This document shows positions 1 through 62,077 of a stretch of 62,077 nt of DNA, in pieces. Each line of letters begins with the position of its first letter. Positions within the stretch are counted from its first letter, which is position 1. This DNA is from a virus. The notes under the pieces are model-generated. The model was not told the origin of the DNA. It searched no databases and saw only the letters and a list, made by a program, of their open reading frames with translations. The position numbers were made by a program, and so were the translations under genes. The DNA is taken from IMG/VR virus record IMGVR_UViG_3300036861_000916, positions 1 to 62,077 of that record, one strand, 5' to 3'.

Positions 1-112
1 ACGGGTCACCTGCTGGAGGCTCGTGACGACAGCAACGGGAGCCTCTTCACCTTCACGAACATCGGTGATCTGACGTTTAACCGCCGCTCCTCGACGACAG
101 GTGGGCGCCAGG
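1..112. repeat. terminal overlap, copy 1 (identical to 61966..62077)
   Basis: 112/112 nt identity between window start and window end; implies circular or terminally redundant genome with 61,965 bp unique sequence. Confidence 0.95.
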
Positions 113-408
113 TGGCGGACCTCATCGGCGAGTTTGTCGTCAGTACGGACGCCTCGCGAACGGGCCGCTTCAAGCTGCGTGCCACGGACTTCAACGCGAC
201 GCGTGAGGTGCTTCGGGGCGAGGCGGACGGGACGAACCCGAAGATCGGTTTTCTGGGCGCAAATGCCGTCGCGCGGAGCGCGGCTTACACCCCTACCAAT
301 GTTACAACCGACCGTTCATTCGATGCAAACTCGACTACGCTGGATGAAATCGCTGACGTGCTCGGCACGGTCATAGCGGACATGCAGGCCTTCGGTCTGT
401 TTGCATAA
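1..408 (+). CDS. fibre-like structural protein, 3' part (gene starts at 61111 and crosses the circular junction; about 420 aa in total)
   Basis: Frame 1 open from ATG 61111 to window end; 61,965 is divisible by 3 so it continues in frame into 1..408 (track ORF 112..408 is its tail); stop TAA 406..408. Confidence 0.65.
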   Translation, partial: TGHLLEARDDSNGSLFTFTNIGDLTFNRRSSTTGGRQVADLIGEFVVSTDASRTGRFKLRATDFNATREVLRGEADGTNPKIGFLGANAVARSAAYTPTNVTTDRSFDANSTTLDEIADVLGTVIADMQAFGLFA

Positions 409-1421
409 TGGCAAAGCTCGGTCAGGTCAAGTCCGATTTGGATGTCGATGGCATCCTCGGCAAGGGCGCAGCCGGGGGATATGCCGGATTAGACTCCGGT
501 GCCAGGGTCCCGGCGAGTCAACTCGGTGCTGGCGCAGCGGATGCCACCAGGTTCCTGCGAGGCGACCAGGCTTGGGCTGTGCCGCCCGCTGGAGGCAGCC
601 CGCCAACAGGGACAGGCTTCCGGCACGTAACTTCGGGATCCGAGGACGCTGCCGCGAAGTTGGTGGAGAACGCCGATGTCGCCGGCGCGGCGGCCATCGC
701 GGAGAGCAAGCTCGGCCTGAACTTCGCCACGCACTCGAACGCGAACGACCCGAGTGCGGGCGAGAAGGCAGCCCTGGCGGGCACCAGCGGCACCCCGGGG
801 TCGGGGAACAAGTTCGTCACCGACGGCGACGCGCGGAACACGAACTCACGGGCGCCGACGAGCCACGGGGCCAGCCTCCACGACGGCACGGTGGAGGCGA
901 CCGTCAACAAGGGCGCTGCCAGCGGCTATGCCGGATTGGATGCCGGATCGAAGGTGCCGACAGCGCAGCTTGGGGGAGCGGGCGCCGACTCAACCAAATT
1001 CCTGCGAGGTGACCAGTCGTGGGCCGTCCCGCCAGGAGCCGGGGCGGCACGCGAGGATCTGGTAGCGGCATGGGACTCTTCAAGCACGAAGACGAACATC
1101 GGCGCATCGTTCGTGGACGTCTACACGCAGGCGAACTCGGATGGTAAGAGCGTTCAGATCGATACGAACGGGAAGACCAATGTCAAGCTGATGGTGCTCT
1201 GGAACAAGATCGGTTCCGGAACGCAGACGGTGCAGGTGCTGGAGGTGGGGACCGCCAACGTGCTGATCTCGATGGACGTCGTGAATGGCCGCAACGTGAG
1301 CGCGCTCACCGCCATTCCTGCCGCGCTGCAGAACAGCGTGAAGTTCTACAAGCTGCAGGCGAAGTCCACGACTGCGGCGGACGATCCGGTTTTCGAGGGC
1401 GCCAGTATCTACCTGAAGTAA
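408..1421 (+). CDS. tail/head fibre-like protein with internally duplicated GYAGLD...VP..QLG...FLRGDQxWAxPP motif
   Basis: 337-aa ORF, ATG overlaps upstream stop (TAATG); motif repeated at aa ~23-60 and ~172-210; position among virion genes. Confidence 0.6.
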   Translation: MAKLGQVKSDLDVDGILGKGAAGGYAGLDSGARVPASQLGAGAADATRFLRGDQAWAVPPAGGSPPTGTGFRHVTSGSEDAAAKLVENADVAGAAAIAESKLGLNFATHSNANDPSAGEKAALAGTSGTPGSGNKFVTDGDARNTNSRAPTSHGASLHDGTVEATVNKGAASGYAGLDAGSKVPTAQLGGAGADSTKFLRGDQSWAVPPGAGAAREDLVAAWDSSSTKTNIGASFVDVYTQANSDGKSVQIDTNGKTNVKLMVLWNKIGSGTQTVQVLEVGTANVLISMDVVNGRNVSALTAIPAALQNSVKFYKLQAKSTTAADDPVFEGASIYLK

Positions 1422-1454
1422 GGCTTTTCGCTCGATGGATAGGAGGAAAACTCA

Positions 1455-1739
1455 GTGGCGGTTGATACGACGCAGAAAGCGATCAATCTGTGCAGCCGGC
1501 TCGCGGATGCTGCCGACCGGCTGATGATTGCGGTGGAGGACCTGGCCAACCTGAAGGACGAGAAGGAGAGCAGCGGCCTCGTTCTCACCGCAGCGGCGGT
1601 AGAGGACGCTCTGGCTACCTCCTCGCTCAAGCACGCGAGCGGGGCGAACTTCAACAGCGTCATCTCCTCCGGAGCGGCCATCAAGTCATTCATGGAGACC
1701 AACTTCCACGATGATGTGCTTGCTCAGGTCAGGCCCTGA
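1455..1739 (+). CDS. hypothetical protein
   Basis: 94-aa ORF co-oriented in structural operon, GGAGGA upstream of GTG start. Confidence 0.5.
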   Translation: MAVDTTQKAINLCSRLADAADRLMIAVEDLANLKDEKESSGLVLTAAAVEDALATSSLKHASGANFNSVISSGAAIKSFMETNFHDDVLAQVRP

Positions 1740-1764
1740 CACGGCCAGGAGTTAGGAGCTGGAG

Positions 1765-2127
1765 ATGGCAGTCAGTGACAAGCCGTGGAACGGCAGCAGC
1801 GCCAACTACCGCGACGCTGGCGCCTACTGTGACGCCTGCCTCGTCGACACGAATGAGGGCCGCGAGAAGGTTGTCGCCAACTGCAAGCTCCCCGTGAAGG
1901 AGCCCGGCGGTGCCGTGAACCGCAACGCCGCGCACAACGCTGCCGCGCGGATCAATCAGCTTGACGCGCCCGCCGACGCGAAGAAGGCCGCCGCACGCAA
2001 GCTCGTGGCCATCTACCGCCGGGACCTCAAAGAAGAGCCGCCGGAGAGCCTGCTGGGCCTGGCGGGGATGACGAGCAACCGCGCGATGAGCAGCCGGATC
2101 CGGCGCGCCGCGGGGCGCGAGGGGTAA
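1765..2127 (+). CDS. hypothetical virion-module protein
   Basis: 120-aa ORF with AGGAGCTGGAG upstream of ATG; no family recognised. Confidence 0.5.
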   Translation: MAVSDKPWNGSSANYRDAGAYCDACLVDTNEGREKVVANCKLPVKEPGGAVNRNAAHNAAARINQLDAPADAKKAAARKLVAIYRRDLKEEPPESLLGLAGMTSNRAMSSRIRRAAGREG

Positions 2128-2130
2128 CGC

Positions 2131-2838
2131 GTGGCGGTCGTCGGTGACATCATCCGTGCGCTGCTCGTGACGCGCTCCCTGGTGGACGGGAAGGCGAAGG
2201 ACGCCGACGCGCTGCCGACCGCTGTCTTGCGGCGGAATGGGACCGCCAGCGCGGCGATCGTGACCGTCACGGATGTAGGACTGGGACGCTATCTGCTGAC
2301 GGCGACGCTCGCGACCGCGCAGGGCTGGCTCACCGGCGACCATTACGCGATCGACGCGACGTGGACGATGGAGAGCACCGCCGATCAGGTGGAGGTCGTG
2401 CTGCAAGGGCAGATCGCGCCGTTGGTGACGGTCGAGGAGGAGAGCGCGCCGGCGAGTGACCGGACGATCCGCCGCGGCGACACGGTGACGCTGGCGTTCA
2501 CCGGCCTCGGGGACGTGACCGGGCGCACGAAGCTCTGGGTCACGGCGAAGGCGTCAACGGCGCACGATGACGAGCACGCCATCCTCCAGGTGACGGAGGT
2601 GGACGGCCTGACGCGGCTGAACGGCGCGGCGCCGGAGGATGAGACGCTGGCCGCGATAGACGTGACCGACCAGGCGGCAGGCGACCTGGACGTGACTATC
2701 GACGCCGAGGTGACTGCCGAGCTCGTGGCCACCTCGCGGCTGCGCTATGACGTGCAGGTGCTCACGGCTGATGGCGTGTTCACCCTGGCCGAGGGGCTGC
2801 TCGCGATCACGGACGACGTGACGAGGGCGATCGAGTAG
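2131..2838 (+). CDS. hypothetical structural protein
   Basis: 235-aa ORF, tightly packed after previous stop, GTG start. Confidence 0.5.
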   Translation: MAVVGDIIRALLVTRSLVDGKAKDADALPTAVLRRNGTASAAIVTVTDVGLGRYLLTATLATAQGWLTGDHYAIDATWTMESTADQVEVVLQGQIAPLVTVEEESAPASDRTIRRGDTVTLAFTGLGDVTGRTKLWVTAKASTAHDDEHAILQVTEVDGLTRLNGAAPEDETLAAIDVTDQAAGDLDVTIDAEVTAELVATSRLRYDVQVLTADGVFTLAEGLLAITDDVTRAIE

Positions 2839-2846
2839 GAGGGGCT

Positions 2847-3347
2847 GTGGCTTATACCGAGGCGCAGATCCGCGAGTTGATCGTTCGGTTCACGCAGGCG
2901 GACCGGCAGCCGATACTCACGGACACCGAGATCGACAACCTCGTCGCGCGCTCGAAGCGGCAGGACTCTTCGCGCCGCCCGCCGACCGACGCCGCGTGGG
3001 AGCCCACATGGAACATCAACGCCGCCGTCGCTGTCGGCTGGGAGTTGAAGGCGGCGCTCGTCGTGACGGACTTCGACGTCCGCAGCGCCGACCAGGACCT
3101 GAAGCGTAGCCAGATGCACGAGATGTGCCTGCGCCAGGCGGACCGGTGGAAGCGCCGGGTGACGGACAGCGCGCAGCTCGAGGGCAGCCTGCGCCGGAAC
3201 CTGCCGGCGGGCGTGTTCTCCAACGCGAACGACGAGCTGTGGGACGTTGCCGGCGGCTACGGTCCCGTCTGCCGCTGTGGAAATCCCTCCTGCTGCCTCT
3301 GCGGCAGTGGCGAGGCGTCACCAGGCGTTCGTTGGGTAGACGACTAG
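2847..3347 (+). CDS. hypothetical protein (possible head-tail connector component), Cys-rich C-terminus
   Basis: 166-aa ORF, GGAGGGG upstream; position upstream of adaptor genes. Confidence 0.5.
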   Translation: MAYTEAQIRELIVRFTQADRQPILTDTEIDNLVARSKRQDSSRRPPTDAAWEPTWNINAAVAVGWELKAALVVTDFDVRSADQDLKRSQMHEMCLRQADRWKRRVTDSAQLEGSLRRNLPAGVFSNANDELWDVAGGYGPVCRCGNPSCCLCGSGEASPGVRWVDD

Positions 3348-3358
3348 GAGGAGAGGCT

Positions 3359-3709
3359 TTGGCCGAAGAGCTGAATGCGGTACTGATATGCGCTGAGGAG
3401 TTGGTCGTTGAGCTAGTCGGTCCGACGCCGGACGGCACCAAAGAGGCAGTGCTGGTGATGAGGGACCCGTTCGAGGGTTCAACTATTCAGGGCGTCCAGT
3501 TGAAGATCCAATTCACAGGTGACTTGGACCGCTTTCCGGTCGGCAAGGTCTACAGAGGTACGATCAGCATTTGCGAGAAGGTGCCTTCGTGGAGTGTCAG
3601 CATCGCGGATGAGCAGGAGAGCGCGGGCGTGCAGCCGATCCGCGCCAAGTATGGTGTGAAGCCGGCGACGCTCATCGTTGGTCCGCCGCCGAAGCCGGAG
3701 GAGAAGTAG
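3359..3709 (+). CDS. hypothetical protein
   Basis: TTG at 3359 in frame of track ORF 3125..3709, preceded by GGAGGAGAGG; 5' part of the track ORF overlaps the previous gene. Confidence 0.45.
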   Translation: MAEELNAVLICAEELVVELVGPTPDGTKEAVLVMRDPFEGSTIQGVQLKIQFTGDLDRFPVGKVYRGTISICEKVPSWSVSIADEQESAGVQPIRAKYGVKPATLIVGPPPKPEEK

Positions 3710-3710
3710 C

Positions 3711-4175
3711 ATGGCGGACGTCTTCTTTACACACGGCAAGAGGGCAATCGCTGACCAAGCGGCAGCGGACGCGATCAACCTTGTTGGCACGACCGTCAAA
3801 ATTGCCCTGGTCGACTCGACCTACGCGCCCAGTCCAGACGATCAGTTCGTTGATGACGGCAGCGCGAACGATGTCACGAGCCATGAGATCAGCGTCACGG
3901 GCTACACGGGCGGCTTCGGCGGTTCGGGACGGAAGTCCCTCGCTGGCAAGTCGATCACGGCGGACCTCACGAACGACCGCGCCGAGTTCGACGCCACTGA
4001 TGTCACATGGACGGCGCTCGGGACGGGGGCGACGATCGGCGGCGCGGTGCTCATCAAGGAAAGAACCGCCGATACTGACTCGCAGGTCATCGCCTTTTTT
4101 GACCTGACGAACACCCCGACGAACGGTGGAGATGTGACTCTAAGTTTCAACGTAGAAGGGTTGCTTAACTTCTAG
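3711..4175 (+). CDS. hypothetical virion protein
   Basis: ATG 3711 (MADVFF...) in frame of track ORF 3678..4175, GGAGGAGAAG 6 nt upstream. Confidence 0.6.
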   Translation: MADVFFTHGKRAIADQAAADAINLVGTTVKIALVDSTYAPSPDDQFVDDGSANDVTSHEISVTGYTGGFGGSGRKSLAGKSITADLTNDRAEFDATDVTWTALGTGATIGGAVLIKERTADTDSQVIAFFDLTNTPTNGGDVTLSFNVEGLLNF

Positions 4176-4214
4176 AACTCGCGTCGCCCTTCGCGTTACC
4201 GTCGTTCGTAGGAG

Positions 4215-4592
4215 GTGCCCGTGTCCGCCGATATCCCGAACTGGCAGATCGACCAGGCGCGTGAGAGCTTCAACGAGAGCCTGCCCTCCGTGGCGCTCGT
4301 GCAGCACCGCACGTCTGCGAGCGATGGGCGCGGCGGGCAGACGGAGAGCTACGACGCGGGGACCGCACTCGACTGCCGCTTGCTGCAAATGGGTTCGCAG
4401 GAGTCGGCGGGGCGCGAGGAGGCAACGGGGCACGTCGCGAGCTCCTGGTGGAACATCCTGCTGCCGGCGGGTTCCGACGTGCGGACGACGGATCGTATTG
4501 TGATCGATGGTCAGACCTATGAGGTGATCGATCACGGAGACGCGAGGAGCCAGTCGCTGGTGATGAAAGTCGCGGCGCGAAGGGTGAAGTAA
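4215..4592 (+). CDS. head-tail adaptor / head-closure protein (SPP1 gp16-like)
   Basis: 125 aa, GGAGG upstream of GTG, C-terminal ...RIVIDGQTYEVI... pattern and position typical of the family (from memory). Confidence 0.55.
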   Translation: MPVSADIPNWQIDQARESFNESLPSVALVQHRTSASDGRGGQTESYDAGTALDCRLLQMGSQESAGREEATGHVASSWWNILLPAGSDVRTTDRIVIDGQTYEVIDHGDARSQSLVMKVAARRVK

Positions 4593-4595
4593 GGT

Positions 4596-4719
4596 GTGCA
4601 GGGAGGCAGCACCCCCACACGCGTGGGGAAATGTTCGTGGCCCCCGTGTCCACAGGCACGAGCTGCGGTCCACCCCCACAGGCGTGGGGAAATGAGCAAA
4701 CTATGGCGCCTCCCTGCAC
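4596..4719. repeat. 12-bp perfect inverted repeat bracketing the mini-CRISPR array
   Basis: GTGCAGGGAGGC at 4596..4607 and its reverse complement GCCTCCCTGCAC at 4708..4719. Confidence 0.85.
4605..4694 (-). CRISPR. mini-CRISPR array: 29-nt type I-E-like repeat, 32-nt spacer, degenerate terminal repeat
   Basis: Minus strand: CATTTCCCCACGCCTGTGGGGGTGGACCG (4694..4666) / spacer 4665..4634 / CATTTCCCCACGCGTGTGGGGGTGCTGCC (4633..4605); 61-nt period, CCCCAC-N4-GTGGGG stem, 8-nt tail ending ACCG. Confidence 0.7.
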
Positions 4720-4766
4720 GATAGGATTATCGGCTGCGCGCGGCCTCATCTGGAGGGTGACTTCCG

Positions 4767-5123
4767 TTGGCTGCTGATGCCATTACCATCAAACTGGTCG
4801 TCGAGAGCAACAAGCTGACTGGGCTCCCGGCGGCGGTGCGCCGCCGACTTTCACTCGCGGTGCGCAAGGTCGCCGCCGATGTCCAAGCGCGGGCGCAGCA
4901 GGTCGTGCCCGTAGACACGGGGGCCACGAAGAACTCGATCCGGGCAAAGGCGGTCGACGAGCTGACGTCCGAGGTCGTTGTCGGCACCCATTACGCGGCG
5001 TATCTGGAGTTCGGCACGCACAAGATGCCGGCCCGGCCTTATCTGCGGCCCGCGGTGGAGGCGGTGCGGCCCGCGTTCGAGGCGGCGATCGGGCAGGCGA
5101 TCGAGGAGGCGGCGGGCGGATGA
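4767..5123 (+). CDS. HK97 gp10-like head-tail/tail-completion protein
   Basis: 118 aa with VPVDTGATKNSI ... YAAYLEFGT ... ARPYLRPA, the hallmark pattern of the HK97-gp10 family; TTG start. Confidence 0.8.
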   Translation: MAADAITIKLVVESNKLTGLPAAVRRRLSLAVRKVAADVQARAQQVVPVDTGATKNSIRAKAVDELTSEVVVGTHYAAYLEFGTHKMPARPYLRPAVEAVRPAFEAAIGQAIEEAAGG

Positions 5124-5293
5124 GAACGCCAAAGCGGAATATCCTCATCTTCGTCTGCGAACGCTGCAGTCACGAATGGGCGGACGAGGCGACAGGCCGT
5201 CTTGGCGCGAGGCACTGGTGTCCGGTTTGCCATCGCGGGCGTGGCGAGTTTAAGTCTGCTGCGAGGCAGCGGGAGGCGGCGGGCGGTGGCTGA
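5120..5293 (+). CDS. small zinc-ribbon protein (57 aa, below ORF-track cutoff)
   Basis: ATGA overlap with upstream stop; CERC-x17-CPVC; its stop overlaps the GTG 5286 start of the next gene. Confidence 0.4.
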   Translation: MRTPKRNILIFVCERCSHEWADEATGRLGARHWCPVCHRGRGEFKSAARQREAAGGG

Positions 5294-5726
5294 CATCAAT
5301 GAGCTGGGCCTGTGCGCGGAGTTCCTCTTCGAGGAGCTGACCGGGCACGCGCCACTCACCGCGCTCGTTGGCGACCGGGTCTATCGAGACCTCGCGCCGC
5401 CGGGGGCTGCCCTGCCGTATGCCATCTTCTCGTTCGTGGCGGGCTTGGACCGTAACGCGATGGGAAGCCGCTCCATCATCTTCACGCGGCCCTTCTGGGA
5501 CATCAAGGGCGTCACGAAGGGCACCGACAGCACGGCGGCGGACGCCATCGCCGACGCGATCCACGGGGCCGTGAACGGGAAGCAGCGGCTCAATGTGGCC
5601 GACGGCGAGCTAATCGTCCTCGGTTGCCGCAGGGAGAGCCTGATCGAGTTCCCGGAGCTGACCGAGGACCAACTGTATCTGCACCGCGGCGGAGAATACC
5701 GCGTCTTTTGCCACATCAAGCGATAG
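5286..5726 (+). CDS. DUF3168-like tail terminator / tail completion protein
   Basis: GTG 5286 in frame of track ORF 5202..5726, GGGAGG upstream; ...LTALVGDRVYRDLAPPGAALPYAIFSFV... typical of the family; sits just before the major tail gene. Confidence 0.6.
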   Translation: MADINELGLCAEFLFEELTGHAPLTALVGDRVYRDLAPPGAALPYAIFSFVAGLDRNAMGSRSIIFTRPFWDIKGVTKGTDSTAADAIADAIHGAVNGKQRLNVADGELIVLGCRRESLIEFPELTEDQLYLHRGGEYRVFCHIKR

Positions 5727-5736
5727 GGGGTGAACC

Positions 5737-7344
5737 TTGGCTGAGCGGGCGACTGTGTTCGAGACGACTCTTCTGGGGGTGGAGGCGACGCCGGGCGTCG
5801 CCGTCTCCCCCGTCCGGCGACTGCAGGCAACCCAGTTCGAGTGGAGCCCGCAGGTGCCCGTTGAGCCCTTCATCCCAATGGGGAGCAAGGCCGCGACGAC
5901 AGCCGTGCGCCAGAAGGAGTGGACCGAGGGCGACATCACCGGCGTCGTGGCCTTCAACGATCTGATCTACCTGCTCTCCAGCGTGTTGACCTCCGCCACG
6001 CCGACGACGCCGACGGGCGCGACGAACACGCGGCGGTGGCGCTTCTTTCCGGCGAACTACGGCCCCGACACGCCCATCACCTACACGGCACAGAGGGGTT
6101 CCTCCGTGCGCGCGGAGCAGGCGACGCACCTCCTGATCGACGCCTTGACCCTGCGTTTCACGCGCGAGGAAGCGGCCGTCTCCGGTTCCATCCTGGCGCA
6201 GGAGACGCAGGAGAGCGTGACGATCAGCGCCGGGCGCAACGAGGTGCAGCAGGTCACCAAGGGCACGCACACGGGCGGCACGTTCACGCTCACCTTCGAG
6301 ACGCAGACGACAGCCGCGATCGACTGGGACGCGAGCGCCTCGGAAGTGCAGACCGCCCTTGAGGCTCTGTCGAACATCGCCCCTGGCGATGTCGCGGTGA
6401 CCGGCAACGAGCAGGGACCGTGGACGGTGACGTTCACCGGCGCGCTGGCGGCGTCCAACCGCACCCAGATGACCATCGACGGCACGTTGCTGACGGGAGG
6501 CGCCGGCGAGGCGGTGACGACGGTCACGCAGGGCCAGACGCTTTCCAACGTGACCGAGATGCCCGTGGATCCCGACATCGTCAGCGTCTTCATGGGTGAC
6601 GCGCTCACGGACGAGGTGCAGACAGTCACGGTGCAGGCGACGGGCGGCACGTTCGCGCTGTCGTTCACCGATTGGGCGGGCACGACGCACACGACGACGG
6701 CCATCGCCGAGGCAGCAGCCGCCGCCACCGTGCAGACGGCGCTGGAGGCGCTCGCGTGCTTCGTTGTCGGCGACGTGACGGTGACGGGCTCCGCAGGCGG
6801 TCCGTGGACGGTGACGTTCGGCGGGCGCTACTCCGGCAACAACGTGCCCATGCTCGTCGGCGACGGGACACTGCTCACGGGGATCACGGCCCCGGCGATC
6901 GCCGTCGTCCAGACGACCGCGGGCGGGCTCTCGAAGCTGCTGCGGGTCTCCGAGTTCGAGTGGGCCATCGCGGACAGGTTCACGGGTCAGTTCACCCTTG
7001 ACGACGCAGAGCCTTCGTTCAGCGCGGTCGTGGAGCGATCGCCGGGGACTACGGCGCAGATGGTGATGCAGTATGACGCCGACGCAGCGGCCATCATGGC
7101 CAATCTGCGCGCGAAGGACACGAAGTTCCTACGGCTGGAGGCGTGGGGGCCGGTCATCGAGTCGGACTTTCGGTATCGGTTGCGGCTCACGGTGCCGGTC
7201 AAGTTCACCGGGAACGACCAGAGCGACCAGGACGACGTCTACTCGAAGACCTTCGACGCGACGGCGATGTATTCGACCGTGAGCAGCTTCAATGGCTTTG
7301 TCGAGGCGGTCATAGACGCACCCATTGCCGGGCTGGAGGCATAG
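5737..7344 (+). CDS. major tail protein with two inserted tandem ~123-aa domains
   Basis: 535 aa, position between tail terminator and chaperone genes; internal repeat GGTF.L.F...VQTALEAL...GDV.VTG...GPWTVTF. Confidence 0.55.
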   Translation: MAERATVFETTLLGVEATPGVAVSPVRRLQATQFEWSPQVPVEPFIPMGSKAATTAVRQKEWTEGDITGVVAFNDLIYLLSSVLTSATPTTPTGATNTRRWRFFPANYGPDTPITYTAQRGSSVRAEQATHLLIDALTLRFTREEAAVSGSILAQETQESVTISAGRNEVQQVTKGTHTGGTFTLTFETQTTAAIDWDASASEVQTALEALSNIAPGDVAVTGNEQGPWTVTFTGALAASNRTQMTIDGTLLTGGAGEAVTTVTQGQTLSNVTEMPVDPDIVSVFMGDALTDEVQTVTVQATGGTFALSFTDWAGTTHTTTAIAEAAAAATVQTALEALACFVVGDVTVTGSAGGPWTVTFGGRYSGNNVPMLVGDGTLLTGITAPAIAVVQTTAGGLSKLLRVSEFEWAIADRFTGQFTLDDAEPSFSAVVERSPGTTAQMVMQYDADAAAIMANLRAKDTKFLRLEAWGPVIESDFRYRLRLTVPVKFTGNDQSDQDDVYSKTFDATAMYSTVSSFNGFVEAVIDAPIAGLEA

Positions 7345-7463
7345 CGGTGGGGCAGGAAGAGGGGCGCGGCCTCGTCGTCATCGCGACGGCCCTGTTCCTG
7401 CTGTTCATCGTCGCGTATCTGATGGGCTATAAGGAAGGCCGAGGAGGAGATCGATGAGAAGAT

Positions 7464-7488
7464 GGGCCGGCGCGATGACAGCCGGCCC
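7464..7488. terminator. GC hairpin between convergent major-tail gene and minus-strand moron
   Basis: GGGCCGGC (7464..7471) / 9-nt loop / GCCGGCCC (7481..7488). Confidence 0.5.
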
Positions 7489-7492
7489 GACC

Positions 7493-8038
7493 TTACTTCT
7501 CCTCGGGCTTGCCCGGTGGCTCCAGGCGCCCGAGCCCGAGCACCTGGGGAGCAAGGCGCTTCACCTCGCGGGCCAGATCTACCGGATCCGAAGTCCAGAC
7601 GGAGCCGTCGCCAAATCGGATCCGGTTGACGTAGCCGATAGCCGTGTAGGTGTGCTCATGGCCATAGTCGAGAGCAGCATCGCTGTCCTTTTCGCCCGGC
7701 TTCAGCACCCGATAGCCGCCATCGGTGCGACCGGGAAGGATGAGGCGCGAACCGATCATGGCTTCGTTGAACGGATCCCACTTCAGAACGCCCAGCTCGA
7801 GGGCTATGATGTCCTTCTGGCCGGTGTTCTGCCAGGTGAATTCCTCGCGGAAGGTCGGCGAGTAGCCCGGGCCGTCGAGGGAGTTCCCGACCGAGAAGGC
7901 GACGATCTTGAGATGAGGGCAGATATCAGCGACCAGCGCGGCGCGCGAGGCATAGTTCAGCTTGCAGTAGTCGGCGGCCACGGCAGCGCTGCTTGCGATC
8001 GAGAGTGCCAGCACGAACAAGGGGAGCACTTTGCTCAT
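7493..8038 (-). CDS. secreted protein of unknown function (moron, antisense inside tail operon)
   Basis: 181 aa, N-terminal signal peptide MSKVLPLFVLALSIASSAAVA; only minus-strand gene in 0.4-18.8 kb. Confidence 0.65.
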   Translation of the reverse strand: MSKVLPLFVLALSIASSAAVAADYCKLNYASRAALVADICPHLKIVAFSVGNSLDGPGYSPTFREEFTWQNTGQKDIIALELGVLKWDPFNEAMIGSRLILPGRTDGGYRVLKPGEKDSDAALDYGHEHTYTAIGYVNRIRFGDGSVWTSDPVDLAREVKRLAPQVLGLGRLEPPGKPEEK

Positions 8039-8061
8039 AGTGCTGTCATGATCGGCTGGCA

Positions 8062-8460
8062 GTGCGGCCCGCTATAGACCATGGAGGGATTGTGTCGGAA
8101 CTGAAGGAGCTGCTCCACCGGCCCATCGACGGCGCCGTGGACTGGTGCGGCGTCGTCGTGAAGTTCAGCGCCAACCGCGCCGCGCACACGCACGAGTACG
8201 AGAAGCGACTGCGCCAGGCGATCACGAAGGCACGCGAGGAGGGTGAGGAGGCGAGCGTCCATGAGTTCTACGCCGTGGCGCTGCCGCCGCTCCTGATCTC
8301 CTGGGACCTGGAGGATGACGGCAAGCCCGTCCCGATCGCCGCGGAGGCGCTGTTCGCGCTGCCGTTTCCCTTCCTGCAGGCGCTCGCCGACAAGATCACG
8401 GAGCTGTCACGCCCTTTCGCAGCGACGCAGAAGCCAGAGCCTTCCGGCAGTTTCTCGTGA
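8062..8460 (+). CDS. tail assembly chaperone (gpG-like)
   Basis: 132-aa acidic ORF immediately upstream of tape measure region; position-based call. Confidence 0.5.
   Translation: MRPAIDHGGIVSELKELLHRPIDGAVDWCGVVVKFSANRAAHTHEYEKRLRQAITKAREEGEEASVHEFYAVALPPLLISWDLEDDGKPVPIAAEALFALPFPFLQALADKITELSRPFAATQKPEPSGSFS
8412..8418 (+). promoter_or_regulatory. candidate -1 slippery heptamer C CCT TTC
   Basis: X XXY YYZ pattern in the 0 frame of 8062..8460; the -1 frame is open from here into ORF 8457..8654. Confidence 0.3.
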
Positions 8461-8654
8461 GTTCGGGGAGCCGCGGGGAGTGCCACGAGGACTATGCGCT
8501 CGTGAAGGCCGCGCGCTATCTGGGCGTCGCGCCCTGGATTTTGGAGCAGCGGAGCACCTACTGGCGGGATCTGGCGCTCGTCATCGAGAGTAGCGAGCAC
8601 TGGGCGGAGGCAGAACTGATGAAACGGGCGCGCACGAAGGGACGGCGGAGATGA
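8457..8654 (+). CDS. gpT-like extension ORF (possibly expressed only as G-T frameshift fusion)
   Basis: 65-aa ORF in the -1 frame relative to 8062..8460, GTGA overlap. Confidence 0.4.
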   Translation: MSSGSRGECHEDYALVKAARYLGVAPWILEQRSTYWRDLALVIESSEHWAEAELMKRARTKGRRR

Positions 8655-8690
8655 GACAGGCCGAAGGTTTCATGCCCCCGGCCTGTTCCG

Positions 8691-8794
8691 GTTCGCTTCG
8701 TCTCGGCTCGGCTCGCTTCGACTCGGCTCGCCTCGCTTCGGCTCGGGTCGCTTCGCTTCGGCTCGGGTCGCTTCGGGTCGGCGAGCGGTTCAGC
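8691..8794. repeat. pentanucleotide array (NNTCG)x18 plus GGCGAGCGGTT end motif
   Basis: 18 consecutive 5-mers ending in TCG (8691..8780) followed by a motif resembling the punctuation of the 34.8-35.4 kb array. Confidence 0.9.
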
Positions 8795-8865
8795 TTTGGA
8801 TGTGCTTTTAACAGCAGCAAGATCCAGGCCAATCCGTAGAGGCTCATGCAGATAGAGGGGACGGA

Positions 8866-11307
8866 ATGGCGACCGTCGCACAACTGAAGGCCATCATCGG
8901 CGCCGACACCGGCGGTTTCGACCGCGGGATCCAACACGCGCAAGCGGGGATGGAGCGGTTCGCCAAGTCCGTCACCGGCATAGGCGCCGGTCTCTCTGCC
9001 GTCCTCACGGTGCCGATCGTGGCGTTCGGCGCAGCCGCCGTCCGGTCGGCGACCGAGATGGACAGCCTGACGCGCGGGCTGCGGGCCGTAGCGGGCTCCG
9101 CCGGAGAGGCAGACAAGCAACTCTCACGCCTCCGCGAGATCGCGAAACTCCCCGGCCTCGGTCGGGTCGAGGCGATCCGGGCTTCGATCAGCCTTCAAGC
9201 GGCCGGTATCTCGGCGAAGAGGGCGGAGCGGTCGCTCCTGGCCTTCGGCAACGCATTGGCCACCGTGGGCAAGGGCAAAGCCGATTTGGACGGCGTCACC
9301 CTCGCACTGACGCAGATCGCCAGCAAGGGGAAAATCTCCGCCGAAGAGATCAACCAGTTAAGCGAGCGCGTTCCCCAGATCCGCAAGGCCATGCAGGCTG
9401 CCTTCGGGACGGCGGACACCGAGGTTCTGCAGAAGGCCAAGCTGTCGGCAACGGAGTTCATCGACGGCATCACGAGGGAACTGCTGAAGCTGCCACGGGT
9501 GACGGGCGGCGCCCAGAACGCCTTCGAGAACCTCTCGGACACCGTGAACGACGCGCTGTCGACCATCGGCAAGAACGTGCTGCCCACGGTGACGTCGCTG
9601 GCCGAGCGGCTGGCAGATACGCTTACCGACCTCACCGGCAAGTTCAGTGCGCTCACGCCGCAGACGCGCCAGGCAATCCTTGTGTTCGCGGCCTTTGCGG
9701 CGGCTATCGGGCCGGTTCTGATCGGCGTGGGCGCGCTGACTGCGGCGGTGGGTGCGCTCGGCGGTCCTATCAGCATCCTCATCGTCGGGGTGGGTGCGCT
9801 GGCTGCCGCCTGGGCGTCGAACTGGGGCAACATCCAGCAGGTCACCTTCGCCGCCTGGTCTACGATCGTGGGTGCCTTCCAGCGGGGCTCTGCCATCGTG
9901 TCCGAGTTGTGGGACGCGCTTACCAAGCTCCTCACGGGAAAGTGGAGCGAGGCGATGGGGCGGATCACCGGCGCCATGGGGAAGCTCGGCTCCTTCGCCA
10001 CGGACACGGGCCGCGAGTTCGTCGGCAACCTCATCGGCGAAATGGCGAAGTGGCAGGTCGCGCAGCAGAGGCAGTTCGACAAGGTGCAGAAGGGCGCCAC
10101 GGACGCCGGCGAGGGGATAGGCCGCGCGCTGGAGATCCCCGCGAAGAAGAAGCTCGATCCCGTAGCGCAAGAGCTGAAGCAGTTCGCCGAGGCGATGGCG
10201 AGCGCGCAGCGTGCCCTGGCCGCCGCCCGGGCCGGCGAGGGCGAGGACGTGCAGGCCCTCGCCGCGCAGTATCGCTTCATCGGCAAAGAGCGGCTGCGGG
10301 ACCTGGCCAACGTCCAGATGCAGACGAAGGGCATCAATGACGCCCGCGAGGCGCAGAAGCGGGCGCTGGAAGCCGTCGACAAGGAGTTGGACCAGTCGCG
10401 GATCCGGTTCTTCGAGGCCAACGCGGCGGGCACCGTGGCGGCGGAGGCGTGGCGCCTCTTCGGGGAGGCTGTGCTCAAGGCACACCCGGGCGTGAAGCGG
10501 TTCAACGAGATCATGAAGCTGCTCTCCGCAGATCAGCGGGAGGCGGCCCAGTCGGTCTTCGATTTGAAGCGCTCCCTGGAGATGGAGACCGAGCTGAATG
10601 CCGCCTCTGACAGGGTGCGGGATCTGCGGAACGAGCTGAAGACGCTGACGACGAGCAGCAGGGAGACGAAGGTCGCCATCGAACTCTTCCCGGCGACGTT
10701 CAAAGCAGGCACGGCAGCGGGGCAGACCTTCCAAGAGGTGGTCCAGGGATTGAACGCCGATCAGCAGGCGCTGATCCAGCGCACGAAAGGCCTGCAGGAT
10801 GCGATTGCTGCCGCGCAGGCGCACAAGGCCGCGCTGGCTGACCTCGCGCAGAGCTTCCAGGGTGTCTTCGAGCAGGCGTTCGCGAACCTGGACAAGGGCT
10901 TCGCGGGTTTCTTCCAGTCAGTGATTCAGGGCGTGGAGCAGCTCATCCAGCAGATCGCCGCCCGATTTCTCGCGGCCCAGATCACGAAGTTGCTTTTCAG
11001 CCTCGTTCCGGGAGGCGGCGACTTCCTCTCCGGACTGATCGAGGGTGGCAACCTGAAGGGCAAGGCGATGGGCGGGCCGGTTGGGGCCGGGCAGCCGTTC
11101 GTAGTCGGCGAGAAAGGACCGGAGCTCTTTGTCCCGCGCCAGGCGGGACGGATCGAGCCGGCGGCGGGCGGGATGCGTCCGATCGTCGTGAACATGACGG
11201 TCGTCACGCCGGACGCGAACTCGTTTCGGAGGAGTGAGAGCCAGGTCAGCCAGAGCGCCGCGATGGCGCTGCGACGGGCGGCGAGCCGTGCGGGGGAGGG
11301 CTTCTGA
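8866..11307 (+). CDS. tape measure protein
   Basis: 813 aa, Ala/Gly-rich hydrophobic central segment, coiled-coil C-terminal half, canonical position. Confidence 0.85.
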   Translation: MATVAQLKAIIGADTGGFDRGIQHAQAGMERFAKSVTGIGAGLSAVLTVPIVAFGAAAVRSATEMDSLTRGLRAVAGSAGEADKQLSRLREIAKLPGLGRVEAIRASISLQAAGISAKRAERSLLAFGNALATVGKGKADLDGVTLALTQIASKGKISAEEINQLSERVPQIRKAMQAAFGTADTEVLQKAKLSATEFIDGITRELLKLPRVTGGAQNAFENLSDTVNDALSTIGKNVLPTVTSLAERLADTLTDLTGKFSALTPQTRQAILVFAAFAAAIGPVLIGVGALTAAVGALGGPISILIVGVGALAAAWASNWGNIQQVTFAAWSTIVGAFQRGSAIVSELWDALTKLLTGKWSEAMGRITGAMGKLGSFATDTGREFVGNLIGEMAKWQVAQQRQFDKVQKGATDAGEGIGRALEIPAKKKLDPVAQELKQFAEAMASAQRALAAARAGEGEDVQALAAQYRFIGKERLRDLANVQMQTKGINDAREAQKRALEAVDKELDQSRIRFFEANAAGTVAAEAWRLFGEAVLKAHPGVKRFNEIMKLLSADQREAAQSVFDLKRSLEMETELNAASDRVRDLRNELKTLTTSSRETKVAIELFPATFKAGTAAGQTFQEVVQGLNADQQALIQRTKGLQDAIAAAQAHKAALADLAQSFQGVFEQAFANLDKGFAGFFQSVIQGVEQLIQQIAARFLAAQITKLLFSLVPGGGDFLSGLIEGGNLKGKAMGGPVGAGQPFVVGEKGPELFVPRQAGRIEPAAGGMRPIVVNMTVVTPDANSFRRSESQVSQSAAMALRRAASRAGEGF

Positions 11308-11371
11308 TGGCGTGGGGCACGAAGAAGGGCGGTCGCAAGGGCGGCAAGCGTAAGCCAAGGGGCTACTGACG

Positions 11372-12229
11372 ATGAGCGCGCCCGTCATCGATGAGTCTGC
11401 GGTCTTCCCAATCGAGATCAGCCGCGGCGCTGTCGGCGGCCATCAGTTCGCCGTCGCGATCATAGAGACCCGCAACGGCGCCGAGCAGCGTGTCTTGATG
11501 AACGAAAACGGCCGCCTCCGCCTGAACGTGACGCAGGGGAGCCGCACGCCGGAGCAGGCGGCGGACCTGACGGCCTTCTGGCTGGCACGCTTCGGCCCGA
11601 CGCGCGGCTTCCGCGTGCGCCACTGGCACGACTACAAGCTGACGGACGAGCCGCAGACGCTCACCGGCGCGCCGACGTTCCAGCTCATCAAGACGTATAC
11701 GTTCGGCGCAGTGAGTTACGTGCGCGACATCTACAAGATCGACGAGACCGAGATCAGCGTAAGCGCCGAGCGGAACAACAGTCCCTTCGCCGGCTTCACC
11801 TTCGACGCGGATACCGGGATCTTCACGCTCACCGCCGACATCACCAAGACGGTCACCAACATCACGCAGGCCGTGACGCCGACCGTAACGACCTCGACCG
11901 CGCACGGTTTCACCGTCGGCGACATCGTCTACTTCTCCGGCGTCGTCGGGATGACGCAGATCAACGGCGAGGTGGCGGAGGTGCTTTCCACACCCACCGG
12001 CTTCACGTTCACGGTCGACCTGGACACGACCGGGTTCGACGCCTATACGTCGGGGGGCACGGTGGCGAAATACGTGCAGCCGAGCGAGGAACTGACGATC
12101 ACCTGCCACTTCCACGTGCCGATGCGGTTCGACACCGAGCAGCAGATGATGATCGAGCGAGACGTTCTTATTCGGGATTGGGAGAATATCCCACTCGTCG
12201 AGCTGCGGCACGGGGTAGCGGTGAGCTAG
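11372..12229 (+). CDS. distal tail protein, DUF2460 / RcGTA g12-like
   Basis: 285 aa; N-terminus FPIEISRGAVGG...RNG.EQR...GFRVRHWHDY matches the remembered DUF2460 pattern; followed by g13/g14/g15-like genes. Confidence 0.7.
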   Translation: MSAPVIDESAVFPIEISRGAVGGHQFAVAIIETRNGAEQRVLMNENGRLRLNVTQGSRTPEQAADLTAFWLARFGPTRGFRVRHWHDYKLTDEPQTLTGAPTFQLIKTYTFGAVSYVRDIYKIDETEISVSAERNNSPFAGFTFDADTGIFTLTADITKTVTNITQAVTPTVTTSTAHGFTVGDIVYFSGVVGMTQINGEVAEVLSTPTGFTFTVDLDTTGFDAYTSGGTVAKYVQPSEELTITCHFHVPMRFDTEQQMMIERDVLIRDWENIPLVELRHGVAVS

Positions 12230-13084
12230 ATGCCACGCGACATCTCCACCGCGCTTCGGGATCACCTTGCGGGGGAGATTCTTTCCCTCGCGCTCTGCGT
12301 GAAGCTGACGCGCCTGGACGGCACGGTGCTCGGGTTCACCTCGTTTGACCGACCGCTGACGGTGGACGGTCTCGACTACGAGCCGGAGAGCGCGGTTCAG
12401 GCGACGGCGTTGCGGGCGAGCGAGGGCAGCGGGGCGGACAACTTCGAGGTGATCGGGCTGCTCACGTCCGACCGCGTCACGTCGCTGGAGTTGCGCGCCG
12501 GGCTCTACGATGGCAGCGAGATCGAGGCGTTCATCGTCAACTGGGCCGACCTCACGATGGGGAGCCTGATCCTCGTCGCCGGCAGTCTGGGCGAGGTGTC
12601 CTTCTCGGAGGGTCAGTTCCGCGCGGAAGTGCGCTCGCTGATGCAGCGGCTCCAGCAGTCGATCGGGGATCTGGTTACGAGGACGTGCCAGGTGCGGCGC
12701 CTGGGCGATACGGAGTGCCAGGTGGATTTGTCTGGGTTCACCTTCCAGCGAACGGTGCTCTCTGCGTCCGGCAAGACGATCACCTTCGCGTCTGACAGCC
12801 ATGCGACGGGCTACTACGACTACGGGCGCATTGAATTCCGCAGCGGGGCGAATGCCGGCTTCGAGCGTGAGGTGAAATCCCACGTGCTCGATGGAGGGAA
12901 CGCCGCCATCGAGCTGCAGGAGGCGTTCCCATTCGCGGTGGCGGCGGGAGATATCGCCGTTCTTGAGGCTGGCTGCGATCGCACGTTCACGAGCTGCGTT
13001 TCAAAATTCAACAACGGTGCCAACTTTCGCGGCATGCCTGATCTGCCAGGACGAGACCAGGTCCTTCGCAGGGGTCGGCGATGA
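12230..13084 (+). CDS. DUF2163 / BR0599-family tail protein (RcGTA g13-like)
   Basis: 284 aa; ...C.VRRLGDTEC.VDL... and C-terminal CDRTFTSCVSKFNNGANFRGMPDLPG. Confidence 0.7.
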   Translation: MPRDISTALRDHLAGEILSLALCVKLTRLDGTVLGFTSFDRPLTVDGLDYEPESAVQATALRASEGSGADNFEVIGLLTSDRVTSLELRAGLYDGSEIEAFIVNWADLTMGSLILVAGSLGEVSFSEGQFRAEVRSLMQRLQQSIGDLVTRTCQVRRLGDTECQVDLSGFTFQRTVLSASGKTITFASDSHATGYYDYGRIEFRSGANAGFEREVKSHVLDGGNAAIELQEAFPFAVAAGDIAVLEAGCDRTFTSCVSKFNNGANFRGMPDLPGRDQVLRRGRR

Positions 13085-13401
13085 AAACATGTACCCACTG
13101 CGGCGCGCTACTCTTTTACGACTACTGCAACGTCTGTTGCCGCACGGTGGCCAGCGGCAAGGGGGAGAGCATGGCTGATCAGCGGTGTCCCATGTGCGGG
13201 ATCCAGATCCAATACAATCAATGCCCCAACTGTGGCCGAACCTGCTACGAGACCGGGGCCTCGGCAACGCCGCCACCAGCGAGCCCTGCGGCGCCCGCGG
13301 CGGAGACGGCAAAGAGCCGCTGCTGTGGCGCTCCGACGTTCAACTGCGATGGGCGGCTGACCTGCGAGAAGTGCCGGGGGAGCTGCAATGAGGTCTGGTG
13401 A
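13081..13401 (+). CDS. cysteine-rich multi-zinc-ribbon protein
   Basis: 106 aa with CTHC, CNVC, CPMC, CPNC and a C-terminal Cys cluster; ATGA overlap with upstream gene. Confidence 0.55.
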   Translation: MKTCTHCGALLFYDYCNVCCRTVASGKGESMADQRCPMCGIQIQYNQCPNCGRTCYETGASATPPPASPAAPAAETAKSRCCGAPTFNCDGRLTCEKCRGSCNEVW

Positions 13402-13404
13402 CCC

Positions 13405-13776
13405 TTGATCGAGATCAGCGTACCCTTCGACATCGCCAGGTGCTCGCCCAACCGTAGACTGCACTGGACCGCACGGGCGCGAGAGGCGAAGTGGGCACGC
13501 GTCCTGGCGCAGTTTGCGTGGCGCAATGCCGGCGAGCCGAAGATGGCCGGCCCCGTAGACGTGACGCTCGTCGTACGACGCAGGAGGCGGATGGATCCCG
13601 ACAACGTTCTGTCGAGCGCGAAGCCGATCCTGGATGGTCTGTTCAACGATGCGATCACGCCGGACGACAGCGCGAACTGGGTGCGCTATGTCGGCGTCAG
13701 CCAGGAGACAGGCAAGGAGTGGATCGGCGCCGAGGAGGTCGTTGTGCGCGTAACGGCGCGGGAGGCGAGCCAGTGA
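13405..13776 (+). CDS. rusA: RusA-family Holliday junction resolvase
   Basis: 123 aa; ...PNRRLHW..RA...DPDNVLSSAKPILDGL...ITPDD... matches the RusA acidic motif pattern. Confidence 0.65.
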   Translation: MIEISVPFDIARCSPNRRLHWTARAREAKWARVLAQFAWRNAGEPKMAGPVDVTLVVRRRRRMDPDNVLSSAKPILDGLFNDAITPDDSANWVRYVGVSQETGKEWIGAEEVVVRVTAREASQ

Positions 13777-14228
13777 TCTGCCCGCATTGCCATCAGGAAT
13801 TCACGGCGGTCACGGGGGCCGACATCGCCCGCGTGGCGCGCAGCTACCTGGGCACGCCCTATGTTCATCTCGGGCGAAGCAAGCGTAACGGAATCGACTG
13901 CCTGGGGCTGATCCTCTGCACGGCTCACGATCTGGGGCTCACGGATTGGGATGACACTGCGTATACCGATCAGCCAGACGTGGAGCACCTCCGCGAGTGC
14001 CTGGAGCGCTTCTGCCGTCCCGTCGAGGGCGAGATGGCGGCGGGGGACGTGCTGCTGTTCTCCATCGCAGACAGTCCGCAGCACCTGGGATTCTGCGTGG
14101 AGCCGGGGCGCATGATCCACGCCTACCAGACGCCGATGCGCGTTGTCGATCACGCGATCGACGGGAAGTGGCGGCGCCGGCTCGTTGGGACCTACCGGTG
14201 GAGGGGGCTGGCGGAGGTGAAGCCATAG
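13773..14228 (+). CDS. NlpC/P60-family cell-wall peptidase (RcGTA g14-like)
   Basis: GTG 13773 (GTGA overlap) in frame of track ORF 13491..14228; ...YLGTPYVHLGRSKRNGIDCLGL...QHLGF... Cys-His motif. Confidence 0.7.
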   Translation: MICPHCHQEFTAVTGADIARVARSYLGTPYVHLGRSKRNGIDCLGLILCTAHDLGLTDWDDTAYTDQPDVEHLRECLERFCRPVEGEMAAGDVLLFSIADSPQHLGFCVEPGRMIHAYQTPMRVVDHAIDGKWRRRLVGTYRWRGLAEVKP

Positions 14229-14968
14229 CGACGCTGTTGCTGGGTGCAGCGGGGGCAGCGGTGGGCTCTGCAGTCGGCGGCGCCTCGGGGGCCAAGTTCG
14301 GCTTCTCGGTCGGCGCCACGCTCGCGGGCGTGCTCTTCGCTCCGAAGCTCAAGCCACAGGAGCGCGGCAAGTTAGACGATCTGCGCCTCACCGCGTCCCA
14401 GTATGGCGCCATCATCCCGCAGGTCTATGGGTGCGGGCGCGTCGGCGGCTCGATCATCTGGGCGACCGACCTTACCGAGCGCGTGACGAAGAAGAAGGTA
14501 GGCGGCAAGGGCACGAAGCGCCAGACGGTCAAGAATTACGAATACTTCGCCAACTTCGCGACGCTCATCTGCGAGGGGCCGGTGGGCAAGGTGCGACGTA
14601 TCTGGGCGGAGGACCGGCTGCTGATGGACGTGGATGGGCTTTCCGGTCCCGTGATCCCGCAGCCGGACTACCTGACGATCTACCTGGGCACGGAGACGCA
14701 GAACCCGGATCCGCTCATCGAGAGCTTCAAGGGCGCCGGCAACGTGCCCGCCTACCGCGGCTGGTGCTACGTCGTGTTCGAGCAGCTCCCGCTCGCGGCC
14801 TACGGGAACCGGCTGCCGTCGATGGAGTTCGAGGTGTGCCCGCTCGAGGCGCCGTCCGCAGAATGGTTCCTGCGTTACGACTTCGAGGACAGCCCCGGCT
14901 TCCTCAAGAATACAGGCACGGGTGGCGCGGCATACGATCTGACCGAGGGGGAAATATGCTCGGGCTAG
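14198..14968 (+). CDS. host-specificity protein, N-terminal module only (RcGTA g15 N-terminus-like); start uncertain
   Basis: IATLLLGAAGAAVGSAVGG...LTASQYGAIIPQVYGCGRVGGSIIWATD resembles the g15/gpJ-like N-terminus; ORF ends in what looks like the start of a LamG domain. Confidence 0.55.
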   Translation: MEGAGGGEAIATLLLGAAGAAVGSAVGGASGAKFGFSVGATLAGVLFAPKLKPQERGKLDDLRLTASQYGAIIPQVYGCGRVGGSIIWATDLTERVTKKKVGGKGTKRQTVKNYEYFANFATLICEGPVGKVRRIWAEDRLLMDVDGLSGPVIPQPDYLTIYLGTETQNPDPLIESFKGAGNVPAYRGWCYVVFEQLPLAAYGNRLPSMEFEVCPLEAPSAEWFLRYDFEDSPGFLKNTGTGGAAYDLTEGEICSG

Positions 14969-14981
14969 ACGGAGGGGTAAC

Positions 14982-15572
14982 GTGGCGCTGACCCAGGTCG
15001 CCATGAACTTCGGTGAGGGGCTCTTCCCGACCGACACGGGCCTGGGCGACTGCATCTCCTTCGCCCAGGCCGTGATCGACAACGACCCGGAGTTTCTCGG
15101 CCCTGAGTTCACGGTCGCATTCCGGGCGCGTCTGACCGACGATGGGCTGGATGGTACGCCCGTCGCCGTCCAGATCGACAGCGCCAGCCTGAACTTCCGC
15201 CGCTGGTCGCTCTCCGTCGAGCCGCTGATCGGCTCCATGATGACGATCCGCGGGCAGGTGTTCACAACGGCGTGCGGCCTCATTACCGTCTTCGAGGTCG
15301 ACGTGACCAAAGACGAGCTCGAGCACTCGTATGCCTGGAGTTATGACGGCAACGGCGTCTGGGCAGTCTACTTCGACGGCGGCGAGGTCGACAGCGGCAG
15401 CTCCCCCTGCTCCGATCTGTCAGGTCCGGCCAGCGCGGGCGACCTCTTCACCATCTGGGGCTCCACGGTGTCAGGCGTCCCGGCCTTCGAGGTGGACGAG
15501 GTCCGGTTCGCGTCGGCTGCCCTTGACGCCGCCGCCATCACGGCCTGGCACAGCAACCCGGCCGCGAATTAG
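14982..15572 (+). CDS. LamG / concanavalin-like lectin domain protein
   Basis: 196 aa; FTVAFRARL...YAWSYDGNGVWAVYFDGGEV...VDEVRF pattern of Laminin_G_3-type jelly rolls. Confidence 0.5.
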   Translation: MALTQVAMNFGEGLFPTDTGLGDCISFAQAVIDNDPEFLGPEFTVAFRARLTDDGLDGTPVAVQIDSASLNFRRWSLSVEPLIGSMMTIRGQVFTTACGLITVFEVDVTKDELEHSYAWSYDGNGVWAVYFDGGEVDSGSSPCSDLSGPASAGDLFTIWGSTVSGVPAFEVDEVRFASAALDAAAITAWHSNPAAN

Positions 15573-15584
15573 GAGACGCGCGCG

Positions 15585-16571
15585 ATGAGCCTGGAAAGTT
15601 ACCAGAACGACCCTGCGGAGACGACGCTCAACGGAGCCATCAACAACTCGACGACGACCGTGACCGTGACCTCCGGAGCCGCCTTGCCGGCAACGACCAA
15701 CGGGCCGTTTCGTATCCGGATCGACGACGAATACATGAAGGTCACGACGCGGTCCACGAATACGCTCACGGTCGTTCGGGGCGACGACGGCTCTACCGCG
15801 GCCTCGCACAGTGACGGCGCCGCCGTGCTTCACGTGCTCACAACGAGCGGGCTGATCGGGGTCGGATCCCACGTCCTGCGGACGGGCGCCTACTCCGCGA
15901 GGCCTGCGGCGGGCGTCGCCAATCGGCTCTATCTGCCCTCGGACGCGAGTGTCATCTCGCTGGACGACGGCAGCACGTGGGGCGAGTGGGGACCGATCTA
16001 CAAGTTCACGCCTCCCGCATCCGGGGACTTCTCCTGGCAAAATCAGGGGGATGCCGTTGTCACGGATCACGGGTGGGCGTTCACGCTGGAGAAGCCGGCG
16101 GATGGCAACACAACGAACTGGCGCTCCCGGCTCAAGTCGACGCCAGCAACTCCGTGGACGCTGACGGCGTGCTTCGATACCTTCTCATTCAACAAGTCGT
16201 CATTGGCGGCTGGATTGGTCCTGCGCGAAAGCTCCACGGGAAAGTTGCACTTCTTTGGCTGGAGCGGGGCAAACAACACGGTCGCCGAGGACAGCGTCGC
16301 GGGGGACACGACCGAGCTGTCGCTGACAGGCGGAGAAGTCGCGTCGATGCGGTTTCCGCCGCGCTTCTGGCGGATCACCGATAATGGCACGAACCTCATC
16401 TTTCAATGGTCACTGGAGGGTATCCGATGGTTCACGCAGATCAGTCTCGGGCGGCTCTCCCACATGACCGCGACGGGGCCGAACCAGTTCGGAGTGACGG
16501 TCAACGCCAGGAACAACGCGACGCCGAATTTTGATATGGCTCTCACGCTCTACCATTGGGCGGTGACCTAG
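15585..16571 (+). CDS. tail fibre / receptor-binding-like protein
   Basis: 328 aa; N-terminal ...TTVTVTSGAALP...FRIRIDDEYMKVTT...TVVRGDDGSTAASH common in phage fibre N-termini; jelly-roll-like C-terminus. Confidence 0.5.
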   Translation: MSLESYQNDPAETTLNGAINNSTTTVTVTSGAALPATTNGPFRIRIDDEYMKVTTRSTNTLTVVRGDDGSTAASHSDGAAVLHVLTTSGLIGVGSHVLRTGAYSARPAAGVANRLYLPSDASVISLDDGSTWGEWGPIYKFTPPASGDFSWQNQGDAVVTDHGWAFTLEKPADGNTTNWRSRLKSTPATPWTLTACFDTFSFNKSSLAAGLVLRESSTGKLHFFGWSGANNTVAEDSVAGDTTELSLTGGEVASMRFPPRFWRITDNGTNLIFQWSLEGIRWFTQISLGRLSHMTATGPNQFGVTVNARNNATPNFDMALTLYHWAVT

Positions 16572-16575
16572 ACCC

Positions 16576-18834
16576 ATGAGCGGCACTCTCGGCGCAAGTC
16601 CGCTCGGGGCACTCGCGCTCGGCGCTGCAGCCGACGACGGGTCGCAGACGCTCATCGCGAACGCCGTTGCCGCCAACTGGCAGGCGCGGGCCGCTACCGT
16701 CGTCGCCGGTGCCATCACGCTCAACGCGAACGCCGTCGCCGCGAATTGGCAGCCGCAGACCGCCGCTCTGATCCTGCTCCTCAACGCGGACGCCATCGCT
16801 GCCAACTGGCAGCCGCAGCCTGCGTCACTCTCCGCCGGCGCGGTGACCGTGGCGGCAAACGCCGTCGCCGCGAACTGGCAGGCCCGCGGCGCGATGCTGA
16901 CCGTCGAGGGCGGCAACATCACCCTGTTCCCGAACGCCGTTGCCGCCAACTGGCAGCCGCGTGCCGCAGCCGTCCTTCCCGGTGCCGTCACCCTCTTCGC
17001 GAACGTACTCTCGACCTACTCGGTGCAGCCGGCGACGCTCATCATGAGCAACGTGACGCTGCTCTCGGGCGCCGCGATCGCGGCGAACTGGCGCGCCCGC
17101 AGCGCGTCCATCATCGCCGTCGCTCCCGTCTGCAGCCGCGCCGTAGCGCCGATCACCGTCGCGTGCATCCTGGAGAACGTCGCGCGCAAGGTTGGCCTCC
17201 TGCCGGACCGCTATGACTTCACCGCCGCGGAGGTCAAGGAGGTCACCGGCTTCGTCATCGCGCAGCGCCTGTCCGCAGCGAGTGCCATCGCCGACTTGCT
17301 GCGCGCCTACGACGTGTTTCTCTACGAAGCAGACGGAAAGGTGAAGGCCGGCGTCTACGGCTCGTCGGTCCTCGGCACGATCGATGAGGGCGAGCTCGGC
17401 GCCCACTTCTTCGGCGAGGGGGACGCGGGGAAGGCGCCGGTGGAGGTGAAGCGGCTCGACGACCTGGAGCTTCCCTCCGGCGGTGACATCACCTATTTCG
17501 ATCCGGACAAGGATTACGAGCAGGCGCAGCAGGGGAGCGAGCGGTTCACGAAGCGGCACATCCAGGAGCGCGTGACGTTCAGTCCGCCGCTCGTGCTCAC
17601 CGCCGACGAGGCGCGGCAGATGATCGAGCGGATGGTCTACCGGCAGTGGGTGGAGCGCGAGCAGTTCGCCTTCTCGCTGGGGCCGAAGTTCCTGAAGGCC
17701 ACGCCGGGCGACGTCTACACGCTGCCGGTTCTCGACACGACGGCGCGCGTCCGCTTCATGGGCTTCGACATCGCGCTCTTCGGGCCGCTCCAGGTCAGCG
17801 CCGTGCTGGACGACGTGGACATCCTGACGCAGACGGCCTCGGGCGCGGCGGCGGTGGGCGACACGGACGAGGTCGGCTTCGCGGAGGTCACCGTCCTGCA
17901 CGCGTGGAGCAGCCCGGCGCTGCGCGATCAGGACGCCAGCGCGAACACGGTGGGCTTCTACGCGGCGGCGGGGCCGGACGGCGAGGGAGACTGGACGGGC
18001 TGCCAGATCTACTGGAGCCGGGACGGGGGTAGCACCTATGAGCCTTTGGACTCGATCGAGGACCCTTCCGAATTCGGCGTCGCCGCTACGGTGCTTGCGG
18101 CGCCACCTGGTTCGGTTGGCACGGCGATATGGGACACGACCTCGACCGTAGACGTGACGATGACGCGCGGGGCGCCCGTGGCGGCGACCGATATGGAGGT
18201 CCTCAACGGCGCCAACCGTGCGATGGTCGGCGATGAGCTGGTGGGATTCGTCGAGGTGACGGCGCTCGGTGTCGATCAGTATCGGCTCTCGCGGCTCCTG
18301 CGCGGGCAGCGGGGCACGGACCCGTATTGGGGAACGCACGCCATCGGGGAGCGCTTCGTGCTCGTGGAGCTGGGGGGTGCGGCGATCCGCGTCGAGGTGG
18401 GCAGCGACCTCATCGGGAAGGCGATAAAACTCAAAGGCGTGACGTTCGGCACGGACCTCGCCAGTGCGCCGGTCGTGGATCTGACCATCACGGGCGACGA
18501 ACTTCGTCCGCTCTCCGGTGCCGATCTGCGCGGGGCACGTGACCTCTCCAGCAACCTCACGGTGACCTGGCACCGGCGGACCCGTTACGGCGGTGCCTGG
18601 GCGGACCTCATGGACGTCCCGCTCGGGGAGACGAGTGAGCAGTATGAGGCAGAGATTTACGATACTGGCTTCACGACGCTGAAGCGAACGATCACGGGCC
18701 TAACCGACGAGACGTTCGTCTACAGTGCTGCTGACCAGACGACGGACTTCGGTTCTCCGCAGGCGGCCATCGGGATCCGCACGTTCCAGTTGGGTGCTAT
18801 CGGGCGCGGATTTAAGCTGGAGGGCGTCGTATAA
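16576..18834 (+). CDS. host-specificity protein, central/C-terminal module (Phage-tail_3-like) with N-terminal ANAVAANWQ tandem repeats
   Basis: 752 aa; about 7 repeats of ~20 aa at the N-terminus, then a region resembling the gpJ/g15 core. Confidence 0.65.
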   Translation: MSGTLGASPLGALALGAAADDGSQTLIANAVAANWQARAATVVAGAITLNANAVAANWQPQTAALILLLNADAIAANWQPQPASLSAGAVTVAANAVAANWQARGAMLTVEGGNITLFPNAVAANWQPRAAAVLPGAVTLFANVLSTYSVQPATLIMSNVTLLSGAAIAANWRARSASIIAVAPVCSRAVAPITVACILENVARKVGLLPDRYDFTAAEVKEVTGFVIAQRLSAASAIADLLRAYDVFLYEADGKVKAGVYGSSVLGTIDEGELGAHFFGEGDAGKAPVEVKRLDDLELPSGGDITYFDPDKDYEQAQQGSERFTKRHIQERVTFSPPLVLTADEARQMIERMVYRQWVEREQFAFSLGPKFLKATPGDVYTLPVLDTTARVRFMGFDIALFGPLQVSAVLDDVDILTQTASGAAAVGDTDEVGFAEVTVLHAWSSPALRDQDASANTVGFYAAAGPDGEGDWTGCQIYWSRDGGSTYEPLDSIEDPSEFGVAATVLAAPPGSVGTAIWDTTSTVDVTMTRGAPVAATDMEVLNGANRAMVGDELVGFVEVTALGVDQYRLSRLLRGQRGTDPYWGTHAIGERFVLVELGGAAIRVEVGSDLIGKAIKLKGVTFGTDLASAPVVDLTITGDELRPLSGADLRGARDLSSNLTVTWHRRTRYGGAWADLMDVPLGETSEQYEAEIYDTGFTTLKRTITGLTDETFVYSAADQTTDFGSPQAAIGIRTFQLGAIGRGFKLEGVV

Positions 18835-18851
18835 TGCCCTCCAGCCACCTT

Positions 18852-18966
18852 GCCGGGCCGCGCCGTGCCCAGCCTAGCCGGGCCGCGCCTTGCCCCGCCT
18901 CGCCCATCCACGCCCTGCCGTGCCAAGCCACGCCCGGCCGTGCCATGCCTTGCCCTGCCCCGCCGT
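18852..18966. repeat. pentanucleotide array (GCCNN)x23
   Basis: 23 consecutive in-phase 5-mers, 22 GCCNN + 1 TCCNN; fills almost the whole 133-nt gap between convergent stops at 18834 and 18968. Confidence 0.9.
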
Positions 18967-18967
18967 G

Positions 18968-19603
18968 TTACTCCCAAGCGGCGACGCGGAACTTGCCGTA
19001 GGGTCCGCGGAAGGTTCCTAGACCGATCGCGCGGCCACCCTCCTCAAAGAGGTTCAGAATATCCTGCTCTTTCACCTCGCGGTTCGGGAACAGCGTCAGG
19101 TTGAAGCACAGCGCCCAGGGGAGCGGTAGGACCGGGCGCTCCTTCGGGTTCGGGATCCCCTTGTCGAGCCGCGCGACGTGGCGGGCGATGTAGATGCCGC
19201 TCATCGGGTCCCGGTCGTCAAGGAGCCGCCCGAACCGGACCGGCTCACCGGTGCTCGTGACCGTGCCGTCTTCATCGAATTCCACGCCCCGGACGATAGG
19301 AATGAAGTCGGGCTCGATCGAGACGAAGGACAGGCAAGCATTGCAGATGTCCTTAAACTTCCTCTTGTCCCGTAGTCTCTTCGGCGCGGAATTTGTGTTG
19401 TGGGCCGACAAGAACGACATAATGTTGGTTGCCGGCAGACCAATAGCTTTGCTGTCCCCGGGTTCGAAGTACAACTTTTGCCACGGTTCGAGCTTCGTGT
19501 TGTTGTCCCCTGGGTAGCGATCGAACATCATCTCTTTCAGCCCGCACAGGACTACCTTCCTTTCGATCAGGTCAGTCGGCTTGTTGATCTTTACCGTTCC
19601 CAT
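18968..19603 (-). CDS. unknown-function protein P1 (paralog of 35360..35989), C-terminal GLGxxRxxYG(K/R)F motif
   Basis: ATG 19603 with AAGGAGG 8 nt upstream; visibly lower GC than surroundings; the 73-codon N-terminal extension in the track ORF is repeat-array read-through. Confidence 0.65.
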   Translation of the reverse strand: MGTVKINKPTDLIERKVVLCGLKEMMFDRYPGDNNTKLEPWQKLYFEPGDSKAIGLPATNIMSFLSAHNTNSAPKRLRDKRKFKDICNACLSFVSIEPDFIPIVRGVEFDEDGTVTSTGEPVRFGRLLDDRDPMSGIYIARHVARLDKGIPNPKERPVLPLPWALCFNLTLFPNREVKEQDILNLFEEGGRAIGLGTFRGPYGKFRVAAWE

Positions 19604-19625
19604 GATATGCCTCCTTGAAGTGAGT

Positions 19626-19810
19626 GCCGCGCCGTGCCTCGCCACGCCATGCCGAGCCGGGCCGTGCCCAGCCACGCCTTGCCTTGCCCTGCCCAGCCCC
19701 GCCTCGCCCTGCCTTGCCCATCCTAGCCGCGCCTGGCCTGGCCACGCCGCGCCGAGCCTTGCCACGCCGCGCCCTGCCGCGCCTTTCCGTGCCGTGCCTT
19801 GCCGTGCCCG
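19626..19810. repeat. pentanucleotide array (GCCNN)x37
   Basis: 37 consecutive in-phase 5-mers, 35 GCCNN + 2 TCCNN; begins 8 nt upstream of the SD of 18968..19603. Confidence 0.9.
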
Positions 19811-19815
19811 GTACC

Positions 19816-19855
19816 AGTTCAAGGTGCAAAAGCTGTGCCATTTTCGAATTCAACT
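19816..19855. promoter_or_regulatory. pair of AGTT(C/G)AACT-type palindromes, 31 bp apart
   Basis: AGTTCAAGG 19816..19824 and AATTCAACT 19847..19855. Confidence 0.4.
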
Positions 19856-19908
19856 TTGTGTTAAAATAGGAGTGAGCGCGTCGCGCCCCAGTGTCCCAGA
19901 GGAGGTCC

Positions 19909-20055
19909 ATGATGAACTTTGCCTGGCCGAGCGGTCTCGGCGCAGTGCTCGCCCTCATTGTTCTAGTCCTGGTCATTGTTCTCTGCGTCATCGGAAAAAT
20001 GGCCGTGCTGCCGGCGCTCTTGCTAGGCATGCTGGCCCTGGCTCGCTTGTGCTGA
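19909..20055 (+). CDS. small two-TM membrane protein (holin-like or exclusion protein; 48 aa, below track cutoff)
   Basis: GGAGG 3 nt-spaced upstream of ATGATG; MMNFAWPSGLGAVLALIVLVLVIVLCVIGKMAVLPALLLGMLALARLC. Confidence 0.45.
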   Translation: MMNFAWPSGLGAVLALIVLVLVIVLCVIGKMAVLPALLLGMLALARLC

Positions 20056-20068
20056 TGGAGATGGCGCC

Positions 20069-20422
20069 ATGCTGCAACTCCTGTTGGCTGCCGCCCTCAC
20101 CATCTTGCGGAAACTCAACGAGCTTACCCGAAAGGAGGTGAAAGTTTTGGCTACCCTTGCTGACCTGAACGAAGCGGTCGCCGGCGTCGCTGCCGAGGTC
20201 GACCGCATCTCCACCGACGTCAAGAAGGCCCTCATGAAGATCGAGCAGTGCAGTATCGGGCCGGACGTCCAGGCCCACGTCGACGCGATGAAGGCCGCCA
20301 CCGAGGCGTTGGACGAGGCGTCCGACGCGCTCGAAGCCGTCGTTGACACGCCCGTCGAGCCGCCGATGGAGCCGCCGATGGAGCCGCCGCCGCCGGAGCC
20401 CACGGCGCCGACGCCTCCCTGA
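20069..20422 (+). CDS. hypothetical protein, hydrophobic N-terminus, coiled coil, PPMEPP repeat tail
   Basis: 117-aa ORF co-oriented with the following membrane-protein genes. Confidence 0.45.
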   Translation: MLQLLLAAALTILRKLNELTRKEVKVLATLADLNEAVAGVAAEVDRISTDVKKALMKIEQCSIGPDVQAHVDAMKAATEALDEASDALEAVVDTPVEPPMEPPMEPPPPEPTAPTPP

Positions 20423-20478
20423 CCCTCCACGGGGAGCGGAGGCGCTCCGCTCCCCTTCTCTCACCGAAAGACGCAACA

Positions 20479-20964
20479 GTGCTGAAGCCAGTATCGGCTC
20501 CGAGTAAATGGCCCTACGTTCTGGCCGCGATCGGCGGGGTCACGGCGGCCCTCGTCGCGATTGTCCTCATCTCCGTCCTTCGGCCCGATCGCGACAACAC
20601 GCAACTCATCACGACGATCATGACTCTGATCACGCCGACACTGGCAGCGATCTTGGCTCTCATCAAGGGCACCGAAAACACCCAGGCGGTCCAGGAATTG
20701 CGGCTGGACATCGACGGGCGCCTGACGCAGCTCCTCGAGCGGACGGCGCAGGCCGAGCACGCGGCGGGTCTGGCTCGCGGGCGCGAGGAGGGCCAGACGA
20801 TGACGGCGGCGCAGGTGGCTGTCGTGACGGAGGCGGCAGGGAAAGCCACACAGGCAGCGGCGCAGGTGAGCGAGATTGCGGTCAAGGTCGCAGAAGCGGC
20901 TGCATCGGCGCCCCCGATCGACGTCTCCAAGCCAGAGCCTTCAATGACGCCGGAGGACGCCTGA
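20479..20964 (+). CDS. membrane protein (2 predicted TM)
   Basis: 161 aa; two hydrophobic segments then Ala/Gln-rich helix. Confidence 0.5.
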   Translation: MLKPVSAPSKWPYVLAAIGGVTAALVAIVLISVLRPDRDNTQLITTIMTLITPTLAAILALIKGTENTQAVQELRLDIDGRLTQLLERTAQAEHAAGLARGREEGQTMTAAQVAVVTEAAGKATQAAAQVSEIAVKVAEAAASAPPIDVSKPEPSMTPEDA

Positions 20965-21383
20965 TGTCGAACCAGGAACTGCTCACCGTCATCGCCGCGG
21001 TCGGCCTCGTGCTGACCAACCTCATCACGGCCTGGAGGACCGGCGCGCAGATGCACACGCTTCTGGAGACGACGGAGCGCACTGCGGAGCGCGCCGACTT
21101 GAAAGCGACGGACCTGAAGGAGACGACGAAGGTGACGGCGGAGGCGCTGAAGGCGGTCACGGAGCGCACAGCAGCGCGCGCCGACGAGAAGTTGGACAAG
21201 ATCCACGAGCTGACGAACTCCAACCTCTCCGCCGTAAAGACCGATTTGCTCCTCGCTAACGAGCGGATCGCCAAGCTCGAGTCCATGCTGCAGAAGGTGC
21301 TGACGGAGCCTGCAGGCGGTGAGGAGAAGGCCGCAGCGGCGGCAGTGCTGGCCAAGAGCAAGGCGAAGGACGGAGGCGACTGA
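20964..21383 (+). CDS. N-terminally anchored coiled-coil protein
   Basis: ATG 20964 overlaps upstream TGA, in frame of track ORF 20508..21383; MSNQELLTVIAAVGLVLTNLITAW... Confidence 0.5.
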   Translation: MSNQELLTVIAAVGLVLTNLITAWRTGAQMHTLLETTERTAERADLKATDLKETTKVTAEALKAVTERTAARADEKLDKIHELTNSNLSAVKTDLLLANERIAKLESMLQKVLTEPAGGEEKAAAAAVLAKSKAKDGGD

Positions 21384-22225
21384 TGGCGTTGGATCCCATC
21401 GTCGGTTGGACGCAAATTGAGCAGGCGCAAAGCGCGAAGGAGGTGCAGGCCAACTTAGCCATGGCCGATCTTTCGCAGGCCGGCGCTGGCTACCTCTCCA
21501 AGGCGATCACCGCGACCGCCACGCTTTCACTGGACGAATCGCAGAATGCGTGGATCGACCTGACCGGCACCCCCGCGGGCGCCTCCGACATCACCCTTCA
21601 CGCCTCGGTCAACAAGAAGACGCTCTTCCGCAACCTGACGACCAGCGGCCAGACCATCCGCGTCCGGATGTCCGGCGGCACGTTCTTTCCGGTGCCGGCG
21701 CAGGGCACCGTCGTGCTGCTTTCCTCCACGCAGGCGCTGACGATCCACGCGGACACGGCGCCCGCAGCGCTCGCGACGACGGCTGTCATCGGCACCAGCC
21801 AGGAGCTGGCGCGCGAGGATCACCGCCACGCGCGGGATATCGTCGAGCTGGCGTTCAACATGGAGACGGTGACGTGGACCGCGCAGCCGGCGGCACTCAC
21901 GGAGCTGTTCGGGCTGAACGACCGCCGCGGCTTCTACGACCTCACGCAGTTCACCCAGGCGCGTCTCGTCGCCAACGTGGAGGCGGCGGGCTTCACCGGG
22001 GCCACCCTGCGCGCAGAGTTCTCCACGACCGACGGCGGCACCTATGCGGCGCTGGACAACACGACGGGACCCAATGTCCTGATTGACGCGACGGGCACGA
22101 TCGTGGGCTCCTGGGCAACGCTGACCGGCGCGGCGCTGGCGGCAGTGTTCCTGCGAATCAGCGGCGTCGGGGGCGACGGTGCCGCCAATCCTCAGATAGG
22201 GGCGCTCCGGCTACAGTTCCGGTAG
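21383..22225 (+). CDS. DUF2793-like fibre/spike protein
   Basis: 280 aa; N-terminus ...IEQAQSAKEVQANLAMADL... resembles the DUF2793 proteins found near GTA-type tail genes (weak recollection). Confidence 0.45.
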   Translation: MALDPIVGWTQIEQAQSAKEVQANLAMADLSQAGAGYLSKAITATATLSLDESQNAWIDLTGTPAGASDITLHASVNKKTLFRNLTTSGQTIRVRMSGGTFFPVPAQGTVVLLSSTQALTIHADTAPAALATTAVIGTSQELAREDHRHARDIVELAFNMETVTWTAQPAALTELFGLNDRRGFYDLTQFTQARLVANVEAAGFTGATLRAEFSTTDGGTYAALDNTTGPNVLIDATGTIVGSWATLTGAALAAVFLRISGVGGDGAANPQIGALRLQFR

Positions 22226-22226
22226 C

Positions 22227-22670
22227 CTATTCGTCGCCGCACTGCCATCGAAGTTTTGTCTGCAGCGGGTGTGCATCAACTCGGGGTCGGTCCTGGCGGT
22301 TCCACGAACCTCCGCCAGCTTCGCCGACGCAGCGCCATCCGGCAGCGCGCAAGCTCGCCCCGCCCTCTCCGGGTAGCGTGTAGGTGATGAGACGTCGGTA
22401 TCCGAGAGAGCGCGCAGTCCGCCAAGCGGCACCATAGAGGCAGGAGTTCGCGTTCTTCGTCCCGTCCGTGCAACTCCGGCTTACCTCCAGCGTCCATCCG
22501 TCGTCAAGGTGGCGCGACACGGGGCGGCCCACGATCGCCACGCCGACGACCCGCTCCCCCTCGGCCACGGCTACGCAGAATTTCGCGCCAGGGACGGGGC
22601 CGTGATGGCGGTGATGGCACGCCACGAAGGCATTGGCCTCGTCGAGCGTTATCGGGACGATAGTCAACAT
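22227..22670 (-). CDS. GNAT-fold-like protein of the phage/RM-associated family
   Basis: 147 aa; ...ANAFVACHHRHH...VVGVAIVGRPVSRHLDDGWTLEVSR...NANSCLYGAA...LGYRRLITYT. Confidence 0.55.
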   Translation of the reverse strand: MLTIVPITLDEANAFVACHHRHHGPVPGAKFCVAVAEGERVVGVAIVGRPVSRHLDDGWTLEVSRSCTDGTKNANSCLYGAAWRTARSLGYRRLITYTLPGEGGASLRAAGWRCVGEAGGGSWNRQDRPRVDAHPLQTKLRWQCGDE

Positions 22671-22789
22671 GGCTGCAGTTCCGGTAGGGGAGCGGCGCGG
22701 GCAGGCGCCGCCGGTTCAGATCCGTTTGCAGTTGAGGTGAAAAGAGACCGGCGGGGGCAGCCGCCGCGAGAGGAAAGTTGCGTCTACGT

Positions 22790-23260
22790 CTATGATAGTA
22801 GGAACGCCACCGGACGCGTGTCCCCCCTGACGTATAGAGGGTGTCGCGGATAGCCCGTCCTCGTCATCCCGAGACAAAGAGCGCCGGCCAGCCGTTCGGC
22901 CACCGGAACATCCCGGGCCAGAAACGATCCGTGAGCACCCCAGGCGACAATGATCAGGGACGCCCGACCCGCTGCCTGGCCGATATGCCAATCGTTCTGC
23001 GGCCCCACGGGATCATCGGCTGCCCGCAGCTCGCCTGGCGACGTGGCGCGGTAGGCGAACAGGTTGATGACCTCAAGGGACCCGTAGCCCCACGACCGCG
23101 CGAAGCCAATGCAGCGCCGAATAGTCGGGTCGTCCCGCAGCGCATCGGCTGTCGATGGGTTCAGCATGCAAAAGCACACCCGCGGCAGCGCTGCGTCCCA
23201 TTCGCGTGTGAGCGAATAGCGATACGCCCCGGTGGGGTCGATGATGGCGTCTCTCCTCAC
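22790..23260 (-). CDS. DUF1643-family protein
   Basis: GTG 23260 (GTGA coupling) in frame of track ORF 22790..23545; ...CFCMLNPSTADALRDDPTIRRCIGFARSWGYGSLEVINLFAYR... Confidence 0.6.
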   Translation of the reverse strand: MRRDAIIDPTGAYRYSLTREWDAALPRVCFCMLNPSTADALRDDPTIRRCIGFARSWGYGSLEVINLFAYRATSPGELRAADDPVGPQNDWHIGQAAGRASLIIVAWGAHGSFLARDVPVAERLAGALCLGMTRTGYPRHPLYVRGDTRPVAFLLS

Positions 23261-23466
23261 CAGCCCGCCTCCGCACGGTTCAGCCGTCCGTGCGGCTTCG
23301 CGTGAGACAGGTGCCAGCCTCGGCATACCCGGCAGCGGTAGGGGTAGAGCAGCTTGCCCCGTTTCCGCATCCGACGCCGTGCGAGGTAAGCCAGCGCCGG
23401 GTTGTCGTATCCCACCTTCGCCATACAGGTGGCGATGGCGCCTGACCATGCTGCTGCCGCCATCAC
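23257..23466 (-). CDS. small Cys-containing protein
   Basis: 69-aa ORF coupled to neighbours by overlapping start/stop; YRCRVCRGWHL motif. Confidence 0.45.
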   Translation of the reverse strand: MMAAAAWSGAIATCMAKVGYDNPALAYLARRRMRKRGKLLYPYRCRVCRGWHLSHAKPHGRLNRAEAGW

Positions 23467-23954
23467 GACTCCAATCGCCGCCAGAGGACCTCCGCCTCCG
23501 CACGCAGGGCCTTGCTCTCGCCGAAGATACGCTCTGCCGCGTCAAGTAGCTCCGAGCCTAGGCGGTCGGCCCGCTCCTCGCCGTCGCGTGCACGCGCGAA
23601 GGCGGTCAGCGCCAGGCAGGTCAGCGTCTCCGCGGCCTCGAGGCCGAGATCGTTCAGTCGCTGCAGAGAGCGGATCTCGGCGAGCAGGTCGGACTGCGCC
23701 GGCGCGGGCTCCATGGTTGCGTGGTCATCGACGGTCCCGCAGCAGACGTCCGGCGCAACCCACCATCCCTTCATCAGGCATTGGCGGATCCATCCGGAAC
23801 CATGGCCGTGGGAGCGTGCGCACTGGACGACGGCACGGATCCGCTCCAACGAGGAGCATCCCGAGAGGGCGATGGCGTCGGCGCGCGATAGCCCGGCGCC
23901 GGTCAAAAGCTCGACGGACTGGGGAATGGGCTGACAGCTAGTCTCTACGCTCAA
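23463..23954 (-). CDS. hypothetical protein
   Basis: 163-aa ORF, TTG start, co-oriented operon. Confidence 0.45.
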   Translation of the reverse strand: MSVETSCQPIPQSVELLTGAGLSRADAIALSGCSSLERIRAVVQCARSHGHGSGWIRQCLMKGWWVAPDVCCGTVDDHATMEPAPAQSDLLAEIRSLQRLNDLGLEAAETLTCLALTAFARARDGEERADRLGSELLDAAERIFGESKALRAEAEVLWRRLES

Positions 23955-24226
23955 GGGTATTGTCCTCTGCCCCGAGGGGCGTTATAATGCCCGCGACACG
24001 GGCTGCTTCTCGCGTCACGGCGGGGGTCGGCGTGCTTGCTGGCGGGACCGGCCCTCGTCGTCCTACGTTCATCATTATGGCGATGGTTGGAACTCCTCTC
24101 ATCCGTCCGATGGAGGAATGCCCTTCATCGGATGGATGGATCCTTCGGCTTCGGCGAAGAGCGACCTGGCGCTTGCGACTTCATAGACGAATGCCGCGCA
24201 CGATAGTTGCAAGCCGCAGTGGTCGA

Positions 24227-24415
24227 TTACTTCGTGGGCTCCTTGACTTTCCTCCACGACCAGACCGAGGACAGATGGAACAGCTCACCGACCTGGTTCT
24301 TGTTCTTGGCGATGACGATATTCTCGCGGTCAACATCCTTCACGTATCCAGTGACGGGATAGGCGGCGCCGATCAGGAACAGCCGGACATGGGCGCCGAT
24401 GGCTGGCGGCTTCAT
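24227..24415 (-). CDS. hypothetical small protein
   Basis: 62-aa ORF, GGAGGAGAG upstream of ATG, directly downstream of the methyltransferase. Confidence 0.4.
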   Translation of the reverse strand: MKPPAIGAHVRLFLIGAAYPVTGYVKDVDRENIVIAKNKNQVGELFHLSSVWSWRKVKEPTK

Positions 24416-24429
24416 AGGCTCTCCTCCTT

Positions 24430-25626
24430 TCAGCTCGTGAACAGCCCCGGCTGGGCCGTGCGCTTGGCGACGAGCGGCAGGTATTCCGGGTTAAGCTCGA
24501 TGAGGATGGCGCGACGACCGAGAGACTGCGCCACCTGGCCGACAGTGCCGCTGCCGGCAAATGGATCCAGAACCGTGCAGGAGACGGGATCGGCGGCGGG
24601 GCAGTCACAGGTGGGCTGCCAGCCGGTCGTGGCCCATTGCGGCACGTACCCTCCGCCCCGCCAGCCTGGCGACTTGTGCGCCTGGTGCCCTTCGCTTATC
24701 TTTCGAGGGTCGCTGCCACTGACGTGCTTTCCCGCCATCGATTCCGCGACCGCCTGATCCTCCGCTGACTTCTCCACCACCCGCCGCCACGGAGCGCCAC
24801 ACGCCGGGCAGCAGCCGTGTTCGCTCGTGCCCGCGAGGATACAGCGAGCGGCGAGGGCGCGCGGGAAGGTGGCGAAGTGGGCTTCCGCGTACGCCTCGGT
24901 CGGGATGCGCCATACGGTGCGGAGATTGCGACCGGCGGGGTGAGTAAAGCTCTCCCTCTTCGACCCGAACCCGGCGTTAACCCCCTCCCGCAGATTTCCG
25001 CTCGGCGCGTGCCGCCCCGGCGAAACCGCGTACTCTTCCCAGCTAACCTCGGTCCCCGTCTTCTCCCTCACCGCGTCGCTATCGTAGAAGTAGCGCTCGC
25101 TCCGGCTCAGCAGGAACACATACTCGTGTGCCGTCGTCGGGCGATCGCTGACGCTCTCCGGCATCGGGTTCGTCTTGTCCCAGATGCAGCAGCTACGGAG
25201 AAACCAGCCATCTGCCTGGAGTGCGAACGCCACGCGCCAGGCTTGGCCGCAGAGGTCCTTGGGCTTGAGGCCGTCGCCGGCAGGCCGCATACCCGAGTTG
25301 TAGGCACGCCCCGTCCCGCCGTCCGAACTGCCGTAGTCACGGAAGCCGCCCTGCGAAGCGTAGCTGTCGCCCAGGTTCAGCCACAGCACGCCGTCCGGTC
25401 GCAGCACCCTTCGCACCTCGCGGAAGACGGCGACCATACTCGCCACCCACTCGTCCAGCGTCGGTTCTAGCCCTATCTCCTTGCCCTTCAGCGGGTGGCC
25501 GTCGGGCAGGTAGGACCTCAATGCCCAGTAAGGAGGAGAAGTTATGCAGCAGTGGACGCTATCCGCCGGGAGGGTGGGCAGCACCTCACGGCAGTCGCCC
25601 TGCAGCACGGTCAGTCTCTCATTCAT
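24430..25626 (-). CDS. DNA methyltransferase (N4-C / N6-A, PF01555-like)
   Basis: 398 aa; SPPYWALRSY catalytic motif near the N-terminus and C-terminal ...VLDPFAGSGTVGQVA... AdoMet motif. Confidence 0.85.
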   Translation of the reverse strand: MNERLTVLQGDCREVLPTLPADSVHCCITSPPYWALRSYLPDGHPLKGKEIGLEPTLDEWVASMVAVFREVRRVLRPDGVLWLNLGDSYASQGGFRDYGSSDGGTGRAYNSGMRPAGDGLKPKDLCGQAWRVAFALQADGWFLRSCCIWDKTNPMPESVSDRPTTAHEYVFLLSRSERYFYDSDAVREKTGTEVSWEEYAVSPGRHAPSGNLREGVNAGFGSKRESFTHPAGRNLRTVWRIPTEAYAEAHFATFPRALAARCILAGTSEHGCCPACGAPWRRVVEKSAEDQAVAESMAGKHVSGSDPRKISEGHQAHKSPGWRGGGYVPQWATTGWQPTCDCPAADPVSCTVLDPFAGSGTVGQVAQSLGRRAILIELNPEYLPLVAKRTAQPGLFTS

Positions 25627-25650
25627 GTCAGCGATAGGATACCGACGCGA

Positions 25651-25690
25651 AGTTCAATCGTCAAGTGGCGTGTCACCGAGAAGTTGAACT
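25651..25690. promoter_or_regulatory. pair of AGTT(C/G)AACT palindromes 31 bp apart around a TTGACG-N17-TATCCT promoter-like sequence (minus strand)
   Basis: AGTTCAATC 25651..25659, AGTTGAACT 25682..25690; proximal copy centred 29 nt upstream of ATG 25626. Confidence 0.45.
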
Positions 25691-25693
25691 GCG

Positions 25694-25963
25694 CTACCGG
25701 CGGCGCCAGCAGGTCTCTGTCGCCCAGACCACAGCGGCCACGACGCAGATGCCGAGCGCGAGCCAATCTTCCGGACGCGGGCTCCGACCGCCGACGCCGC
25801 CGAACAGCCAGGAGAGCAGAATCATCGTCGGAAGCGTACAGACACACCATCGCCAATGGAATTGAAAGTAGCGCCAGATGGGCGAATGCGGATGCGAATC
25901 CCACCAATCCATCAGTCGAGCGATGTAGCGATTGGTCGCCGCTCTCCAGGTGCGGTTCAGCAT
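25694..25963 (-). CDS. Trp-rich membrane protein
   Basis: ATG 25963 (MLNRTW...) in frame of track ORF 25694..26008; two hydrophobic segments. Confidence 0.4.
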   Translation of the reverse strand: MLNRTWRAATNRYIARLMDWWDSHPHSPIWRYFQFHWRWCVCTLPTMILLSWLFGGVGGRSPRPEDWLALGICVVAAVVWATETCWRRR

Positions 25964-26478
25964 CCGGTCGCCTCTGGAATCGTCCCGGTGCCGCCGCACG
26001 TCTGGCACGGGATCTTGGTCGGGAACTCCCCCAGGAAGCGCCCGGGAGCCTTAACCAGACCATCGTGGCAGTCAGGACACGCCCGAGGAAGGGGCGGCGC
26101 CGGTGGGGTCTCCTGCCGCTTCTCGAAAGCGCCCACGTCGCGCAGCACCATCTCCGTAGTGACGCCGTGCAGCATACAAAGCTCCACGGCATTCATCAGC
26201 AGCTCAAGCGACCGCCGCCGCCGCCATCGCGAAAGTTCCCCGGTCGCGAGGCAGAGGCCCGCCGCGGGGTCGAAGAGCTGCCCCGCGTGGATGAGCATAG
26301 CAAGCGAAAACTCGCGCCTCCAGCCTTCGCGCTCCAGCTCGGTTAGCGGACGGTCCAGGTCCAATCCGCGGCTTTCGCGAAGTGAGCTGCGCACCCTCCC
26401 GAACACGTCGGCCAGGGTGTCCACCTGTGCGCGGGCCGCCTGGCCGACGGCCCGCGGCGTCCTCACCTCCGCGCTCAT
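25957..26478 (-). CDS. hypothetical protein with C-terminal CxxCxGxG zinc-finger motifs
   Basis: ATG 26478 (ATGA coupling); CPDCHDG ... CQTCGGTG. Confidence 0.5.
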   Translation of the reverse strand: MSAEVRTPRAVGQAARAQVDTLADVFGRVRSSLRESRGLDLDRPLTELEREGWRREFSLAMLIHAGQLFDPAAGLCLATGELSRWRRRRSLELLMNAVELCMLHGVTTEMVLRDVGAFEKRQETPPAPPLPRACPDCHDGLVKAPGRFLGEFPTKIPCQTCGGTGTIPEATGC

Positions 26479-26867
26479 GTTTCCTCCTCCTCTCGCGCCA
26501 GCGCGGCGCGCACCCAATCGATGGCATCAACTTCCACCTGCCAGTTGAGGACGGTGCCCATGACCTCGGTCAGACTCCCGACCAGATCGCCCATTCGCAG
26601 GTAGTCACGGACGACCTGATCGCGCGCCGCGTCACGCTCCGCCTCGGTTGCGGCTGCCGGCTTCGGGCGACCGGCGAGGAGGGCCTCCACGGCCTCCCAG
26701 GTCAGAGTAAGTCCCTCCGTGTCCAGCGTCGCCTTCCCGTCCTCATCCCATTCGACGTGGGCCGCCAGCGCCGAGAGCACGCCGAGAGCATCATCGCGCT
26801 GGCGGAGAACGCGGTGGAGGACGCGCCTCAGGCTGTTGACGTCTCCGCTCTCCGGGTAGCGGTTCAT
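26475..26867 (-). CDS. hypothetical protein
   Basis: 130-aa ORF, ATGA-coupled on both sides. Confidence 0.45.
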   Translation of the reverse strand: MNRYPESGDVNSLRRVLHRVLRQRDDALGVLSALAAHVEWDEDGKATLDTEGLTLTWEAVEALLAGRPKPAAATEAERDAARDQVVRDYLRMGDLVGSLTEVMGTVLNWQVEVDAIDWVRAALAREEEET

Positions 26868-27166
26868 GCGTCGCCACCGTCAGCCTCCGCCGCCTTGCCC
26901 TTCTCGAGCAGCTCGCGGACGCGCTCACCGCCGAGGGCTCCGATGCGGCGGTAGTGGGCGCCGCCGTGCCGCGCGGCAGTCGTGGCGCCGCCGATCTTTG
27001 CGATCTCGACGTAAAAGTCGCTCCCATATCGGTCTCGGGTCGTGGCGCCGCCCTTCTTGCCGATCGTCGCGTAGAACTCCCGACCGTGGCGCTTGCTCGT
27101 AGACCGCCCGCCGCGGCGGCCCGCTTCAGAAACGGTAAGCTCCTGCGTTTCGTCGGTGCTCGGCAT
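26864..27166 (-). CDS. KGG-repeat stress-protein-like (YciG/GsiB-type)
   Basis: ATG 27166 with GGAAGGAG upstream; three GG(x)T(x)..(H/Y)G.EFY..IG.KGG-type repeats. Confidence 0.6.
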   Translation of the reverse strand: MPSTDETQELTVSEAGRRGGRSTSKRHGREFYATIGKKGGATTRDRYGSDFYVEIAKIGGATTAARHGGAHYRRIGALGGERVRELLEKGKAAEADGGDA

Positions 27167-27285
27167 GCTTGCTCCTTCCGTTGCGAGGAGCCGGCCTGCC
27201 GTGGAAGCAGGCCGGCTCAAAGGATCTCGAGGTAAGGGGGGATGTTAGCGCTACTTCATAGCCACCTCCTTCCTGTGAATGGGAC

Positions 27286-27315
27286 GCCGCCGGCTTTCCG
27301 ATACCAGCCGGCGGC
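27286..27315. terminator. 10-bp GC hairpin after the secreted-protein island
   Basis: GCCGCCGGCT / 10-nt loop / AGCCGGCGGC. Confidence 0.45.
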
Positions 27316-27402
27316 ACTCTAGCCGAGGGATACCCTTCTCACGAGTTCACCCTTGGTTGTTCACAGGGGCGGCCCTCGGCAGTGCCTCATCCGGCGGTTC
27401 AG

Positions 27403-27843
27403 TCAGTCAGGCCGAGGTCCAAATCGAACCTTGGCGCCGATGACGCAGCGGTGGCGGTCGATCCGCTGGCGGTCCTCCCAGCCTCCGAACAGGACGATGT
27501 ACTCGCTGATCGGAAGCTCCGCCTTCACGCCGATACGGTCCTCCCAAAATAGGAAGCCGCGGCTCTGGATCGTGTGCCGTGCGTCGACACAGAGGGCGAT
27601 CGGACCCAGGAGGCGTTCGATCCGGAGGCTGCCGAAGATTTCGGTGGGCCGCCGGCTGAACTCGAAACCCTCGGGACAGTAGTATCCGGAGAAGCCGCTG
27701 TCCGTCGGGCTGCCGAGTTGCTGCTGAACGCCGAACTCTCCCGAGACCTGCGGCGCCGGAGAGGCACGCGCCGGGAGACAGAGAGACGTCAGGACCAGCG
27801 CCAGGGCGGCGAGGACGAAGGGTTTCGCCTTCCCGTTGCTCAA
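27403..27843 (-). CDS. secreted protein
   Basis: 146 aa, TTG start with AGGAGG upstream, signal peptide ...FVLAALALVLTSLCLPARA. Confidence 0.55.
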   Translation of the reverse strand: MSNGKAKPFVLAALALVLTSLCLPARASPAPQVSGEFGVQQQLGSPTDSGFSGYYCPEGFEFSRRPTEIFGSLRIERLLGPIALCVDARHTIQSRGFLFWEDRIGVKAELPISEYIVLFGGWEDRQRIDRHRCVIGAKVRFGPRPD

Positions 27844-28018
27844 TTGCTAACCTCCTGCGTTGTTTCAATCCGCATCCGCCCTGCAGTGCGGATGCCTTGA
27901 ACAGGGCCGGCCCGGATGCCGGCATTCTGCCGTGGAGGCAGACCGGGGAGGGGAGGAAGCGGGCCTCCCAGATGCCTGCGGGTATGAAGCGCTGCACCTC
28001 ACCATGCTCCCCGCGACG

Positions 28019-28387
28019 TTAATTCGTCGTGAGCAGGTAGCTCACGTCCCCGCTGGTGCAGTTTTTCACCTTCAGCGTGAACTCACCCGTCCAGCGCGGT
28101 GTCCAATCGCACTGCGCGTAGTGATGCGCCCGCGTGTCCTGGTCAATCAGGTGCCCCCCCTGGTCGTAGATGAACAGGTCCAGGTCCCCATCCCCTGCGA
28201 TCAGAACACGCGCCGGCTCGTTGGCCTCGAACCTTACCCGGTAGACATCGCTGTCGTTGGCCAGAACCGTGTCCTCGTTCCACTTCTGGCCCCCGACCGG
28301 CCCCGCATGGGCAAAGCGGGGCAGCAGCAGAATGGCCAGGACCACCGCAACAGCGACGAGCAGCAGCAGGCGACCGGCGTACCTCAA
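28019..28387 (-). CDS. secreted protein with pre-peptidase C-terminal (PPC)-like domain
   Basis: 122 aa, signal peptide, ...YRVRFEANEPARVLIAGDGDLDLFIYDQGGH... Confidence 0.5.
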   Translation of the reverse strand: MRYAGRLLLLVAVAVVLAILLLPRFAHAGPVGGQKWNEDTVLANDSDVYRVRFEANEPARVLIAGDGDLDLFIYDQGGHLIDQDTRAHHYAQCDWTPRWTGEFTLKVKNCTSGDVSYLLTTN

Positions 28388-28490
28388 CGTTCTCTCCTTC
28401 TCTGTGTTGTGTTGGCCCCACCCCGCGCAGGAAGATGGTTTCCTGCGGGGGTGGGGAATGGTGAAGGCAATCCCTCGGACCCGCCTCCCC

Positions 28491-29168
28491 CTAGGCGAGC
28501 TTCAAGACCGGCCAGCCCCGGCGCCGCAGGAAGCCGAGAGCTCCGAACCCGAGCAGCCCCAGCGAGCAAGGCTCGGGGACCGGGGTCGGCTGACAGTCGC
28601 TCTTGTCGTAGCGGAACTGCGCCATGGCGAAGTCCACGTCGGAGTGCGCCACGACCTTCGAGAACAGGGCGCCATCGTCCACCGAGGCGAACAGACGCGC
28701 GCCCGCCGCGCCATCGACGGAGCGCGTGATGCTACCCAGCAGCACGTCGCCGGCGTCGTAGAAGTCCGCTGTGATGTCGTGCAGCGCGAATGGATTGGGC
28801 TCCGCCTCGAAGCCGAAGATGCCCGTCGGCGCGCCGAGGAGCATCGTCACCGAGGTTGCTCCCTTGGTCCACAGGACTGCGGGGGTGGCGCTCTCACTGT
28901 CCGGTGGGCTGCTCCAGGTTGCCCAGCCGCCGCCCGGGACCGTCCGCTTCTGCATCGTGCTGCTGAAGCTCACCGTCTCTGTGCCGTCCGTGATCGATCC
29001 GACGTCGGTAAAGTTGGGCAATCCGCTGATGTCGATCTTCGTGGTGGCGAAGGTGTACAGCACGGACGGCGAGGAGATGTCCTCGAACGTCGCGTAGCTC
29101 GGACGGGCGAACCCGGAAAAGAGCATCCCGATCGCGAGCAACGTTCCCAGCTTGGCAAATCCCTTCAT
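28491..29168 (-). CDS. PEP-CTERM-anchored secreted protein
   Basis: ATG 29168 with AAGGAGGAAG upstream; N-terminal signal peptide; C-terminus VPEPCSLGLLGFGALGFLRRRG = PEP motif + TM + Arg cluster. Confidence 0.7.
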   Translation of the reverse strand: MKGFAKLGTLLAIGMLFSGFARPSYATFEDISSPSVLYTFATTKIDISGLPNFTDVGSITDGTETVSFSSTMQKRTVPGGGWATWSSPPDSESATPAVLWTKGATSVTMLLGAPTGIFGFEAEPNPFALHDITADFYDAGDVLLGSITRSVDGAAGARLFASVDDGALFSKVVAHSDVDFAMAQFRYDKSDCQPTPVPEPCSLGLLGFGALGFLRRRGWPVLKLA

Positions 29169-29561
29169 CGCACTTCCTCCTTCGTAACAAGGCGCCCAGT
29201 GTGATCCTCCGGGCGGCAACTGCGGCGCGGCCTGCACATCAGGCCCGGGCGTCGCGCTAGAGCGTCTGCAGCCGGCGCGCCTCGACAGCGAGGACAACGA
29301 GGATAGCGAACGTGGCGAGACACGCCTTCGTCATCGCGATGGCGTAAGCGGCGATCATTGCGAACTCTCCGGCGGCGTGTCCCATGTTCGTTCTACCTCT
29401 TTGTTCGGCTGTCAAGCGTGCATTCAACTGACAGAGAGAGGATACCGGGACCGAGTTCGAGTGTCAAGAGGTCTCCGGTCAGTAATTTCAAGAACCTGGC
29501 GGAGAGGCGGCGGCGGAGTTCAATCGAATGCCCCGCCGTGGGGACGAGGTAGATATTCCGT

Positions 29562-29933
29562 CTACCTCGCTGCACCCCGCGGCTTCCGGGGCGGCTCGCC
29601 GTCGAAACGCAGCGTCGTCTGCGCCCGGCGGGCCTTGTCGCGCGGTCGGAAGACCCGCTCGCGCTCCATCTGGTTGTGGACCTCCTCGGAGATGTAGCGC
29701 TCCGGAGGGCCGATCTTGCTGGGGGGCAGGGGGATGGCCAGCTCTTTCTTGGGGGCGCGGCGGCAGCCCTGCAGCGCGGCCACTATCCACTTCGGGGCAC
29801 CGGGCGGGAGGAGTGGGGGAAGGGGCGCACCGTCCGCCGCTGCCGTGACCTCCTCGCGCACGGGTCGCGGCAGCGGCTGCTTCAGCTTCTCTTTCAGGAG
29901 GTGGAACTCTGCCCATTCTTTGGAATTCGGCAT
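29562..29933 (-). CDS. hypothetical Pro-rich protein
   Basis: 123-aa ORF with ATG start. Confidence 0.4.
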   Translation of the reverse strand: MPNSKEWAEFHLLKEKLKQPLPRPVREEVTAAADGAPLPPLLPPGAPKWIVAALQGCRRAPKKELAIPLPPSKIGPPERYISEEVHNQMERERVFRPRDKARRAQTTLRFDGEPPRKPRGAAR

Positions 29934-30300
29934 GTGACTTTAGTCTCCAGCGAGAACGCTTCTCACAAAGTTGCAGTTTTTACTCAACCCCCCCTAAGCC
30001 CCCCCGGCCCTTTCTTCCTTCCGCCTCACCTCTGCTAACCCTCCCTCAACAGGGGGCTTTACAGACAGCACACCTGGGGACCGGAAGCGACCACTTTTTC
30101 CCTTGACTCTACTAAGAGCTCGAAATTTGAAACTTTTAGTAGGGTTTGAGCGGAAAAGATAAGTGGAGACGAGCCTGAACCAGCTCTCGTCTCCGGCGCT
30201 CCCTGCATCGGTCAGGCCCCGTCGGATCGGCGGCCCCAGGTCGTGAAATGGGCTCAACACGGAGCCTGGGGGATAATTGACAGGCAGTATACTACACCCC

Positions 30301-30371
30301 AGTTCAAGTTGCAAGAGCGAACATTCGTTCTCGTTGAACTCTTCCTCCATTCCTAGCTGAAAAGTTGAATT
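30301..30371. promoter_or_regulatory. three AGTT(C/G)AACT-type palindromes at exact 31-bp spacing
   Basis: AGTTCAAGT 30301..30309, CGTTGAACT 30332..30340, AGTTGAATT 30363..30371. Confidence 0.45.
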
Positions 30372-30395
30372 TCTGCTGAGTGATAAGCGAGCCGC

Positions 30396-30929
30396 CTATC
30401 CTCGCCTCTGCGTGGGCTTCCGCTTCTTGCGCCCGTCGAGCCGTCGACCCTCCTGCGGCGGACGTGTGATGGCGTCCTCGACCGTCAGGCCGGCTCGGAG
30501 CCGAAGCCGGAAGCATCGATCGGAGAGCCTCACCTCGCGCAGCCAGGCGGCCAGGTGCTGCGTGCGTCCCTTGATGGTTATGAGGCGCCGCCGCCCGCAG
30601 AGCTCCGACTGCAGGCATCCACAGCTCTTCGTGAGCCCGCCCGCCACGGTTGCTGCCGCGACGACGGTGAGCTTGCCGCACTCGCACCGGCACAAGACCT
30701 GGCGCTGACCGTGGACGCTCCGTTTCCACTCGGAGAGCACCATCAGGCGGTTGAAGACCTCGCCGGGCATGGCGACCCGCTTGCGAGCCGGCTTCGGGTC
30801 GGTGCCCACGAGCACCTGCCGCACGCGCTCGTGGGAGATGCCGAGGGCTCTGCCGATGGACCGCAGGCTCTCGCCCTCCGCGCGCCGCCGCCGTAGCTCA
30901 TCGAGCAAATCGGGCGTCAGCTTCCTCAC
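30396..30929 (-). CDS. HTH DNA-binding regulator with Cys-cluster domain
   Basis: GTG 30929 with GGGAGAGG upstream, in frame of track ORF 30396..31088; ...ESLRSIGRALGISHERVRQVL... then CRCECG...SCGC. Confidence 0.55.
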   Translation of the reverse strand: MRKLTPDLLDELRRRRAEGESLRSIGRALGISHERVRQVLVGTDPKPARKRVAMPGEVFNRLMVLSEWKRSVHGQRQVLCRCECGKLTVVAAATVAGGLTKSCGCLQSELCGRRRLITIKGRTQHLAAWLREVRLSDRCFRLRLRAGLTVEDAITRPPQEGRRLDGRKKRKPTQRRG

Positions 30930-31065
30930 CGCCGCCTCTCCCAGAGCGCGCGGACGACGCCGGCCAGGAAGAGCACGAGCAGCAGGACTGCCATCAAGAC
31001 CGAGCCGACGAGTGCCGTCTGCCCCACCGGGTCCTGCAGTCGCGCGCTCTGGACGCAGAAGCCGG

Positions 31066-31260
31066 TCACCGGGCCGCCTCATCGGCATAGGCCTGGCCGC
31101 AGAAGGGACAGAAGTCGGCGACGAGCGCGACCGGAATTCTGCCGGGCGAGGTCGAGATCACGCCGATGATGACGCGCGGGTCATCGCCGAGGGTCACATT
31201 CAGCTCGGTATCCCACTGCGACAGATACTCGTTCTTTTCGGCGATACAGTTGCACGCCAT
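31066..31260 (-). CDS. hypothetical small protein
   Basis: ATG 31260 overlaps TAA of the GGDEF gene (TAATG); 64 aa. Confidence 0.4.
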   Translation of the reverse strand: MACNCIAEKNEYLSQWDTELNVTLGDDPRVIIGVISTSPGRIPVALVADFCPFCGQAYADEAAR

Positions 31261-31919
31261 TACGCCGCCTCGACCTCGTCGCAGAGCAACTGCTGCAGCG
31301 GGAGGCTCTCGCACAGCAGGCGCAGGCTCCGGGGACGGCAGCCGCGGGCCGCACGCAGGCCCGCCTTCTGCCGAGCCTCCTTCATCGCGCGCAGGTGCGC
31401 CTCCGCTTGCTCGCGGGTCTCGCCGAACCCGAAGGAGCAGCCGGCGCCGGTCGCCGCGCGGGTCTCACCGTCCTCGCCGCGCCAGGCCCAGGCAGCATTG
31501 CGGAAGCGTCGGTCGAGCTGGATGAGCCGGCGCCAGATGGTATCCCTGTCCTCCTCCGTCCGGAACCGTATGCAGAACTCATCGCCACCGACGCGATACG
31601 GGAGACTGCGCTCCTGGAAGCAGGATAGAACAAATGTTTGCAGCATGCTGTCTCCTGCCTGGTGGCCCAGATGGTCGTTCACAAATTTCAAGCTGTCCAG
31701 GTCCAGGATGGCCATGTACGCGCACGGCGCCGCAGACTCGGCATCCTCGAAGGCGCGTGCGGAGAGGGATCCGGTCAGGCGGTCGACGAGGAGTTCCTCT
31801 ACCAGCTCCTCGCGGCTCATCTCCGCGATGCCCTGTCGGCGCTCCAGGTCGTGCCTGCGCTCCGGGCCGGCGTAAGCGGGAGCGGCGGTGAGGATGTCGG
31901 TATCGGTCAGCGTGTTCAA
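31260..31919 (-). CDS. stand-alone GGDEF-domain protein (putative diguanylate cyclase)
   Basis: TTG 31919 (TTGA coupling, GGAGGGA upstream); DRLTGSLSARAF...ILDLDSLKFVNDHLGHQAGD...YRVGGDEF. Confidence 0.75.
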   Translation of the reverse strand: MNTLTDTDILTAAPAYAGPERRHDLERRQGIAEMSREELVEELLVDRLTGSLSARAFEDAESAAPCAYMAILDLDSLKFVNDHLGHQAGDSMLQTFVLSCFQERSLPYRVGGDEFCIRFRTEEDRDTIWRRLIQLDRRFRNAAWAWRGEDGETRAATGAGCSFGFGETREQAEAHLRAMKEARQKAGLRAARGCRPRSLRLLCESLPLQQLLCDEVEAA

Positions 31920-32299
31920 GGCAGGTCCCTCCCAAGGAAAAGCGTGTCGACGAAAGCGATGGGGAGTTGTAGAGTAAATTCCAGCATCCGCCTCTGGCAC
32001 TCCAGGCCGGCGGGCGTGGCTCCCAGCGTCTCGGCCTGGCAGTAGGCGCTCACAGCCTCCTCCACGGTCTCCGCAGCGACCGGCGCCTCTGGGTGCGCGT
32101 CGTTCCAGCGGCGGACGAGGGCCTTCGCGCGCTGCTGCATCAGATAGTGGTTCACGAACTCCCCCACGAGCGCCGACTGCGGCTTCTCGACCTCTGCGGG
32201 CAGCCATTGGTCGCCTCGCTCCACCCACATCGCGGCGCAACCGCACCGGCAGACGATTCGCCCGTTTTCTGCGGGACTGCCGCAAACCGGACAGGTCAT
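31916..32299 (-). CDS. N-terminal zinc-ribbon protein
   Basis: 127 aa; MTCPVCGSPAENGRIVCRCGC; AAGGAGGAGAGA upstream of ATG. Confidence 0.5.
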   Translation of the reverse strand: MTCPVCGSPAENGRIVCRCGCAAMWVERGDQWLPAEVEKPQSALVGEFVNHYLMQQRAKALVRRWNDAHPEAPVAAETVEEAVSAYCQAETLGATPAGLECQRRMLEFTLQLPIAFVDTLFLGRDLP

Positions 32300-32323
32300 G
32301 TCTCTCCTCCTTGCGCGGGCCGG

Positions 32324-32363
32324 AGTTCAACTGCCGGCCAATCAATTAGGCTACGGTTCAACC
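32324..32363. promoter_or_regulatory. pair of AGTT(C/G)AACT palindromes 31 bp apart
   Basis: AGTTCAACT 32324..32332 (centre 29 nt upstream of ATG 32299) and GGTTCAACC 32355..32363. Confidence 0.45.
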
Positions 32364-32513
32364 TTACCGGAACGACGTGCGTAAGTGCAAGGGGGTGCTT
32401 GACCCTTTTCTTGCGAGCGCACGCCGGGCTGAACTGCAGGCCGAAGGGCAGCGGTGGGAGGTGCGGGTGCAGTGGCAAAGCGGCCGGCGCCGGGGTGACG
32501 CCGGCCGGTCAGG

Positions 32514-32699
32514 TCAGGCGGGATCGGGGATGGCGGCGAGCGTGTTCAGTCTGCGCGCGTCGCACAGGTCGATGTCGCATTGGAGGTCGTCGGCGTCCTC
32601 AAGGGCTTGTGCGATGACGCGCTCGACCGTCCATTCGCAGCGGCGCGCAAGGTCCATCGCCCGTGCATAGGCTTCGTCGGACAGCTCAAGCGTCTTCAT
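32514..32699 (-). CDS. ribbon-helix-helix-like small protein
   Basis: ATG 32699 (ATGA coupling); MKTLELSDEAYARAMDLARR... resembles CopG/Arc N-termini. Confidence 0.45.
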   Translation of the reverse strand: MKTLELSDEAYARAMDLARRCEWTVERVIAQALEDADDLQCDIDLCDARRLNTLAAIPDPA

Positions 32700-32884
32700 G
32701 AATTCCTGCTCTGCTCCGGTGACGGCGCGACGCGCTTCTTCCGCCGCCGCGCTTGCTCGCACTCGCCGGCGCACTGCACATCGTCCTCGTCGAGGAGGAC
32801 CTGCAGTGCGGCGGTCTTGGCGGTCCACGCGCACCGCTCTCGCAGGCGGGCGAGGGCGCTATCGGTCGGCTTGGCCGCCTTCAT
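32696..32884 (-). CDS. hypothetical small protein
   Basis: ATG 32884, ATGA-coupled on both sides; 62 aa. Confidence 0.4.
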   Translation of the reverse strand: MKAAKPTDSALARLRERCAWTAKTAALQVLLDEDDVQCAGECEQARRRKKRVAPSPEQSRNS

Positions 32885-33099
32885 CGATCTTCCCCTTCGC
32901 TGCTCGCGCCGGGAGCATTGGGTCGCTTCGGTCTCTGTCGCGTAAACAGGACGTTGCGTCCGCAGCTTGGACACAGGAGGGAACAGCTCGTCGCGTCTTC
33001 GTCAACGTGGCGAGCCAGCATATAGACCATGCCCTTCAGCTCAATGTCCAGGTCGCACGGCTCGCAGTAAGCAGTCCAGCGTCGCAAGTGAACCGTCAT
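32881..33099 (-). CDS. small zinc-ribbon protein
   Basis: ATG 33099 (ATGA coupling); CEPC ... CPSC. Confidence 0.45.
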   Translation of the reverse strand: MTVHLRRWTAYCEPCDLDIELKGMVYMLARHVDEDATSCSLLCPSCGRNVLFTRQRPKRPNAPGASSEGEDR

Positions 33100-33728
33100 T
33101 TCGCGTCGTCTCCTTCTCCGGTCGGGGCGGGCATCAATGCCTGTGCAGCAAGGGCGCTGCGCACGCGCTCCAATTGCCAGGTTGCTTCGGCGTCCCCGAC
33201 GGTCTCCCCGGCGACGTAGGAGGCGTCCCCGACGGTGTCCCCGGCGGCGCAGGCGGCGGCCCAGGCGGCGTTCCTGGCGGCGTTCCTGGCGGCGTTCCTG
33301 GCGGCGTAGGCGGCGGCCCAGGCGTCGGCCCTGGCGGCCCAGGCGTCGGCCCTGGCGTCGGCCCTGGCGGCCCATGCGGCGATCCTGGCGGCACGCAATT
33401 CCAAGTCGGTGGCCTCGCCTCGAGCCCATCGGCGCTTCACATCGAGCGCCGCCCAGGAGCGTGCGTCTGGCTCTCGGCCAGCCTTGCGTTCTTGCTGCAG
33501 CGCCCGTTCGGCGAAATCGCAGGCGAGTTCGTGCAGCCTCCGAGCCGGCAGGAACCCCTCACGGAAGAGCAGCCATAGCAGATGCGCAGGCGGTACGTCC
33601 AGGTCACAGACCTCCAGCGGCGTGAGGCTGGTCCGGCCTGCCGCTATCGCCTCCACTTCCTCGCGCTTGTAGCAGGGGCAGAAGCTCATCACCAGATCGA
33701 CGGTTACCTCGGTCAACAGTGCAGGCAT
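33096..33728 (-). CDS. Ala/Trp-rich repeat protein (AAR(N/D)A / AWAA repeats; immunity-protein-like)
   Basis: ATG 33728 with AAGGAG upstream; 12- and 24-nt DNA repeats at ~33255..33400 encode AARNAARNAARNAAWAAA... Confidence 0.5.
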   Translation of the reverse strand: MPALLTEVTVDLVMSFCPCYKREEVEAIAAGRTSLTPLEVCDLDVPPAHLLWLLFREGFLPARRLHELACDFAERALQQERKAGREPDARSWAALDVKRRWARGEATDLELRAARIAAWAARADARADAWAARADAWAAAYAARNAARNAARNAAWAAACAAGDTVGDASYVAGETVGDAEATWQLERVRSALAAQALMPAPTGEGDDAK

Positions 33729-33744
33729 CGTGTTCTCCTTGCTC

Positions 33745-34092
33745 CTATCGTATCGCCGACTGTGGCTTCGGCGCCTCAAGGCTCACGCCCAGCTCCGCCA
33801 GCCGGGCGGCGCACCGGGCGACCTCATCGGAGGCGGCACGGTAGCGGGCGAGAAGCGTGTCGACTTCCTCGCGGCGGCGGTCGCGGGCGGTGGCCAGGTC
33901 GCCGTCGTCGACGCCGCAAAAGGCGGCCAAGGAGCGGCGGCTGACGCGCAGGTAACGGCCGACCTTCACGGCGGTCAGCTTCTTCTCGCGGATCAGGCGA
34001 TAGGTGGCGTCGGCCCCGATTTTCAGGAACGCAGCCACTTCTCGCACCGTGAGAATGCCAGGTAACTCGCCGAGATCTCGTGTTTCCATCAC
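33745..34092 (-). CDS. excisionase-family / MerR-like HTH DNA-binding protein
   Basis: 115 aa; LTVREVAAFLKIGADATYRLIREKKLTAVKVGRYLRV. Confidence 0.65.
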   Translation of the reverse strand: MMETRDLGELPGILTVREVAAFLKIGADATYRLIREKKLTAVKVGRYLRVSRRSLAAFCGVDDGDLATARDRRREEVDTLLARYRAASDEVARCAARLAELGVSLEAPKPQSAIR

Positions 34093-34154
34093 ATTCCTTT
34101 CTGGTTGGGCGGGGAGGGCAGGTTCCCCGCGCAGGTTCCCCGCGCAGGTCGCTG

Positions 34155-34718
34155 TCAGGGCGTCTGCACGCTGCTGGCGTCGCTGGCGGACTCCTGAAGA
34201 GCGCCGATCTCGCTTTCGTCGGACTGAAGGCCGGCGGCTTCCTCCAGCTTTGCGATCCGGCTATCGTGTCGCGCGGCGATCTGCGCCATGATGTCCTGGC
34301 GTCGCTTCACCTCGTCGAACTGGGCCTGGAGGTTGTGCGTGATGAAGAGCAGGAGGTCAAGCTCTTGTCGCTCCTCGCGCTCCATCGGGCGCCGATCTAT
34401 CAACCCGCCTGTGAGTCCCGCCCTCTCGATCTTGGTGCCGGCTTGCTCGTGAAGGCCTTCGATCACGTCAGCAGCCTCTCGGGGGTGGACGATTCCGTAA
34501 CCCTCCCCGCGCACGCTGCGGATGAGCTTTCCCTCCGCCTTCAGCATCCTCATCTTCACGCCGTACTTCCCGGCCATGAGGGTCTGGACCTTGCGATAGG
34601 ACAAGCCTGACTTCGCTTCGATTTCCTGGCGGCTGTACTGGCGACCGATCTCGCCACCGGAAAAGACGTCGTGATAGACACGCTCCGCCTGGGTCCTGGT
34701 TTTCGCTTTCGCGTTCAC
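34155..34718 (-). CDS. putative winged-helix DNA-binding protein
   Basis: 187 aa, GTG start with AGGAAGG upstream; first gene downstream of the TCG super-array. Confidence 0.5.
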   Translation of the reverse strand: MNAKAKTRTQAERVYHDVFSGGEIGRQYSRQEIEAKSGLSYRKVQTLMAGKYGVKMRMLKAEGKLIRSVRGEGYGIVHPREAADVIEGLHEQAGTKIERAGLTGGLIDRRPMEREERQELDLLLFITHNLQAQFDEVKRRQDIMAQIAARHDSRIAKLEEAAGLQSDESEIGALQESASDASSVQTP

Positions 34719-34741
34719 TGTTCACCTTCCTGGTAGAAAGG

Positions 34742-34767
34742 GCAGGGGGCAGAAGTCTGCCCCCTGC
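34742..34767 (-). terminator. 9-bp GC hairpin at the distal end of the TCG super-array
   Basis: GCAGGGGGC / 8-nt loop / GCCCCCTGC; no strong T-tract. Confidence 0.4.
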
Positions 34768-34780
34768 GGTTCACGACTGG

Positions 34781-35364
34781 TCAGATCGCGTCGAGTCGGC
34801 TCGGATCGGATCGGTTCGATCCGGTTCGAACCGCGTCGCATCGACTCGGGTCGCTTCGGTTCGCATCGCGCCTATTCGTCGAACGTTTCGTCTCGCTTCG
34901 GTGCGGATCAGATCGTGTCACTCCGCGTCGCGTCAGATCGAAGCGAATCATTGAACGCGTCGCTTCGGTTCGGATCGCGTCGATTCGGTTCGAGTCGTTT
35001 CGGCTCGGCGAACGTTTCGTCTCGCCTCGCCTCGCCTCGCTTCGGCTCGGTTCGGCTCGGTTCGGCTCGCGTCGCTTCGCTTCGCCTCGCCTCGGCTCGC
35101 ATCGGTTCGTCGAGCGCTTCGGCTCGCGTCGCCTCGGCTCGCTTCGGGTCGGCTCGATTCGTCTCGGGTCGCTTCGCGTCGGCTCGGGTCGGCTCGTCGA
35201 ACGTTTCATCTCGCGTCGGCTCGCGTCGCGTCGCTTCGCTTCGGCTCGGATCGTTTCGAATCGCGTCGGGTCGTCGAGCGCTTCGGATCGGCTCGCCTCG
35301 AGTCAGTTCGCGCCGCGTCGCGGCGGATCGGTTCGACTCGGCTCGGCGAACGTTTCGCGTCAGG
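34781..35364. repeat. pentanucleotide super-array: six runs of (NNTCG/TCGNN)n separated by CGAACGTTTCG / CGAGCGCTTCGG punctuation
   Basis: Runs of 17, 10, 18, 16, 13 and 13 in-phase TCG pentamers; punctuation at ~34876, 35007, 35108, 35195, 35271, 35345; open in several frames on both strands. Confidence 0.9.
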
Positions 35365-35989
35365 CGGCTGCCTTCAGGCGGCCACAGCCTTCTGTGGCGA
35401 CCTCAGAGACCTTCGCATCGAATCGTCCGTAGAGGTCCCGGTAGGCACCGAGGCCGTAGAACCTGCCGAGCGCATGGATCCATCGCTCAAAGTCCTTCGG
35501 GTCGATCTTCTCGTCATTCACGAGGAGGAACGCTGTGCACTTCCAGGCATAAAAGATGGGGCGCGTCTGCAACACCATGCAAATCTTGCCCTGGCTCTTG
35601 CCATGGTTTGCCAGCCGTGTGTCCCGGAAACGATCGTCAGCCTTCAGTTCCTTGATGTCCTTCGGACCTTCGTGTTCGAGCGGGAAATAGAAACGATCGA
35701 AGCTGACATACCGCTCGACCAGTGTGCCCTTCTTCTCTTCGCGGGCCACGGAAACGATCGCCTGCTTCAGATTCATGGCCGGGATGACGACTTGGCCATC
35801 CTTCAAATGGAGATTAGGATCCCACTCAATGTCGGCGATCTTCTTGTAGATCTCCGGCGTCTTCTTCTGCTCCTGCATCCGCTGGAGTGCCTTCAGCTCC
35901 TGAACCTCCGGCCTGGTGCCGTCGGCGGGCACCTGGGTGCTCATCAGGTAAGGCATCTTTCCGGTCATCTCGATTTTGAACCCCTTCAT
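35360..35989 (-). CDS. unknown-function protein P2 (paralog of 18968..19603), C-terminal GLGxxRxxYGRF motif
   Basis: 209 aa, ATG with AAGGAGGAG upstream; lower GC; stop codon abuts the first punctuation motif of the TCG array. Confidence 0.65.
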   Translation of the reverse strand: MKGFKIEMTGKMPYLMSTQVPADGTRPEVQELKALQRMQEQKKTPEIYKKIADIEWDPNLHLKDGQVVIPAMNLKQAIVSVAREEKKGTLVERYVSFDRFYFPLEHEGPKDIKELKADDRFRDTRLANHGKSQGKICMVLQTRPIFYAWKCTAFLLVNDEKIDPKDFERWIHALGRFYGLGAYRDLYGRFDAKVSEVATEGCGRLKAAA

Positions 35990-36216
35990 AACTCCTCCTT
36001 CTTGTCACGCCGAAGATTAACCCCTCGGCACCGCTCTGTGCGGATGGTTGAAGTATACAGACGCAGCGCTGGAACTGCAAGGGGTCAGGCGAACTATTTC
36101 TCGCAGTGCAACGAGACAGGCTGAACTTTCGCTCGGAAGGGATTGCTTCGGTGGCTGTCAAACCGGTAAACTCGCGGCGGGCGCTTGAACCGCCGCACAA
36201 CCGAAGGAGGGCACAG

Positions 36217-37377
36217 TTGAAGGGTCATTTGAGAGAACGGTCGCCCGGTTGTTTTGAGTGTATCGTCAGCCTGGGGCGTGGCCCGGACGGCAAGCCGCGC
36301 CAGAAGAGTCGCACGGTGCGCGGCGGGGTCCGCCTCGCGCAGCGCACGCTCAACACTATGCTGGCGGATGTCGGCTCCGGCAAGCTGAAACCGGCTTGCG
36401 GTGAGACGGTTGCGAGCTACCTGGAGGCCTGGCTCGCGACAACGGGCGCCCTGCGCTTGAGCCCGAAGAGCCATCAGTCCTACTCGGGCGTCTTCCGCGT
36501 CTGGGTCATTCCCGAGCTGGGAGCCTTGCCGCTGGAGAAGTTGACCGCGCGCGACATCGAAGCGTGGCTGGTGCGTGCCTCAGCGCCCGGGGCGCGGCGG
36601 GACGGCAGGGCGGGCTCCCTCTCTCCAGGAAGTCTGCGGCACTACGTCAGGCTCCTGCGCGCGGCGCTGCAGGATGCCGTCCGGCAGGAGCGGCTGCTGC
36701 GGAACCCGTGCGACACCGCAGCGAAGCCCCGGGTTACGCACGAGGAGGTGACAGCGCTTTCGGTGGAGGAACTGCGGCGCCTCGTCCCGGCGACCAGCGG
36801 GCGGCTACGGATCGCGGTGCTGCTCGGTGGGATGTTGGGCTTGCGCGCTGGTGAGTGCGTCGCGTTGCAATGGGCCGACATCGATTTCGGCGCCGGCGTT
36901 GTCACCATCCGGCGCTCGCTGGAGGACACGAAGAAGCGCGGCCTGCAGTTCAAGCTGCCGAAGAGCGGCAAGACGCGCAAGCTGGCGCTGCCGGAGGCCC
37001 TGGCACGCGAGTTGCGGCGGCACAAGGGCGAGCAGGCGACGCAGCGGTTGCAGCTCGGCGACGGGTGGCAGAACAACGACCTGGTCCTCGCGCGCGAAGA
37101 CGGCTCCATCTGGTCCCGGGGCGCACTGTCGACGGCGTTCCGGGACCAGGCGCTTCGGCTTGGGCTGCCCACGACACGCTTCCACAGCCTGCGGCATTCG
37201 TGCGCCACCGCGCTCTTGGGCTGCGGGCAGGGTGCAGCCGTTGTGCAGGCCGTGCTGGGACACAGCACGCCCTCCTTCACGGTGCAGGTCTACGGCCACG
37301 CACTCCCGGAGCACATGCGGGAAGCGGCGCGTGTGATGGATCGCGCGATGGGAGATGCACTGGGGGCCGTTGGATGA
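36217..37377 (+). CDS. int: tyrosine recombinase / phage integrase
   Basis: TTG 36217 (GGAGGG upstream) in frame of track ORF 36106..37377; N-terminal SAM-like arm, C-terminal ...HSLRHSCAT...LGHS...Y catalytic pattern. Confidence 0.85.
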   Translation: MKGHLRERSPGCFECIVSLGRGPDGKPRQKSRTVRGGVRLAQRTLNTMLADVGSGKLKPACGETVASYLEAWLATTGALRLSPKSHQSYSGVFRVWVIPELGALPLEKLTARDIEAWLVRASAPGARRDGRAGSLSPGSLRHYVRLLRAALQDAVRQERLLRNPCDTAAKPRVTHEEVTALSVEELRRLVPATSGRLRIAVLLGGMLGLRAGECVALQWADIDFGAGVVTIRRSLEDTKKRGLQFKLPKSGKTRKLALPEALARELRRHKGEQATQRLQLGDGWQNNDLVLAREDGSIWSRGALSTAFRDQALRLGLPTTRFHSLRHSCATALLGCGQGAAVVQAVLGHSTPSFTVQVYGHALPEHMREAARVMDRAMGDALGAVG

Positions 37378-37558
37378 AAATTGGATGACGCGGAAATAGG
37401 GCGTATCGCAGCCACGAAAAAAGAAAAACTGCCTTAATCGAATCAGAGCCGAGCAGCCGCCGCCCGGCTCTCTTTTCGTCTCGTCCAGGCGTCCCGAGTT
37501 GCGACCGGACGGGCGGCCAGTTGGTTCATGTTGCGCTCATTCGCGGTGAGAATGTTGT

Positions 37559-38152
37559 TCAGCCATTGGATTGAAGGCGTGAAGGTTGCCCCAGAAGCCG
37601 CTCCCTGACCTGTTGGCGAATCTGCTCCGCCCGGGACGGTCCTGCCCGCCAGATCGGCAGCGTAGTTCGGCACTCCTGCTCATGTCCGTGGATGTCCAAG
37701 ACCGTGTCTGCGCACACCTGGCACAGGGAGGCCTGGCGTGCGGTGAGCTGCGTATGCTTGCAGGAATGGCACGTATGGCGAGTGCGGCCTAACGGGCCGA
37801 TCCAGTTGCAGCGCGGGCATTCATAGTAACGGTGAGCCGCTCGGGTGCTTTCAGTAAAGTGGTCATTCGGAAGCAAGTCAATCCAGCCGAGCAAGAGTGG
37901 GACCGGCTCGAACCATTCGCCATGCTGCCGGCAGAAGCGAAATGCCGTGTGGATCTCGTTCTCCAAATCATGATCGCCGGCTACCAGTCGAAGCACCTTC
38001 AACACCAGTGGGCTGCAGGCTTGGATGTGACGAAGGCGTGACGCTGGATGGACTGCCACTCCAATCTTGATGAGCCCGCCGTCGATCGGCTGAATGAAGT
38101 AGACGAAGCTGCCACACGTTCTGTGTCGCCTGACGTTGATGTCGATCTTCAT
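37559..38152 (-). CDS. T5orf172 / GIY-YIG-superfamily domain protein with C-terminal zinc ribbons
   Basis: 197 aa; FVYFIQPIDGGLIKIGVAVHPASRLRHIQ...E.EIHTAF...GEWF; then CPRC...CHSC. Confidence 0.6.
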   Translation of the reverse strand: MKIDINVRRHRTCGSFVYFIQPIDGGLIKIGVAVHPASRLRHIQACSPLVLKVLRLVAGDHDLENEIHTAFRFCRQHGEWFEPVPLLLGWIDLLPNDHFTESTRAAHRYYECPRCNWIGPLGRTRHTCHSCKHTQLTARQASLCQVCADTVLDIHGHEQECRTTLPIWRAGPSRAEQIRQQVRERLLGQPSRLQSNG

Positions 38153-38231
38153 GTTGAACCCCCAATGATAGTATATCGATTAGGGTTCAATGAAGCAAGC
38201 CCTTGGCTGCAACTCTCCTGCGCGCGTGAGA

Positions 38232-38260
38232 TTGACAGACGCGCGCCCGCTCGCTAAAAT
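38232..38260 (+). promoter_or_regulatory. near-consensus sigma-70 promoter
   Basis: TTGACA (38232..38237) - 17 nt - TAAAAT (38255..38260). Confidence 0.65.
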
Positions 38261-38413
38261 GGGAGCAGATGGAACTGCGATGGACGCAGCGGGCACGTGC
38301 CGGGCAGATGCCAATTCCCTCATAAGGTGCAGGCGGCCACTGCCGTGCGAATCGGCACCATCTGGGCAGCGGGCGGAGGCAACGATCGAGACGGTGCTTG
38401 GCGCCCGCGCATG

Positions 38414-38466
38414 GTTGGGGCGGCTGGAGCCTAACCGGTCACCGGGTTCGATTCCCGGCCCCGACC
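38414..38466 (+). ncRNA. tRNA-like minihelix 1 (acceptor + one arm + T-arm; no D-arm)
   Basis: GTTGGGG/CCCCGAC acceptor, CCGGG-TTCGATT-CCCGG T-arm, single GCTGG-AGCCTAA-CCGGT arm; only 53 nt. Confidence 0.4.
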
Positions 38467-38476
38467 GTTCGGGCAA

Positions 38477-38545
38477 TGCCCCGTAGCTCGCAAAGGGACG
38501 AGCACCGCGACGGCGGAGGGGCGGGTTCGACTCCCGCCGGGGCCG
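38477..38545 (+). ncRNA. tRNA-like module 2 (normal D- and T-arms, anticodon arm replaced by a 4-bp/4-nt hairpin)
   Basis: GCCCCG/CGGGGC acceptor, TA-GCTC...GAGC D-arm, GCGGG-TTCGACT-CCCGC T-arm, but only 17 nt between the D and T arms. Confidence 0.4.
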
Positions 38546-38561
38546 CTTGCCCGATACTACC

Positions 38562-38633
38562 TTTGGCCTGGTGTAATGGGTAACACGCCCGGCACTGAAC
38601 CGGGAGACGGAGGTTCGAGGCCTCCGGCCAGAC
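38562..38633 (+). tRNA. tRNA-Gln(CUG)-like, with A instead of U at position 33
   Basis: 72-nt cloverleaf folded by hand: TTTGGCC/GGCCAGA acceptor (U1-A72 as in bacterial tRNA-Gln), GTGT/ACAC D, CCCGG-CACTGAA-CCGGG anticodon arm, GGAGG-TTCGAGG-CCTCC T-arm. Confidence 0.6.
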
Positions 38634-38674
38634 CCGAACCCAGATTGATGAGCCGCCGGTAGCAGAGGCGGACG

Positions 38675-38714
38675 GCGGGCGGAGGCAACGGTCGAGAGAC
38701 CGTCCTCCGCCCGC
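38675..38714. terminator. strong hairpin between convergent ncRNA unit and minus-strand gene
   Basis: GCGGGCGGAGG (38675..38685) pairs with CCTCCGCCCGC (38704..38714); followed by TGCTGTTT. Confidence 0.65.
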
Positions 38715-38720
38715 TGCTGT

Positions 38721-39062
38721 TTACTCCGTCCGACCGGGCCGGGGCAGACGCCCTTTCAGTCGCCGCTGCTCCTCCTTTGCCTCCTCCAGGAGCCGCTCCA
38801 GCTCCTCTGTTCGACGCTCCAGCTCCTGGCGCTCCCTGTCCTGCTCCAGCGTCCAGGCTCTGGCCTCCGCGACGGCTGGCCTCACCGCCGCATCGAAGAG
38901 CCCATCGAGGTAGGCGCTGTAGCTCAGTCCCAAGTGCTTCGCATAGGCCCGTAGATCGGCGACATCCTCATGATGGAGTATCGCCTCTGCATGTGCGGTA
39001 ACGCCCAGGAACGGCTCGCCTTTCTCGTCCGTCCCCAGAACTTCTCTCGGTTTTCCTCGCAT
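38721..39062 (-). CDS. hypothetical coiled-coil protein
   Basis: ATG 39062 with AAGGAGAGAAAG upstream, in frame of track ORF 38721..39275. Confidence 0.45.
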   Translation of the reverse strand: MRGKPREVLGTDEKGEPFLGVTAHAEAILHHEDVADLRAYAKHLGLSYSAYLDGLFDAAVRPAVAEARAWTLEQDRERQELERRTEELERLLEEAKEEQRRLKGRLPRPGRTE

Positions 39063-39243
39063 CTTTCTCTCCTTCGTGAGAGCTAACTCCAGTGCTGCGG
39101 AAGGGTAGCACCCTTCGGTTAACCGAAGGGTAGCAGGAAGCGTGCCAACTTCAACATCGCGTCGTAACCGGAAATGGTGATTGACACGACTGACATAGAT
39201 TCTCGGTCGGTTGGGGCAAATGCGGGAGGGTGGCGCGGTAGCG

Positions 39244-40053
39244 TCAGCGATCGGCGCCGGTCGCGGGGACACCAAGGGCCTTGCGGATCCGGCGCAGCGC
39301 CCGCCGCTCGATGAGTGCCACGCGCTGTGGAGAGCAGCATACCGCCCTCGCTATCTCGCGGCACGTCTGCCGATCCTCATAGGGTGCGAGTCCATACCGG
39401 CGGAGGAGGAGGTCCCGCTCGCGCTCGCACAGCACGGAGAGAGCGCGGTCGCATAGAAGGGCGTCGGTTACGGCTTCATCGATCGGGGGATCGTCGGAGG
39501 GGAGCACGTCGATCAGTGGGAGGCCCTCGTTGTCATCGCTCGCCGAGGTGCTCGCCTCGAACGGTATCGCCTCCTGGGGCAATGCGCGGAGCCAGGCGAC
39601 CCGCTCCTCCGTCCAGTCCAGCTCGCGGGCGATCTCCTCGTCCGAGGGCGCGCGGCCCTCTCTCGCCTCTAGTTGCCGGACCGTGGCAGTGACCTGGCGA
39701 AGGGCCTTCTGGGCGCCAAACGAGAGCCGGATGCTCCGGGAGTGTCTGTCCATCGCCTGGTAGAGAGTATTCACGATCGAGTGATGCGCGTATGTCGCGA
39801 GCCGTGCGCCCTTTGCGGGATCGAAGCCGACCAGCGTGCGCAGGAACGCCAGTCGCGCCTCCTGGAGGGCGTCATCCGGATCCAGGAAGCTTGCGTGGAT
39901 CCGACCTGCGAGTTGGCGGATGAGGCGATGGTGTGCGGCTACGAGCCTGCGCGACGCCTCCGCCGGGTCCACATCGTGGCGCTTGCCCTGCACGCACAGG
40001 CAGAGCATGACTTCCTCTTCGCGGCTCATCCGCTCCGTCTCCATCGCCATCAC
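39244..40053 (-). CDS. sigma-70-family RNA polymerase sigma factor (group 3-like; regions 2, 3 and 4)
   Basis: 269 aa; ...DDALQEARLAFLRTLVGFDP.KG.RLATYA...; C-terminal ...RQTCREIARAVCCSPQRVALIERRALRRIR region 4 HTH. Confidence 0.85.
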   Translation of the reverse strand: MMAMETERMSREEEVMLCLCVQGKRHDVDPAEASRRLVAAHHRLIRQLAGRIHASFLDPDDALQEARLAFLRTLVGFDPAKGARLATYAHHSIVNTLYQAMDRHSRSIRLSFGAQKALRQVTATVRQLEAREGRAPSDEEIARELDWTEERVAWLRALPQEAIPFEASTSASDDNEGLPLIDVLPSDDPPIDEAVTDALLCDRALSVLCERERDLLLRRYGLAPYEDRQTCREIARAVCCSPQRVALIERRALRRIRKALGVPATGADR

Positions 40054-40399
40054 CGCGCTCCTCCTCGCAGTTCAACGCTCGTGCGGCACGAAGAAAGAGA
40101 AATTCCGGTTTTGTCGCTGTAAGCCGAGACCGGAAACTCGTCTCTACACACCTTCGCCACTGACGGCCCGAGGGAAAGCAGGCTAGGTGGGCACCCGCAA
40201 TGTCGTTCTCCCTGCCACGGGAAGGCCGTTCAGTTACTGCATTGGCTAGTCAGCAAGTTTCCCTTGCAGCTCTTCCGTTGGCACGGGAGCCATTGCAAGC
40301 CGCGGGGATTTATCCCCGGCGGTCACTGACGCTAACACGTCTCAGGCTCCATTTTAGCATGCAAGATGCGAGTTGAACAGATCGCAAAGAGATGTAGAC

Positions 40400-40428
40400 T
40401 TGCATGAAAACCGATGCGCGTGTATCAT
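40400..40428 (+). promoter_or_regulatory. sigma-70-like promoter for the lysis/packaging operon
   Basis: TTGCAT (40400..40405) - 17 nt - TATCAT (40423..40428); AGTTGAACA palindrome at 40371..40379 upstream. Confidence 0.5.
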
Positions 40429-40466
40429 GAAGAAGATCAACATCCGAATTCGACGAAGGAGGCAAC

Positions 40467-40883
40467 TTGAGGTTGGCATCGACGTTCTGGACGAGCAAAA
40501 CGACCTGGGTGGCGCTGGCCGCAATCGGCATGGCGCTGGTGGACGCCGCGGCGAAAGGAGCGCTCTCATGGCAGCAGGGCCTGGTCATCCTCGTGGCGAT
40601 GCTGGGAGCCACGATCCGGGACACGCTGGCGAAGAACGGCGAGGACGCTCTGCTCCAAGAGGACGCTTGCAGCCGGATGGTGCTGATGGCGGCGGGAGCG
40701 GCCACGACCGCGGAAAGCATGGCAGAGGCGATGGCCGTGCTGCTGCGGGCGTCGAAGCAGAACGCCGAGGTGATACCGCCCTCGTCGGCCCACTTTCTAG
40801 TCGCGGAGGAACCGGTGAGGTCGGAAGTAGCGACGGAGGAGGAGATGGATGGAGAAGCGGATCGCGAGGAGGCCCTGCCGTGA
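40467..40883 (+). CDS. holin-like membrane protein
   Basis: 138 aa, TTG with GAAGGAGG upstream; ...TFWTSKTTWVALAAIGMALVDAAAKGALSWQQGLVILVAMLGA... resembles r1t-type holins; acidic tail. Confidence 0.5.
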   Translation: MRLASTFWTSKTTWVALAAIGMALVDAAAKGALSWQQGLVILVAMLGATIRDTLAKNGEDALLQEDACSRMVLMAAGAATTAESMAEAMAVLLRASKQNAEVIPPSSAHFLVAEEPVRSEVATEEEMDGEADREEALP

Positions 40884-41365
40884 AACTTGTTGAGGTCCTG
40901 GAGAAGTTCGCCCTCGAGCACGCCCGAGCGGCTGTCAGCGTTCCCGAGCTCGTCATCCAGGTCCTGGGTGCGGCGGCGGGTGGCGAGGGCCTGCGCCGCG
41001 GCGTGGAGCGGATCCTGACGAAGCGCTTTGCCGCCGAGCAGGGCAGGGCGGGCGCGATGTCGCTTTCGCGTGCGCTCACGAAGCAAATTGACGCCGTCTT
41101 CGAGCAGGAGATGCGCGGCGTCACCGCGGAGCAGAGGCGCGCGCTCGTCCGCCCGCTGGCCGAGGCCGCGGCGCTCCATCTCGTCGAAGCGGCCCACGCG
41201 CTGGCGGATTACGTCGACAAGGCCGCTGACGTGAACGTTGCCAAGGAGCTGCGGGACACGTCGAAGCTCGTGGCGGCGAGACGGGCGAGGCTGGAGGTGG
41301 ACCAACGGCTGGACCGTGCGCTGCTGGCCGCTTCGAGGGCGGTCAGCGGAGGAGAAACGCCGTGA
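40880..41365 (+). CDS. hypothetical helical protein
   Basis: GTG 40880 (GTGA coupling) in frame of the over-long track ORF 40373..41365. Confidence 0.45.
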   Translation: MKLVEVLEKFALEHARAAVSVPELVIQVLGAAAGGEGLRRGVERILTKRFAAEQGRAGAMSLSRALTKQIDAVFEQEMRGVTAEQRRALVRPLAEAAALHLVEAAHALADYVDKAADVNVAKELRDTSKLVAARRARLEVDQRLDRALLAASRAVSGGETP

Positions 41366-41589
41366 TCTCGGAGGCACCCTCGAAGCGGAACGGCACCGGC
41401 GGCTACTGGTTCCTATCGCAGCCGGCCACGGGATGCCTGTGGCGGATCCAGACGCATGACGGCAGGGTGTGGGTCCTGGATTGGCAGCCCCCTCTGCGGT
41501 GGGTGGAGATCCCGCGCGACCGGTTCGCATGCCAGGCCAGGGACTATGATGTGATCGACCTCCACTCGTGCCCCGAGGTAGCGCTGTGA
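41362..41589 (+). CDS. hypothetical protein
   Basis: 75-aa ORF, GTGA coupling. Confidence 0.4.
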   Translation: MISEAPSKRNGTGGYWFLSQPATGCLWRIQTHDGRVWVLDWQPPLRWVEIPRDRFACQARDYDVIDLHSCPEVAL

Positions 41590-41804
41590 TATCGTTTCTG
41601 ATCTACTGTTTCATAGAGGCCAAACTCTGGTTCTTCCGGCGCTTCCTCTGCCGCGACAAAGTCGATGCGTTTTGGTTTACGGGAGAGATCGAAGCGATCA
41701 CTACGGGCCGCTCGCGCGAGTACGTCCGCGAGAAAGCCTTGCAGGTTCTGCGCGAGGAGATCGAGCGACGGGGCGAGCGGATGATCGAAGGCGGTCGAGA
41801 ATGA
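41586..41804 (+). CDS. hypothetical protein with hydrophobic N-terminus
   Basis: GTG 41586 (GTGA coupling) in frame of track ORF 41568..41804; directly upstream of the endolysin. Confidence 0.35.
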   Translation: MISFLIYCFIEAKLWFFRRFLCRDKVDAFWFTGEIEAITTGRSREYVREKALQVLREEIERRGERMIEGGRE

Positions 41805-42544
41805 GGAAGATCGACACGCTGGTCATACACCATTCCGCCGGCGCCTCCGGATCGGTCGATCAGTTCCGCCGTGAGCACATGGCGCGCGGGTGGGCTGATA
41901 TCGGTTACCACGCCGTTTGCGGTAACGGCCGGGGGATGGGGGATGGCTGGATCGGCCACGGTCGCGCCGACGAGAAACAGGGGGCTGCCGTTTTCGGAGC
42001 GAACGCAGGGAAGCTCCACGTCTGCCTCGTCGGGAACTTCCACAAACCGGAGCCCGGCTTCACCGGCCCGCCGACGCGTGCGCAGCTTGACGCTCTCGGC
42101 GGCTGGCTCTTGCAGAAGTCCTGGCTCTATGCCGGCCGCTTTGCTCGCCCGCCGCTGGAGGTAGCCGGGCACAAAGAGGTGGCGCTGCCGACGCACCCGA
42201 CGGCCTGCCCTGGCAGCGAGTTCCCCATCAAGCTCGTGCGCCGCTGGTTCGAGAAGACGGCGGTCATCTGGAAGCCCGACGCCAAGGCTGCGGTCTCGCT
42301 CGGCAGCTTCATTGCCAACGGCGGCCTCTGGCTGCCCGAGAACACGGAGCGCGTCGTGGAGCACGGTGGCCGTCGCCTTCGGGTGCTGCGGGCTGACGGC
42401 GAAGAGGCCGAGGTGCCGATGGAGGACTGTACGATCCACGCGGGGCAGACGTGGGTGCGGCTGCGGGCGCTGTGCGGGGCGCTGGGCTGCACCGTGAGCG
42501 TGGACGACGACGGGATCGTCGTGAAGGTGGACGGGAGGGAATAA
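41801..42544 (+). CDS. N-acetylmuramoyl-L-alanine amidase endolysin (Amidase_2/PGRP fold) with C-terminal domain
   Basis: ATG 41801 (ATGA coupling); IDTLVIHHSAG...DIGYH...GHKE...TACPG zinc-amidase motifs. Confidence 0.8.
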   Translation: MRKIDTLVIHHSAGASGSVDQFRREHMARGWADIGYHAVCGNGRGMGDGWIGHGRADEKQGAAVFGANAGKLHVCLVGNFHKPEPGFTGPPTRAQLDALGGWLLQKSWLYAGRFARPPLEVAGHKEVALPTHPTACPGSEFPIKLVRRWFEKTAVIWKPDAKAAVSLGSFIANGGLWLPENTERVVEHGGRRLRVLRADGEEAEVPMEDCTIHAGQTWVRLRALCGALGCTVSVDDDGIVVKVDGRE

Positions 42545-42545
42545 C

Positions 42546-43022
42546 GTGCCGGGACCGAGGCCGGGGACAGGAGGAGCGCCGTCGAAGCCGAGGCGGAGAG
42601 GCCAGCCGACGAAGTATACTCCGGAGCGAGTGGAGCGGATCCTCGAGTGGCTCGAGGAGGGCAACACGCGTAAGGCTGCGGCCCTGTGCGCGGGCGTGGA
42701 CCAATCCACCTTCTGCGACTGGCTCAACCGCTACCCCGAATTCGCCAAACAAGTGGAGGAGGCGGAGGGCCACGCGGAGGCTTCGCTTGTTTCGTCATTG
42801 AGGCTGATGGCGCGCGATGGCGACCGGCTCGCCGCACAGTTCATCCTTGAGCGCCGGTTCCATCAGGATTGGCGCGAGCGCAAGGAGCAGCAGGTGAGGG
42901 TCGAGATTGACGACCCACTTGAGAGCCTGGAATCCTCATATCGAGCAGCCTTTGCCGCCCGACGAGTATGCGAAGTGGCTGCTGAAACAGACGCCGGAGA
43001 CGAGGCGGTGGCTGGCTCGTGA
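42546..43022 (+). CDS. terminase small subunit (HTH)
   Basis: 158 aa basic N-terminus, HTH ...GNTRKAAALCAGVDQSTFCDWL..., just upstream of and overlapping the large terminase. Confidence 0.55.
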   Translation: MPGPRPGTGGAPSKPRRRGQPTKYTPERVERILEWLEEGNTRKAAALCAGVDQSTFCDWLNRYPEFAKQVEEAEGHAEASLVSSLRLMARDGDRLAAQFILERRFHQDWRERKEQQVRVEIDDPLESLESSYRAAFAARRVCEVAAETDAGDEAVAGS

Positions 43023-44199
43023 TTGGCTTTCGGTAGCCCGCCGGGATCAAATCGAGCCATTGGGCGATTGGCGCTACTGGGTCATCCTCGCTGGCCGTGG
43101 CTTCGGAAAGAGCCGAGCGGGTGCGGAATGGGTCCGGGAGAGCGTCAAGAGCTTCGGGATCGTCAACCTGATCGGTGCGACGGCGGACGACGCACGCGAC
43201 ATTATGGTCGACGGCGAGAGCGGGATCCTCGCCATCTGCCGTGACGACGAGCGCCCCGAGTTCAGGAAGTCCGAGCGGAAGCTGCTCTGGCCGAACGGCG
43301 CGACGAGCCTGATCTTCACCGCGGACGAGCCGGAAAGGCTCAGGGGCAAGCAGAGCGAACGGCTCTGGGCGGACGAGATTTGTTCATGGCGCTATGCCGA
43401 GCAAGCATGGGACCAGGCAATGTTCGGGCTCCGGCTGGGACCCGACCCGCGGGCGCTGATCTCGACGACGCCGCGGCCTATCAAGATCCTGCGTGATCTC
43501 ATGGCGGACCCGCACTGCGTCGTGACGCGTGGTAGCAGCTATGACAACCGCGCGAACCTGGCGCCCGCCTTCTTCGACGCGATCATCAAGCGCTACGAGG
43601 GCACGCGCCTGGGCCGGCAGGAGCTGAACGCCGAGCTGCTGACTGACAACCCGGACGCACTCTGGAGCCAGGCACTCATTGACAGCCTGCGCGTCAGGGC
43701 GGCCCCGAAGCTCAAGCGCATCGTCGTCGGCGTGGACCCGGCCGTCACGAGCGGCGAGGACAGCAACGAGACGGGGATCATCGTCGCCGGCCTGGGCGTG
43801 GACGGGCACGGCTACGTCCTCGACGATCGCACCCTGCGCGCGAAGCCGGCGGAGTGGGCCGCCGCGGTCGCGATGGCCTACGAGGAGTGGAAGGCTGACA
43901 GGGTCGTGGCGGAGGTCAACAACGGTGGCGACCTGGTCGAGACGGTCCTGCGTGCGGCGGAGAAGAACGTCAGTTACAAGGCCGTGCGGGCGGCGCGGGG
44001 GAAGTTCACGAGAGCGGAACCGGTGGCGGCGCTCTATGAGAAAGGGCTCGTCCATCACGTCGGGCACTTCGCTGCGCTGGAGAGCCAGCTCACCGACTGG
44101 GTCCCGGGGATGGACAGCCCGGATCGTTTGGATGCCCTAGCGTGGAGTCTAACCGAACTCATGCTCGGCGGATCGGGCGCAAAAGCGCACGCATTCTGA
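42907..44199 (+). CDS. terminase large subunit
   Basis: 430 aa; Walker A-like ILAGRGFGKSRAGAEWV, ...LWADE..., nuclease-domain Asp motifs; GTA/Terminase_6-like. Confidence 0.85.
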   Translation: MTTHLRAWNPHIEQPLPPDEYAKWLLKQTPETRRWLARDWLSVARRDQIEPLGDWRYWVILAGRGFGKSRAGAEWVRESVKSFGIVNLIGATADDARDIMVDGESGILAICRDDERPEFRKSERKLLWPNGATSLIFTADEPERLRGKQSERLWADEICSWRYAEQAWDQAMFGLRLGPDPRALISTTPRPIKILRDLMADPHCVVTRGSSYDNRANLAPAFFDAIIKRYEGTRLGRQELNAELLTDNPDALWSQALIDSLRVRAAPKLKRIVVGVDPAVTSGEDSNETGIIVAGLGVDGHGYVLDDRTLRAKPAEWAAAVAMAYEEWKADRVVAEVNNGGDLVETVLRAAEKNVSYKAVRAARGKFTRAEPVAALYEKGLVHHVGHFAALESQLTDWVPGMDSPDRLDALAWSLTELMLGGSGAKAHAF

Positions 44200-44209
44200 A
44201 AGAGGTATT

Positions 44210-44671
44210 GTGATGGATCTGGCAGAGGCGATGGAGAAGTCCGGGCTGACTGAGGAAGAGGCCTACTTCGTCCTGCGCTTCGCCGGGCGGCTTGGCTACG
44301 AGCGGGCGATCCGGCGGCTCTCGTCGCCGTGGAAGACGCTCCGCCAATGGGTGATCTGGGTCGGCGGTTGGGAGCACCCGGAGCTGTCGCAGTGGGACCG
44401 GGGCGTACCGGCATGGGAATTGACCCGCGTCGATCATAAGGGTCGGCGTTGCCTCGTGGACCCGACGCCTGTGTCGCTCTTCGGGTACCGGATCACGTTC
44501 TTCGGCTGGGGCGTGCAGGCTCGCATTCGCTGGGGAGGACGGCGTCTCTACCTCACATTGAGCCGGACCTATCGACATGGGCCGATCGACAAGCTCTACT
44601 TGAGCCCGAACGGGACGCTGCAGCACCCCCAGGCGCGGTTCCTGTGGCGCCGGGCGGTGGCGGAGCAGTGA
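44210..44671 (+). CDS. hypothetical protein
   Basis: 153-aa ORF after terminase. Confidence 0.45.
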   Translation: MMDLAEAMEKSGLTEEEAYFVLRFAGRLGYERAIRRLSSPWKTLRQWVIWVGGWEHPELSQWDRGVPAWELTRVDHKGRRCLVDPTPVSLFGYRITFFGWGVQARIRWGGRRLYLTLSRTYRHGPIDKLYLSPNGTLQHPQARFLWRRAVAEQ

Positions 44672-44871
44672 GTGAAGCCCCGCAGGACTGGCGCCAGCAG
44701 GCGCGCCGGCTCGCGCGGTGCTCGTTCCTGCCCGGCTCCTGGGACAAGCGCTTCGCTCGGGATCTGGCGGCTCGCGCCGAGGACCCGGAGGCGACGATCA
44801 CGGAGAAGCAGGCGGCCGCACTGGCACGGCTGACGCAGCGATATCGGCGGCAGTTGGGGAGAGCGGAATGA
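44668..44871 (+). CDS. hypothetical small protein
   Basis: GTG 44668 (GTGA coupling) in frame of track ORF 44449..44871. Confidence 0.4.
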   Translation: MSEAPQDWRQQARRLARCSFLPGSWDKRFARDLAARAEDPEATITEKQAAALARLTQRYRRQLGRAE

Positions 44872-45275
44872 GTGAGTCGGTGACGCAGGAGCAGCTCGAG
44901 CAGGCGTGCCGCGACTGGCAGCAGCGGTTGCGCCTCGCCGACTGGCGCGTAACGCCCCTGTGGCGCGACTGGGCCAGCATGAGCGTGCTCGGTCGTTCCG
45001 GAGAGGTGCATTGGAACCTGCAGCAGAGGTCGGCGACGATCTACCTGGTGCCTCCGGGGCAGCGGTGCGACGGCAATCCCGATATCACCGACGGCGATTG
45101 GGAGGGCACCCTCGTCCACGAGCTACTGCATCTCCACTTCGCGCCGTTCGACGATACCGGCGGTCGGCACGAGACGGCCCAGGAGCAGGCGCTGAACGCG
45201 ATTGCGGAGGCGCTCGTTCAGGCGTGGCGCGGTGTGGATCCTGCGCGACCGGTGAGCGAGAGGGCGAGGGGATGA
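44868..45275 (+). CDS. small HExxH-motif protein (putative metallopeptidase-like)
   Basis: ATG 44868 (ATGA coupling); ...GTLVHELLHLHF... Confidence 0.45.
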   Translation: MSESVTQEQLEQACRDWQQRLRLADWRVTPLWRDWASMSVLGRSGEVHWNLQQRSATIYLVPPGQRCDGNPDITDGDWEGTLVHELLHLHFAPFDDTGGRHETAQEQALNAIAEALVQAWRGVDPARPVSERARG

Positions 45276-45571
45276 GTGAGCGCCAGGCAGTCGCAGCAGT
45301 TCGGTTGTCCTGCGGTCGCTGGTATCTATCGGTCTGCGGGTTTGCCGTTGCGATGGAGGGGGACCGCTGCCGCGATGGCGACCTGCCGGAGTGGGTGATG
45401 CCTGCCATTCCTTCCGAGGAACTGGCGAACGCCACCATTGGTGGGAAGCCTGCGCTGGAGATACCGCTGGACATCGTGCGCTTCTTTCGTGGCGAGAACT
45501 GGACGAAGGAGATGCTTTCCTATGTGGCGGACGAGATAAACCGATTCGCAGTCCTGCGCGACCGTACATAA
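45272..45571 (+). CDS. hypothetical protein
   Basis: ATG 45272 (ATGA coupling) in frame of track ORF 44906..45571. Confidence 0.45.
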   Translation: MSERQAVAAVRLSCGRWYLSVCGFAVAMEGDRCRDGDLPEWVMPAIPSEELANATIGGKPALEIPLDIVRFFRGENWTKEMLSYVADEINRFAVLRDRT

Positions 45572-45601
45572 GCCGGATTATCGGTCCATAGGGGGTGTAA
45601 G

Positions 45602-45781
45602 ATGCCGATTGAGCACATCGAGACGGAGTGCGATGTCTGCGGCAGTGACTTCGGAGAGGGGCCGCAGAAGGTGGACTGTCTCCGTATCAATCTCCCTCAT
45701 CTGGCGGCGTGGCACGCCTGTGTGTGCCTGGACTGCGCGAAGGTGATTGCGGAAGCAGCCGAAGAGGAAGGACTGACATAG
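45602..45781 (+). CDS. small Cys-rich protein (59 aa, below track cutoff)
   Basis: ATG after TAGGGGG; CDVC ... CVCLDC. Confidence 0.35.
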   Translation: MPIEHIETECDVCGSDFGEGPQKVDCLRINLPHLAAWHACVCLDCAKVIAEAAEEEGLT

Positions 45782-45797
45782 CTCCGGAAACCGGAGC

Positions 45798-46031
45798 TTG
45801 AGGGGCGAGATGAGCGAATGGACGAAGGCGCATAGCCTGGGCGTGGACCGCCTGATGGAATGCATTCAGGAGGCGGAGGCCGAGCGCGACCGGCTGCGGG
45901 CGGAGCTGGAACTGGCGCGTGGCGTGGCGTGTGAGATGTGGAACCGCGCGCACGAATGGGCAGAGACCGGCGACGGTTGCACTTGGCAATACCTTGAAGA
46001 CTACGCAAAGGCTTACGATTGGCTCCCGTAG
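45798..46031 (+). CDS. hypothetical protein
   Basis: 77-aa ORF (possibly starting at ATG 45810). Confidence 0.4.
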   Translation: MRGEMSEWTKAHSLGVDRLMECIQEAEAERDRLRAELELARGVACEMWNRAHEWAETGDGCTWQYLEDYAKAYDWLP

Positions 46032-46079
46032 TCCTCACATAATTCGTACTATCAGGACCTTGTAAGGAGTAAGAGATAG

Positions 46080-46307
46080 ATGACGGTTGCAGCGTTGCTG
46101 AAGAAGCTCGAAGGTGTCCCGCCCGACGCGGAAGTTATCCTCCGTGTGAAAGACCGCAACGCGGAAGGTCTACGAGTGATCAACTTCCATTACGCGGAGG
46201 ACGAGGACATTGGCGGCACTATCCCGGACGCCTTCATCATCACCGGCTATGGCCGGAAGGAACTGGAGCAGCAGGAAAAGGACGCGGCGGCAAGGCGGGA
46301 CGAGTAG
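46080..46307 (+). CDS. hypothetical protein
   Basis: 75-aa ORF, AAGGAG upstream. Confidence 0.45.
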   Translation: MTVAALLKKLEGVPPDAEVILRVKDRNAEGLRVINFHYAEDEDIGGTIPDAFIITGYGRKELEQQEKDAAARRDE

Positions 46308-46394
46308 GGGAGGCGCCATGAGCTTCGTAGACCTCATCTTCTGGGTGCTGGCGGTATGCCTCATCGTCTGGTTTCTGCGAGGGCTAACACGGCC

Positions 46395-46640
46395 ATGAGC
46401 AAGGTGTTCATCCCGGTCAAGGTCGGCTGCGGCGTTTTCGGCAGCGAACGCTCTGCCTCGTGGCAGGTGAACGGCGAGAACTACGAGACCATCGTCGATC
46501 AGTCGGACATCGTCGGCGACAAGCTCCGCGTGGACGTGATCGAGGCGCACGGTGACCAGGTCCTGATCGATCTGCCGCGTGACTGCTTCGTGCAGGGAAG
46601 CCGGCTCGTCGTCCCGAGGTCGTTCCTGATCGTCGAGTAG
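46395..46640 (+). CDS. hypothetical protein
   Basis: ATG 46395 in frame of track ORF 46356..46640, ATGA overlap with a 26-codon TM mini-ORF (46318..46398). Confidence 0.45.
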   Translation: MSKVFIPVKVGCGVFGSERSASWQVNGENYETIVDQSDIVGDKLRVDVIEAHGDQVLIDLPRDCFVQGSRLVVPRSFLIVE

Positions 46641-46650
46641 GAGGCGTAAC

Positions 46651-48159
46651 GTGTCGTATGGTGAGCCCTACATCAGCGAGGAAGTCCTGCCGAAGGCGCT
46701 GAAGCTGCTGCGCACGCGCTGCGACTATGAGCTCTACGAGCACTACTACCTCGGAATGCATCGGCTGGTCTTCGCCAGCGACAAGTTCCGCAACGCCTTC
46801 GGCAGATTGTTCCGCTGCTTCCGCTGCAACCTCTGCCCTCCGGTCGTAGACGCCGTCGCCGATCGCCTGGTCATCACCGGCCTGGAGGTGGACGTGGAGG
46901 ACCCGGAGGCGCCGGAGGGGGCCAGCCCCGCCGAGGAGCGCCAGCGCCAGCAGGATCTGCGTGACGCGGCGCAGGCGAGCGTCCATGAGGGGCACGTGCG
47001 CGCCGTGTGGAAGGACAACCTGATGGACGTCGAGGCCGGCCACGTCCACCTCCAGGCGCTGCGCGACGGCGACGCGTTCGTCATCGTCTGGCCGGACCCG
47101 GAGGACGACAAGCGCCCGCTGATCTACCCGCAGGAGTGCCAGCAGGTGCGCGTGAAGTACGATCTCGACCGCCCGGGCGTTATCTCCTGGGCGGTCAAGG
47201 GATGGGTGGACGAGGACGGATACTACCGCCTCACGCTCTACTTCGCCGACCGCATCGAAAAGTATCGCACGGCGCGCCGGCAGTCCTGCCCACCGGAGAA
47301 GCCGGGCTCCCTCCTGCCGCTGGAGGTCCCGGGCGAGCCGTGGCCGCTGCCGAACCCTTACGAGCGCGTGCCCGTATTCCACTTCGCGAACAACGTGGGC
47401 CGCGGGAAGAGCGGCCAGTCGGAGCTGCGCGACGTCGTCCCGCTGCAGGACGCGCTCAACAAGGCGATCATGGATCTGATGGCGGCGATGGAGTTCGTCG
47501 CGCTCCCGCAGCGGTGGGCGACGGGGATCGAGGTGGAGACCGGCGACGACGGCAAGGCCATCCCGCCGTTCACGCCCGGGGTCGATCGCCTCTGGACGAC
47601 GGGTAGCACCGACGTGAGGTTCGGTGAGTTCGCCCAGGCGGACCTTTCGCGCTTCTCCGGCGTCATCAACGACTTCCGCATGGACATCGCGCGCATCTCC
47701 GGAGTGCCGCTGCATTACTTCAATCTGCTCGGCGGCAACCCCCCGTCGGGCGAGGCGCTGAAAGCACTGGAGGCGAGGCTCATCAAGAAGGCGGAGGACC
47801 GGCAGCTCGCGTTCGGGGCCGTCTGGGCGGACCTGGTCCGGTTTTGCCACGTAATCCTTGGACACGATCCCAGCATCCAGTTTCGGACTGTCTGGAAAGA
47901 CGCGGCTCCCAGGTCTGAGAAGGAGCATGCTGAGACGCTCCTCCTCAAAAAACAGTTGGGCGTGCCGAGAAAGCAGCTCTTGCGGGAGCTCGACTACACG
48001 GAGGAGCAGATCGACGAATTCCAAGTCGAGCAGGAGGAGGCTGGGGTCAATGTGGCGTCGGCGCTTCTCGGCCAGATGGATCGTGGCGAGATGGCGCAGC
48101 GCGGGGTGCCGGGGGACGGCGGCGGGCAGGCCGCTGGCGGTGGCGGGGCGGAGTATTAG
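46651..48159 (+). CDS. portal protein (SPP1 gp6-like)
   Basis: 502 aa, GGAGG upstream of GTG; size, position and acidic Gly-rich C-terminus typical. Confidence 0.8.
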   Translation: MSYGEPYISEEVLPKALKLLRTRCDYELYEHYYLGMHRLVFASDKFRNAFGRLFRCFRCNLCPPVVDAVADRLVITGLEVDVEDPEAPEGASPAEERQRQQDLRDAAQASVHEGHVRAVWKDNLMDVEAGHVHLQALRDGDAFVIVWPDPEDDKRPLIYPQECQQVRVKYDLDRPGVISWAVKGWVDEDGYYRLTLYFADRIEKYRTARRQSCPPEKPGSLLPLEVPGEPWPLPNPYERVPVFHFANNVGRGKSGQSELRDVVPLQDALNKAIMDLMAAMEFVALPQRWATGIEVETGDDGKAIPPFTPGVDRLWTTGSTDVRFGEFAQADLSRFSGVINDFRMDIARISGVPLHYFNLLGGNPPSGEALKALEARLIKKAEDRQLAFGAVWADLVRFCHVILGHDPSIQFRTVWKDAAPRSEKEHAETLLLKKQLGVPRKQLLRELDYTEEQIDEFQVEQEEAGVNVASALLGQMDRGEMAQRGVPGDGGGQAAGGGGAEY

Positions 48160-48237
48160 GCTTCCGCTGCCTTGCGGCTGTAGGTGCGGACGTTCCGCGC
48201 CTCGCGGCTGGCGCGCTCCTTGGTGGCGGTGCTCACG

Positions 48238-48636
48238 TCAGGCCTCCTCCGGCTCATGCGCCGAGTCCTTGCACGCGAGGGTGCAGGTGGCCCGCGAAAC
48301 CAGCGCTCCGATGCACTCCAGCGTTTGGACGCCCTCCTGGTGTTCCGCCCGGGCGCCGCAGGGGCAGCGAACTTCGGCGCTCAAGCGGTTGGAGCCCTTG
48401 GCCATCAGTAGTGTGAGCCTGCCGGATCGGAGTGCCGCGCACCAATGGCAGCGCCAGAAGATCCACTGCATCGGTTCTCCCGCGGCATCCACTCCCAGCC
48501 GCCCCAGGATCTCGCGGAGCGCGTCCATCGTCCGGGAGCGCGCCGCCTGTTCTGCGGCATCGGCCTGCGATGACAAACGCGAGCACTCGGCAGCATAGGT
48601 AGCCTTGGCAACGTCCAAGACCTCATCTAGCCTCAT
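48238..48636 (-). CDS. hypothetical Cys-containing protein
   Basis: 132-aa ORF, first of a coupled minus-strand block. Confidence 0.45.
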   Translation of the reverse strand: MRLDEVLDVAKATYAAECSRLSSQADAAEQAARSRTMDALREILGRLGVDAAGEPMQWIFWRCHWCAALRSGRLTLLMAKGSNRLSAEVRCPCGARAEHQEGVQTLECIGALVSRATCTLACKDSAHEPEEA

Positions 48637-48965
48637 CCCTCACCTCCCGCCATCACCCTCGCCATCGCCTTCGCCGCCGAAAACTCCACGCCCAGTACCC
48701 GCAGCTCCATCCGCGCCCGGGCCACGCTCTCCTCCATCTGCAGCACGCGTTCGCGGGAAACCTGCGTCGCGGCGCGCACCTGGGCGGCTCGCAAGGCCTC
48801 GTTCCGGCCATCGATGGAGCCGGAGAGCAGGTGCGAGTCCTCGCATCGGGTCAGGTGCTCCCGTGCCGCCGTTAGGCCACGGTCCATCAGCAGCGCGTGT
48901 GCTTCCGCCTCGGCGATCTTGCCCGGCAGCGTGGCGAGCGCGTTCAAGACTGCGTTGCGTGTCAT
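48633..48965 (-). CDS. hypothetical protein
   Basis: ATG 48965 in frame of track ORF 48633..49190; ATGA coupling. Confidence 0.45.
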   Translation of the reverse strand: MTRNAVLNALATLPGKIAEAEAHALLMDRGLTAAREHLTRCEDSHLLSGSIDGRNEALRAAQVRAATQVSRERVLQMEESVARARMELRVLGVEFSAAKAMARVMAGGEG

Positions 48966-49126
48966 CGGGGGGTATACTCCTCGATCGTGTAGGTGGCACC
49001 GTTCGGATAGTCTCGCTCCGTCTCCTGCCAGAAAGCCAGGGCCTTCTCGATCCGCTCCCGCTTCTTCGAGTAGGTCACGGTTGTTCTCCTGCCGAGCCTG
49101 GTCTTTACCAGGCGATACTTCGTCAT
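48962..49126 (-). CDS. hypothetical small protein (54 aa, below track cutoff)
   Basis: ATG 49126 with AAGGAG upstream; MTKYRLVKTRLGRRTT... Confidence 0.4.
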   Translation of the reverse strand: MTKYRLVKTRLGRRTTVTYSKKRERIEKALAFWQETERDYPNGATYTIEEYTPR

Positions 49127-49168
49127 GGTCGTGTCTCCTTTGGGCGGGGCAGCGCCCCTCTACTTCGC

Positions 49169-49378
49169 CTACAGCTCGCGCTCGGAGCACTCCGCATGGG
49201 CCAGGCCTTTACCGTCGCCGCTGCGGTAGAACGGGACGGCGTAGCCGATGGGCTGGCCACACAGCGCACAGGCGTTCTCGGCGTCCTGCCGCAGAAGCGC
49301 GCAGTTTCTGTGCTCGCAAGTGCCCTCGCACGGGCCTCTCTGGTCACCTGGGTTATGGATCAGTCCCGCTGTCACCAA
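49169..49378 (-). CDS. Cys-rich small protein
   Basis: 69-aa ORF with 7 Cys. Confidence 0.4.
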   Translation of the reverse strand: MVTAGLIHNPGDQRGPCEGTCEHRNCALLRQDAENACALCGQPIGYAVPFYRSGDGKGLAHAECSEREL

Positions 49379-49440
49379 AGTTCTCCTCTCGAAAGTGGGC
49401 GTGGCAACTCTCCGGGATGTCCGGAGAGTTGGTCCGTCGG

Positions 49441-49974
49441 TCAGGCGAAGATGCGGAGGTAGGAAGCCTGCTCCTCGTCGCTCAACGGCGGCAGGTAGGG
49501 CGCCTCGGCCTCCTCCTGCAGCTCGCGGAAGGTCTCACGGATCTCCTCCGGCGTCATCTCCTCGCAATCGACCGACACCGGCTCGCACAGCTTGCAGATG
49601 ACCTCGCCCGTCGACTCGTTGATGCGCGCCTCGGACTGCCGCAGTGGCTCGTGGCACCATGAGCAGACGAAGGGAGAGAACGTGTCGGGCCACCTGCCTT
49701 CCGGGGCCGAGCGCGGCGTGAGCAGCGCCTTGCCTTCGGCGAGCAGCTTGTGGGCGAGCGCCACCTGATGATAACAGCGAGCTCCCACCTTGCTGCAGCG
49801 GTTCTGGTAGTCGGCGCAGTCGCAGTGCTCGGCGCTGACCGTGTAGGTCTTGCCGCTCGGGCTCTCGCACTGCCAGGAGCCGGCGGGCGTCAGCGACCAG
49901 ATGAGATCAAGTCCCTTGCCGAAGGCGCGGGCGACGCGGGCGTCCTGATCAAGGCCGTCAAATCGTCTTTCCAT
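49441..49974 (-). CDS. SWIM-zinc-finger protein
   Basis: ATG 49974 with GAGGAGG upstream; CDCADYQNRCSKVGARCYH = CxC...CxH SWIM pattern; further CxxC pairs. Confidence 0.6.
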   Translation of the reverse strand: MERRFDGLDQDARVARAFGKGLDLIWSLTPAGSWQCESPSGKTYTVSAEHCDCADYQNRCSKVGARCYHQVALAHKLLAEGKALLTPRSAPEGRWPDTFSPFVCSWCHEPLRQSEARINESTGEVICKLCEPVSVDCEEMTPEEIRETFRELQEEAEAPYLPPLSDEEQASYLRIFA

Positions 49975-50065
49975 CGTATCCTCCTCTGCTAGTAGTTCAA
50001 TCGACCTACTCATGTATCGGCTGCCAAGCTCAACTTCTGAAGGGCACGTTTCGGACCAATTCAAC

Positions 50066-50356
50066 TCACGACTCCTCGTCCTCTTCCTTCCACAGCCGCC
50101 CGCTCGCGAGCCAGTAGGCCAGGATCTCGATGACCGCGGCGGCTCGCGCCCTGTCCAGGCTCGCGACGCAGCCGCCACCGATCTTCAGGATGAGCTCGTC
50201 CGGGTCGGCCAGCCCGGTCACGGCATGAGCACCGCTGCCAGCCATCTCCTCGAACCTCACCAGCGGCCCGTTGGTCGCGATGAACTGCTTCGCCCGCAGG
50301 CTCTTCGGCGTCTGGACATCGAATACGGCGAATGGCTCGCCAGTCTTGGAACTCAT
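50066..50356 (-). CDS. hypothetical acidic-tailed protein
   Basis: 96-aa ORF, AAGGAGAC upstream. Confidence 0.45.
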   Translation of the reverse strand: MSSKTGEPFAVFDVQTPKSLRAKQFIATNGPLVRFEEMAGSGAHAVTGLADPDELILKIGGGCVASLDRARAAAVIEILAYWLASGRLWKEEDEES

Positions 50357-50452
50357 GGCTTTGGTCTCCTTCGCCTATAGTCTACCGGTGGCGGTTGAAC
50401 AGAGCAACCCCTTATAATGGAACCAGGTGAACTTTTGCGTCGGGAGGACCCT

Positions 50453-52897
50453 ATGCGACTTCGCGCCCTGCTGCTGCTTCTCGCCTTCGCCGTTCTCCGC
50501 CCCGCTCTCGCTGCTCCTTCGCCCACGGGCCGCACGCCGCGCCTGCTGTGGACGCCGGAGTGGCAGGACACGATCCAGCGGATGAGGGCGGAGGGGCACC
50601 CATGGTGGAAGCTTACCGTCAGCAATGCCACTAAGACCGGCACGTCCGGCCAGCGCTACGGAGATACCGGCCTCTGGGCCGCCATCGTCTACCAGGCCAC
50701 CGGTGACGTCGCGTTCGCGAACCGCGCGTTGCTGCTGCTGCGACCCCTGCTCACGAGCACGGCGACGCGCGGCGGCAACTGGCTGCGTTCCAACGGCGCC
50801 GAGCAGGCGCTGCTGTTCGACTGGCTGTATCCGGCACTCTCGCCGTCTGACAAGCAGCTCTACATCGCGGCTCTCAATCGTTGGGCGGACGAGGCAACGA
50901 CGAACAGATGGTCGCCGCTCTTTCCCATTCGCACCGAGGACAGCGATCAAACGGTGGGCACGTACTTCGAGTTCGCGTTCCTCGCCGTGGCTACCATGGG
51001 CGACAATCCTCGGGCGGATGAGTTCATCAATCGCTCCTACGTGGGCGGGTTCACCGCCACCGCCGCCGATCGCAGCACCCTGCGAAACGCCATCCGGCAG
51101 TATTGCGAGGAGCTGGCCGCCGGCGGCGTCTGGCCGGAGAGCACGCAATACAATCACGGCACACTCTCGCTGCTCGTTCTTGGCGTCGAGGGTCTTCGTG
51201 ACCGCCACGCGTCCGACCTCTTCTCGGAGGCGACTGATCTGCTGCCGCGGCTCGCGCTCGGTCAGCTCTACGAGATTACGCCGGACCTCGCTCAACCGCT
51301 CCAGTGGGGCGACACTGAGAACCCACGCGACCTACGGCTGTTCCAATACGTGACGCTCCTGGGGATGCTGCAGGGCTCGCTGCGGAACCTCCCCGAAGGC
51401 GCTTACCTGAACACCCTGATCGACGATCTGGTCGCGAAGCATGGAGCGACAGGCTATCAATCTGCGGAGCCGTGGGCGCGTCTGATGCTCTTCTACGATC
51501 CCTATGGGCCGAAGGCCGACTGGCGGGCTGCCGCGCGCTCGTTCTTCGCGCCAGGTCAGGGCCTCTTGGTGGCGCGTGAGCACGATCGCGGGGCCTCCGG
51601 ATCCCTCTTCGCGGCACACTTCCGTCCGCGCCAGATTGCGGTTGACCATCAGGTGAAATACTTCGGCGACTTCCAGCTCTACCGGCGCGGCGAGTGGGCG
51701 CTCACCCATCCGCTCGCATATCAGGGTCCGGCCGGGCAGGGGGAGGGCACCAACTCGATGCTGCTGGGCGGGCTTTCGGCGATGGGCGACGTGCGGCGCG
51801 TGACCGGCCAGCAGTCCGCTCCGGATGGCCGCTATCATTACATCGCTGGCACAACGGCGGGCGCCTACTACTCCGAGCCGCGCTGGATGCCGCCGCCTGC
51901 TTTCGTGGACGAGTGGACGCGGTCCCTGCTCTACCTGCCCGGCTCGCCGTCCGACGTGCTGATCGTCCATGACCGCGTGAGCGCCGGTCCCGTCGCCGAG
52001 GTCGACATCCCGAAATACTCCTCCGTGGATCGGACGCGCATTCTCGAGGCCGCCTCCGCAGCGAAGCAATGGATCCTGCATGCTCCGGTGGCGCCGGCGA
52101 TCACGGACGGCGCGTATGGATGGCGCACGGCGGGCGGGCAGGAGGTGCGGCTCGACATGCTCCTGCCGCGCGAGCGGACGACGCGAGTGATTGACGAGGA
52201 CGCGGCGTGGGCCGACGTCTATCCCAATCCGGCCAAGAGCGAGCAGAAGTGGCAGCTCCGGATCTCGCCGGCTATCGACGAGCGCCTGGTGGGCTTTCTG
52301 AACGTCATTCGCGTCTCCGATCCCGCGGCACCGGCACCCGCCGCGCCCCTCCTCGTGCGCAGCGATGGCGGAGAGCTCGAGGGCGCACTCGTCTCGCGGA
52401 CGGGTGCATCAGAGTTGCTGGCGCTGTTCCCCGCCGCGGGGCCGGCGTTGCACGCCGCGTCCCTCACCGTCCGGTTCAGCACCGCGGACGCTGCCGACGT
52501 CTTCATGGCCGACCTCGCCGTAGATCAAGTCTGGGCCGCGGTCCTCGACGGCCAAGCCGTGCCCCTCGTCCGCGGGTCGGGTGGGCTTGCGCTTCTCCGC
52601 GTGCCCGGGGCTGGCGTCCACATCCTGCAGTTGGGCTCCGCCGTCGTGCCGCTGGTCCAGTTCCCCGTCTCCTGCCTGGACGCTGCCGGCTCTCGCGTGG
52701 CGTTCGAGTGGGAGGGGGTGAGCCGCCTGGAGCTTACGTTCTCCGATCTGGCGGCGGCTCAAGAGGTGGCGCGGCGGCTCGCGCTGGCGAACCCGAGCCT
52801 GACGGCGGTCGTGGAGGACCTGTCAGCGCCGGGGGTGCGGCGGCTGCACCGCTACTCGGCGGAGGTGGCATATCGGCTGGAGGAGACGCCGCGCTAG
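50453..52897 (+). CDS. large secreted protein, heparinase II/III / alginate-lyase-like (polysaccharide-degrading candidate)
   Basis: ATG 50453 (GGGAGG upstream); signal peptide MRLRALLLLLAFAVLRPALA; N-terminal ...PRLLWTPEW...HPWW...YQATGD.AFA pattern of alpha/alpha-toroid lyases (weak recollection). Confidence 0.5.
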   Translation: MRLRALLLLLAFAVLRPALAAPSPTGRTPRLLWTPEWQDTIQRMRAEGHPWWKLTVSNATKTGTSGQRYGDTGLWAAIVYQATGDVAFANRALLLLRPLLTSTATRGGNWLRSNGAEQALLFDWLYPALSPSDKQLYIAALNRWADEATTNRWSPLFPIRTEDSDQTVGTYFEFAFLAVATMGDNPRADEFINRSYVGGFTATAADRSTLRNAIRQYCEELAAGGVWPESTQYNHGTLSLLVLGVEGLRDRHASDLFSEATDLLPRLALGQLYEITPDLAQPLQWGDTENPRDLRLFQYVTLLGMLQGSLRNLPEGAYLNTLIDDLVAKHGATGYQSAEPWARLMLFYDPYGPKADWRAAARSFFAPGQGLLVAREHDRGASGSLFAAHFRPRQIAVDHQVKYFGDFQLYRRGEWALTHPLAYQGPAGQGEGTNSMLLGGLSAMGDVRRVTGQQSAPDGRYHYIAGTTAGAYYSEPRWMPPPAFVDEWTRSLLYLPGSPSDVLIVHDRVSAGPVAEVDIPKYSSVDRTRILEAASAAKQWILHAPVAPAITDGAYGWRTAGGQEVRLDMLLPRERTTRVIDEDAAWADVYPNPAKSEQKWQLRISPAIDERLVGFLNVIRVSDPAAPAPAAPLLVRSDGGELEGALVSRTGASELLALFPAAGPALHAASLTVRFSTADAADVFMADLAVDQVWAAVLDGQAVPLVRGSGGLALLRVPGAGVHILQLGSAVVPLVQFPVSCLDAAGSRVAFEWEGVSRLELTFSDLAAAQEVARRLALANPSLTAVVEDLSAPGVRRLHRYSAEVAYRLEETPR

Positions 52898-52902
52898 GTC
52901 AC

Positions 52903-53160
52903 TCAGGGCTCCTCCGTCTCCCCGCGCTCTATTGCTCGGCTGTTCATACACTGGAGATACATCGCCGCTAGTTCCCGCGCCTCGTCCCTGGCCTCGCAAG
53001 CCGTCCGGTATTGGCTCTGTAAGTCGCGTATCTGTTCGTAGGCCAAGTCGATCTCTTGTGCGCGTCGGTCCAATTCGTTAATCAACGCCTCAACTTGATG
53101 CGTGATGTCCTGTGGACTATTGGTCATCGTCGTTTGCTCCTTGCTAGGTGTGCGCCTCAT
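52903..53160 (-). CDS. hypothetical coiled-coil protein
   Basis: 85-aa ORF. Confidence 0.4.
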   Translation of the reverse strand: MRRTPSKEQTTMTNSPQDITHQVEALINELDRRAQEIDLAYEQIRDLQSQYRTACEARDEARELAAMYLQCMNSRAIERGETEEP

Positions 53161-53410
53161 CGCTCTTCAGGACAAAGGCGATTGGCTCTACCGGATCGCC
53201 GGCGGTGTGGCGTTTGCTGAACTGGATTGCTCTGGTCGGTAGTCGATACCATGTCCCGGGCCACTGGCAGGCCCGGTCCCAATGTTCGCCCAGCGTCTTG
53301 ATAATCCATTGGCCACCGAGCTGTTCTCGCAGAGCGCGCGCGATAGGGCACATCGTGGCGCTCCCTGCGACTGCACCCTGGATGTGGCGCTCCTCGACCC
53401 GGATCTTCAT
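53144..53410 (-). CDS. hypothetical protein
   Basis: 88-aa ORF. Confidence 0.4.
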   Translation of the reverse strand: MKIRVEERHIQGAVAGSATMCPIARALREQLGGQWIIKTLGEHWDRACQWPGTWYRLPTRAIQFSKRHTAGDPVEPIAFVLKSDEAHT

Positions 53411-53506
53411 TCGGTTCCTTTCTGCGTGACGTGATACGCTTGACGCGGCAGCGGTCCACCCGCGCTCCTCGCGGCCCCGGAGCGTCAGGAACTCCGGGGC
53501 CGCACC

Positions 53507-53836
53507 TCATGTCTGGCTGGTCCTGTCACGGTCATCTTCGCCATCCATACGCTGCCTCATCCACTCGCGACGGTATCGATCGGCGTAGGCGTCTAATTGC
53601 GCAGCGAGCCAGTCCGGCTTGATTTCTCGAAGCTCATCCGCCGTCGCCGTCGCACATTCGGTGCAGAGCCCGAAGTCCCATGGGCACCATCCCGGCATCC
53701 CCGTCGTCGGGTAACCGTCAAGCTCCCATTCCCAGGCCGTCCACCATCGGCCACAATTCACACATGGGTAGATCCACCAGCCGCGCATGGTGGAGACGAG
53801 CATGAAGAACCATCGGGGCCGGCGCAGTCGCTTCAT
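53507..53836 (-). CDS. Trp/Cys-rich hypothetical protein
   Basis: ATG 53836 (ATGA coupling) in frame of track ORF 53507..53926. Confidence 0.4.
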   Translation of the reverse strand: MKRLRRPRWFFMLVSTMRGWWIYPCVNCGRWWTAWEWELDGYPTTGMPGWCPWDFGLCTECATATADELREIKPDWLAAQLDAYADRYRREWMRQRMDGEDDRDRTSQT

Positions 53837-54015
53837 TCCTTCGGCCTCCGAACTTCGGCTGGCTTCCCGCACTTGTCGCAAGCGGCGGCGTAGACGGTGC
53901 CATCCGGCATGTGGAACTCGAAACAATGGGCGCCTTCGAGCAGTCCGGCTGCCTTCGCCGCTTTGAGCTGGTCAAGAAGGCGGCAGCGGCGATGTCGGAC
54001 AACGCGGCGTCTCAT
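53833..54015 (-). CDS. hypothetical small protein
   Basis: ATG 54015 (ATGA coupling) in frame of track ORF 53833..54066. Confidence 0.35.
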   Translation of the reverse strand: MRRRVVRHRRCRLLDQLKAAKAAGLLEGAHCFEFHMPDGTVYAAACDKCGKPAEVRRPKE

Positions 54016-54335
54016 CGCTCCAGCACCCAGACCTTCTTTGCGCCATGCCCCGCCTCCCCCAAGCACCAGACGGCGCAGCGACCCTCGACCTGCCGGGTAT
54101 CCCAGTCATCGATCTCATCGCGGCCTACGAGCCGGAACCGCACGGTGCTCTCCGATATCCGGCTCGGACTGACCTGCGCGTAGAAAGGATCGCTGTAGTA
54201 GATCTGGAAGAACTCGGTGAAGACACGGGCTACCTCCTCGCGCGTCTCACCTGCTTCGCGGGACACGACCCAGCAGCCCTCTCCGAAGTCCCTCGGCTCG
54301 GCGAAGTACTCGGCGAACTTGCTTGGCTTCGGCAT
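54012..54335 (-). CDS. hypothetical protein
   Basis: ATG 54335 overlaps upstream TAA (TAATG). Confidence 0.4.
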   Translation of the reverse strand: MPKPSKFAEYFAEPRDFGEGCWVVSREAGETREEVARVFTEFFQIYYSDPFYAQVSPSRISESTVRFRLVGRDEIDDWDTRQVEGRCAVWCLGEAGHGAKKVWVLER

Positions 54336-55414
54336 TAGGGCTCCTCCTCCGGCCACGCGAGGCTGCGGACAAGGTAGGTGTCGGCCACCTTACGCCAGAA
54401 GCTGCCAGGATTGTTCGCCTGCGGGCCGAACGTCGGGGCACAGGCGGCGTCCAAGAGCTCACTCACGAGCGTATCTGCGGGAAAGGCGCGGAGCCGGAGC
54501 ACTTGACCACAATCGTCGGCGATGAGATTGACCCGGGCGCGAGAGGCGATCCGTAGCAGCACCTCACGGCGGAGCGGAGCCTCTGGCGGCGCGTCCTGGC
54601 CATAGAGCGCCACTTTCGGCCCGCCCGCCGGCACCGGGTCTCCATATCGCTCCCGCCACTCCATCTGTTGGCGTTCCGGTGTCAGTCCGGGGCAAATCTG
54701 CGCCACTCGGACCCCTTCCGTGAGTTGCTGGCCACCGCTCTCGCCTTCGGGGCCGCCCTCGCGCAGTGTCCACTGGAAGCTCTGGCTGAATGGCGAGCGC
54801 CCGATCATCTGGAACGTGATGCTCACGTCATCGCCCCACTGGCTGCGGTTGTCGCCAAGCACCTCAGCGAGGTAGGGCTCCCCGCCCATCTGGTCGGCGT
54901 GGAGTGTGACCGGAATGCCCCGGTAGACCGCAAGGCGCTGCGCGTCGGTAAGGGTGCCGAAATGCTTCACCCAACGGTTGCCGTCGCGGATCGCCTGGTC
55001 CATCTGGCGCTCGAGGGTGGACTGGCGCTCGGCTCGTAGTCGTTGCATCTCGGCACTCGAAAATGCAGGACGCTCTAACAGATAGCGGTGGTTCTGCACC
55101 GATCCCATCCCGCGCCAAGCGCAGTCGTATTCCTTGTCTATGTCGAAGAACCCCGCAAGTGCGTGCATGAAGCCGCGAAGTGCGCCCTCGTAGCGCACGA
55201 CGACCGTAACATTGCACAGCGGGCGTTCTGCGGCCAGCGTGACGCCCGCTGTCTTCGACAAGCGCTCCAGCACGGCGGCGAGCCGGTCACCCTCTTCGGT
55301 GACGCTGATCTTCTGTTCAAGGCGGGTATCGTCCACGGTAGGAACCTCCGCCGCCCCGGCTGGCAGAGCCGGGGCGAGCAGGCACAGGGCAAGCAGGAAA
55401 GTGTATCGCTTCAT
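54335..55414 (-). CDS. secreted protein of unknown function
   Basis: 359 aa; signal peptide MKRYTFLLALCLLAPALPAGAA. Confidence 0.55.
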   Translation of the reverse strand: MKRYTFLLALCLLAPALPAGAAEVPTVDDTRLEQKISVTEEGDRLAAVLERLSKTAGVTLAAERPLCNVTVVVRYEGALRGFMHALAGFFDIDKEYDCAWRGMGSVQNHRYLLERPAFSSAEMQRLRAERQSTLERQMDQAIRDGNRWVKHFGTLTDAQRLAVYRGIPVTLHADQMGGEPYLAEVLGDNRSQWGDDVSITFQMIGRSPFSQSFQWTLREGGPEGESGGQQLTEGVRVAQICPGLTPERQQMEWRERYGDPVPAGGPKVALYGQDAPPEAPLRREVLLRIASRARVNLIADDCGQVLRLRAFPADTLVSELLDAACAPTFGPQANNPGSFWRKVADTYLVRSLAWPEEEP

Positions 55415-55426
55415 GAGGGGGTTTGC

Positions 55427-55966
55427 CTACATGGGGCGCGTCTTGTAATAGACGCGCTCTGCCACGCTGATGGAGACATAGCCGATAGTCTGGTCGGTGG
55501 CTTCCGCAATCGCGTCGCAGAGATTCCAGGTGCCCGTCGGGCTGATCGATACGTAGTCCCAGTAGTAGGACGAGGGCGGGTTCCACCAGCCGTAGTAGGA
55601 GTACTCCACGCCATAATTGCTGGGATACCAGCCGCTACGGTGTTCATCCTGGAAATACCGCCAGTAGGCGTACCCCCGGTCGTAGCGCTGGAGGGACCCC
55701 ACCATGGAGTAGAAGTGAGGCGCAAGACCGTTGGCGTCAGAATGGTAAAGGTCGTTGTGATAGTAGGCGTTGTGCGGGACGGGGACCGTCGACTGACTGG
55801 AAACGTAGGTTTTCCCATCGAGAGGGTTCCGCACGTCCGCCATAACACGCCACCATCGGTCGCCGTAAAGGTTCCAGTAGCTGTAGGTCTGCGCCTGCGC
55901 TGTCCTGGGGGCGAGGGCCAGCAGGGCCAGCAGAGACAGCAGGAAGAGCAGGGACCGCGTTCTCAT
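55427..55966 (-). CDS. secreted Tyr/Trp-rich protein
   Basis: ATG 55966 with GAAGGAGGAAC upstream; signal peptide MRTRSLLFLLSLLALLALAPRTAQA. Confidence 0.55.
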   Translation of the reverse strand: MRTRSLLFLLSLLALLALAPRTAQAQTYSYWNLYGDRWWRVMADVRNPLDGKTYVSSQSTVPVPHNAYYHNDLYHSDANGLAPHFYSMVGSLQRYDRGYAYWRYFQDEHRSGWYPSNYGVEYSYYGWWNPPSSYYWDYVSISPTGTWNLCDAIAEATDQTIGYVSISVAERVYYKTRPM

Positions 55967-56037
55967 GTGTTCCTCCTTCGTCTGAACAAGAGAAAAAGAC
56001 ATCCGGCTTCAGGTCGCCGATGCAGTCTACCGGTATC

Positions 56038-56077
56038 GCTTCAACTTCGCAAGGGGCCGGCGATGTATAATTGAACC
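56038..56077. promoter_or_regulatory. palindrome pair (31 bp) overlapping a TATAAT box 7 nt upstream of ATG 56079
   Basis: GCTTCAACT 56038..56046, TATAAT 56066..56071, AATTGAACC 56069..56077; no SD before the start codon. Confidence 0.4.
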
Positions 56078-56078
56078 G

Positions 56079-57173
56079 ATGGCACAGCTCTCCCGCCTCG
56101 CAGATGATTTCCGCGCCGCCCTCAACCGAAACGAGACGCGCGCCACTCTCCGGATGGCCGCCGCCTACGCCCGCGCGACGCGCCGGCTGAACCGCGACCT
56201 GGACCGGATCACGCGCCGGATTGAGGAGGCACAGAAGGCGGGCCAGCCGCTCGGTGTCTCCTGGCTCTTCCAGCAGGAGCGGCTCGCCAATCTGAAGCGC
56301 GAGGCCGAGGCGGAGATTGCCCGCTTCGCCCGGGAGGCCGCCCAGGAGACGGAGGCGCGCCAGGCGGAGGCGGTGGAGCGCGCGGTGGAGGAGAGCCAGC
56401 GGCTCATGAAGGCTGCCCTCGGCCCGGCGCCACCGACGGCGCTCGCGGGCGTGGAGGCAAGCTTCGTGCGGTTGCCGACGTCGGCGATCACGGAGCTGGT
56501 CGGGCGACTCGGGGATGGCTCACCGCTCCGAGCGCTCTTCGACACGCTGGGGCCAATGGTGGCCGAGCGGCTGGAAACAGGGCTGCTGTCCGGGCTCGCG
56601 GCGGGCTTGGGGCCGCGGGAGATCGCGCGCGAGGTGGCGGATGGGGTCGCGCTGGGGCTGAACCGGGCGCTGCTGATCTCGCGCACCGAAGTTCTACGTG
56701 CCCACCGGGAGGCGAGCCGGCTCACGTATCAGGCGAACGCGGATGTCGTGGACGGGTGGGTGTGGCACGCGAACCTTGACCGGCGGACGTGTCCTGCGTG
56801 TATCGCCCTCCACGGCAGCTTCCACGAACTGGACGAGCGGCTTGACGGTCACCCTGCTTGCCGCTGCGCGCCCATCCCGCGAACGAAGAGCTGGGAGGAG
56901 CTCGGCTTCCAGGGGATCGAGGAGACGCGCCCGGAGACGGAGGTGGGGAGCGACTGGTTCGCGCGGCAGCCAGAGGAGACGCAGCGGGCCGTGCTGGGCA
57001 GTGCGGGCTTCGACGCTTTCCGGCGCGGAGAGGTGAAGCTCACCGACTTCGTAGCGCGGCGGGACAATCCGGAGTGGGGCTCGATGCGCTATGCGCGCTC
57101 ACTCAAGGCGATTCGGGAGGACCGCGGCGGAGAGGTGCTCGGTGCTGCCGCGGTCCCGGGGCCGCCGCGATAG
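56079..57173 (+). CDS. head morphogenesis protein (SPP1 gp7 / Mu gpF family)
   Basis: 364 aa; ...WVWHANLDRRTCPACIALHGSFHELDE...HPACRCAPIP typical of the family. Confidence 0.8.
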   Translation: MAQLSRLADDFRAALNRNETRATLRMAAAYARATRRLNRDLDRITRRIEEAQKAGQPLGVSWLFQQERLANLKREAEAEIARFAREAAQETEARQAEAVERAVEESQRLMKAALGPAPPTALAGVEASFVRLPTSAITELVGRLGDGSPLRALFDTLGPMVAERLETGLLSGLAAGLGPREIAREVADGVALGLNRALLISRTEVLRAHREASRLTYQANADVVDGWVWHANLDRRTCPACIALHGSFHELDERLDGHPACRCAPIPRTKSWEELGFQGIEETRPETEVGSDWFARQPEETQRAVLGSAGFDAFRRGEVKLTDFVARRDNPEWGSMRYARSLKAIREDRGGEVLGAAAVPGPPR

Positions 57174-57178
57174 CGAAT

Positions 57179-57385
57179 TCACCGCACCGGGCGGCACTTC
57201 GCGGGGTCGGCGTGCCACTTGTCGCGGCCCTTCCCGAAGCCCTGACCGGGCATTGCGCGCAGGAGCAGACCCCGCTCCTCATCCACCTCCAGGACGCGCG
57301 CCACGGTCCCGAAGTTCGACACCAGATCGCCGACGGCGAACGTCACGGCGGGAGCGGTCGGCAGCGCGAGCATTTCGGCGGTCAT
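57179..57385 (-). CDS. hypothetical small protein
   Basis: ATG 57385 in frame of track ORF 57179..57445. Confidence 0.35.
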   Translation of the reverse strand: MTAEMLALPTAPAVTFAVGDLVSNFGTVARVLEVDEERGLLLRAMPGQGFGKGRDKWHADPAKCRPVR

Positions 57386-57531
57386 CGGGCGTCTCCTTTC
57401 GGGAGAGTGGTCGGCTCTCTCGCCGACATAGGGATTGTTCCTCAACTGGTGGCCGAGTGTGAGATAGAAAGTTGAACTGTCTTCAGAGCCGGGGCCGCCC
57501 GGCTAAACCGCGGCGGCCCCTTCCCCGCGCT

Positions 57532-57717
57532 CTACAGCTTGACTTCCCTCCACGCGACCATCATTCCCATCGGCTTGTATGTCACCCGGTCGGCCCGCCG
57601 GCTCGCCAGCAGCTCGCGCCCCAGCGCCTCCGCCTCTTCCGGGTAGTAATCCCGGGTGTTCCATTCGCCAGCAACGTGCTTCCCGTTTAGCGTCACGCAG
57701 AGCATATTGGTTCGCAT
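57532..57717 (-). CDS. hypothetical small protein
   Basis: 61-aa ORF, GAAGGAGAC upstream. Confidence 0.4.
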   Translation of the reverse strand: MRTNMLCVTLNGKHVAGEWNTRDYYPEEAEALGRELLASRRADRVTYKPMGMMVAWREVKL

Positions 57718-57771
57718 TCTCGTGTCTCCTTCAGGTCGTCTATCTGCCTACAGAGGGATTATCGGCGGGCG

Positions 57772-57811
57772 AGTTCAACTTCTCCAGGGAGAATTTCGTT
57801 ATGGTTGAACG
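57772..57811. promoter_or_regulatory. pair of AGTT(C/G)AACT palindromes 31 bp apart upstream of the scaffold/capsid genes
   Basis: AGTTCAACT 57772..57780 and GGTTGAACG 57803..57811; third copy GGTTGAATG at 57867..57875. Confidence 0.45.
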
Positions 57812-57872
57812 AAATTCCAACCCCGTTTCGCACTACCATTACATTGAGGCAAACCCTGCCTCGGGAGGTTGA

Positions 57873-58520
57873 ATGCAACGCATGTTTGGCCAGGAGCCAT
57901 TCATTGTCTTCGCGGCGGACAGCGGCGCAGGTTCAGGCGGGTCGGCGGCAGGCGGCGACGGGGCGGGTTCCCCGGGCGCCGGCGGGGCGGCGGACAGCGG
58001 CGGGACCGGCGAGAAGTCCGGCGGAGACGACGCCCCAGGTGGGCAGAAGGCAGGCGACGCCGGCGGGACCGGCGGCGCCACGGGGAAGACGTTCGACGAG
58101 GCTTACGTCAAGGAGCTGCGCGACGAGGCGGCCAAGCACAGGCGCGACAAGGCGGCGGTGGAGGCCAAGCTGAAGGCGATCGAGGACGCGAAGCTCTCGG
58201 AGGACGAGAAGCGCGCGAAGAGGATGCAGGAGTTGGAGGCGGAGAACGCCCGGCTCCTGGGCGAGACGCGCCGCGCAGCCATCCTCGCCGCGGCAGCGAC
58301 GGCAGGCGCCATCGTGCCGGAGGCGGTTGTCGGCCTGGTGCCGGCGGATGCCGAGGACGTGAAGCAGGCGGTCGCGGCGGTGAAGCGCGAATACGGGGAC
58401 CTGTTTCGGAAGCCGGTGGCCGGCTCCGCAGACGCGGGGGCAGGCACGGGCGACCAGGGGAAGAAACCCGTCACCGACATGAATACGATCATCAGGCGGG
58501 CCGCCGGCCGCATTCCCTAG
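57873..58520 (+). CDS. scaffolding protein
   Basis: 215 aa, Gly/Ala-rich N-terminus then charged coiled coil, directly upstream of the capsid gene. Confidence 0.65.
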   Translation: MQRMFGQEPFIVFAADSGAGSGGSAAGGDGAGSPGAGGAADSGGTGEKSGGDDAPGGQKAGDAGGTGGATGKTFDEAYVKELRDEAAKHRRDKAAVEAKLKAIEDAKLSEDEKRAKRMQELEAENARLLGETRRAAILAAAATAGAIVPEAVVGLVPADAEDVKQAVAAVKREYGDLFRKPVAGSADAGAGTGDQGKKPVTDMNTIIRRAAGRIP

Positions 58521-58541
58521 AACCGGCGGGGAGCGTGTGCG

Positions 58542-59486
58542 GTGGCTTTCAACGATCAGATTACCAGGGTGAATGCCGGGCCGCTGATCCCCGAGGACGT
58601 GTCGCGGGAGATCATCCAGAGCGTGCCCGAGCAGAGCGCCATCATGCGGATGGCCCGGCGCATGCCGGACATGCCGCGTGCCCAGCGGCGCATGCCGGTG
58701 CAGAGCGTTCTGCCCACGGCCTTCTTCGTTACCGGCGACACCGGCCTCAAGCAAACGACGTCGATGGAGTGGGAGAATAAGTTCTTCGACGCCGAGGAGA
58801 TCGCCTGCATCGTGCCCATCTCCGAAGCGGTGCTGGACGACGTCGACTATGACATCTGGGCCGAGGCGCGCCCGCGGATCGCCGAGGCGTTCGGCAGGGT
58901 CTTCGACGCCGCGGTGCTGTTCGGCACGAACGCGCCAGCCTCGTGGCCGGATGACCTCCTGACCGCGGCGACGGCGGCGGGGAACACGGTCACCCTTGGC
59001 ACGGGCGCGGACCTCTACGATGACCTCCTCGCTCCCGGCGGCATGCGGGACAAGGTCACCCTCGACGGCTACCCCGTCACTGGATGGATGGCGGCGCTCG
59101 AAATGCAGGCGCAGCTCGACGGCCTGCGCGACGCCAATGGGCAGCCGATCTTCTCCCCGTCCATGCAGGACCCGACGCGCTGGGTATTGCGTGGGAGCAA
59201 CATCGACTTCCCGATGAATGGCGCCTTCGACCCGCTGCAGGCTCTGATGTTCGCCGGGGACTGGCGGCAGCTTGTCTGGTGTATGCGCACGGACCTGACG
59301 GCCCGGCTGCTCGATCAGGCGGTCATCCAGGACGGCAGCGGCGACATCATCCTCAACCTGGCGCAGATGGACATGGTGGCGATGCGCTTCGTCATGCGCC
59401 TCGCCTGGCAGGTGCCCAATCCGATCAACCGGATCAACGAGAACGACACGACCCGGTTCCCGTTCAGCGTTCTGCTGCCTTCATAG
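58542..59486 (+). CDS. major capsid protein (HK97 fold)
   Basis: 314 aa; size, position and N-terminal ...LIPEDVSREIIQSV.EQSAIMRMARRM... pattern typical of PF05065-type capsids. Confidence 0.8.
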   Translation: MAFNDQITRVNAGPLIPEDVSREIIQSVPEQSAIMRMARRMPDMPRAQRRMPVQSVLPTAFFVTGDTGLKQTTSMEWENKFFDAEEIACIVPISEAVLDDVDYDIWAEARPRIAEAFGRVFDAAVLFGTNAPASWPDDLLTAATAAGNTVTLGTGADLYDDLLAPGGMRDKVTLDGYPVTGWMAALEMQAQLDGLRDANGQPIFSPSMQDPTRWVLRGSNIDFPMNGAFDPLQALMFAGDWRQLVWCMRTDLTARLLDQAVIQDGSGDIILNLAQMDMVAMRFVMRLAWQVPNPINRINENDTTRFPFSVLLPS

Positions 59487-59504
59487 GCGCAGGGAGGAAC
59501 GACC

Positions 59505-60119
59505 ATGAGCTTCTTTCCCTACAATTCCCGCCTGGGCCAGCAGATGCAGGGTGACCCGGGTGCGCGCAACATCCTCCGCTCCGCCATCGCACACCTGCAC
59601 CTGACCACAGCCCAGGCGGCTACGGCGGACACGGACGCCGTTCACGCGGCGGTGACCGACACCGGCGTGCAGCAGGTCATCACGACCGGCATCACGAACC
59701 CGCCGTTCCCGCGCAACATCACCGCCACCGCCGGCGGCACCGCGGGCGACATCAAGGCGATCACGGTGACGATCGCGGGGACCAACGAGGCGGGCGCGGC
59801 CATCACTGAGGTGCTGCCGGCATTCACGGTCAATACCGCAGGCACGGTCGCCGGGACCAAAGCGTTCAAAACGGTCACGAGTATCACCATCCCGGCACAT
59901 GATGGCCTGGGCGCGACGACCGAGATCGGCTTCGGCGACCTCATCGGCCTGCCGCACATGCTCACCGGGAACACGGTGCTGTTCGCGGCGCTGGACGGCG
60001 TGAGAGAGGGCACGGCGCCGACAGTCGTCGCGGACGCCGACGAGATCGAGAAGAACACGTGTGACCTGAACAGCGCGCTGAACGGCACGGTCGTGGACGT
60101 TTGGTACGTCGTTCCCTAG
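59505..60119 (+). CDS. hypothetical virion protein
   Basis: 204-aa ORF, GGGAGGAAC upstream. Confidence 0.5.
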   Translation: MSFFPYNSRLGQQMQGDPGARNILRSAIAHLHLTTAQAATADTDAVHAAVTDTGVQQVITTGITNPPFPRNITATAGGTAGDIKAITVTIAGTNEAGAAITEVLPAFTVNTAGTVAGTKAFKTVTSITIPAHDGLGATTEIGFGDLIGLPHMLTGNTVLFAALDGVREGTAPTVVADADEIEKNTCDLNSALNGTVVDVWYVVP

Positions 60120-60198
60120 TCAGCGCTAACGCCGTGCGGGTGCCGGGCTTCTCTTCCTTCACCGGCATCCGCACCCCACCTGGGCGGAGAGGCAGCGG

Positions 60199-60825
60199 AT
60201 GGCGACCCAGACGAAGATTTTCGACGGGACAACCCGGCCAATCGTCGAGACGGATGACGCTATTCCTGGTGGCCACCGTCCGGAGGTTGTGAGTTCTGGC
60301 GGCGGTGGCGGTGGAGGCGGTCCGGTCACGATTGCCGACGGCGCCGACGTCACGCAGGGCGCGAAAGCTGATGCCGCCGCTACCTCGGATACCGGAACCT
60401 TCTCAATCGTTGCCCTCTTCAAACGGCTGCTCGGGAAGTTCACGACGCAGTTCCCGGCCGCACTGACGGGGAGTGGCAACTTCAAGGTAGCCATCGAGGA
60501 GTCAGCAGCGACGTTGTCGGTGGGGCTCACCGCCCTCACCTACACGGCGGCCAGCACTCTCTCCATCACCAGCGGGGGCACCTCGCAGGAGGTCTTCGCG
60601 GCCAATGCCAGCCGCAAGGCGCTCCTGATCATCAACATCTCCAGCGAGGTGCTGTGGGTCGCCTTTGGGGGCGCAGCCACCGCCGACACCCCCTCCATCC
60701 CCCTGCAGCCCAACAATGCGGGCATCCTGGACTTCCCGAACCCGGGCGGGGGCATCGTAACGCAGCAGGTGCAGATCATTGGCGCGACGACGGGCAGTAA
60801 ATTCGTCGCCTTACAATCGTCCTAG
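60199..60825 (+). CDS. hypothetical virion protein with poly-Gly linker
   Basis: 208-aa ORF. Confidence 0.5.
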   Translation: MATQTKIFDGTTRPIVETDDAIPGGHRPEVVSSGGGGGGGGPVTIADGADVTQGAKADAAATSDTGTFSIVALFKRLLGKFTTQFPAALTGSGNFKVAIEESAATLSVGLTALTYTAASTLSITSGGTSQEVFAANASRKALLIINISSEVLWVAFGGAATADTPSIPLQPNNAGILDFPNPGGGIVTQQVQIIGATTGSKFVALQSS

Positions 60826-60833
60826 GAGGCTCT

Positions 60834-61124
60834 GTGGTCAAGAACGAGTTGCGGTTGATGAGTTCGCCGACCGAGGTCCCATCACTGGATCGGGAAGCAC
60901 TGAAGTATCTCAAAGACGAGCAGCTCCAGAGCGCTTGGGCGAACTTCCTCGCGCAGATCGCAGCGGGCGTTCTCCAGGCTCACATCAACGCGACGATGAA
61001 CCCGGGAGACAGAGAGCTGCGCGAGACATACGAGCGGTTCTACTGGCAGAACCAGCGGGCTATCGCGGAGTTCGAGGCTCGCTGGAAGCAGGAACGGTCG
61101 GCCACATGCGATGCTACGGAATGA
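60834..61124 (+). CDS. hypothetical protein
   Basis: 96-aa ORF, AGGAGG upstream of GTG. Confidence 0.45.
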   Translation: MVKNELRLMSSPTEVPSLDREALKYLKDEQLQSAWANFLAQIAAGVLQAHINATMNPGDRELRETYERFYWQNQRAIAEFEARWKQERSATCDATE

Positions 61125-62077
61125 CGTCACCGCCCTCAACCAGCTAATCCAGACTGCCGGGGAGCACATCCTCCCGCAGGCGCCCACGGCCTCGGCGACG
61201 AAGGCCCTGCTGCGGATGGGCAATGCCCTCGTCGGTGGTGACGCCGATGGCTGCTACCTTGGGCTCAACGCGCCCAGTGGCTGGGTCGGCGACTACCTGC
61301 GCATTCAGCTCAACGCCGTTGATGTGCTCCGGCTCGACAGCCTCGGGAACCTCGGCGTTGGGGTCTCCGCCCTCTCGGGCTTCCGCATCCACGCCGAGGC
61401 CGACGGCAACTTCGACAACATGGTCCGTGTTAACAACGTTAACACGGGCAATGGTGCCGCCGCCGGCTCCTCGGTGCAGGTGCGCTGCGGGGGCACTGAC
61501 ACGGCCAGTGGTCGCCTAGCCGCGTGGGGGGGGAGTCACGCCTCAACCCTGCGGGCCAACCGGGTCAGCGTCGTTGCCAACTCGGACGCCACCGGTATCA
61601 CCCTGGAAGCCGACAACGCCTCGCAGGACATCCGATTCGCCGTCGCCACCCTTGGCGAACAGATGCGCCTCTCCAGTTCTGCAGAACTGTTGCTTGGCAC
61701 AACGTCCTCACTGGCGCGGCTCGCAGTCGTGGGCCGGGCGGATCAGATTCAGTGTGTGGTGAGAGGTTTCAGCACCCAGACGACACACCTCCAGGACTGG
61801 CAGACGAGTGGCGGGGCCGTTCTCGCGTACGTTCAGGGAGATGGCCCATGCTATTTCCCCCAGGCTGGCATTGGCGTTTTCGCTGCACAGGCCGGCGTTG
61901 GACTCTTCGTCACGGGCGGCGACACAGCGGCAGTGACCCAGGTTTTGCGTCAGTTGACGTCCCAGACGGGTCACCTGCTGGAGGCTCGTGACGACAGCAA
62001 CGGGAGCCTCTTCACCTTCACGAACATCGGTGATCTGACGTTTAACCGCCGCTCCTCGACGACAGGTGGGCGCCAGG
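61111..62077 (+). CDS. fibre-like structural protein, 5' part (continues through the junction to 408)
   Basis: ATG 61111 overlaps the previous gene by 14 nt; frame 1 read codon-by-codon has no stop up to the window end, so it is absent from the ORF track. Confidence 0.65.
   Translation, partial: MLRNDVTALNQLIQTAGEHILPQAPTASATKALLRMGNALVGGDADGCYLGLNAPSGWVGDYLRIQLNAVDVLRLDSLGNLGVGVSALSGFRIHAEADGNFDNMVRVNNVNTGNGAAAGSSVQVRCGGTDTASGRLAAWGGSHASTLRANRVSVVANSDATGITLEADNASQDIRFAVATLGEQMRLSSSAELLLGTTSSLARLAVVGRADQIQCVVRGFSTQTTHLQDWQTSGGAVLAYVQGDGPCYFPQAGIGVFAAQAGVGLFVTGGDTAAVTQVLRQLTSQTGHLLEARDDSNGSLFTFTNIGDLTFNRRSSTTGGRQ
61966..62077. repeat. terminal overlap, copy 2
   Basis: identical to 1..112. 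Confidence 0.95.

Follow-up and report, generated by a model that had tools for sequence, protein, structure and literature searches.

A one-spacer type I-E mini-CRISPR array in the late operon of a temperate phage, with a spacer resembling the tail-completion gene of close relatives

Introduction

Virus-borne mini-CRISPR arrays constitute a described class of genetic elements that has been tied to conflict between viruses, as was stated in the original prediction for the locus discussed here (PMC6858448, PMC7099407, PMC8616872). Arrays of this class harbor one or two spacers, are not accompanied by cas genes and have their targets near the array. The spacers resemble sequences in the genome of the carrier without being identical to them, and the leaders of the phage-borne arrays are unlike those of the host arrays (PMC7099407, PMC6858448, PMC8616872). 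Proximity between array and target was seen also in the viruses SPV1 and SPV2, where it was referred to as unexplained (Medvedeva et al. 2019, PMC6858448). In another phage element, called Cracr, a pseudo-spacer displays a partial, PAM-proximal match to the promoter of a host cas or toxin gene (bioRxiv 10.1101/2024.10.29.618823). Mini-arrays are thought to allow viruses to turn the CRISPR machinery of the host against competing viruses.

Here, we analyze a locus found in a stretch of viral DNA of 62,077 nucleotides (referred to below as the window, i.e., the whole stretch at its full length). The locus is a clear bacterial case of type I-E, with the crRNA unit, the origin of the spacer, the AAG motif of a relative and the changes in the carrier all directly readable.

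Results

The array is read from the minus strand, where it starts with a complete type I-E repeat (repeat 1, 4666..4694, CATTTCCCCACGCCTGTGGGGGTGGACCG), followed by a single spacer of 32 nt (4634..4665, CAGCTCGTGCCTGTGGACACGGGGGCCACGAA) that matches the gp10-like gene discussed below, and by a terminal repeat with a degenerate tail (repeat 2, 4605..4633, CATTTCCCCACGCGTGTGGGGGTGCTGCC). The sequence reads exactly as had been claimed for these segments (4694..4666, 4665..4634 and 4633..4605 on the minus strand), and the period of 29 + 32 = 61 nt confirms that the repeat and spacer have the dimensions of type I-E. Other anatomical details of the original prediction also hold, i.e., the CCCCAC-N4-GTGGGG hairpin is present in both copies, the 8-nt tail ending in ACCG is intact in repeat 1, the two copies are identical at 24 of 29 positions, and four of the five differences are clustered in the terminal 5 nt of copy 2. 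The repeats have diverged only in the loop and in the 8-nt tail of repeat 2, which is degenerate (GTGCTGCC) and located outside of the predicted crRNA. Each of the repeats is predicted to fold as a stem of 6-7 bp with a 4-nt loop. The 22-nt core of the repeat is found at only two sites in the 62 kb, both in the array (0 expected from 100 shuffles), and a search of the window for further hairpins of the form CCCCNC-N3-5-GNGGGG yielded none beyond the two repeats.

As proposed originally, the array resides in a 174-nt gap (4593..4766) within the head-tail operon. This gap is bounded on the left by a head-completion (head-closure) gene (4215..4592, plus strand; PF05521, phrog_501) and on the right by an HK97-gp10-like tail-completion (Neck1) gene (4767..5123, plus strand; PF04883, phrog_5), and the array is antisense to both of these late genes. 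It is bracketed by a perfect 12-bp inverted repeat with the left arm at 4596..4607 (GTGCAGGGAGGC) and the right arm at 4708..4719 (GCCTCCCTGCAC). A leader would be expected in the 72 nt upstream of the array on the minus strand (4695..4766), which have 61% GC. The 90 nt upstream of the array showed no similarity to any of the leaders from 20 genomic arrays, and a promoter and terminator scan of 4200..5200 returned nothing on either strand, with no sigma-70-like site.

In type I-E systems, Cas6e cuts the repeats to give a crRNA with an 8-nt handle. On the basis of the array anatomy and of Cas6e processing in E. coli, the segment 4613..4673 (minus strand) is predicted to yield one mature crRNA of 61 nt, composed of an 8-nt handle, the 32-nt spacer and a 21-nt hairpin handle. 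Its 5' handle would come from the last 8 nt of repeat 1 (4673..4666, GTGGACCG), and its 3' hairpin handle from the first 21 nt of repeat 2 (4633..4613), which are intact. With the two hairpins and the repeat 1 handle, all parts needed for one crRNA are intact.

The assignment of the repeats to type I-E is borne out by genomic arrays in which the same hairpin and handle are found at a 61-nt period beside I-E cas operons (L030, L023). The 24-nt segment composed of the hairpin and handle of repeat 1 occurs without any change at 17 genome loci, which with few exceptions are arrays with a 61-nt period, and repeat 1 is identical at 27 of 29 positions to the repeat of a 23-copy array (L017). The cas neighborhood was inspected in two of the 17 loci; the array with the identical hairpin and handle adjoins genes for Cse2, Cas7e, Cas5e, Cas6e and Cas1e in L030, and genes for Cse1, Cse2, Cas7 and Cas5 in L023. 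The search for genomes with such a repeat beside cas genes, which had been suggested together with the prediction, has in this way recovered bona fide I-E arrays. A scattered REP-like element was considered and rejected, because the repeat sits in arrays with a 61-nt period that adjoin cas genes. Single exact matches are found at two loci, one of which is a solitary repeat (L022) and the other one exact copy inside a 48-repeat array of a variant repeat (L026). The terminal repeats of several genomic arrays (L003, L014, L030) are likewise degenerate and resemble the 3' end of repeat 2. MAGs with the identical hairpin and handle belong to the Chloroflexota, Bacillota, Cyanobacteria, Armatimonadota and Gemmatimonadota, and because of this spread over several phyla the repeat does not identify the host. 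An Rfam scan of 4400..4900 at E <= 10 gave chance-level matches only and no CRISPR-DR family, which is a weak test because few repeat variants are covered by Rfam.

The window encodes an integrase as well as terminase, portal, capsid and tail proteins, and the carrier is a temperate phage genome. A direct repeat of 112 nt at the ends of the contig fits a circular assembly, in agreement with the 62-kb circle assumed in the original prediction. An independent Logan assembly (L031, from SRR11742962) is 100% identical to the window over 851..10163, array included. The earlier statement that there is no cas gene in the window is supported by searches of different kinds: matches of the 77 window ORFs to Pfam were all to non-Cas families, the 25 families listed of 41 in PADLOC include no Cas family, and tblastn of the window with six I-E Cas proteins gave no match. 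Comparison of 4000..5800 with GenBank phages using blastn returned no match, and tblastn of the major tail protein returned only short actinophage matches with a coverage of 10-16%, from which no host is inferable. When 220 spacers from genomic and IMG/VR arrays were compared to the window, only chance matches of at most 20 nt were obtained, and tblastx of the loci with these arrays against the window revealed no related prophage.

The closest relative of the carrier (L009/L010) is about 93% identical at the DNA level, with 92-97% identity on both flanks of the array. At the array position it has an ORF of 86 aa instead of the array, and the homology to L009 breaks where the left arm of the bracketing inverted repeat starts (4596..4607). 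Carrier and relative stem from sequencing runs with neighboring accession numbers. Other related genomes (L011, L012 and L013) have no gap at the array position. As judged from these alignments, the array is an insertion in this phage lineage, and it was seen in one phage lineage only. The same one-spacer layout is found in other viral contigs (L001/L008 and L194); for the spacers of these mini-arrays, neither IMG/VR nor the contigs that carry them yielded a target.

The spacer is similar to the gp10-like gene of the carrier itself, where 4899..4930 (plus strand) matches at 29 of 32 positions, or at 30 of 33 when the preceding G is included (0 of 100 shuffles); the similarity ends at the spacer boundaries. 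This near-protospacer is located 231 nt from the array and is preceded by CAG (4896..4898). The match to the neighboring gene had been overlooked in the original prediction. Mismatches are found at spacer positions 4, 12 and 15, and the differences comprise one conservative change in a first codon position (Leu/Val) and two synonymous changes in third positions, i.e., the pattern expected for a homologous gene. Translated in frame, the spacer reads QLVPVDTGAT(K), which is part of the gp10-like gene, and in the orientation of the repeat it corresponds to the coding strand of gp10, as required for type I-E.

The canonical type I-E PAM is AAG, and in type I-E adaptation in E. coli the last base of the repeat is the base immediately before the protospacer. 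Here too, the last repeat base (G) is the same as the base just before the protospacer. Spacer position 4 lies in the seed defined in E. coli, where a mismatch weakens interference by E. coli rules. On the 5' side of the site, the closest relative (L009/L010) has AAG and the carrier has CAG; the ten closest gp10 homologs have a Lys codon at this position. Among 105 distinct gp10 homolog sequences, the PAM position is occupied by AAG or AAA in 85 and by CAG in 12, such that CAG is not unique to the carrier and a PAM escape mutation is suggested rather than proven; uniqueness of CAG was for this reason rejected as proof of escape.

When IMG/VR and metagenome contigs were searched with the spacer and with near-spacer variants, neither gave a hit, and a perfect target was also missing from 160 gp10-homolog loci from IMG/VR and metagenomes, where the best site has at least 7 mismatches. 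The best target candidate, identified via protein homologs, is found in the closest relative (L009/L010; 993..1024 in L009), with 3 mismatches, one of which is at seed position 4. On the evidence of its sequence, the spacer is derived from the conserved "VPVDTGAT" stretch in the gp10-like tail-completion gene of a close relative.

Discussion

Taken together, it is very likely that the locus is a real type I-E-derived array with a spacer taken from the gp10 gene of a relative. Given the match of this spacer to a conserved part of the tail-completion gene in close relatives, the element most likely borrows the CRISPR machinery of the host to exclude competitors. The complete functional statement, i.e., that of a virus-borne type I-E mini-CRISPR array that excludes related phages via host Cascade and Cas3, is probable, and we favor it with some reservation. 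According to this model, the minus strand would be transcribed in the lysogen or in the infected cell, and host Cas6e would cut after each hairpin to yield one 61-nt crRNA, composed of GUGGACCG, the spacer and CAUUUCCCCACGCGUGUGGGG. The crRNA would then be loaded by host Cascade, which together with Cas3 would destroy incoming relatives that have a matching gp10 and an AAG PAM, and the outcome would be heterotypic superinfection exclusion. The carrier itself would be spared by having CAG in place of AAG and by its mismatches at spacer positions 4, 12 and 15, the first of which falls within the seed defined in E. coli. These mutations in its own site would presumably provide an escape from self-targeting also in the real host.

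Some of the observations may be accounted for in other ways. The 3' end of repeat 2 is like the terminal repeats of genomic arrays (L003, L014, L030), no promoter or host-like leader was found, and the array was seen in one phage lineage only, which would fit a non-functional relic, i.e., a piece of a host array from its trailer side (the last spacer and the degenerate terminal repeat) that was taken up by illegitimate or spacer-mediated recombination and is unexpressed, neutral and without effect. We consider such a relic unlikely because all parts of the crRNA are intact, with divergence limited to the 8 nt that are dispensable. Furthermore, the spacer fits a conserved site in the relatives of the carrier with the correct PAM geometry, while the own copy is mismatched, and the same layout is found in unrelated viral contigs; moreover, phage genomes are compact, and no spare DNA is present at the array position in the closest relatives. 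A role in which the element shields the phage from host immunity, with no attack on other phages, would apply if the transcript were an anti-CRISPR RNA, either a Racr-like decoy that ties up Cas6e/Cas7 or a Cracr that redirects Cascade to silence cas or safeguard genes. There is precedent for both, as the phage repeat mimics RacrIE1 and RacrIE2 inhibit type I-E (PMC10651486) and type I-E Cracr arrays exist in prophages (bioRxiv 10.1101/2024.10.29.618823). Nevertheless, this role is quite unlikely for the present element, where two repeats enclose a full-length 32-nt spacer in place of the solitary, spacerless repeat of a Racr, and where the whole spacer matches a phage structural gene beside AAG (in L009/L010), whereas the pseudo-spacers of I-E Cracrs are 21-24 nt long and match the host casA promoter.

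Another group of explanations starts from the similarity between the spacer and the gene next to it. On the plus strand, 4634..4666 pairs with gp10 codons 44-54 (4898..4930) to form ~30 bp around the gp10 start; the two arms of the inverted repeat (I1) show 91% complementarity across 33 nt, and the fold of 4580..4950 has z = -5.2, with 0 of 100 shuffles folding as well. The element could accordingly be a cis-acting structure of the late mRNA, i.e., an RNase III site or a means of translational control, in which the CRISPR-like repeats would be incidental. However, the duplex is an automatic consequence of having an inverted spacer/protospacer pair, and a structural role would leave the I-E-identical repeats, the exact 32-nt length and the AAG geometry unexplained. 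The duplex has no counterpart in L009-L013, L032 and L033 and is therefore not a conserved regulatory feature, which makes this proposal very unlikely. The own 29/32 match at a distance of 231 nt might alternatively serve self-regulation, where crRNA-guided Cascade would bind the gp10 site without cleavage and dampen transcription of the late operon, for example in the prophage; repression of transcription by partially matching Cascade is known from the CreR/CreA and Cracr literature. We regard self-regulation as highly improbable, given that the site is intragenic rather than at a promoter, that CAG and the mismatch at position 4 should weaken binding (by a rule from E. coli I-E, which may differ in the host of the carrier), and that published mini-arrays show the same "similar but not identical" pattern, which was read as avoidance of self-targeting. 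Because spacer/protospacer identity can generally mislead assemblers, an assembly chimera of a host CRISPR array and phage DNA was also considered. It was rejected, and its probability is negligible, since the sequence continues on both sides of the array as phage DNA with 92-97% identity to L009/L010 and the independent Logan assembly is identical; in addition, the spacer and the own gp10 gene are identical over no more than 17 consecutive nt, in inverted orientation.

Exclusion of related phages through host Cascade and Cas3 is a statement about function, and a separate proposal concerns the origin of the array beside its own protospacer. The array may have been born there by conversion of host immunity, a speculative route to which we assign a low probability. 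In such a scenario, a host would have gained a spacer against an ancestor of the phage, which would have escaped via a change of the PAM from AAG to CAG and a change at seed position 4. The repeat-spacer-repeat unit would subsequently have been captured by recombination that began at the homology between spacer and protospacer, and it would now be used against relatives without the escape changes. If true, this origin would explain the spacing of 231 nt between array and target, and the 12-bp inverted repeat at the homology breakpoint might be an insertion scar. The locus also has a bearing on annotation. Arrays with two repeats do not reach the thresholds of CRISPR finders, but they may be recognized when the spacer has a match at a paralogous site elsewhere in the genome.

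Comparison with known systems

The window array shares with canonical type I-E arrays (of the E. coli K-12 type; L017, L016/L030 and L021/L023) the 29-nt repeat, the 32-nt spacer and the 61-nt period, as well as the CCCCAC-N4-GTGGGG hairpin, the 8-nt handle ending in ACCG and the degenerate terminal repeat. Also the 5' AAG PAM at the protospacer is the same (here in L009/L010). In contrast to the canonical arrays, it is composed of two repeats and one spacer without an adjoining cas operon, it has no recognizable leader and it is antisense in a phage late operon. Furthermore, canonical type I-E repeats usually start with GT, while the window repeat starts with CA.

Among the virus-borne arrays, those of the Saccharolobus portogloboviruses SPV1 and SPV2 (PMC6858448) also have one or two intergenic spacers and no cas genes. 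The spacers of these viruses target a relative that is ~92% identical, to be compared with ~93% for the nearest relative here. In both cases the orthologous site of the carrier has point mutations and the target is found near the array, and the same role has been proposed, i.e., heterotypic superinfection exclusion through the Cas proteins of the host. However, SPV1 and SPV2 are archaeal, with type I-A/I-D-associated repeats and host-like leaders, while the window array is bacterial, of type I-E and without a host-like leader. For SPV1 and SPV2 there are perfect reciprocal targets and competition experiments, whereas in the present case the best target has 3 mismatches.

Racr (PMC10651486) and Cracr (bioRxiv 10.1101/2024.10.29.618823) likewise are phage repeats without cas genes that rely on host Cas6/Cascade. 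The former is a solitary repeat with no spacer, in contrast to the two repeats that flank a 32-nt spacer in the window element. In the described type I-E Cracr, the pseudo-spacers are shortened to 21-24 nt and correspond to promoters of host cas genes, while the window spacer has the full length and its match is in a structural gene of a phage.

The mini-arrays of phages and prophages reported by Faure et al. 2019, as summarized in later accounts (PMC7099407, PMC8616872, PMC11656645), are described there as having one spacer between two repeats, one of which is complete while the other may be truncated, which is also the layout found here. According to the same accounts, their repeats are like those of complete CRISPR-Cas systems, their leaders are unlike those of the host and their carriers are mostly temperate phages, all as for the present locus. 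A further property that these summaries give for the mini-arrays is that the spacers match similar viruses rather than the carrier; the candidate target of the window spacer is likewise in a close relative, although with 3 mismatches. The element is of a known kind, and an unusually clear bacterial example of it.

Architecture of the mini-array

The mini-array is read from the minus strand at 4605..4694 and is composed of a first repeat, CATTTCCCCACGCCTGTGGGGGTGGACCG (4694..4666), a 32-nt spacer, CAGCTCGTGCCTGTGGACACGGGGGCCACGAA (4665..4634), and a second repeat, CATTTCCCCACGCGTGTGGGGGTGCTGCC (4633..4605), i.e., exactly the sequence described in the original prediction. The values reported there were also reproduced on recomputation: the repeats are identical at 24/29 positions, with one difference in the loop and four in the degenerate last five bases of the second copy, and the period is 61 nt. 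For each repeat the predicted fold is a hairpin of 6-7 bp with a 4-nt loop. The 22-nt repeat core is found at only two sites in the 62 kb, both in the mini-array (0 expected from shuffles), and the window holds no CCCCNC-N3-5-GNGGGG hairpins besides these two.

The mini-array takes up most of the 174-nt gap (4593..4766) in which it had been placed, flanked on the left by a head-completion gene (4215..4592; PF05521/phrog_501) and on the right by the HK97-gp10-like tail-completion gene (gp10; 4767..5123; PF04883/phrog_5). Downstream of gp10 are a gp17-like tail-completion gene and then the major tail gene. The latter contains an internal duplication of ~210 nt with ~67% identity (6239..6446 vs 6611..6829), which suggests a repeated domain; relatives also have one. 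A promoter scan around the mini-array (4200..5200) recognised no minus-strand promoter.

The carrier genome and the insertion site

A 112-nt exact terminal direct repeat (1..112 and 61966..62077) fits a circular, complete assembly. Pfam matches of the 77 candidate ORFs include capsid, SPP1-type portal, large terminase, tape measure and a GTA-like distal tail module, as well as amidase, integrase, a sigma-70 factor and a DNA methylase. The PADLOC families listed (25 of 41) are methyltransferases, MzaA and mad2. No Cas family was found among the Pfam matches of these ORFs, and tblastn with six type I-E Cas proteins gave no match in the window, in agreement with the earlier claim that the 62 kb carry no cas gene. 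This gene content marks the window as a temperate tailed phage that lacks cas genes. An independent Logan assembly (L031, run SRR11742962) is 100% identical to the window, a JGI contig, over 851..10163, mini-array included, and an assembly artefact or chimera is therefore very unlikely.

In five more distant relatives (L011, L012, L013, L032 and L033; gp10 identity 68-73%) the stop of the head-completion gene overlaps or abuts the gp10 start, leaving zero gap. The closest relative, represented by L009 (JGI 3300036860) and L010 (Logan SRR11742948), shares 92-97% identity with the window in both flanks, but between window positions 4595 and 4838 the mini-array is replaced by an unrelated 86-aa ORF (L009 601..861; L010 237..497) with a CPNC motif and no family assignment. 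Judged from these alignments, the mini-array was inserted at a position that varies between relatives. In L032, a gene for an HNH endonuclease lies immediately before the head-completion gene. The head-tail junction thus seems to be an insertion hot spot for accessory DNA in this group of phages.

A perfect 12-bp inverted repeat (4596..4607 / 4708..4719) encloses the mini-array. Homology with the closest relative breaks off on the left (4594/4595) just where the left arm begins, and this arm takes in the final 3 nt of degenerate repeat 2. In the predicted minus-strand RNA the inverted repeat closes a 13-bp stem around the mini-array. It could have been left behind by the insertion, or it could serve as a stem in the transcript.

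Relation to genomic type I-E arrays

Arrays with the repeat core are present in IMG/VR; they have a 61-nt period and reach 15 repeats. The 24-nt hairpin plus 8-nt handle (the 3'-terminal 8 nt of the repeat, the predicted crRNA 5' end), CCCCACGCNTGTGGGGGTGGACCG, is found exactly in 17 loci of a species-representative genome collection, nearly all of which are 61-nt-period arrays. A 23-copy array in a Thermosynechococcaceae MAG has the repeat GTTTTCCCCACGCCTGTGGGGGTGGACCG, which differs from repeat 1 only in the first two bases. Genes for Cse2, Cas7e, Cas5e, Cas6e and Cas1e adjoin the array of locus L030, and genes for Cse1, Cse2, Cas7 and Cas5 that of L023, every gene exceeding its NCBIfam cut-off. 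The type I-E assignment is thus upheld. Because genomic copies sit in periodic arrays, in L030 and L023 beside type I-E cas genes, the objection that the repeat is missing from bona fide I-E arrays is overturned, and a reading of the repeats as REP elements is ruled out.

Since the window-type repeat is present across several phyla, it cannot name the host of the phage. None of 220 spacers from the genomic and IMG/VR arrays matches the window, and the region upstream of the mini-array is unlike the leaders of 20 genomic arrays compared. A Chloroflexota MAG (L022; JBHOQS010000007.1) has a lone repeat, GTCGTCCCCACGCGTGTGGGGGTGGACCG, at 1506..1540 (minus). The stretch has 65% GC, and a second copy is absent within 8 kb. 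Five IMG/VR UViGs from isolate genomes (L002, L003, L004, L006 and L007) hold ordinary multi-spacer arrays with the repeat GTTTTCCCCACGCCTGTGGGGGTGTTTCY and one common 90-nt leader; these are probably host arrays inside provirus predictions, not phage-borne.

Origin of the spacer

The spacer reproduces the coding strand of gp10 at 4899..4930 with 29/32 identities (30/33 with the preceding G; 0/100 shuffles), at a distance of 231 nt, a near-match absent from the original prediction. The similarity stops at both spacer ends. In frame, the spacer translates to QLVPVDTGAT(K), the carrier's gp10 to QVVPVDTGATK and that of the closest relative to QIVPVDTGATK. Of the three differences from the carrier's gp10, one is a conservative change at a first codon position and two are synonymous at third positions, i.e., divergence as in a homologous gene, unlike that of a decaying non-coding copy. 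The mini-array is very probably a real I-E-derived array with a spacer taken from the gp10 of a relative.

The canonical type I-E PAM is AAG. The G that ends the repeat corresponds to the final PAM base, as in E. coli adaptation. The spacer geometry agrees with type I-E: in the orientation set by the repeats, AAG is the 5' flank of the site in L009/L010 on the strand identical to the spacer. In the carrier this codon is CAG (Gln), vs Lys in 10/10 closest homologs; among 105 distinct gp10 homolog sequences, AAG is found in 52, AAA in 33 and CAG in 12. Because Gln is a minority state yet not unique to the carrier, PAM escape is suggested, not proven. The phage encodes a single tRNA (38562..38635), a tRNA-Gln whose CTG anticodon reads CAG, the same codon that replaces the Lys/PAM codon; this agreement is probably a coincidence.

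The carrier's gp10 mismatches the spacer at positions 4, 12 and 15. For Cascade of E. coli, the seed includes position 4, and the base at position 12 is flipped out and unpaired; the host may differ from these rules. Position 4 is C in the spacer, G in the carrier and A in L009; a mismatch of both known variants at this position would fit escape under selection, although only two sequences are compared. A perfect target was found neither in IMG/VR nor in the metagenome collection nor among 160 gp10-homolog loci, and the best candidate, L009/L010, has the mismatch at seed position 4.

Proposed function and alternatives

We propose that the minus strand of the mini-array would be transcribed and cut by Cas6e after each hairpin to yield a 61-nt crRNA (4673..4613), which would be loaded on the host's Cascade, such that superinfecting relatives would be destroyed by Cas3. 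Taken as a whole, this functional statement is somewhat favoured by the elements present at the sequence level, i.e., a complete I-E crRNA unit, a spacer derived from the gp10 of a relative, a mismatched self-site, AAG in the closest relative and a cas-less temperate phage. It is weakened by the scans and searches above, which found no promoter, no host-like leader and no perfect target. All crRNA-bound parts are intact and the differences are found only in the loop and the discardable last 8 nt of repeat 2, a conservation that fits targeting. It is this selective preservation, together with the target geometry, that a neutral relic of a host array leaves unexplained, and we regard such a relic as unlikely.

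A decoy or regulatory anti-CRISPR RNA is quite improbable: Racrs are solitary repeats (PMC10651486) and the described type I-E Cracr has 21-24 nt pseudo-spacers against the host casA promoter (bioRxiv 10.1101/2024.10.29.618823), both unlike the mini-array, although competition for Cas proteins could accompany targeting. The spacer/gp10 pair is also predicted to form a long-range duplex in the late mRNA (z = -5.2), but such a duplex follows automatically from an inverted pair and relatives lack it, which makes it very doubtful that the duplex is the function of the pair. Self-repression by Cascade bound at the carrier's own gp10 site, for which the partial spacer/gp10 match is the sole argument, appears extremely unlikely.

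Comparison with known virus-borne arrays

One-spacer arrays of type I-E-like character and with the window's layout are also present in three further viral contigs. Two of these, L001 (12031..12119, minus; IMGVR_UViG_3300025325_000102) and L008 (4960..5050, minus; IMGVR_UViG_3300002503_000175), have a common array, CTTTTCCCCACGCATGTGGGGGTGAACCG followed by the 32-nt spacer ACGTCCAGGATACGGCTTGGGTCGCCTTCGTC and CTTTTCCCCACGCACGTGGGGGTGAATTG, in which degeneracy is limited to the tail of the second repeat, as in the window. This spacer has no further match in IMG/VR or its own contig. L001 also has a lone repeat at 6208..6236 (plus), ~5.8 kb from its array. The third, L194 (282..370, minus; IMGVR_UViG_3300013830_000079), consists of GTATTCCCCACGCATGTGGGGGTGGACCG, a 32-nt spacer and ATATTCCCCGCATGTGCGGGGGCACGTCT, with exactly the window's handle. 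Next to this array comes a hairpin that resembles a terminator and has a T-run, GCGGGCCGATTTCGGCCCGTTTTTG. For the spacer of L194, neither IMG/VR nor the contig itself yielded a target.

In published accounts, viruses and prophages are described as carrying one- or two-spacer arrays without cas genes, with host-like repeats, spacers that match related viruses and are similar, not identical, to the carrier genome, and, in phages, leaders unlike those of hosts (PMC7099407; PMC8616872; PMC11656645). The window locus resembles these in location, size, lack of cas genes and a mutated self-site. Its repeat type is found in several phyla, and the best candidate among related viruses, L009/L010, is mismatched in the seed. 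SPV1 and SPV2 are 92% identical, the carrier's own orthologous loci bear point mutations, and the targets are located near the arrays, a proximity whose cause the authors describe as unclear (PMC6858448). A point-mutated own site and a putative target site near the array are also found in the window, which is, however, bacterial type I-E. The interpretation as a virus-borne I-E-type mini-array is supported by the repeat identity and the cas-less phage genome. The locus belongs to an already described class and introduces no new principle; it is a clear, testable bacterial type I-E example of that class.

Follow-up and report, generated by a model that had tools for sequence, protein, structure and literature searches.

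A single-spacer type I-E CRISPR unit in an uncultivated temperate phage and its near match to the phage's own gp10-like gene

Introduction

What purpose might a lone CRISPR repeat-spacer-repeat unit serve in a phage whose own structural gene nearly matches the spacer? Single-spacer mini-arrays carried by viruses have been described as targeting close relatives of the carrier, with the carrier's own locus point-mutated and the targets lying near the array (PMC6858448, PMC7099407, PMC11656645), and one survey counted 835 two-repeat mini-arrays in viral genomes (bioRxiv 2023.03.03.530964). A first-pass annotation of the window, by which we mean the whole 62,077-nt stretch of DNA analyzed here, proposed that its one spacer targets closely related competitor phages while the carrier escapes through a seed mutation. 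On the evidence below, the element is best read as a further example of the viral mini-CRISPR arrays already described. We put at roughly 55% the probability that it is a virus-borne type I-E mini-array without cas genes that serves phage-phage competition and is accompanied by a self-escape allele.

Results

The carrier phage

The window is a complete contig whose ends overlap by 112 bp, so it is circular. Its capsid module comprises large terminase, SPP1-type portal, Mu-F, scaffold, HK97-fold capsid, and head-completion genes, and the tail genes include gp10-like, gp17-like, major tail, and tape measure genes as well as RcGTA-like distal tail genes (DUF2460, phiJL001 gp84, BR0599, and Rcc01698_C). 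Genes for an amidase, an endolysin, tRNA-Gln, a sigma factor, a methylase, and a GGDEF protein are also present, and a tyrosine integrase (Table 1) marks the carrier as temperate, so that the array could be expressed from a lysogen. The GTA-like tail module and a GC content of 66% suggest an alphaproteobacterial host, and the carrier is probably a siphovirus-like phage of such a host; the best matches among cultured phages compared for host assignment were below 50% amino acid identity. Cas domains were sought with Pfam or PHROGs in the ~40 largest open reading frames (ORFs), and none were found. No type I-E cas operon lies beside the array in the ORFs scanned, which makes the array an orphan.

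Table 1. Positions of the array, its flanking elements, and the related genes in the window
Feature	Coordinates	Strand	Details
Head-completion (Hc1-like) gene	4215..4592	+	Upstream of the insert; PF05521, phrog_501
Insert	4593..4766		174 bp between the head-completion and gp10-like genes; holds the array, its leader side, and the inverted-repeat arms
Left arm of perfect 12-nt inverted repeat	4596..4607		GTGCAGGGAGGC; overlaps the degenerate R2 end
Repeat R2, distal	4605..4633	-	CATTTCCCCACGCGTGTGGGGGTGCTGCC (reverse complement of these positions)
Spacer, 32 nt	4634..4665	-	CAGCTCGTGCCTGTGGACACGGGGGCCACGAA (reverse complement of these positions)
Repeat R1, leader-proximal	4666..4694	-	CATTTCCCCACGCCTGTGGGGGTGGACCG (reverse complement of these positions)
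Right arm of perfect 12-nt inverted repeat	4708..4719		GCCTCCCTGCAC; 13 nt upstream of R1 in crRNA sense
Weak sigma-70-like candidate promoter	4726..4754	-	TCCAGA-N17-GATAAT; 8/12 matches, below the scan threshold; the only candidate for the array
HK97-gp10-like gene (Neck1/tail completion)	4767..5123	+	Holds the protospacer; PF04883, E 5e-9; phrog_5, E 2e-24
Self-protospacer PAM position	4896..4898	+	CAG, codon Q44
Self-protospacer	4899..4930	+	29/32 versus spacer; mismatches 4 (seed), 12 (a sixth position), and 15
Tyrosine integrase	36106..37377	+	PF00589

Anatomy of the array

The CRISPR unit occupies the minus strand at 4605-4694 and consists of two 29-nt repeats flanking one 32-nt spacer; this spacer length is canonical for type I-E, and the repeat period is 61 nt. 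R1 would give the crRNA its 8-nt 5' handle (GUGGACCG); over 100 genuine arrays of 61-nt period have repeats that differ from it by 2 to 5 nt. The first 21 nt of R2, corresponding to the 3' handle and hairpin, are intact except for one loop base, and its last 5 nt are degenerate. That single loop base distinguishes the hairpins of R1 and R2, and both loop variants (GCCT and GCGT) are present in genuine arrays. Each repeat folds as a 7-bp stem with a 4-nt loop, like the E. coli I-E repeat.

By the Cas6e cleavage rule, the mature crRNA is predicted to consist of GUGGACCG, the 32-nt spacer, and CAUUUCCCCACGCGUGUGGGG. The degenerate last 5 nt of R2 are dispensable, since by this rule they are absent from the mature crRNA; every part that would enter it is intact, and decay is limited to those 5 nt. 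Just two copies of the repeat core, R1 and R2, occur in the window, and a search across it for other generic I-E-type hairpins found none beyond them. A tandem repeat at 34118-34149 (GCAGGTTCCCCGC) was considered as a second repeat unit and rejected, as it has no hairpin complement. An Rfam search of the array region matched no family.

Subtype and orientation

The repeat belongs to a class with the core GTxTTCCCCACGCxTGTGGGGGTG(A/G)ACCG, found as 61-nt-period arrays in more than 100 genomes and prophage-flanking regions. In one of these (L109) a same-class array lies directly 3' of cse1-cse2-cas7-cas5-cas6e-cas1e-cas2e on the same strand, and in another (L039) such an array lies downstream of Cse1, Cas7e, and Cas6e genes, again on the same strand. 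Because of this placement after cas genes, both the I-E subtype and the crRNA sense, which is the minus strand of the window, are fixed. Of the features of a type I-E array, the 29-nt repeat length, the Cas6e-type hairpin, the 32-nt spacer, and a sense fixed by reference to cas operons are present. The type I-E assignment and minus-strand orientation of the first-pass annotation are therefore borne out by the cas-linked arrays and the hairpin folds, and a plus-strand reading is set aside.

A repeat search for the host matched 119 stretches from very diverse phyla. None of the fetched arrays had an identical repeat, the best being that of a low-GC cyanobacterium (51-58% GC; 2 mismatches), and comparison of 1263 spacers from the fetched I-E arrays with the phage and its relatives gave no real match.

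Match of the spacer to the carrier's own gene

The spacer matches plus-strand positions 4899-4930 (CAGGTCGTGCCCGTAGACACGGGGGCCACGAA) at 29 of 32 positions, the mismatches falling at spacer positions 4, 12, and 15; no comparable match arose in 100 dinucleotide-preserving shuffles. The near match to the phage's own HK97-gp10-like gene that had been noticed earlier is thereby confirmed, with the correction that spacer and protospacer lie 233 nt apart rather than 235. The match grows to 33 nt when the last G of R1 is allowed to pair with G4898. Similarity otherwise stops exactly at the repeat borders, as befits a spacer-protospacer pair and not a local duplication of the gene fragment.

Position 4899 is a first codon position, so that the spacer and self codons at the three mismatches read CTC/GTC (Leu/Val), CCT/CCC (silent), and GTG/GTA (silent), in agreement with the original reading. 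The seed of E. coli I-E guides is said to have been placed by Semenova in 2011 at positions 1 to 5 and 7 and 8, a range that includes mismatch 4. In E. coli Cascade structures, every sixth position, here 12, is flipped out. The sixth-position rule for I-E guides is restated elsewhere (bioRxiv 2023.03.03.530964). The protospacer spans the invariant P48 V49 D50 G52 K55 motif of gp10-like proteins, and both the conserved nature of the target and the CAG on its 5' flank are as first annotated. The spacer itself translates to QLVPVDTGATK and has the subclade-specific residues Q45 and T54, which are common to the carrier and its closest relative (P0002).

Relatives and the Hc1-gp10 junction

A Logan contig (L025, SRR11742962) is 100% identical to the window at the nucleotide level over 9.3 kb and has the same array, PAM, and protospacer. 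The array junctions are thus identical in two assemblies, the JGI contig that forms the window and the Logan contig, which provides assembly-independent support and no evolutionary conservation; the array was seen in a single genotype only. In the closest relative (L012, from IMG/VR), whose gp10-like protein is 82% identical in amino acid sequence, the Hc1-gp10 junction holds a different insert of ~270 bp with a small ORF. The corresponding site in L012 reads AAG followed by CAGATCGTGCCCGTGGACACCGGGGCCACGAA, a 29/32 match to the spacer with mismatches at positions 4 (seed), 12, and 21. Another genome (L154) combines an L030-like gp10 sequence, with AAG and 14 protospacer mismatches, with a junction insert homologous to that of L012. 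L026 to L032 and L155, with gp10-like proteins of 53-72% identity where measured and 10 to 14 protospacer mismatches, have no insert, and their Hc1 and gp10-like genes abut or overlap. From this comparison, the junction is a hot spot for cargo, and the array is one of several alternatives that occupy it.

Residue 44 is Lys in 12/12 relatives, down to 35% identity, and Gln in the carrier only. At the DNA level, the PAM codon was read in nine relatives and is AAG in eight and AAA in one, with CAG in the carrier only. The relatives do not, then, carry the self allele, as they might have done had the competitor-targeting proposal been wrong. The spacer, self, and L012 alleles are mutually 3 differences apart, and seed position 4 is triallelic, with C in the spacer, G in self, and A in L012. 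Given that the alleles are equidistant, that position 4 is triallelic, and that Q45 and T54 are shared, the source of the spacer was a third, unsampled close relative. A protospacer directly after a conserved AAG, with a PAM-derived G, is the footprint that would be expected of genuine I-E Cas1-Cas2 acquisition.

Compared with L012, the window is 92% identical over 3980-4594, unalignable over 4595-4838, ~81% identical over 4839-4960, and ~98% identical over 4961-5726; the array and the self-protospacer therefore sit in the same divergent mosaic segment. Excess divergence from L012 at the 35-nt PAM-plus-protospacer was not significant (4 differences, with at least 4 in 14.7% of windows), so that escape selection is inseparable there from recombination or the overall divergence of the segment. 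Only K44Q, which alters a residue conserved elsewhere, is suggestive of escape selection. The claim of seed escape thus stands in part: relative to the spacer, the carrier's own locus is mutated at 3 positions, one of them in the seed (position 4), and has CAG in place of AAG as the PAM codon, but the self changes are statistically indistinguishable from the divergence of the segment.

Searches for a target

Three patterns, including one by amino acid back-translation, retrieved no perfect or seed-matching protospacer from IMG/VR, returning only L012 and an unrelated low-GC phage (L153). A blastn search of GenBank phages with PAM plus spacer gave 17-nt noise only, and a search for gp10 and Hc1 homologues among 5.8 billion proteins yielded 12 relatives, 0 of which had the spacer allele. 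No gp10 relatives were found in the genome collection, and JGI metagenomes contributed distant ones only among the matches listed. A perfect protospacer with an AAG/ATG-type PAM, which the first-pass annotation had suggested looking for among relatives, was found in none of IMG/VR, the GenBank phages, and the 5.8 billion proteins.

Flanks of the array

A perfect 12-nt inverted repeat brackets the array inside the insert, and together with the degenerate R2 end it pairs over ~16 bp in the RNA fold (minimum free energy of -71.7 kcal/mol, z -4.4). Inverted repeats of this kind number just 6 in the 62 kb of the window, which makes an array-bracketing placement unlikely by chance. No target-site duplication, T-run, copy elsewhere, or counterpart in relatives was found for it, and a transposon-like origin was rejected given that there is neither a target-site duplication nor a copy elsewhere. 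The bracketing repeat could be a pre-crRNA end-stem, an RNase III site, or an older hairpin that took in the unit.

A standard promoter scan detected no promoter above threshold for the array. The candidate listed in Table 1 lies 31 nt upstream of R1, and a transcript from it would begin roughly where the bracketing inverted repeat does, at its first base. The array leader showed no similarity to the leaders of the fetched genuine arrays, and no AT-rich, IHF-type leader was recognizable at the array.

Discussion

Competition between related phages as the preferred reading

On this reading, the mini-array is an accessory element carried at a cargo hot spot within the head-tail connector module. 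If it serves competition, its transcript would come from the minus strand, opposite in sense to the late operon and hence independent of late transcription, and the crRNA would most plausibly be made in the lysogen or early in infection. In a host with a cognate I-E system, Cas6e would cut after both repeat hairpins to release a 61-nt crRNA (GUGGACCG, the 32-nt spacer, and CAUUUCCCCACGCGUGUGGGG), which Cascade would take up and, with Cas3, use to destroy incoming relatives whose gp10-like gene reads AAG followed by CAGCTCGTGCC... A phage allele that is a perfect target would read AAG followed by CAGCTCGTGCCTGTG... at the equivalent of 4890-4935, with codons CTC/CCT/GTG at the variable sites. 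The carrier's own copy would be spared by the mismatch at seed position 4, along with those at 12 and 15, and by the change of the PAM codon from Lys (AAG) to Gln (CAG).

The mini-array anatomy, the shared Q45 and T54, and the AAG in 8/9 relatives support the competitor targeting proposed at the outset; against it, no perfect or seed-matched target appeared in the collections searched, and L012 is likewise mismatched at seed position 4. In E. coli I-E systems, CAG falls in the interference-proficient PAM group and promotes adaptation (PMC6568314); by that standard, K44Q would be no clean PAM escape, and the seed mismatch would have to provide the self-protection. A further expected cost is priming, since an imperfect match to self can drive primed adaptation against the carrier (PMC7099407).

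Comparison with known arrays

One repeat-spacer-repeat unit in a viral genome, with no cas genes in the ~40 ORFs scanned, has the features of a mini-array. The virus-borne mini-CRISPR arrays described before (Faure et al. 2019; Medvedeva et al. 2019, on SPV1/SPV2; and the model of Iranzo et al. 2020) are alike in having one spacer and no cas genes and in having repeats of a type found in host arrays, here those of the I-E class. Further likenesses are a spacer from a close relative of the carrier, an orthologous locus in the carrier that is point-mutated, a target near the array, and carriers that are mostly temperate or chronic (here, temperate). In contrast to those arrays, this one is of bacterial type I-E in an uncultivated high-GC phage, has no reciprocal or perfect target among the collections searched, shows no leader like those of the fetched arrays, and lies between the arms of a perfect 12-nt inverted repeat. 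The carrier is also altered at the family's nearly invariant PAM codon.

With canonical arrays of the E. coli K-12 type, the unit shares 29-nt repeats that end in ...ACCG and fold with a 4-nt loop on a 7-bp stem, a 32-nt spacer, a 61-nt period, a PAM-derived G at the junction, and AAG in the source family. It differs from them in its single spacer, in the lack of any cas operon found in the 62-kb genome and of a recognizable AT-rich IHF-type leader, and in lying within a phage structural operon on the antisense strand.

Alternative explanations

The near match would look the same if the phage had merely escaped a host spacer that was captured later. Under this explanation, seed and PAM changes freed the phage from host immunity, and a fragment of the host array subsequently recombined into the phage, where it is now neutral, nonfunctional cargo. 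The degenerate 3' end of R2 is typical of the last repeat of an array, and the loop-base difference between R1 and R2 is not expected right after duplication of a repeat in situ. The scans revealed no strong promoter, the array is present in one genotype only, and ordinary escape from host immunity explains the self mismatches equally well. We nevertheless regard such a captured relic as unlikely: the crRNA-forming parts are all intact, with decay confined to a dispensable part; the 12-nt inverted repeat around the array has the look of a structural addition; relatives keep accessory genes at this hot spot; and for at least one virus pair, mini-arrays built in this way have been shown to function (PMC6858448).

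It is less likely again, though worth considering, that the unit produces an anti-CRISPR or regulatory RNA. Its repeats could act as Racr-like decoys for Cas6e or Cascade, or its guide could redirect Cascade, in the manner of Cracr or crlRNA, to a host cas promoter or toxin gene, the gp10 match being historical. Solitary repeats and mini-arrays of phages are documented in such roles (PMC10651486; bioRxiv 2024.10.29.618823; bioRxiv 2023.03.03.530964), among them the I-E Cracr array of a Salmonella prophage, and the host genome may contain a 10- to 20-nt target. The Racr (Camara-Wilpert et al. 2023) and Cracr/crlRNA (Liu et al.; Shmakov et al. 2023) elements resemble the present unit in being intergenic cargo with phage repeats that need host Cas proteins. 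Racr is, however, a solitary repeat without a spacer (PMC10651486), whereas here two repeats flank a canonical 32-nt spacer, and both are near-canonical and not merely repeat-like. The I-E Cracr pseudo-spacers are 21 to 24 nt long and directed at host cas promoters (bioRxiv 2024.10.29.618823); the spacer found here is a full 32 nt and directed at a phage structural gene. Its 29/32 match to such a gene, with AAG in the relatives, is of a kind tied to inter-viral targeting (PMC11656645, PMC7099407). A decoy effect on Cas6e or Cascade may still accompany the array as a side effect.

Self-regulation is highly improbable. In this scenario, Cascade carrying the crRNA would bind the gp10-like gene of the phage itself without cleaving it and so repress the late operon, for instance, in lysogeny. 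The target does lie in the phage's own late operon, 233 nt from the spacer, and in the CreTA and crlRNA systems a partly complementary target is bound but not cleaved (bioRxiv 2023.03.03.530964). Yet the known cases keep the PAM and seed and are mismatched distally (bioRxiv 2023.03.03.530964), whereas here the changes affect the seed and the PAM codon and leave the distal part intact; the target also falls mid-gene, on the non-template side, rather than at a promoter. A chance resemblance, local inverted duplication, or assembly chimera, for which only the short distance between the two copies speaks, is effectively refuted by the zero chance expectation for the near-self match, its termination at the repeat borders in canonical I-E geometry, and the identical junctions in the JGI contig and an independent Logan assembly.

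Implications

If the competition reading is correct and the array functional, the phage would be a clean bacterial type I-E case of a phage that equips its lysogen with a guide aimed at sibling phages, in which the logic of PAM, seed, and self-escape can be read directly from the DNA. It would not be a new kind of system, hundreds of viral mini-arrays having been catalogued already. The perfect-target, self, and L012 alleles make up a compact test case that could address how carriers of mini-arrays keep clear of self-interference and priming, whether PAM position -3 is of consequence in bacteria other than E. coli, and why targets adjoin the array.

On the last of these points, array-target proximity was reported as unexplained by Medvedeva et al. 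2019. A speculative extension, which we think rather unlikely, is that the array forms, with the resistant allele of the gene it targets, a tightly linked weapon-plus-immunity cassette (~4595-4960) that moves by homologous recombination between related phages. Such a cassette would have structure-forming inverted repeats around it and would occupy a cargo hot spot. Recombinants gaining the spacer would then also gain the escape allele, which would explain why spacers of viral mini-arrays target sites near the array, and mini-arrays would act like bacteriocin-immunity or poison-antidote pairs driving phage speciation.

A two-spacer mini-array of the same repeat class was also observed in another phage contig (L011), where it lies beside a head-morphogenesis gene.

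Cargo at the head-completion/gp10 junction

Comparison of the phage with its relatives identifies the junction between the head-completion gene and the HK97-gp10-like gene as a cargo hot spot. In the window, this junction is occupied by the mini-array, while in L012, the closest relative phage, and in L154, another relative, the cargo is a small-ORF insert encoding a hydrophobic, membrane-like peptide and a conserved peptide, the latter bearing a CxxC motif in L012. Relatives L026 to L032 and L155 carry no insert at this junction.

Within the gp10-like gene itself, alignment to L012 revealed a sharp mosaic boundary, with divergence of approximately 19% up to position 4960 and approximately 1.6% beyond. 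The first 24 codons of the gene are closer to the L030 type than to the L012 type. Further downstream, the window and L012 share a small zinc-ribbon-like ORF (CxxC...CxxC), inserted so that it separates the gp10-like gene from the gp17-like gene; the two flanking genes overlap in L026 to L030 and L155.

Flanking repeats and a second phage mini-array

A perfect 12-nt inverted repeat flanks the repeat-spacer-repeat unit on both sides. Only six inverted repeats of this kind occur in the 62-kb window, and the bracketing pair is absent from the relatives. In the predicted pre-crRNA, the inverted repeat together with the degenerate 3' end of R2, the distal repeat, would form a stem of approximately 16 bp.

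Another phage contig, L011, also bears an I-E mini-array, whose repeats belong to the same class as those of the window. It consists of three repeats and two spacers, with an additional solitary repeat, and a head-morphogenesis gene (phrog_241) lies directly downstream. No match to the L011 spacers was found inside the 10.5 kb of L011 itself.

Genome ends and other content

The contig termini share an exact direct repeat of 112 bp, indicating that the contig represents a circular, complete genome of approximately 61,965 bp. Unusual cargo for host interaction consists of two proteins, one with a PEP-CTERM motif and one with a GGDEF domain, together with a sigma-70-family factor and a tRNA-Gln. 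At four sites, apparently mostly in gaps between predicted ORFs, the sequence runs into long tracts that are degenerate but keep strictly to a period of 5 nt (unit TCGCC/TCGGC... or the complement GCCxx).

Coordinates of the features described (window unless indicated)
Feature	Position	Strand
Junction insert	4593-4766	
Junction insert, L012	607-860	
Junction insert, L154	1218-1546	
Segments compared with L012	4839-4960; 4961-5726	
Zinc-ribbon-like ORF	5120-5293	
Inverted-repeat arms	4596-4607; 4708-4719	
L011 (IMGVR_UViG_3300050508_000452) repeat region	876-1338	
L011 mini-array	1187-1338	
L011 solitary repeat	876	
Terminal direct repeat	1-112; 61966-62077	
PEP-CTERM-motif protein	28491-29297	-
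GGDEF-domain protein	31260-32345	-
Full sigma-70-family factor (regions 2-4)	39244-40053	-
tRNA-Gln(CTG)	38562-38635	+
5-nt-period tracts	8689-8783; 18848-18967; 19624-19808; 34796-35343

Follow-up and report, generated by a model that had tools for sequence, protein, structure and literature searches.

Several phage and bacterial systems are known in which short DNA sites place genes under one regulator. The gp71 stoperators of mycobacteriophage L5 are 13-bp (13-14 bp) sequences that are asymmetric, orientation-dependent and unpaired, and the conserved inverted repeats of the Streptomyces phage phiC31 are 17 bp long. Neither of them is known to form a fixed lattice at 31-bp steps. Lambdoid operators are 17 bp long (14-17 bp), lie about 23-24 bp apart in two control regions, and are found next to the gene of a CI-like repressor with HTH and S24 peptidase domains. 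Ribbon-helix-helix (RHH) repressors, such as P22 Arc and Mnt, MetJ, omega of pSM19035, CopG, NikR and FitAB, recognise short palindromic or pseudopalindromic subsites of 7-10 bp, each of which is read by a dimer, and several dimers bind cooperatively. The Arc operator lies inside the promoter spacer at Pant. Mnt forms tetramers through its C-terminal helices, and rigid scaffolds in NikR and FitAB fix the distance between subsites. The C1 operators of phage P1 are asymmetric. P1 also has 11 late promoters, and at each of them the Lpa site is a 9-bp inverted repeat (PMC10695390). In the P1 annotation, 4 nt separate the Lpa boxes AAGTGATTT and AAGTTACTT from the -10 element downstream.

Here we analysed a stretch of viral DNA, IMG/VR record IMGVR_UViG_3300036861_000916 (62,077 nucleotides; hereafter the window). 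A preliminary description of this sequence had drawn attention to a short near-palindrome that recurs between genes, often in pairs 31 bp apart. Like the Lpa site, the recurring sequence AGTTSAACT is a 9-bp inverted repeat, in this case a palindrome with a free centre. Judged from sequence, these palindromes are probably the operators of one symmetric, cooperatively binding regulator that acts mainly as a repressor.

Enrichment and phasing of the palindrome

The exact sequence AGTTSAACT occurs four times in the window against 0.13 expected. The core GTTSAAC occurs 17 times against 4.2 ± 2.1 expected, a chance level that agrees with the preliminary estimate of about four; about six of these 17 core copies lie inside genes, which resembles chance. 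Allowing up to one mismatch gave 18 copies (4.0 expected), 14 of them intergenic, and allowing up to two gave 137 (65 ± 7 expected). A weight matrix derived from the sites and symmetrised gave 38 matches in the window at a score of at least 10. Intergenic DNA, which makes up 18% of the window, held 27 matches against 2.1 ± 1.7 expected, an enrichment of about 13-fold, and coding DNA held 11 against 6.3 ± 2.5, which is near chance. The claimed enrichment between genes is thus confirmed. Most of the 20 copies counted earlier are variants with one or two mismatches. The sites are spread over at least 15 regions of the window. Six of the seven divergent intergenic gaps hold at least two sites, 25 of the 42 gaps that precede a gene start hold none, and no site was found in the long tail operon.

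Conservation between copies is limited to the 9 bp; the flanks and the 22-bp spacers between paired copies diverge. Among 54 aligned and oriented sites, no second conserved element was detected within 45 bp on either side except the neighbouring copy. The orientation of the central C/G is random (pair types CG 7, GC 4 and same 10 in two genomes). As the central base follows no orientation rule, the site is a true palindrome. An early impression that the proximal site of a pair points toward the gene disappeared once the orientations of the central base were counted.

The distances of up to 100 bp among the matrix matches were 31 (eight times), 32, 33, 62, 64 and one 22 bp, with no others. All eight 31-bp pairs named in the preliminary description were found at their centres, and the spacing is significant against shuffled controls, the check proposed there: eight neighbouring pairs exactly 31 bp apart were observed against 0.07-0.2 expected. 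The upper value comes from shuffling 32 intergenic sites within gaps that already carried sites, in which the maximum was three pairs in 5000 trials. The members of the listed pairs are present, but those centred at 36018 (AGATTAACC) and 57443 (TCCTCAACT) are weak, with three mismatches each. The offset of 29 nt from the proximal copy to the start codons at 25626, 32299 and 35989 is arithmetically correct. Our analysis added the clusters 29425/29458/29521 and 36123/36187/36219, the single site 39152, the pair 50397/50429 (32 bp), and the sites 49998 (33 bp from 50031) and 40438 (63 bp from 40375). The sites and the other features of the window are listed in Table 1.

Table 1 Palindrome sites, predicted promoters and genes of the window, with the corresponding gene module in relatives. 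Site centres and spacings are given in parentheses; positions with a sign are relative to predicted starts.
Feature	Position	Strand	Remarks
Site pair AGTTCAAGG / AATTCAACT	19816..19855 (19820, 19851; 31 bp)		Divergent gap 19604-19908
Site pair	25651..25690 (25655, 25686; 31 bp)		About -26 and -57; upstream of methylase gene
Predicted promoter TTGACG-17-TATCCT	25664-25636	-	Site 25655 in spacer
Site cluster	29421..29525 (29425, 29458, 29521; 33 and 63 bp)		
Weak site ACTCGAACT	(29458)	-	In spacer of predicted TTGACA-17-TATCCT (29467-29439, -)
Site triple	30301..30371 (30305, 30336, 30367; 31 and 31 bp)		About -26, -57 and -88
Predicted promoter TTGCAA-17-TATACT	30314-30286	-	Reference for the positions of triple 30305/30336/30367
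Site pair	32324..32363 (32328, 32359; 31 bp)		
Site in pair	(32359)		Overlaps -10 (TAAGGT) of predicted TTGCAC-18-TAAGGT (about 32390-32361, -)
Site in pair	(32328)		Leader, about +27; 29 nt before ATG at 32299
Integrase-region cluster	36014..36191 (36018, weak; 36050; 36123; 36187)		
Site in cluster	(36050)		Overlaps -10 of predicted TTGCAG-17-TATACT (-)
Weak site GCTTGAACC	(36187)		10 nt after -10-like TAAACT upstream of integrase; position conserved with relative
Site pair	38152..38192 (38156, 38188; 32 bp)		Abuts start of T5orf172 gene (ATG 38152)
Single site ACTTCAACA	39148..39156		Between sigma gene and 113-aa gene
Single site	40069..40077		20 nt upstream of sigma start codon
Two sites	40371..40442 (40375, 40438; 63 bp)		About -60 and +4 of predicted promoter
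Predicted promoter TTGCAT-17-TATCAT	40400-40428	+	Lysis/terminase/portal operon
Site triple	49994..50066 (49998, 50031, 50062; 33 and 31 bp)		Between two genes of the - strand
Site pair	50393..50433 (50397, 50429; 32 bp)		Divergent gap; 50397 in spacer of leftward predicted TTGCTC-17-TAGACT; rightward TATAAT, 6 nt, then 50429
Site pair	56038..56077 (56042, 56073; 31 bp)		Common to divergent predicted promoters
Predicted promoter TTGCGA-17-TAGACT	56052-56024	-	Sites at -25 and -56
TATAAT	56066-56071	+	Overlaps site 56073; Mu F-like ATG at 56079
Site pair	57439..57478 (57443, weak; 57474, perfect; 31 bp)		
Site pair	57772..57811 (57776, 57807; 31 bp)		Divergent gap upstream of scaffold/capsid operon
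Mom-like protein	22227-22670		Accessory gene
CcrM-like N6-adenine methylase	24430-25626		Accessory gene
PEP-CTERM-tagged secreted protein	28491-29168		Accessory gene
GGDEF diguanylate cyclase domain protein	31260-31919		Accessory gene
Excisionase-family HTH_17 protein	33745-34089	-	Conserved C-terminal helix
Tyrosine integrase	36106-37377		
113-aa protein	38721..39062	-	Immediately downstream of sigma gene
RpoD/RpoS-like sigma factor	39244-40053	-	Regions 2, 3 and 4 present; region 1 absent
Amidase, large terminase, portal	41.8-48.2 kb		
Mu F-like, scaffold and capsid genes	From 56 kb		Running on into tail genes at 0-19 kb
Sigma and small-protein module	38721-40053		Relatives: L182 316-1515; L186 4902-6114; L187 4948-6153; L021 about 4100-5413
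5-bp-periodic arrays	8693-8782; 18848-18967; 19624-19808; 34800-35340		

Position of the sites on predicted promoters

Promoters were predicted as consensus matches of the sigma-70 type, (C)TTGAC-N17-TAnnCT, and the sites fall into classes relative to the predicted starts. The spacer class is centred at about -26, directly 3' of the -35 hexamer and 8-9 nt before the -10 (sites 25655, 29458, 30305, 50397 and 56042); additional copies of this class are found at -57 and -88. Counted over the window, seven sites lie at this fixed distance of 8-9 nt upstream of a -10 of the form TA(T/G)NCT. The class at about -5 overlaps the -10 itself (TATAATTGAACC, TAAGGTTGAACC and TATACTTCAACC at 56073, 32359 and 36050, respectively) and has a partner at -36 or +27. 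Sites at +6 with a partner at +37 are frequent in the related phages described below, and the commonest class across five phages is at about +4 to +8. Fewer sites are found near -46, +17, +27 and +37, and some flank rather than overlap predicted promoters (e.g. -46/+17, -65 and -90). Measured against ordinary -35/-10 pairs, the sites thus span positions -90 to +39. By these predictions the palindrome is on or beside almost every promoter of the phage, and site clusters mark the predicted promoters. The clusters can therefore serve as a handle for promoter annotation in these phages.

Conservation in related phages

Viral contigs were scanned with a strict pattern that required two perfect copies at a distance of 31 bp. 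Of the 14 loci obtained, one belongs to a true relative (IMGVR_UViG_3300045912_000522, hereafter rel1; 58.7 kb, about 66% G+C). The recovered 47.7 kb of rel1 are syntenic with the window, and the proteins are 36-80% identical. Protein searches added three more relatives, L182 (rel2, a short contig), L186 and L187. All four relatives carry the same motif, in many copies perfect, with proteins 35-82% identical to those of the window. The spacings are 30-32 bp and multiples thereof in rel1, L186 and L187; those in L182 are double the unit, at 61-63 bp.

At orthologous promoters the sites are kept as islands within otherwise diverged DNA. At the 32.3-kb promoter, a 58-bp stretch that contains the site shows 81% identity between the window and a relative, gTATAATTGAA is kept at the Mu F promoter, and the gap upstream of the scaffold gene contains a pair in the relative as well. 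Comparison of the region upstream of the integrase gene revealed the additional weak site 36187. Placement also changes: at one promoter with the same -10 and leader, the sites are at -26/-57/-88 in the window vs +6/+36 in the relative. In four of the five phages (the window, L182, L186 and L187), a site precedes the sigma start codon by 20-24 nt, and the site at 39148..39156 is kept in the 92%-identical contigs L183 and L184.

Loci L005 and L016 (the same phage) and L014 matched the search pattern by construction and were rejected as relatives. They contain unrelated tandem repeats, with three copies of a full 31-bp unit containing AGTTGAACT (L005 12880-12980, L014 1700-1780), and the L005/L016 repeats adjoin a tRNA-like sequence. 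In these repeats the whole 31-bp unit is conserved, unlike the window, where only 9 bp are. A sigma search of viral contigs and a portal search of genome contigs yielded no relatives, and both metagenome scans found nothing. The KGG-protein matches L017-L019 have 36-38% GC and show no phasing. A scan of GTDB genomes with an integrase profile gave 79 loci, mostly in Alphaproteobacteria, at 25-39% identity; at none of them were other phage genes in synteny or the motif enriched, so no host could be inferred. The lineage is sparsely sampled, with only four relatives in the large collections searched.

Gene content of the phage

The 62-kb window has a G+C content of 65.7%, and its gene content is typical of a temperate tailed phage. 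Megablast of 12 kb against 50,697 deposited phage genomes found no match at the nucleotide level, and a portal search gave only distant actinophage matches (about 31% identity). The PEP-CTERM signal of one accessory protein hints at a Gram-negative, exosortase-bearing host; by eye, a PEP-CTERM-like C-terminal tail is also present in a relative.

The head-morphogenesis region (portal, Mu F and scaffold) is broken by blocks of small genes on the reverse strand (48238-50356, 53144-56002 and 57179-57717) and by the gene of an 814-aa protein (50453-52897) with no family match. The 48-56 kb insertion is absent from rel1, in which the Mu F gene directly follows the portal gene. HNH endonuclease-like genes occupy differing places among the relatives (30396-30929 in the window; 4205-4720, 6673-6999 and 18502-18999 in L187) and resemble mobile insertions of homing endonucleases; the copy in the window carries an HTH at its N terminus.

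Several intergenic gaps contain G+C-rich arrays of up to about 540 bp with a 5-bp periodicity (GCCGA/CGANN-like pentamers; Table 1). One adjoins the site pair 19820/19851 and another lies upstream of the palindrome-free operon at 34718; tandem repeat finding (TRF) on rel1 did not find such arrays. A near-consensus promoter match (TTGACA-17-TAAAAT, 38232-38260) is followed by a non-coding stretch. Within this stretch, two tRNA T-arm-like sequences (38440-38460 and 38520-38540) adjoin a tRNA-Gln(CTG) gene (38562-38635), the sole call of ARAGORN and Rfam in 38232-38640. From their sequence, the T-arm-like elements at 38440-38540 could be a tRNA fragment of attP or degenerate tRNA-like genes. A similar T-arm-like sequence lies 3' of a perfect site pair in a relative (L009 2470-2490). 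The Mu F-like gene has its ATG 7 nt after TATAAT (56066-56081), and the methylase gene has its ATG 9 nt after TATCCT and lacks a Shine-Dalgarno sequence (25624-25641). Both genes are probably leaderless or nearly so.

Candidate binding proteins

The preliminary description had proposed three proteins, besides the sigma factor, as candidate binders (a putative RHH protein at 32514-32699 and HTH proteins at 30396-30929 and 34155-34718). None of the three has a homologue in the 47.7 of 58.7 kb available for rel1, which uses the identical motif, and the protein at 30396-30929 matches HNH-endonuclease families; these candidates are not supported. Three non-structural and possibly DNA-binding proteins, and no others, are conserved in the relatives: the sigma factor (35-43% identity), a 113-aa protein (32-47% in four relatives) and the excisionase-like HTH_17 protein (50-53%). 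The sigma factor and the 113-aa protein are present in all four relatives. The HTH_17 protein is seen in every relative but one, whose contig measures only 3.4 kb. In all five phages, the sigma gene is immediately followed by the gene of a 110-114-aa protein. A CI-type repressor was not recognised among about 60 ORFs scanned against Pfam (no HTH_3 or S24 match).

The 110-114-aa protein has no detectable family elsewhere in 1.8 billion representative proteins; homologue searches with the 113-aa protein returned only itself, one 92% variant and one 40% relative. Sequence and profile searches gave no Pfam, PHROG or PDB match. It has a basic N-terminal arm and a C-terminal helix of about 55 residues that AF2 predicted with high confidence. 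The two AF2 models as a whole were of low to moderate confidence, and two Foldseek runs gave nothing significant (E >= 2.9). Its core is possibly RHH-like, an assignment made by eye only; hhalign placed it in register with the RHH domain of Mnt, at a probability of 0.2%, which amounts to no significant match. No tool gave significant support for an RHH fold in any of the conserved proteins.

Among phage-encoded proteins, we tentatively favour as the binder the 113-aa protein encoded next to the sigma gene. The excisionase-like HTH_17 protein is a second conserved DNA-binding candidate, and the sigma factor is also a candidate. The likely DNA-reading parts of both small proteins vary, and the motif is invariant across the phages, which favours a host factor or an unrecognised binder. 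As a speculation to which we give little weight, the C-terminal helix of the 113-aa protein might act as a rigid ruler that joins DNA-bound dimers head to tail every 31 bp, forming a short filament over promoters and, with the phage sigma factor, switching whole-genome expression programmes. If this holds, the repressor architecture and the sigma-plus-partner module would be of a kind not previously described.

Proposed operators of a cooperative regulator and other explanations

The preliminary description had left a choice between operators of one cooperatively binding regulator and a promoter element for the phage sigma factor. The lack of an orientation rule and of a fixed partner element, together with phasing that is combined with flexible and evolving placement, argues for an operator set, and so does conservation of the sites with turnover. 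We infer binding by one sequence-specific protein with two-fold symmetry, a dimer of which would read each palindrome. Dimers 31 bp apart, i.e. three helical turns on the same face of DNA, would touch each other and bind cooperatively. The lattice could extend to three or more sites at 31-bp steps, and the triples suggest chain-like growth. Nearly every cluster puts at least one copy on a predicted core promoter (in the spacer, in the -10/start region or at about +6), where occupancy would block RNA polymerase. Most transcription units might thus be repressed at once, among them the early and accessory units, those of the integrase and the late genes, and also the sigma operon. The sign of regulation is suggested by the placement at -26, -5 and +6, which points to repression by occlusion.

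The same geometry would be expected if the lineage had recruited a global regulator of its host, encoded outside the window. The motif is identical in five phages whose conserved small DNA-binding candidates share only 32-53% identity and have different residues at the likely DNA-reading positions. This is consistent with a host factor, as is the lack of a recognised CI-type repressor among the scanned ORFs. However, the motif was not enriched at the 79 alphaproteobacterial and other loci with the nearest integrase relatives, a literature search for the motif gave nothing relevant, and dispersed phage-encoded regulons of such a kind are well known. We regard a host factor as less likely, but as a serious alternative. 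It is also conceivable that the boxes serve an activator or have a dual function, with the spacer box recruiting polymerase, perhaps together with the RpoD-like phage sigma factor, in the manner of the Lpa box. The Lpa sites at the 11 late promoters of P1 provide a precedent, the seven window sites have a fixed distance to the -10, and the conserved pair of sigma and 113-aa genes suggests a factor working with sigma. However, these promoters have good -35 hexamers at 17 bp, so that an activator is not needed. Positions -5, +6, +27 and +37, at which many sites are found, do not allow an activator to function, and the 31-bp pairs and triples have no counterpart in P1. Activation accordingly appears improbable to us.

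A reading of the motif as a -35-like TTGAAC element for the phage sigma factor draws on the resemblance of the core to TTGACA, on the RpoD/RpoS-like nature of the sigma factor and on a few TTGAAC-16/18-TAnnnT combinations. It is very improbable given that the 54 oriented sites show neither a conserved second element at a fixed distance nor an orientation bias, and that sites occur upstream of, over and beyond the predicted core promoter (about -57, -26, -5, +6 and +37), including over -10 boxes and downstream of predicted starts. We give hardly any credence to the idea that the motif has no trans-acting function and reflects duplicated promoter cassettes or a word related to methylation or restriction. 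The promoters at 25655 and 29458, and those at 32359 and 36050, do look paralogous, and genes for a CcrM-like methylase and a Mom-like protein are present in the phage. However, only the 9 bp and not the 22-bp spacers are conserved between copies, the sites are kept or moved across relatives with 55-80% identical proteins, and a methylation word would be neither confined to intergenic DNA nor phased at 31 bp. Operators of one cooperative regulator, mainly a repressor, thus remain our preferred reading.

Several known elements were also considered and set aside. The spacing to the -10 is wrong for a SigB-type or ECF-type reading of the motif, and the spacing is wrong for a sigma-54 reading of the TTGCA boxes. 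The half-site arrangement differs from the LexA, FNR and CtrA consensus sequences. An RNA-level hairpin was rejected because many sites lie upstream of the predicted starts.

Comparison with known systems

With the palindromes read as operators, the system would be of a known kind, a dispersed phage regulon with cooperative operators, and appears to resemble those of P1 C1/Lpa, L5, phiC31 and Arc/Mnt/omega. P1 C1 and Lpa share with it the principle of one regulator that acts on many scattered units through a short conserved site at each promoter. The C1 operators differ in being 17-bp features in the P1 annotation. The Lpa box is single, lies 4 nt from the -10 (centre at about -22) and replaces the -35. 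In contrast, the gap to the -10 in the window is 8-9 nt, TTGNNN hexamers precede the -10 by 17 bp, boxes come in pairs with a 31-bp spacing, and copies also occur at -5, +6 and +37, that is, also downstream of the start. Searches of the window for an Lpa homologue by tblastn and phmmer found none (best E = 0.26-0.69).

The stoperators of L5 and the repeats of phiC31 are alike in that tens of repressor sites are scattered across the intergenic regions of a temperate phage genome. Unlike the stoperators, the window site is palindromic, follows no orientation rule and is paired at 31 bp. The lambda operators offer a parallel for cooperativity between dimers on the same face, with one site over the promoter and a second that stabilises binding. 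However, the sites described here are 9 bp long, are spaced at 31 bp and occur in at least 15 regions, and the scanned ORFs gave no HTH_3/S24 match. The RHH systems likewise use short, two-fold symmetric subsites, comparable with the 9-bp palindrome, its phased copies and the cooperativity suggested by them, but in the known systems the subsites are 7-22 bp apart vs 31 bp here.

The tight 31-bp phasing and the movable sites make this lineage a natural system for studying distance-constrained cooperative repression, and the lineage offers a route to a DNA-binding protein that is probably new. Nearly all of its transcription units appear to be wired together by one 9-bp word. Three features set the system apart from those above: a very short palindrome on a rigid 31-bp lattice, the coverage of nearly all units including the late and integrase units, and the link to a conserved pair of genes, for sigma and its partner, in a lineage that is unclassified.
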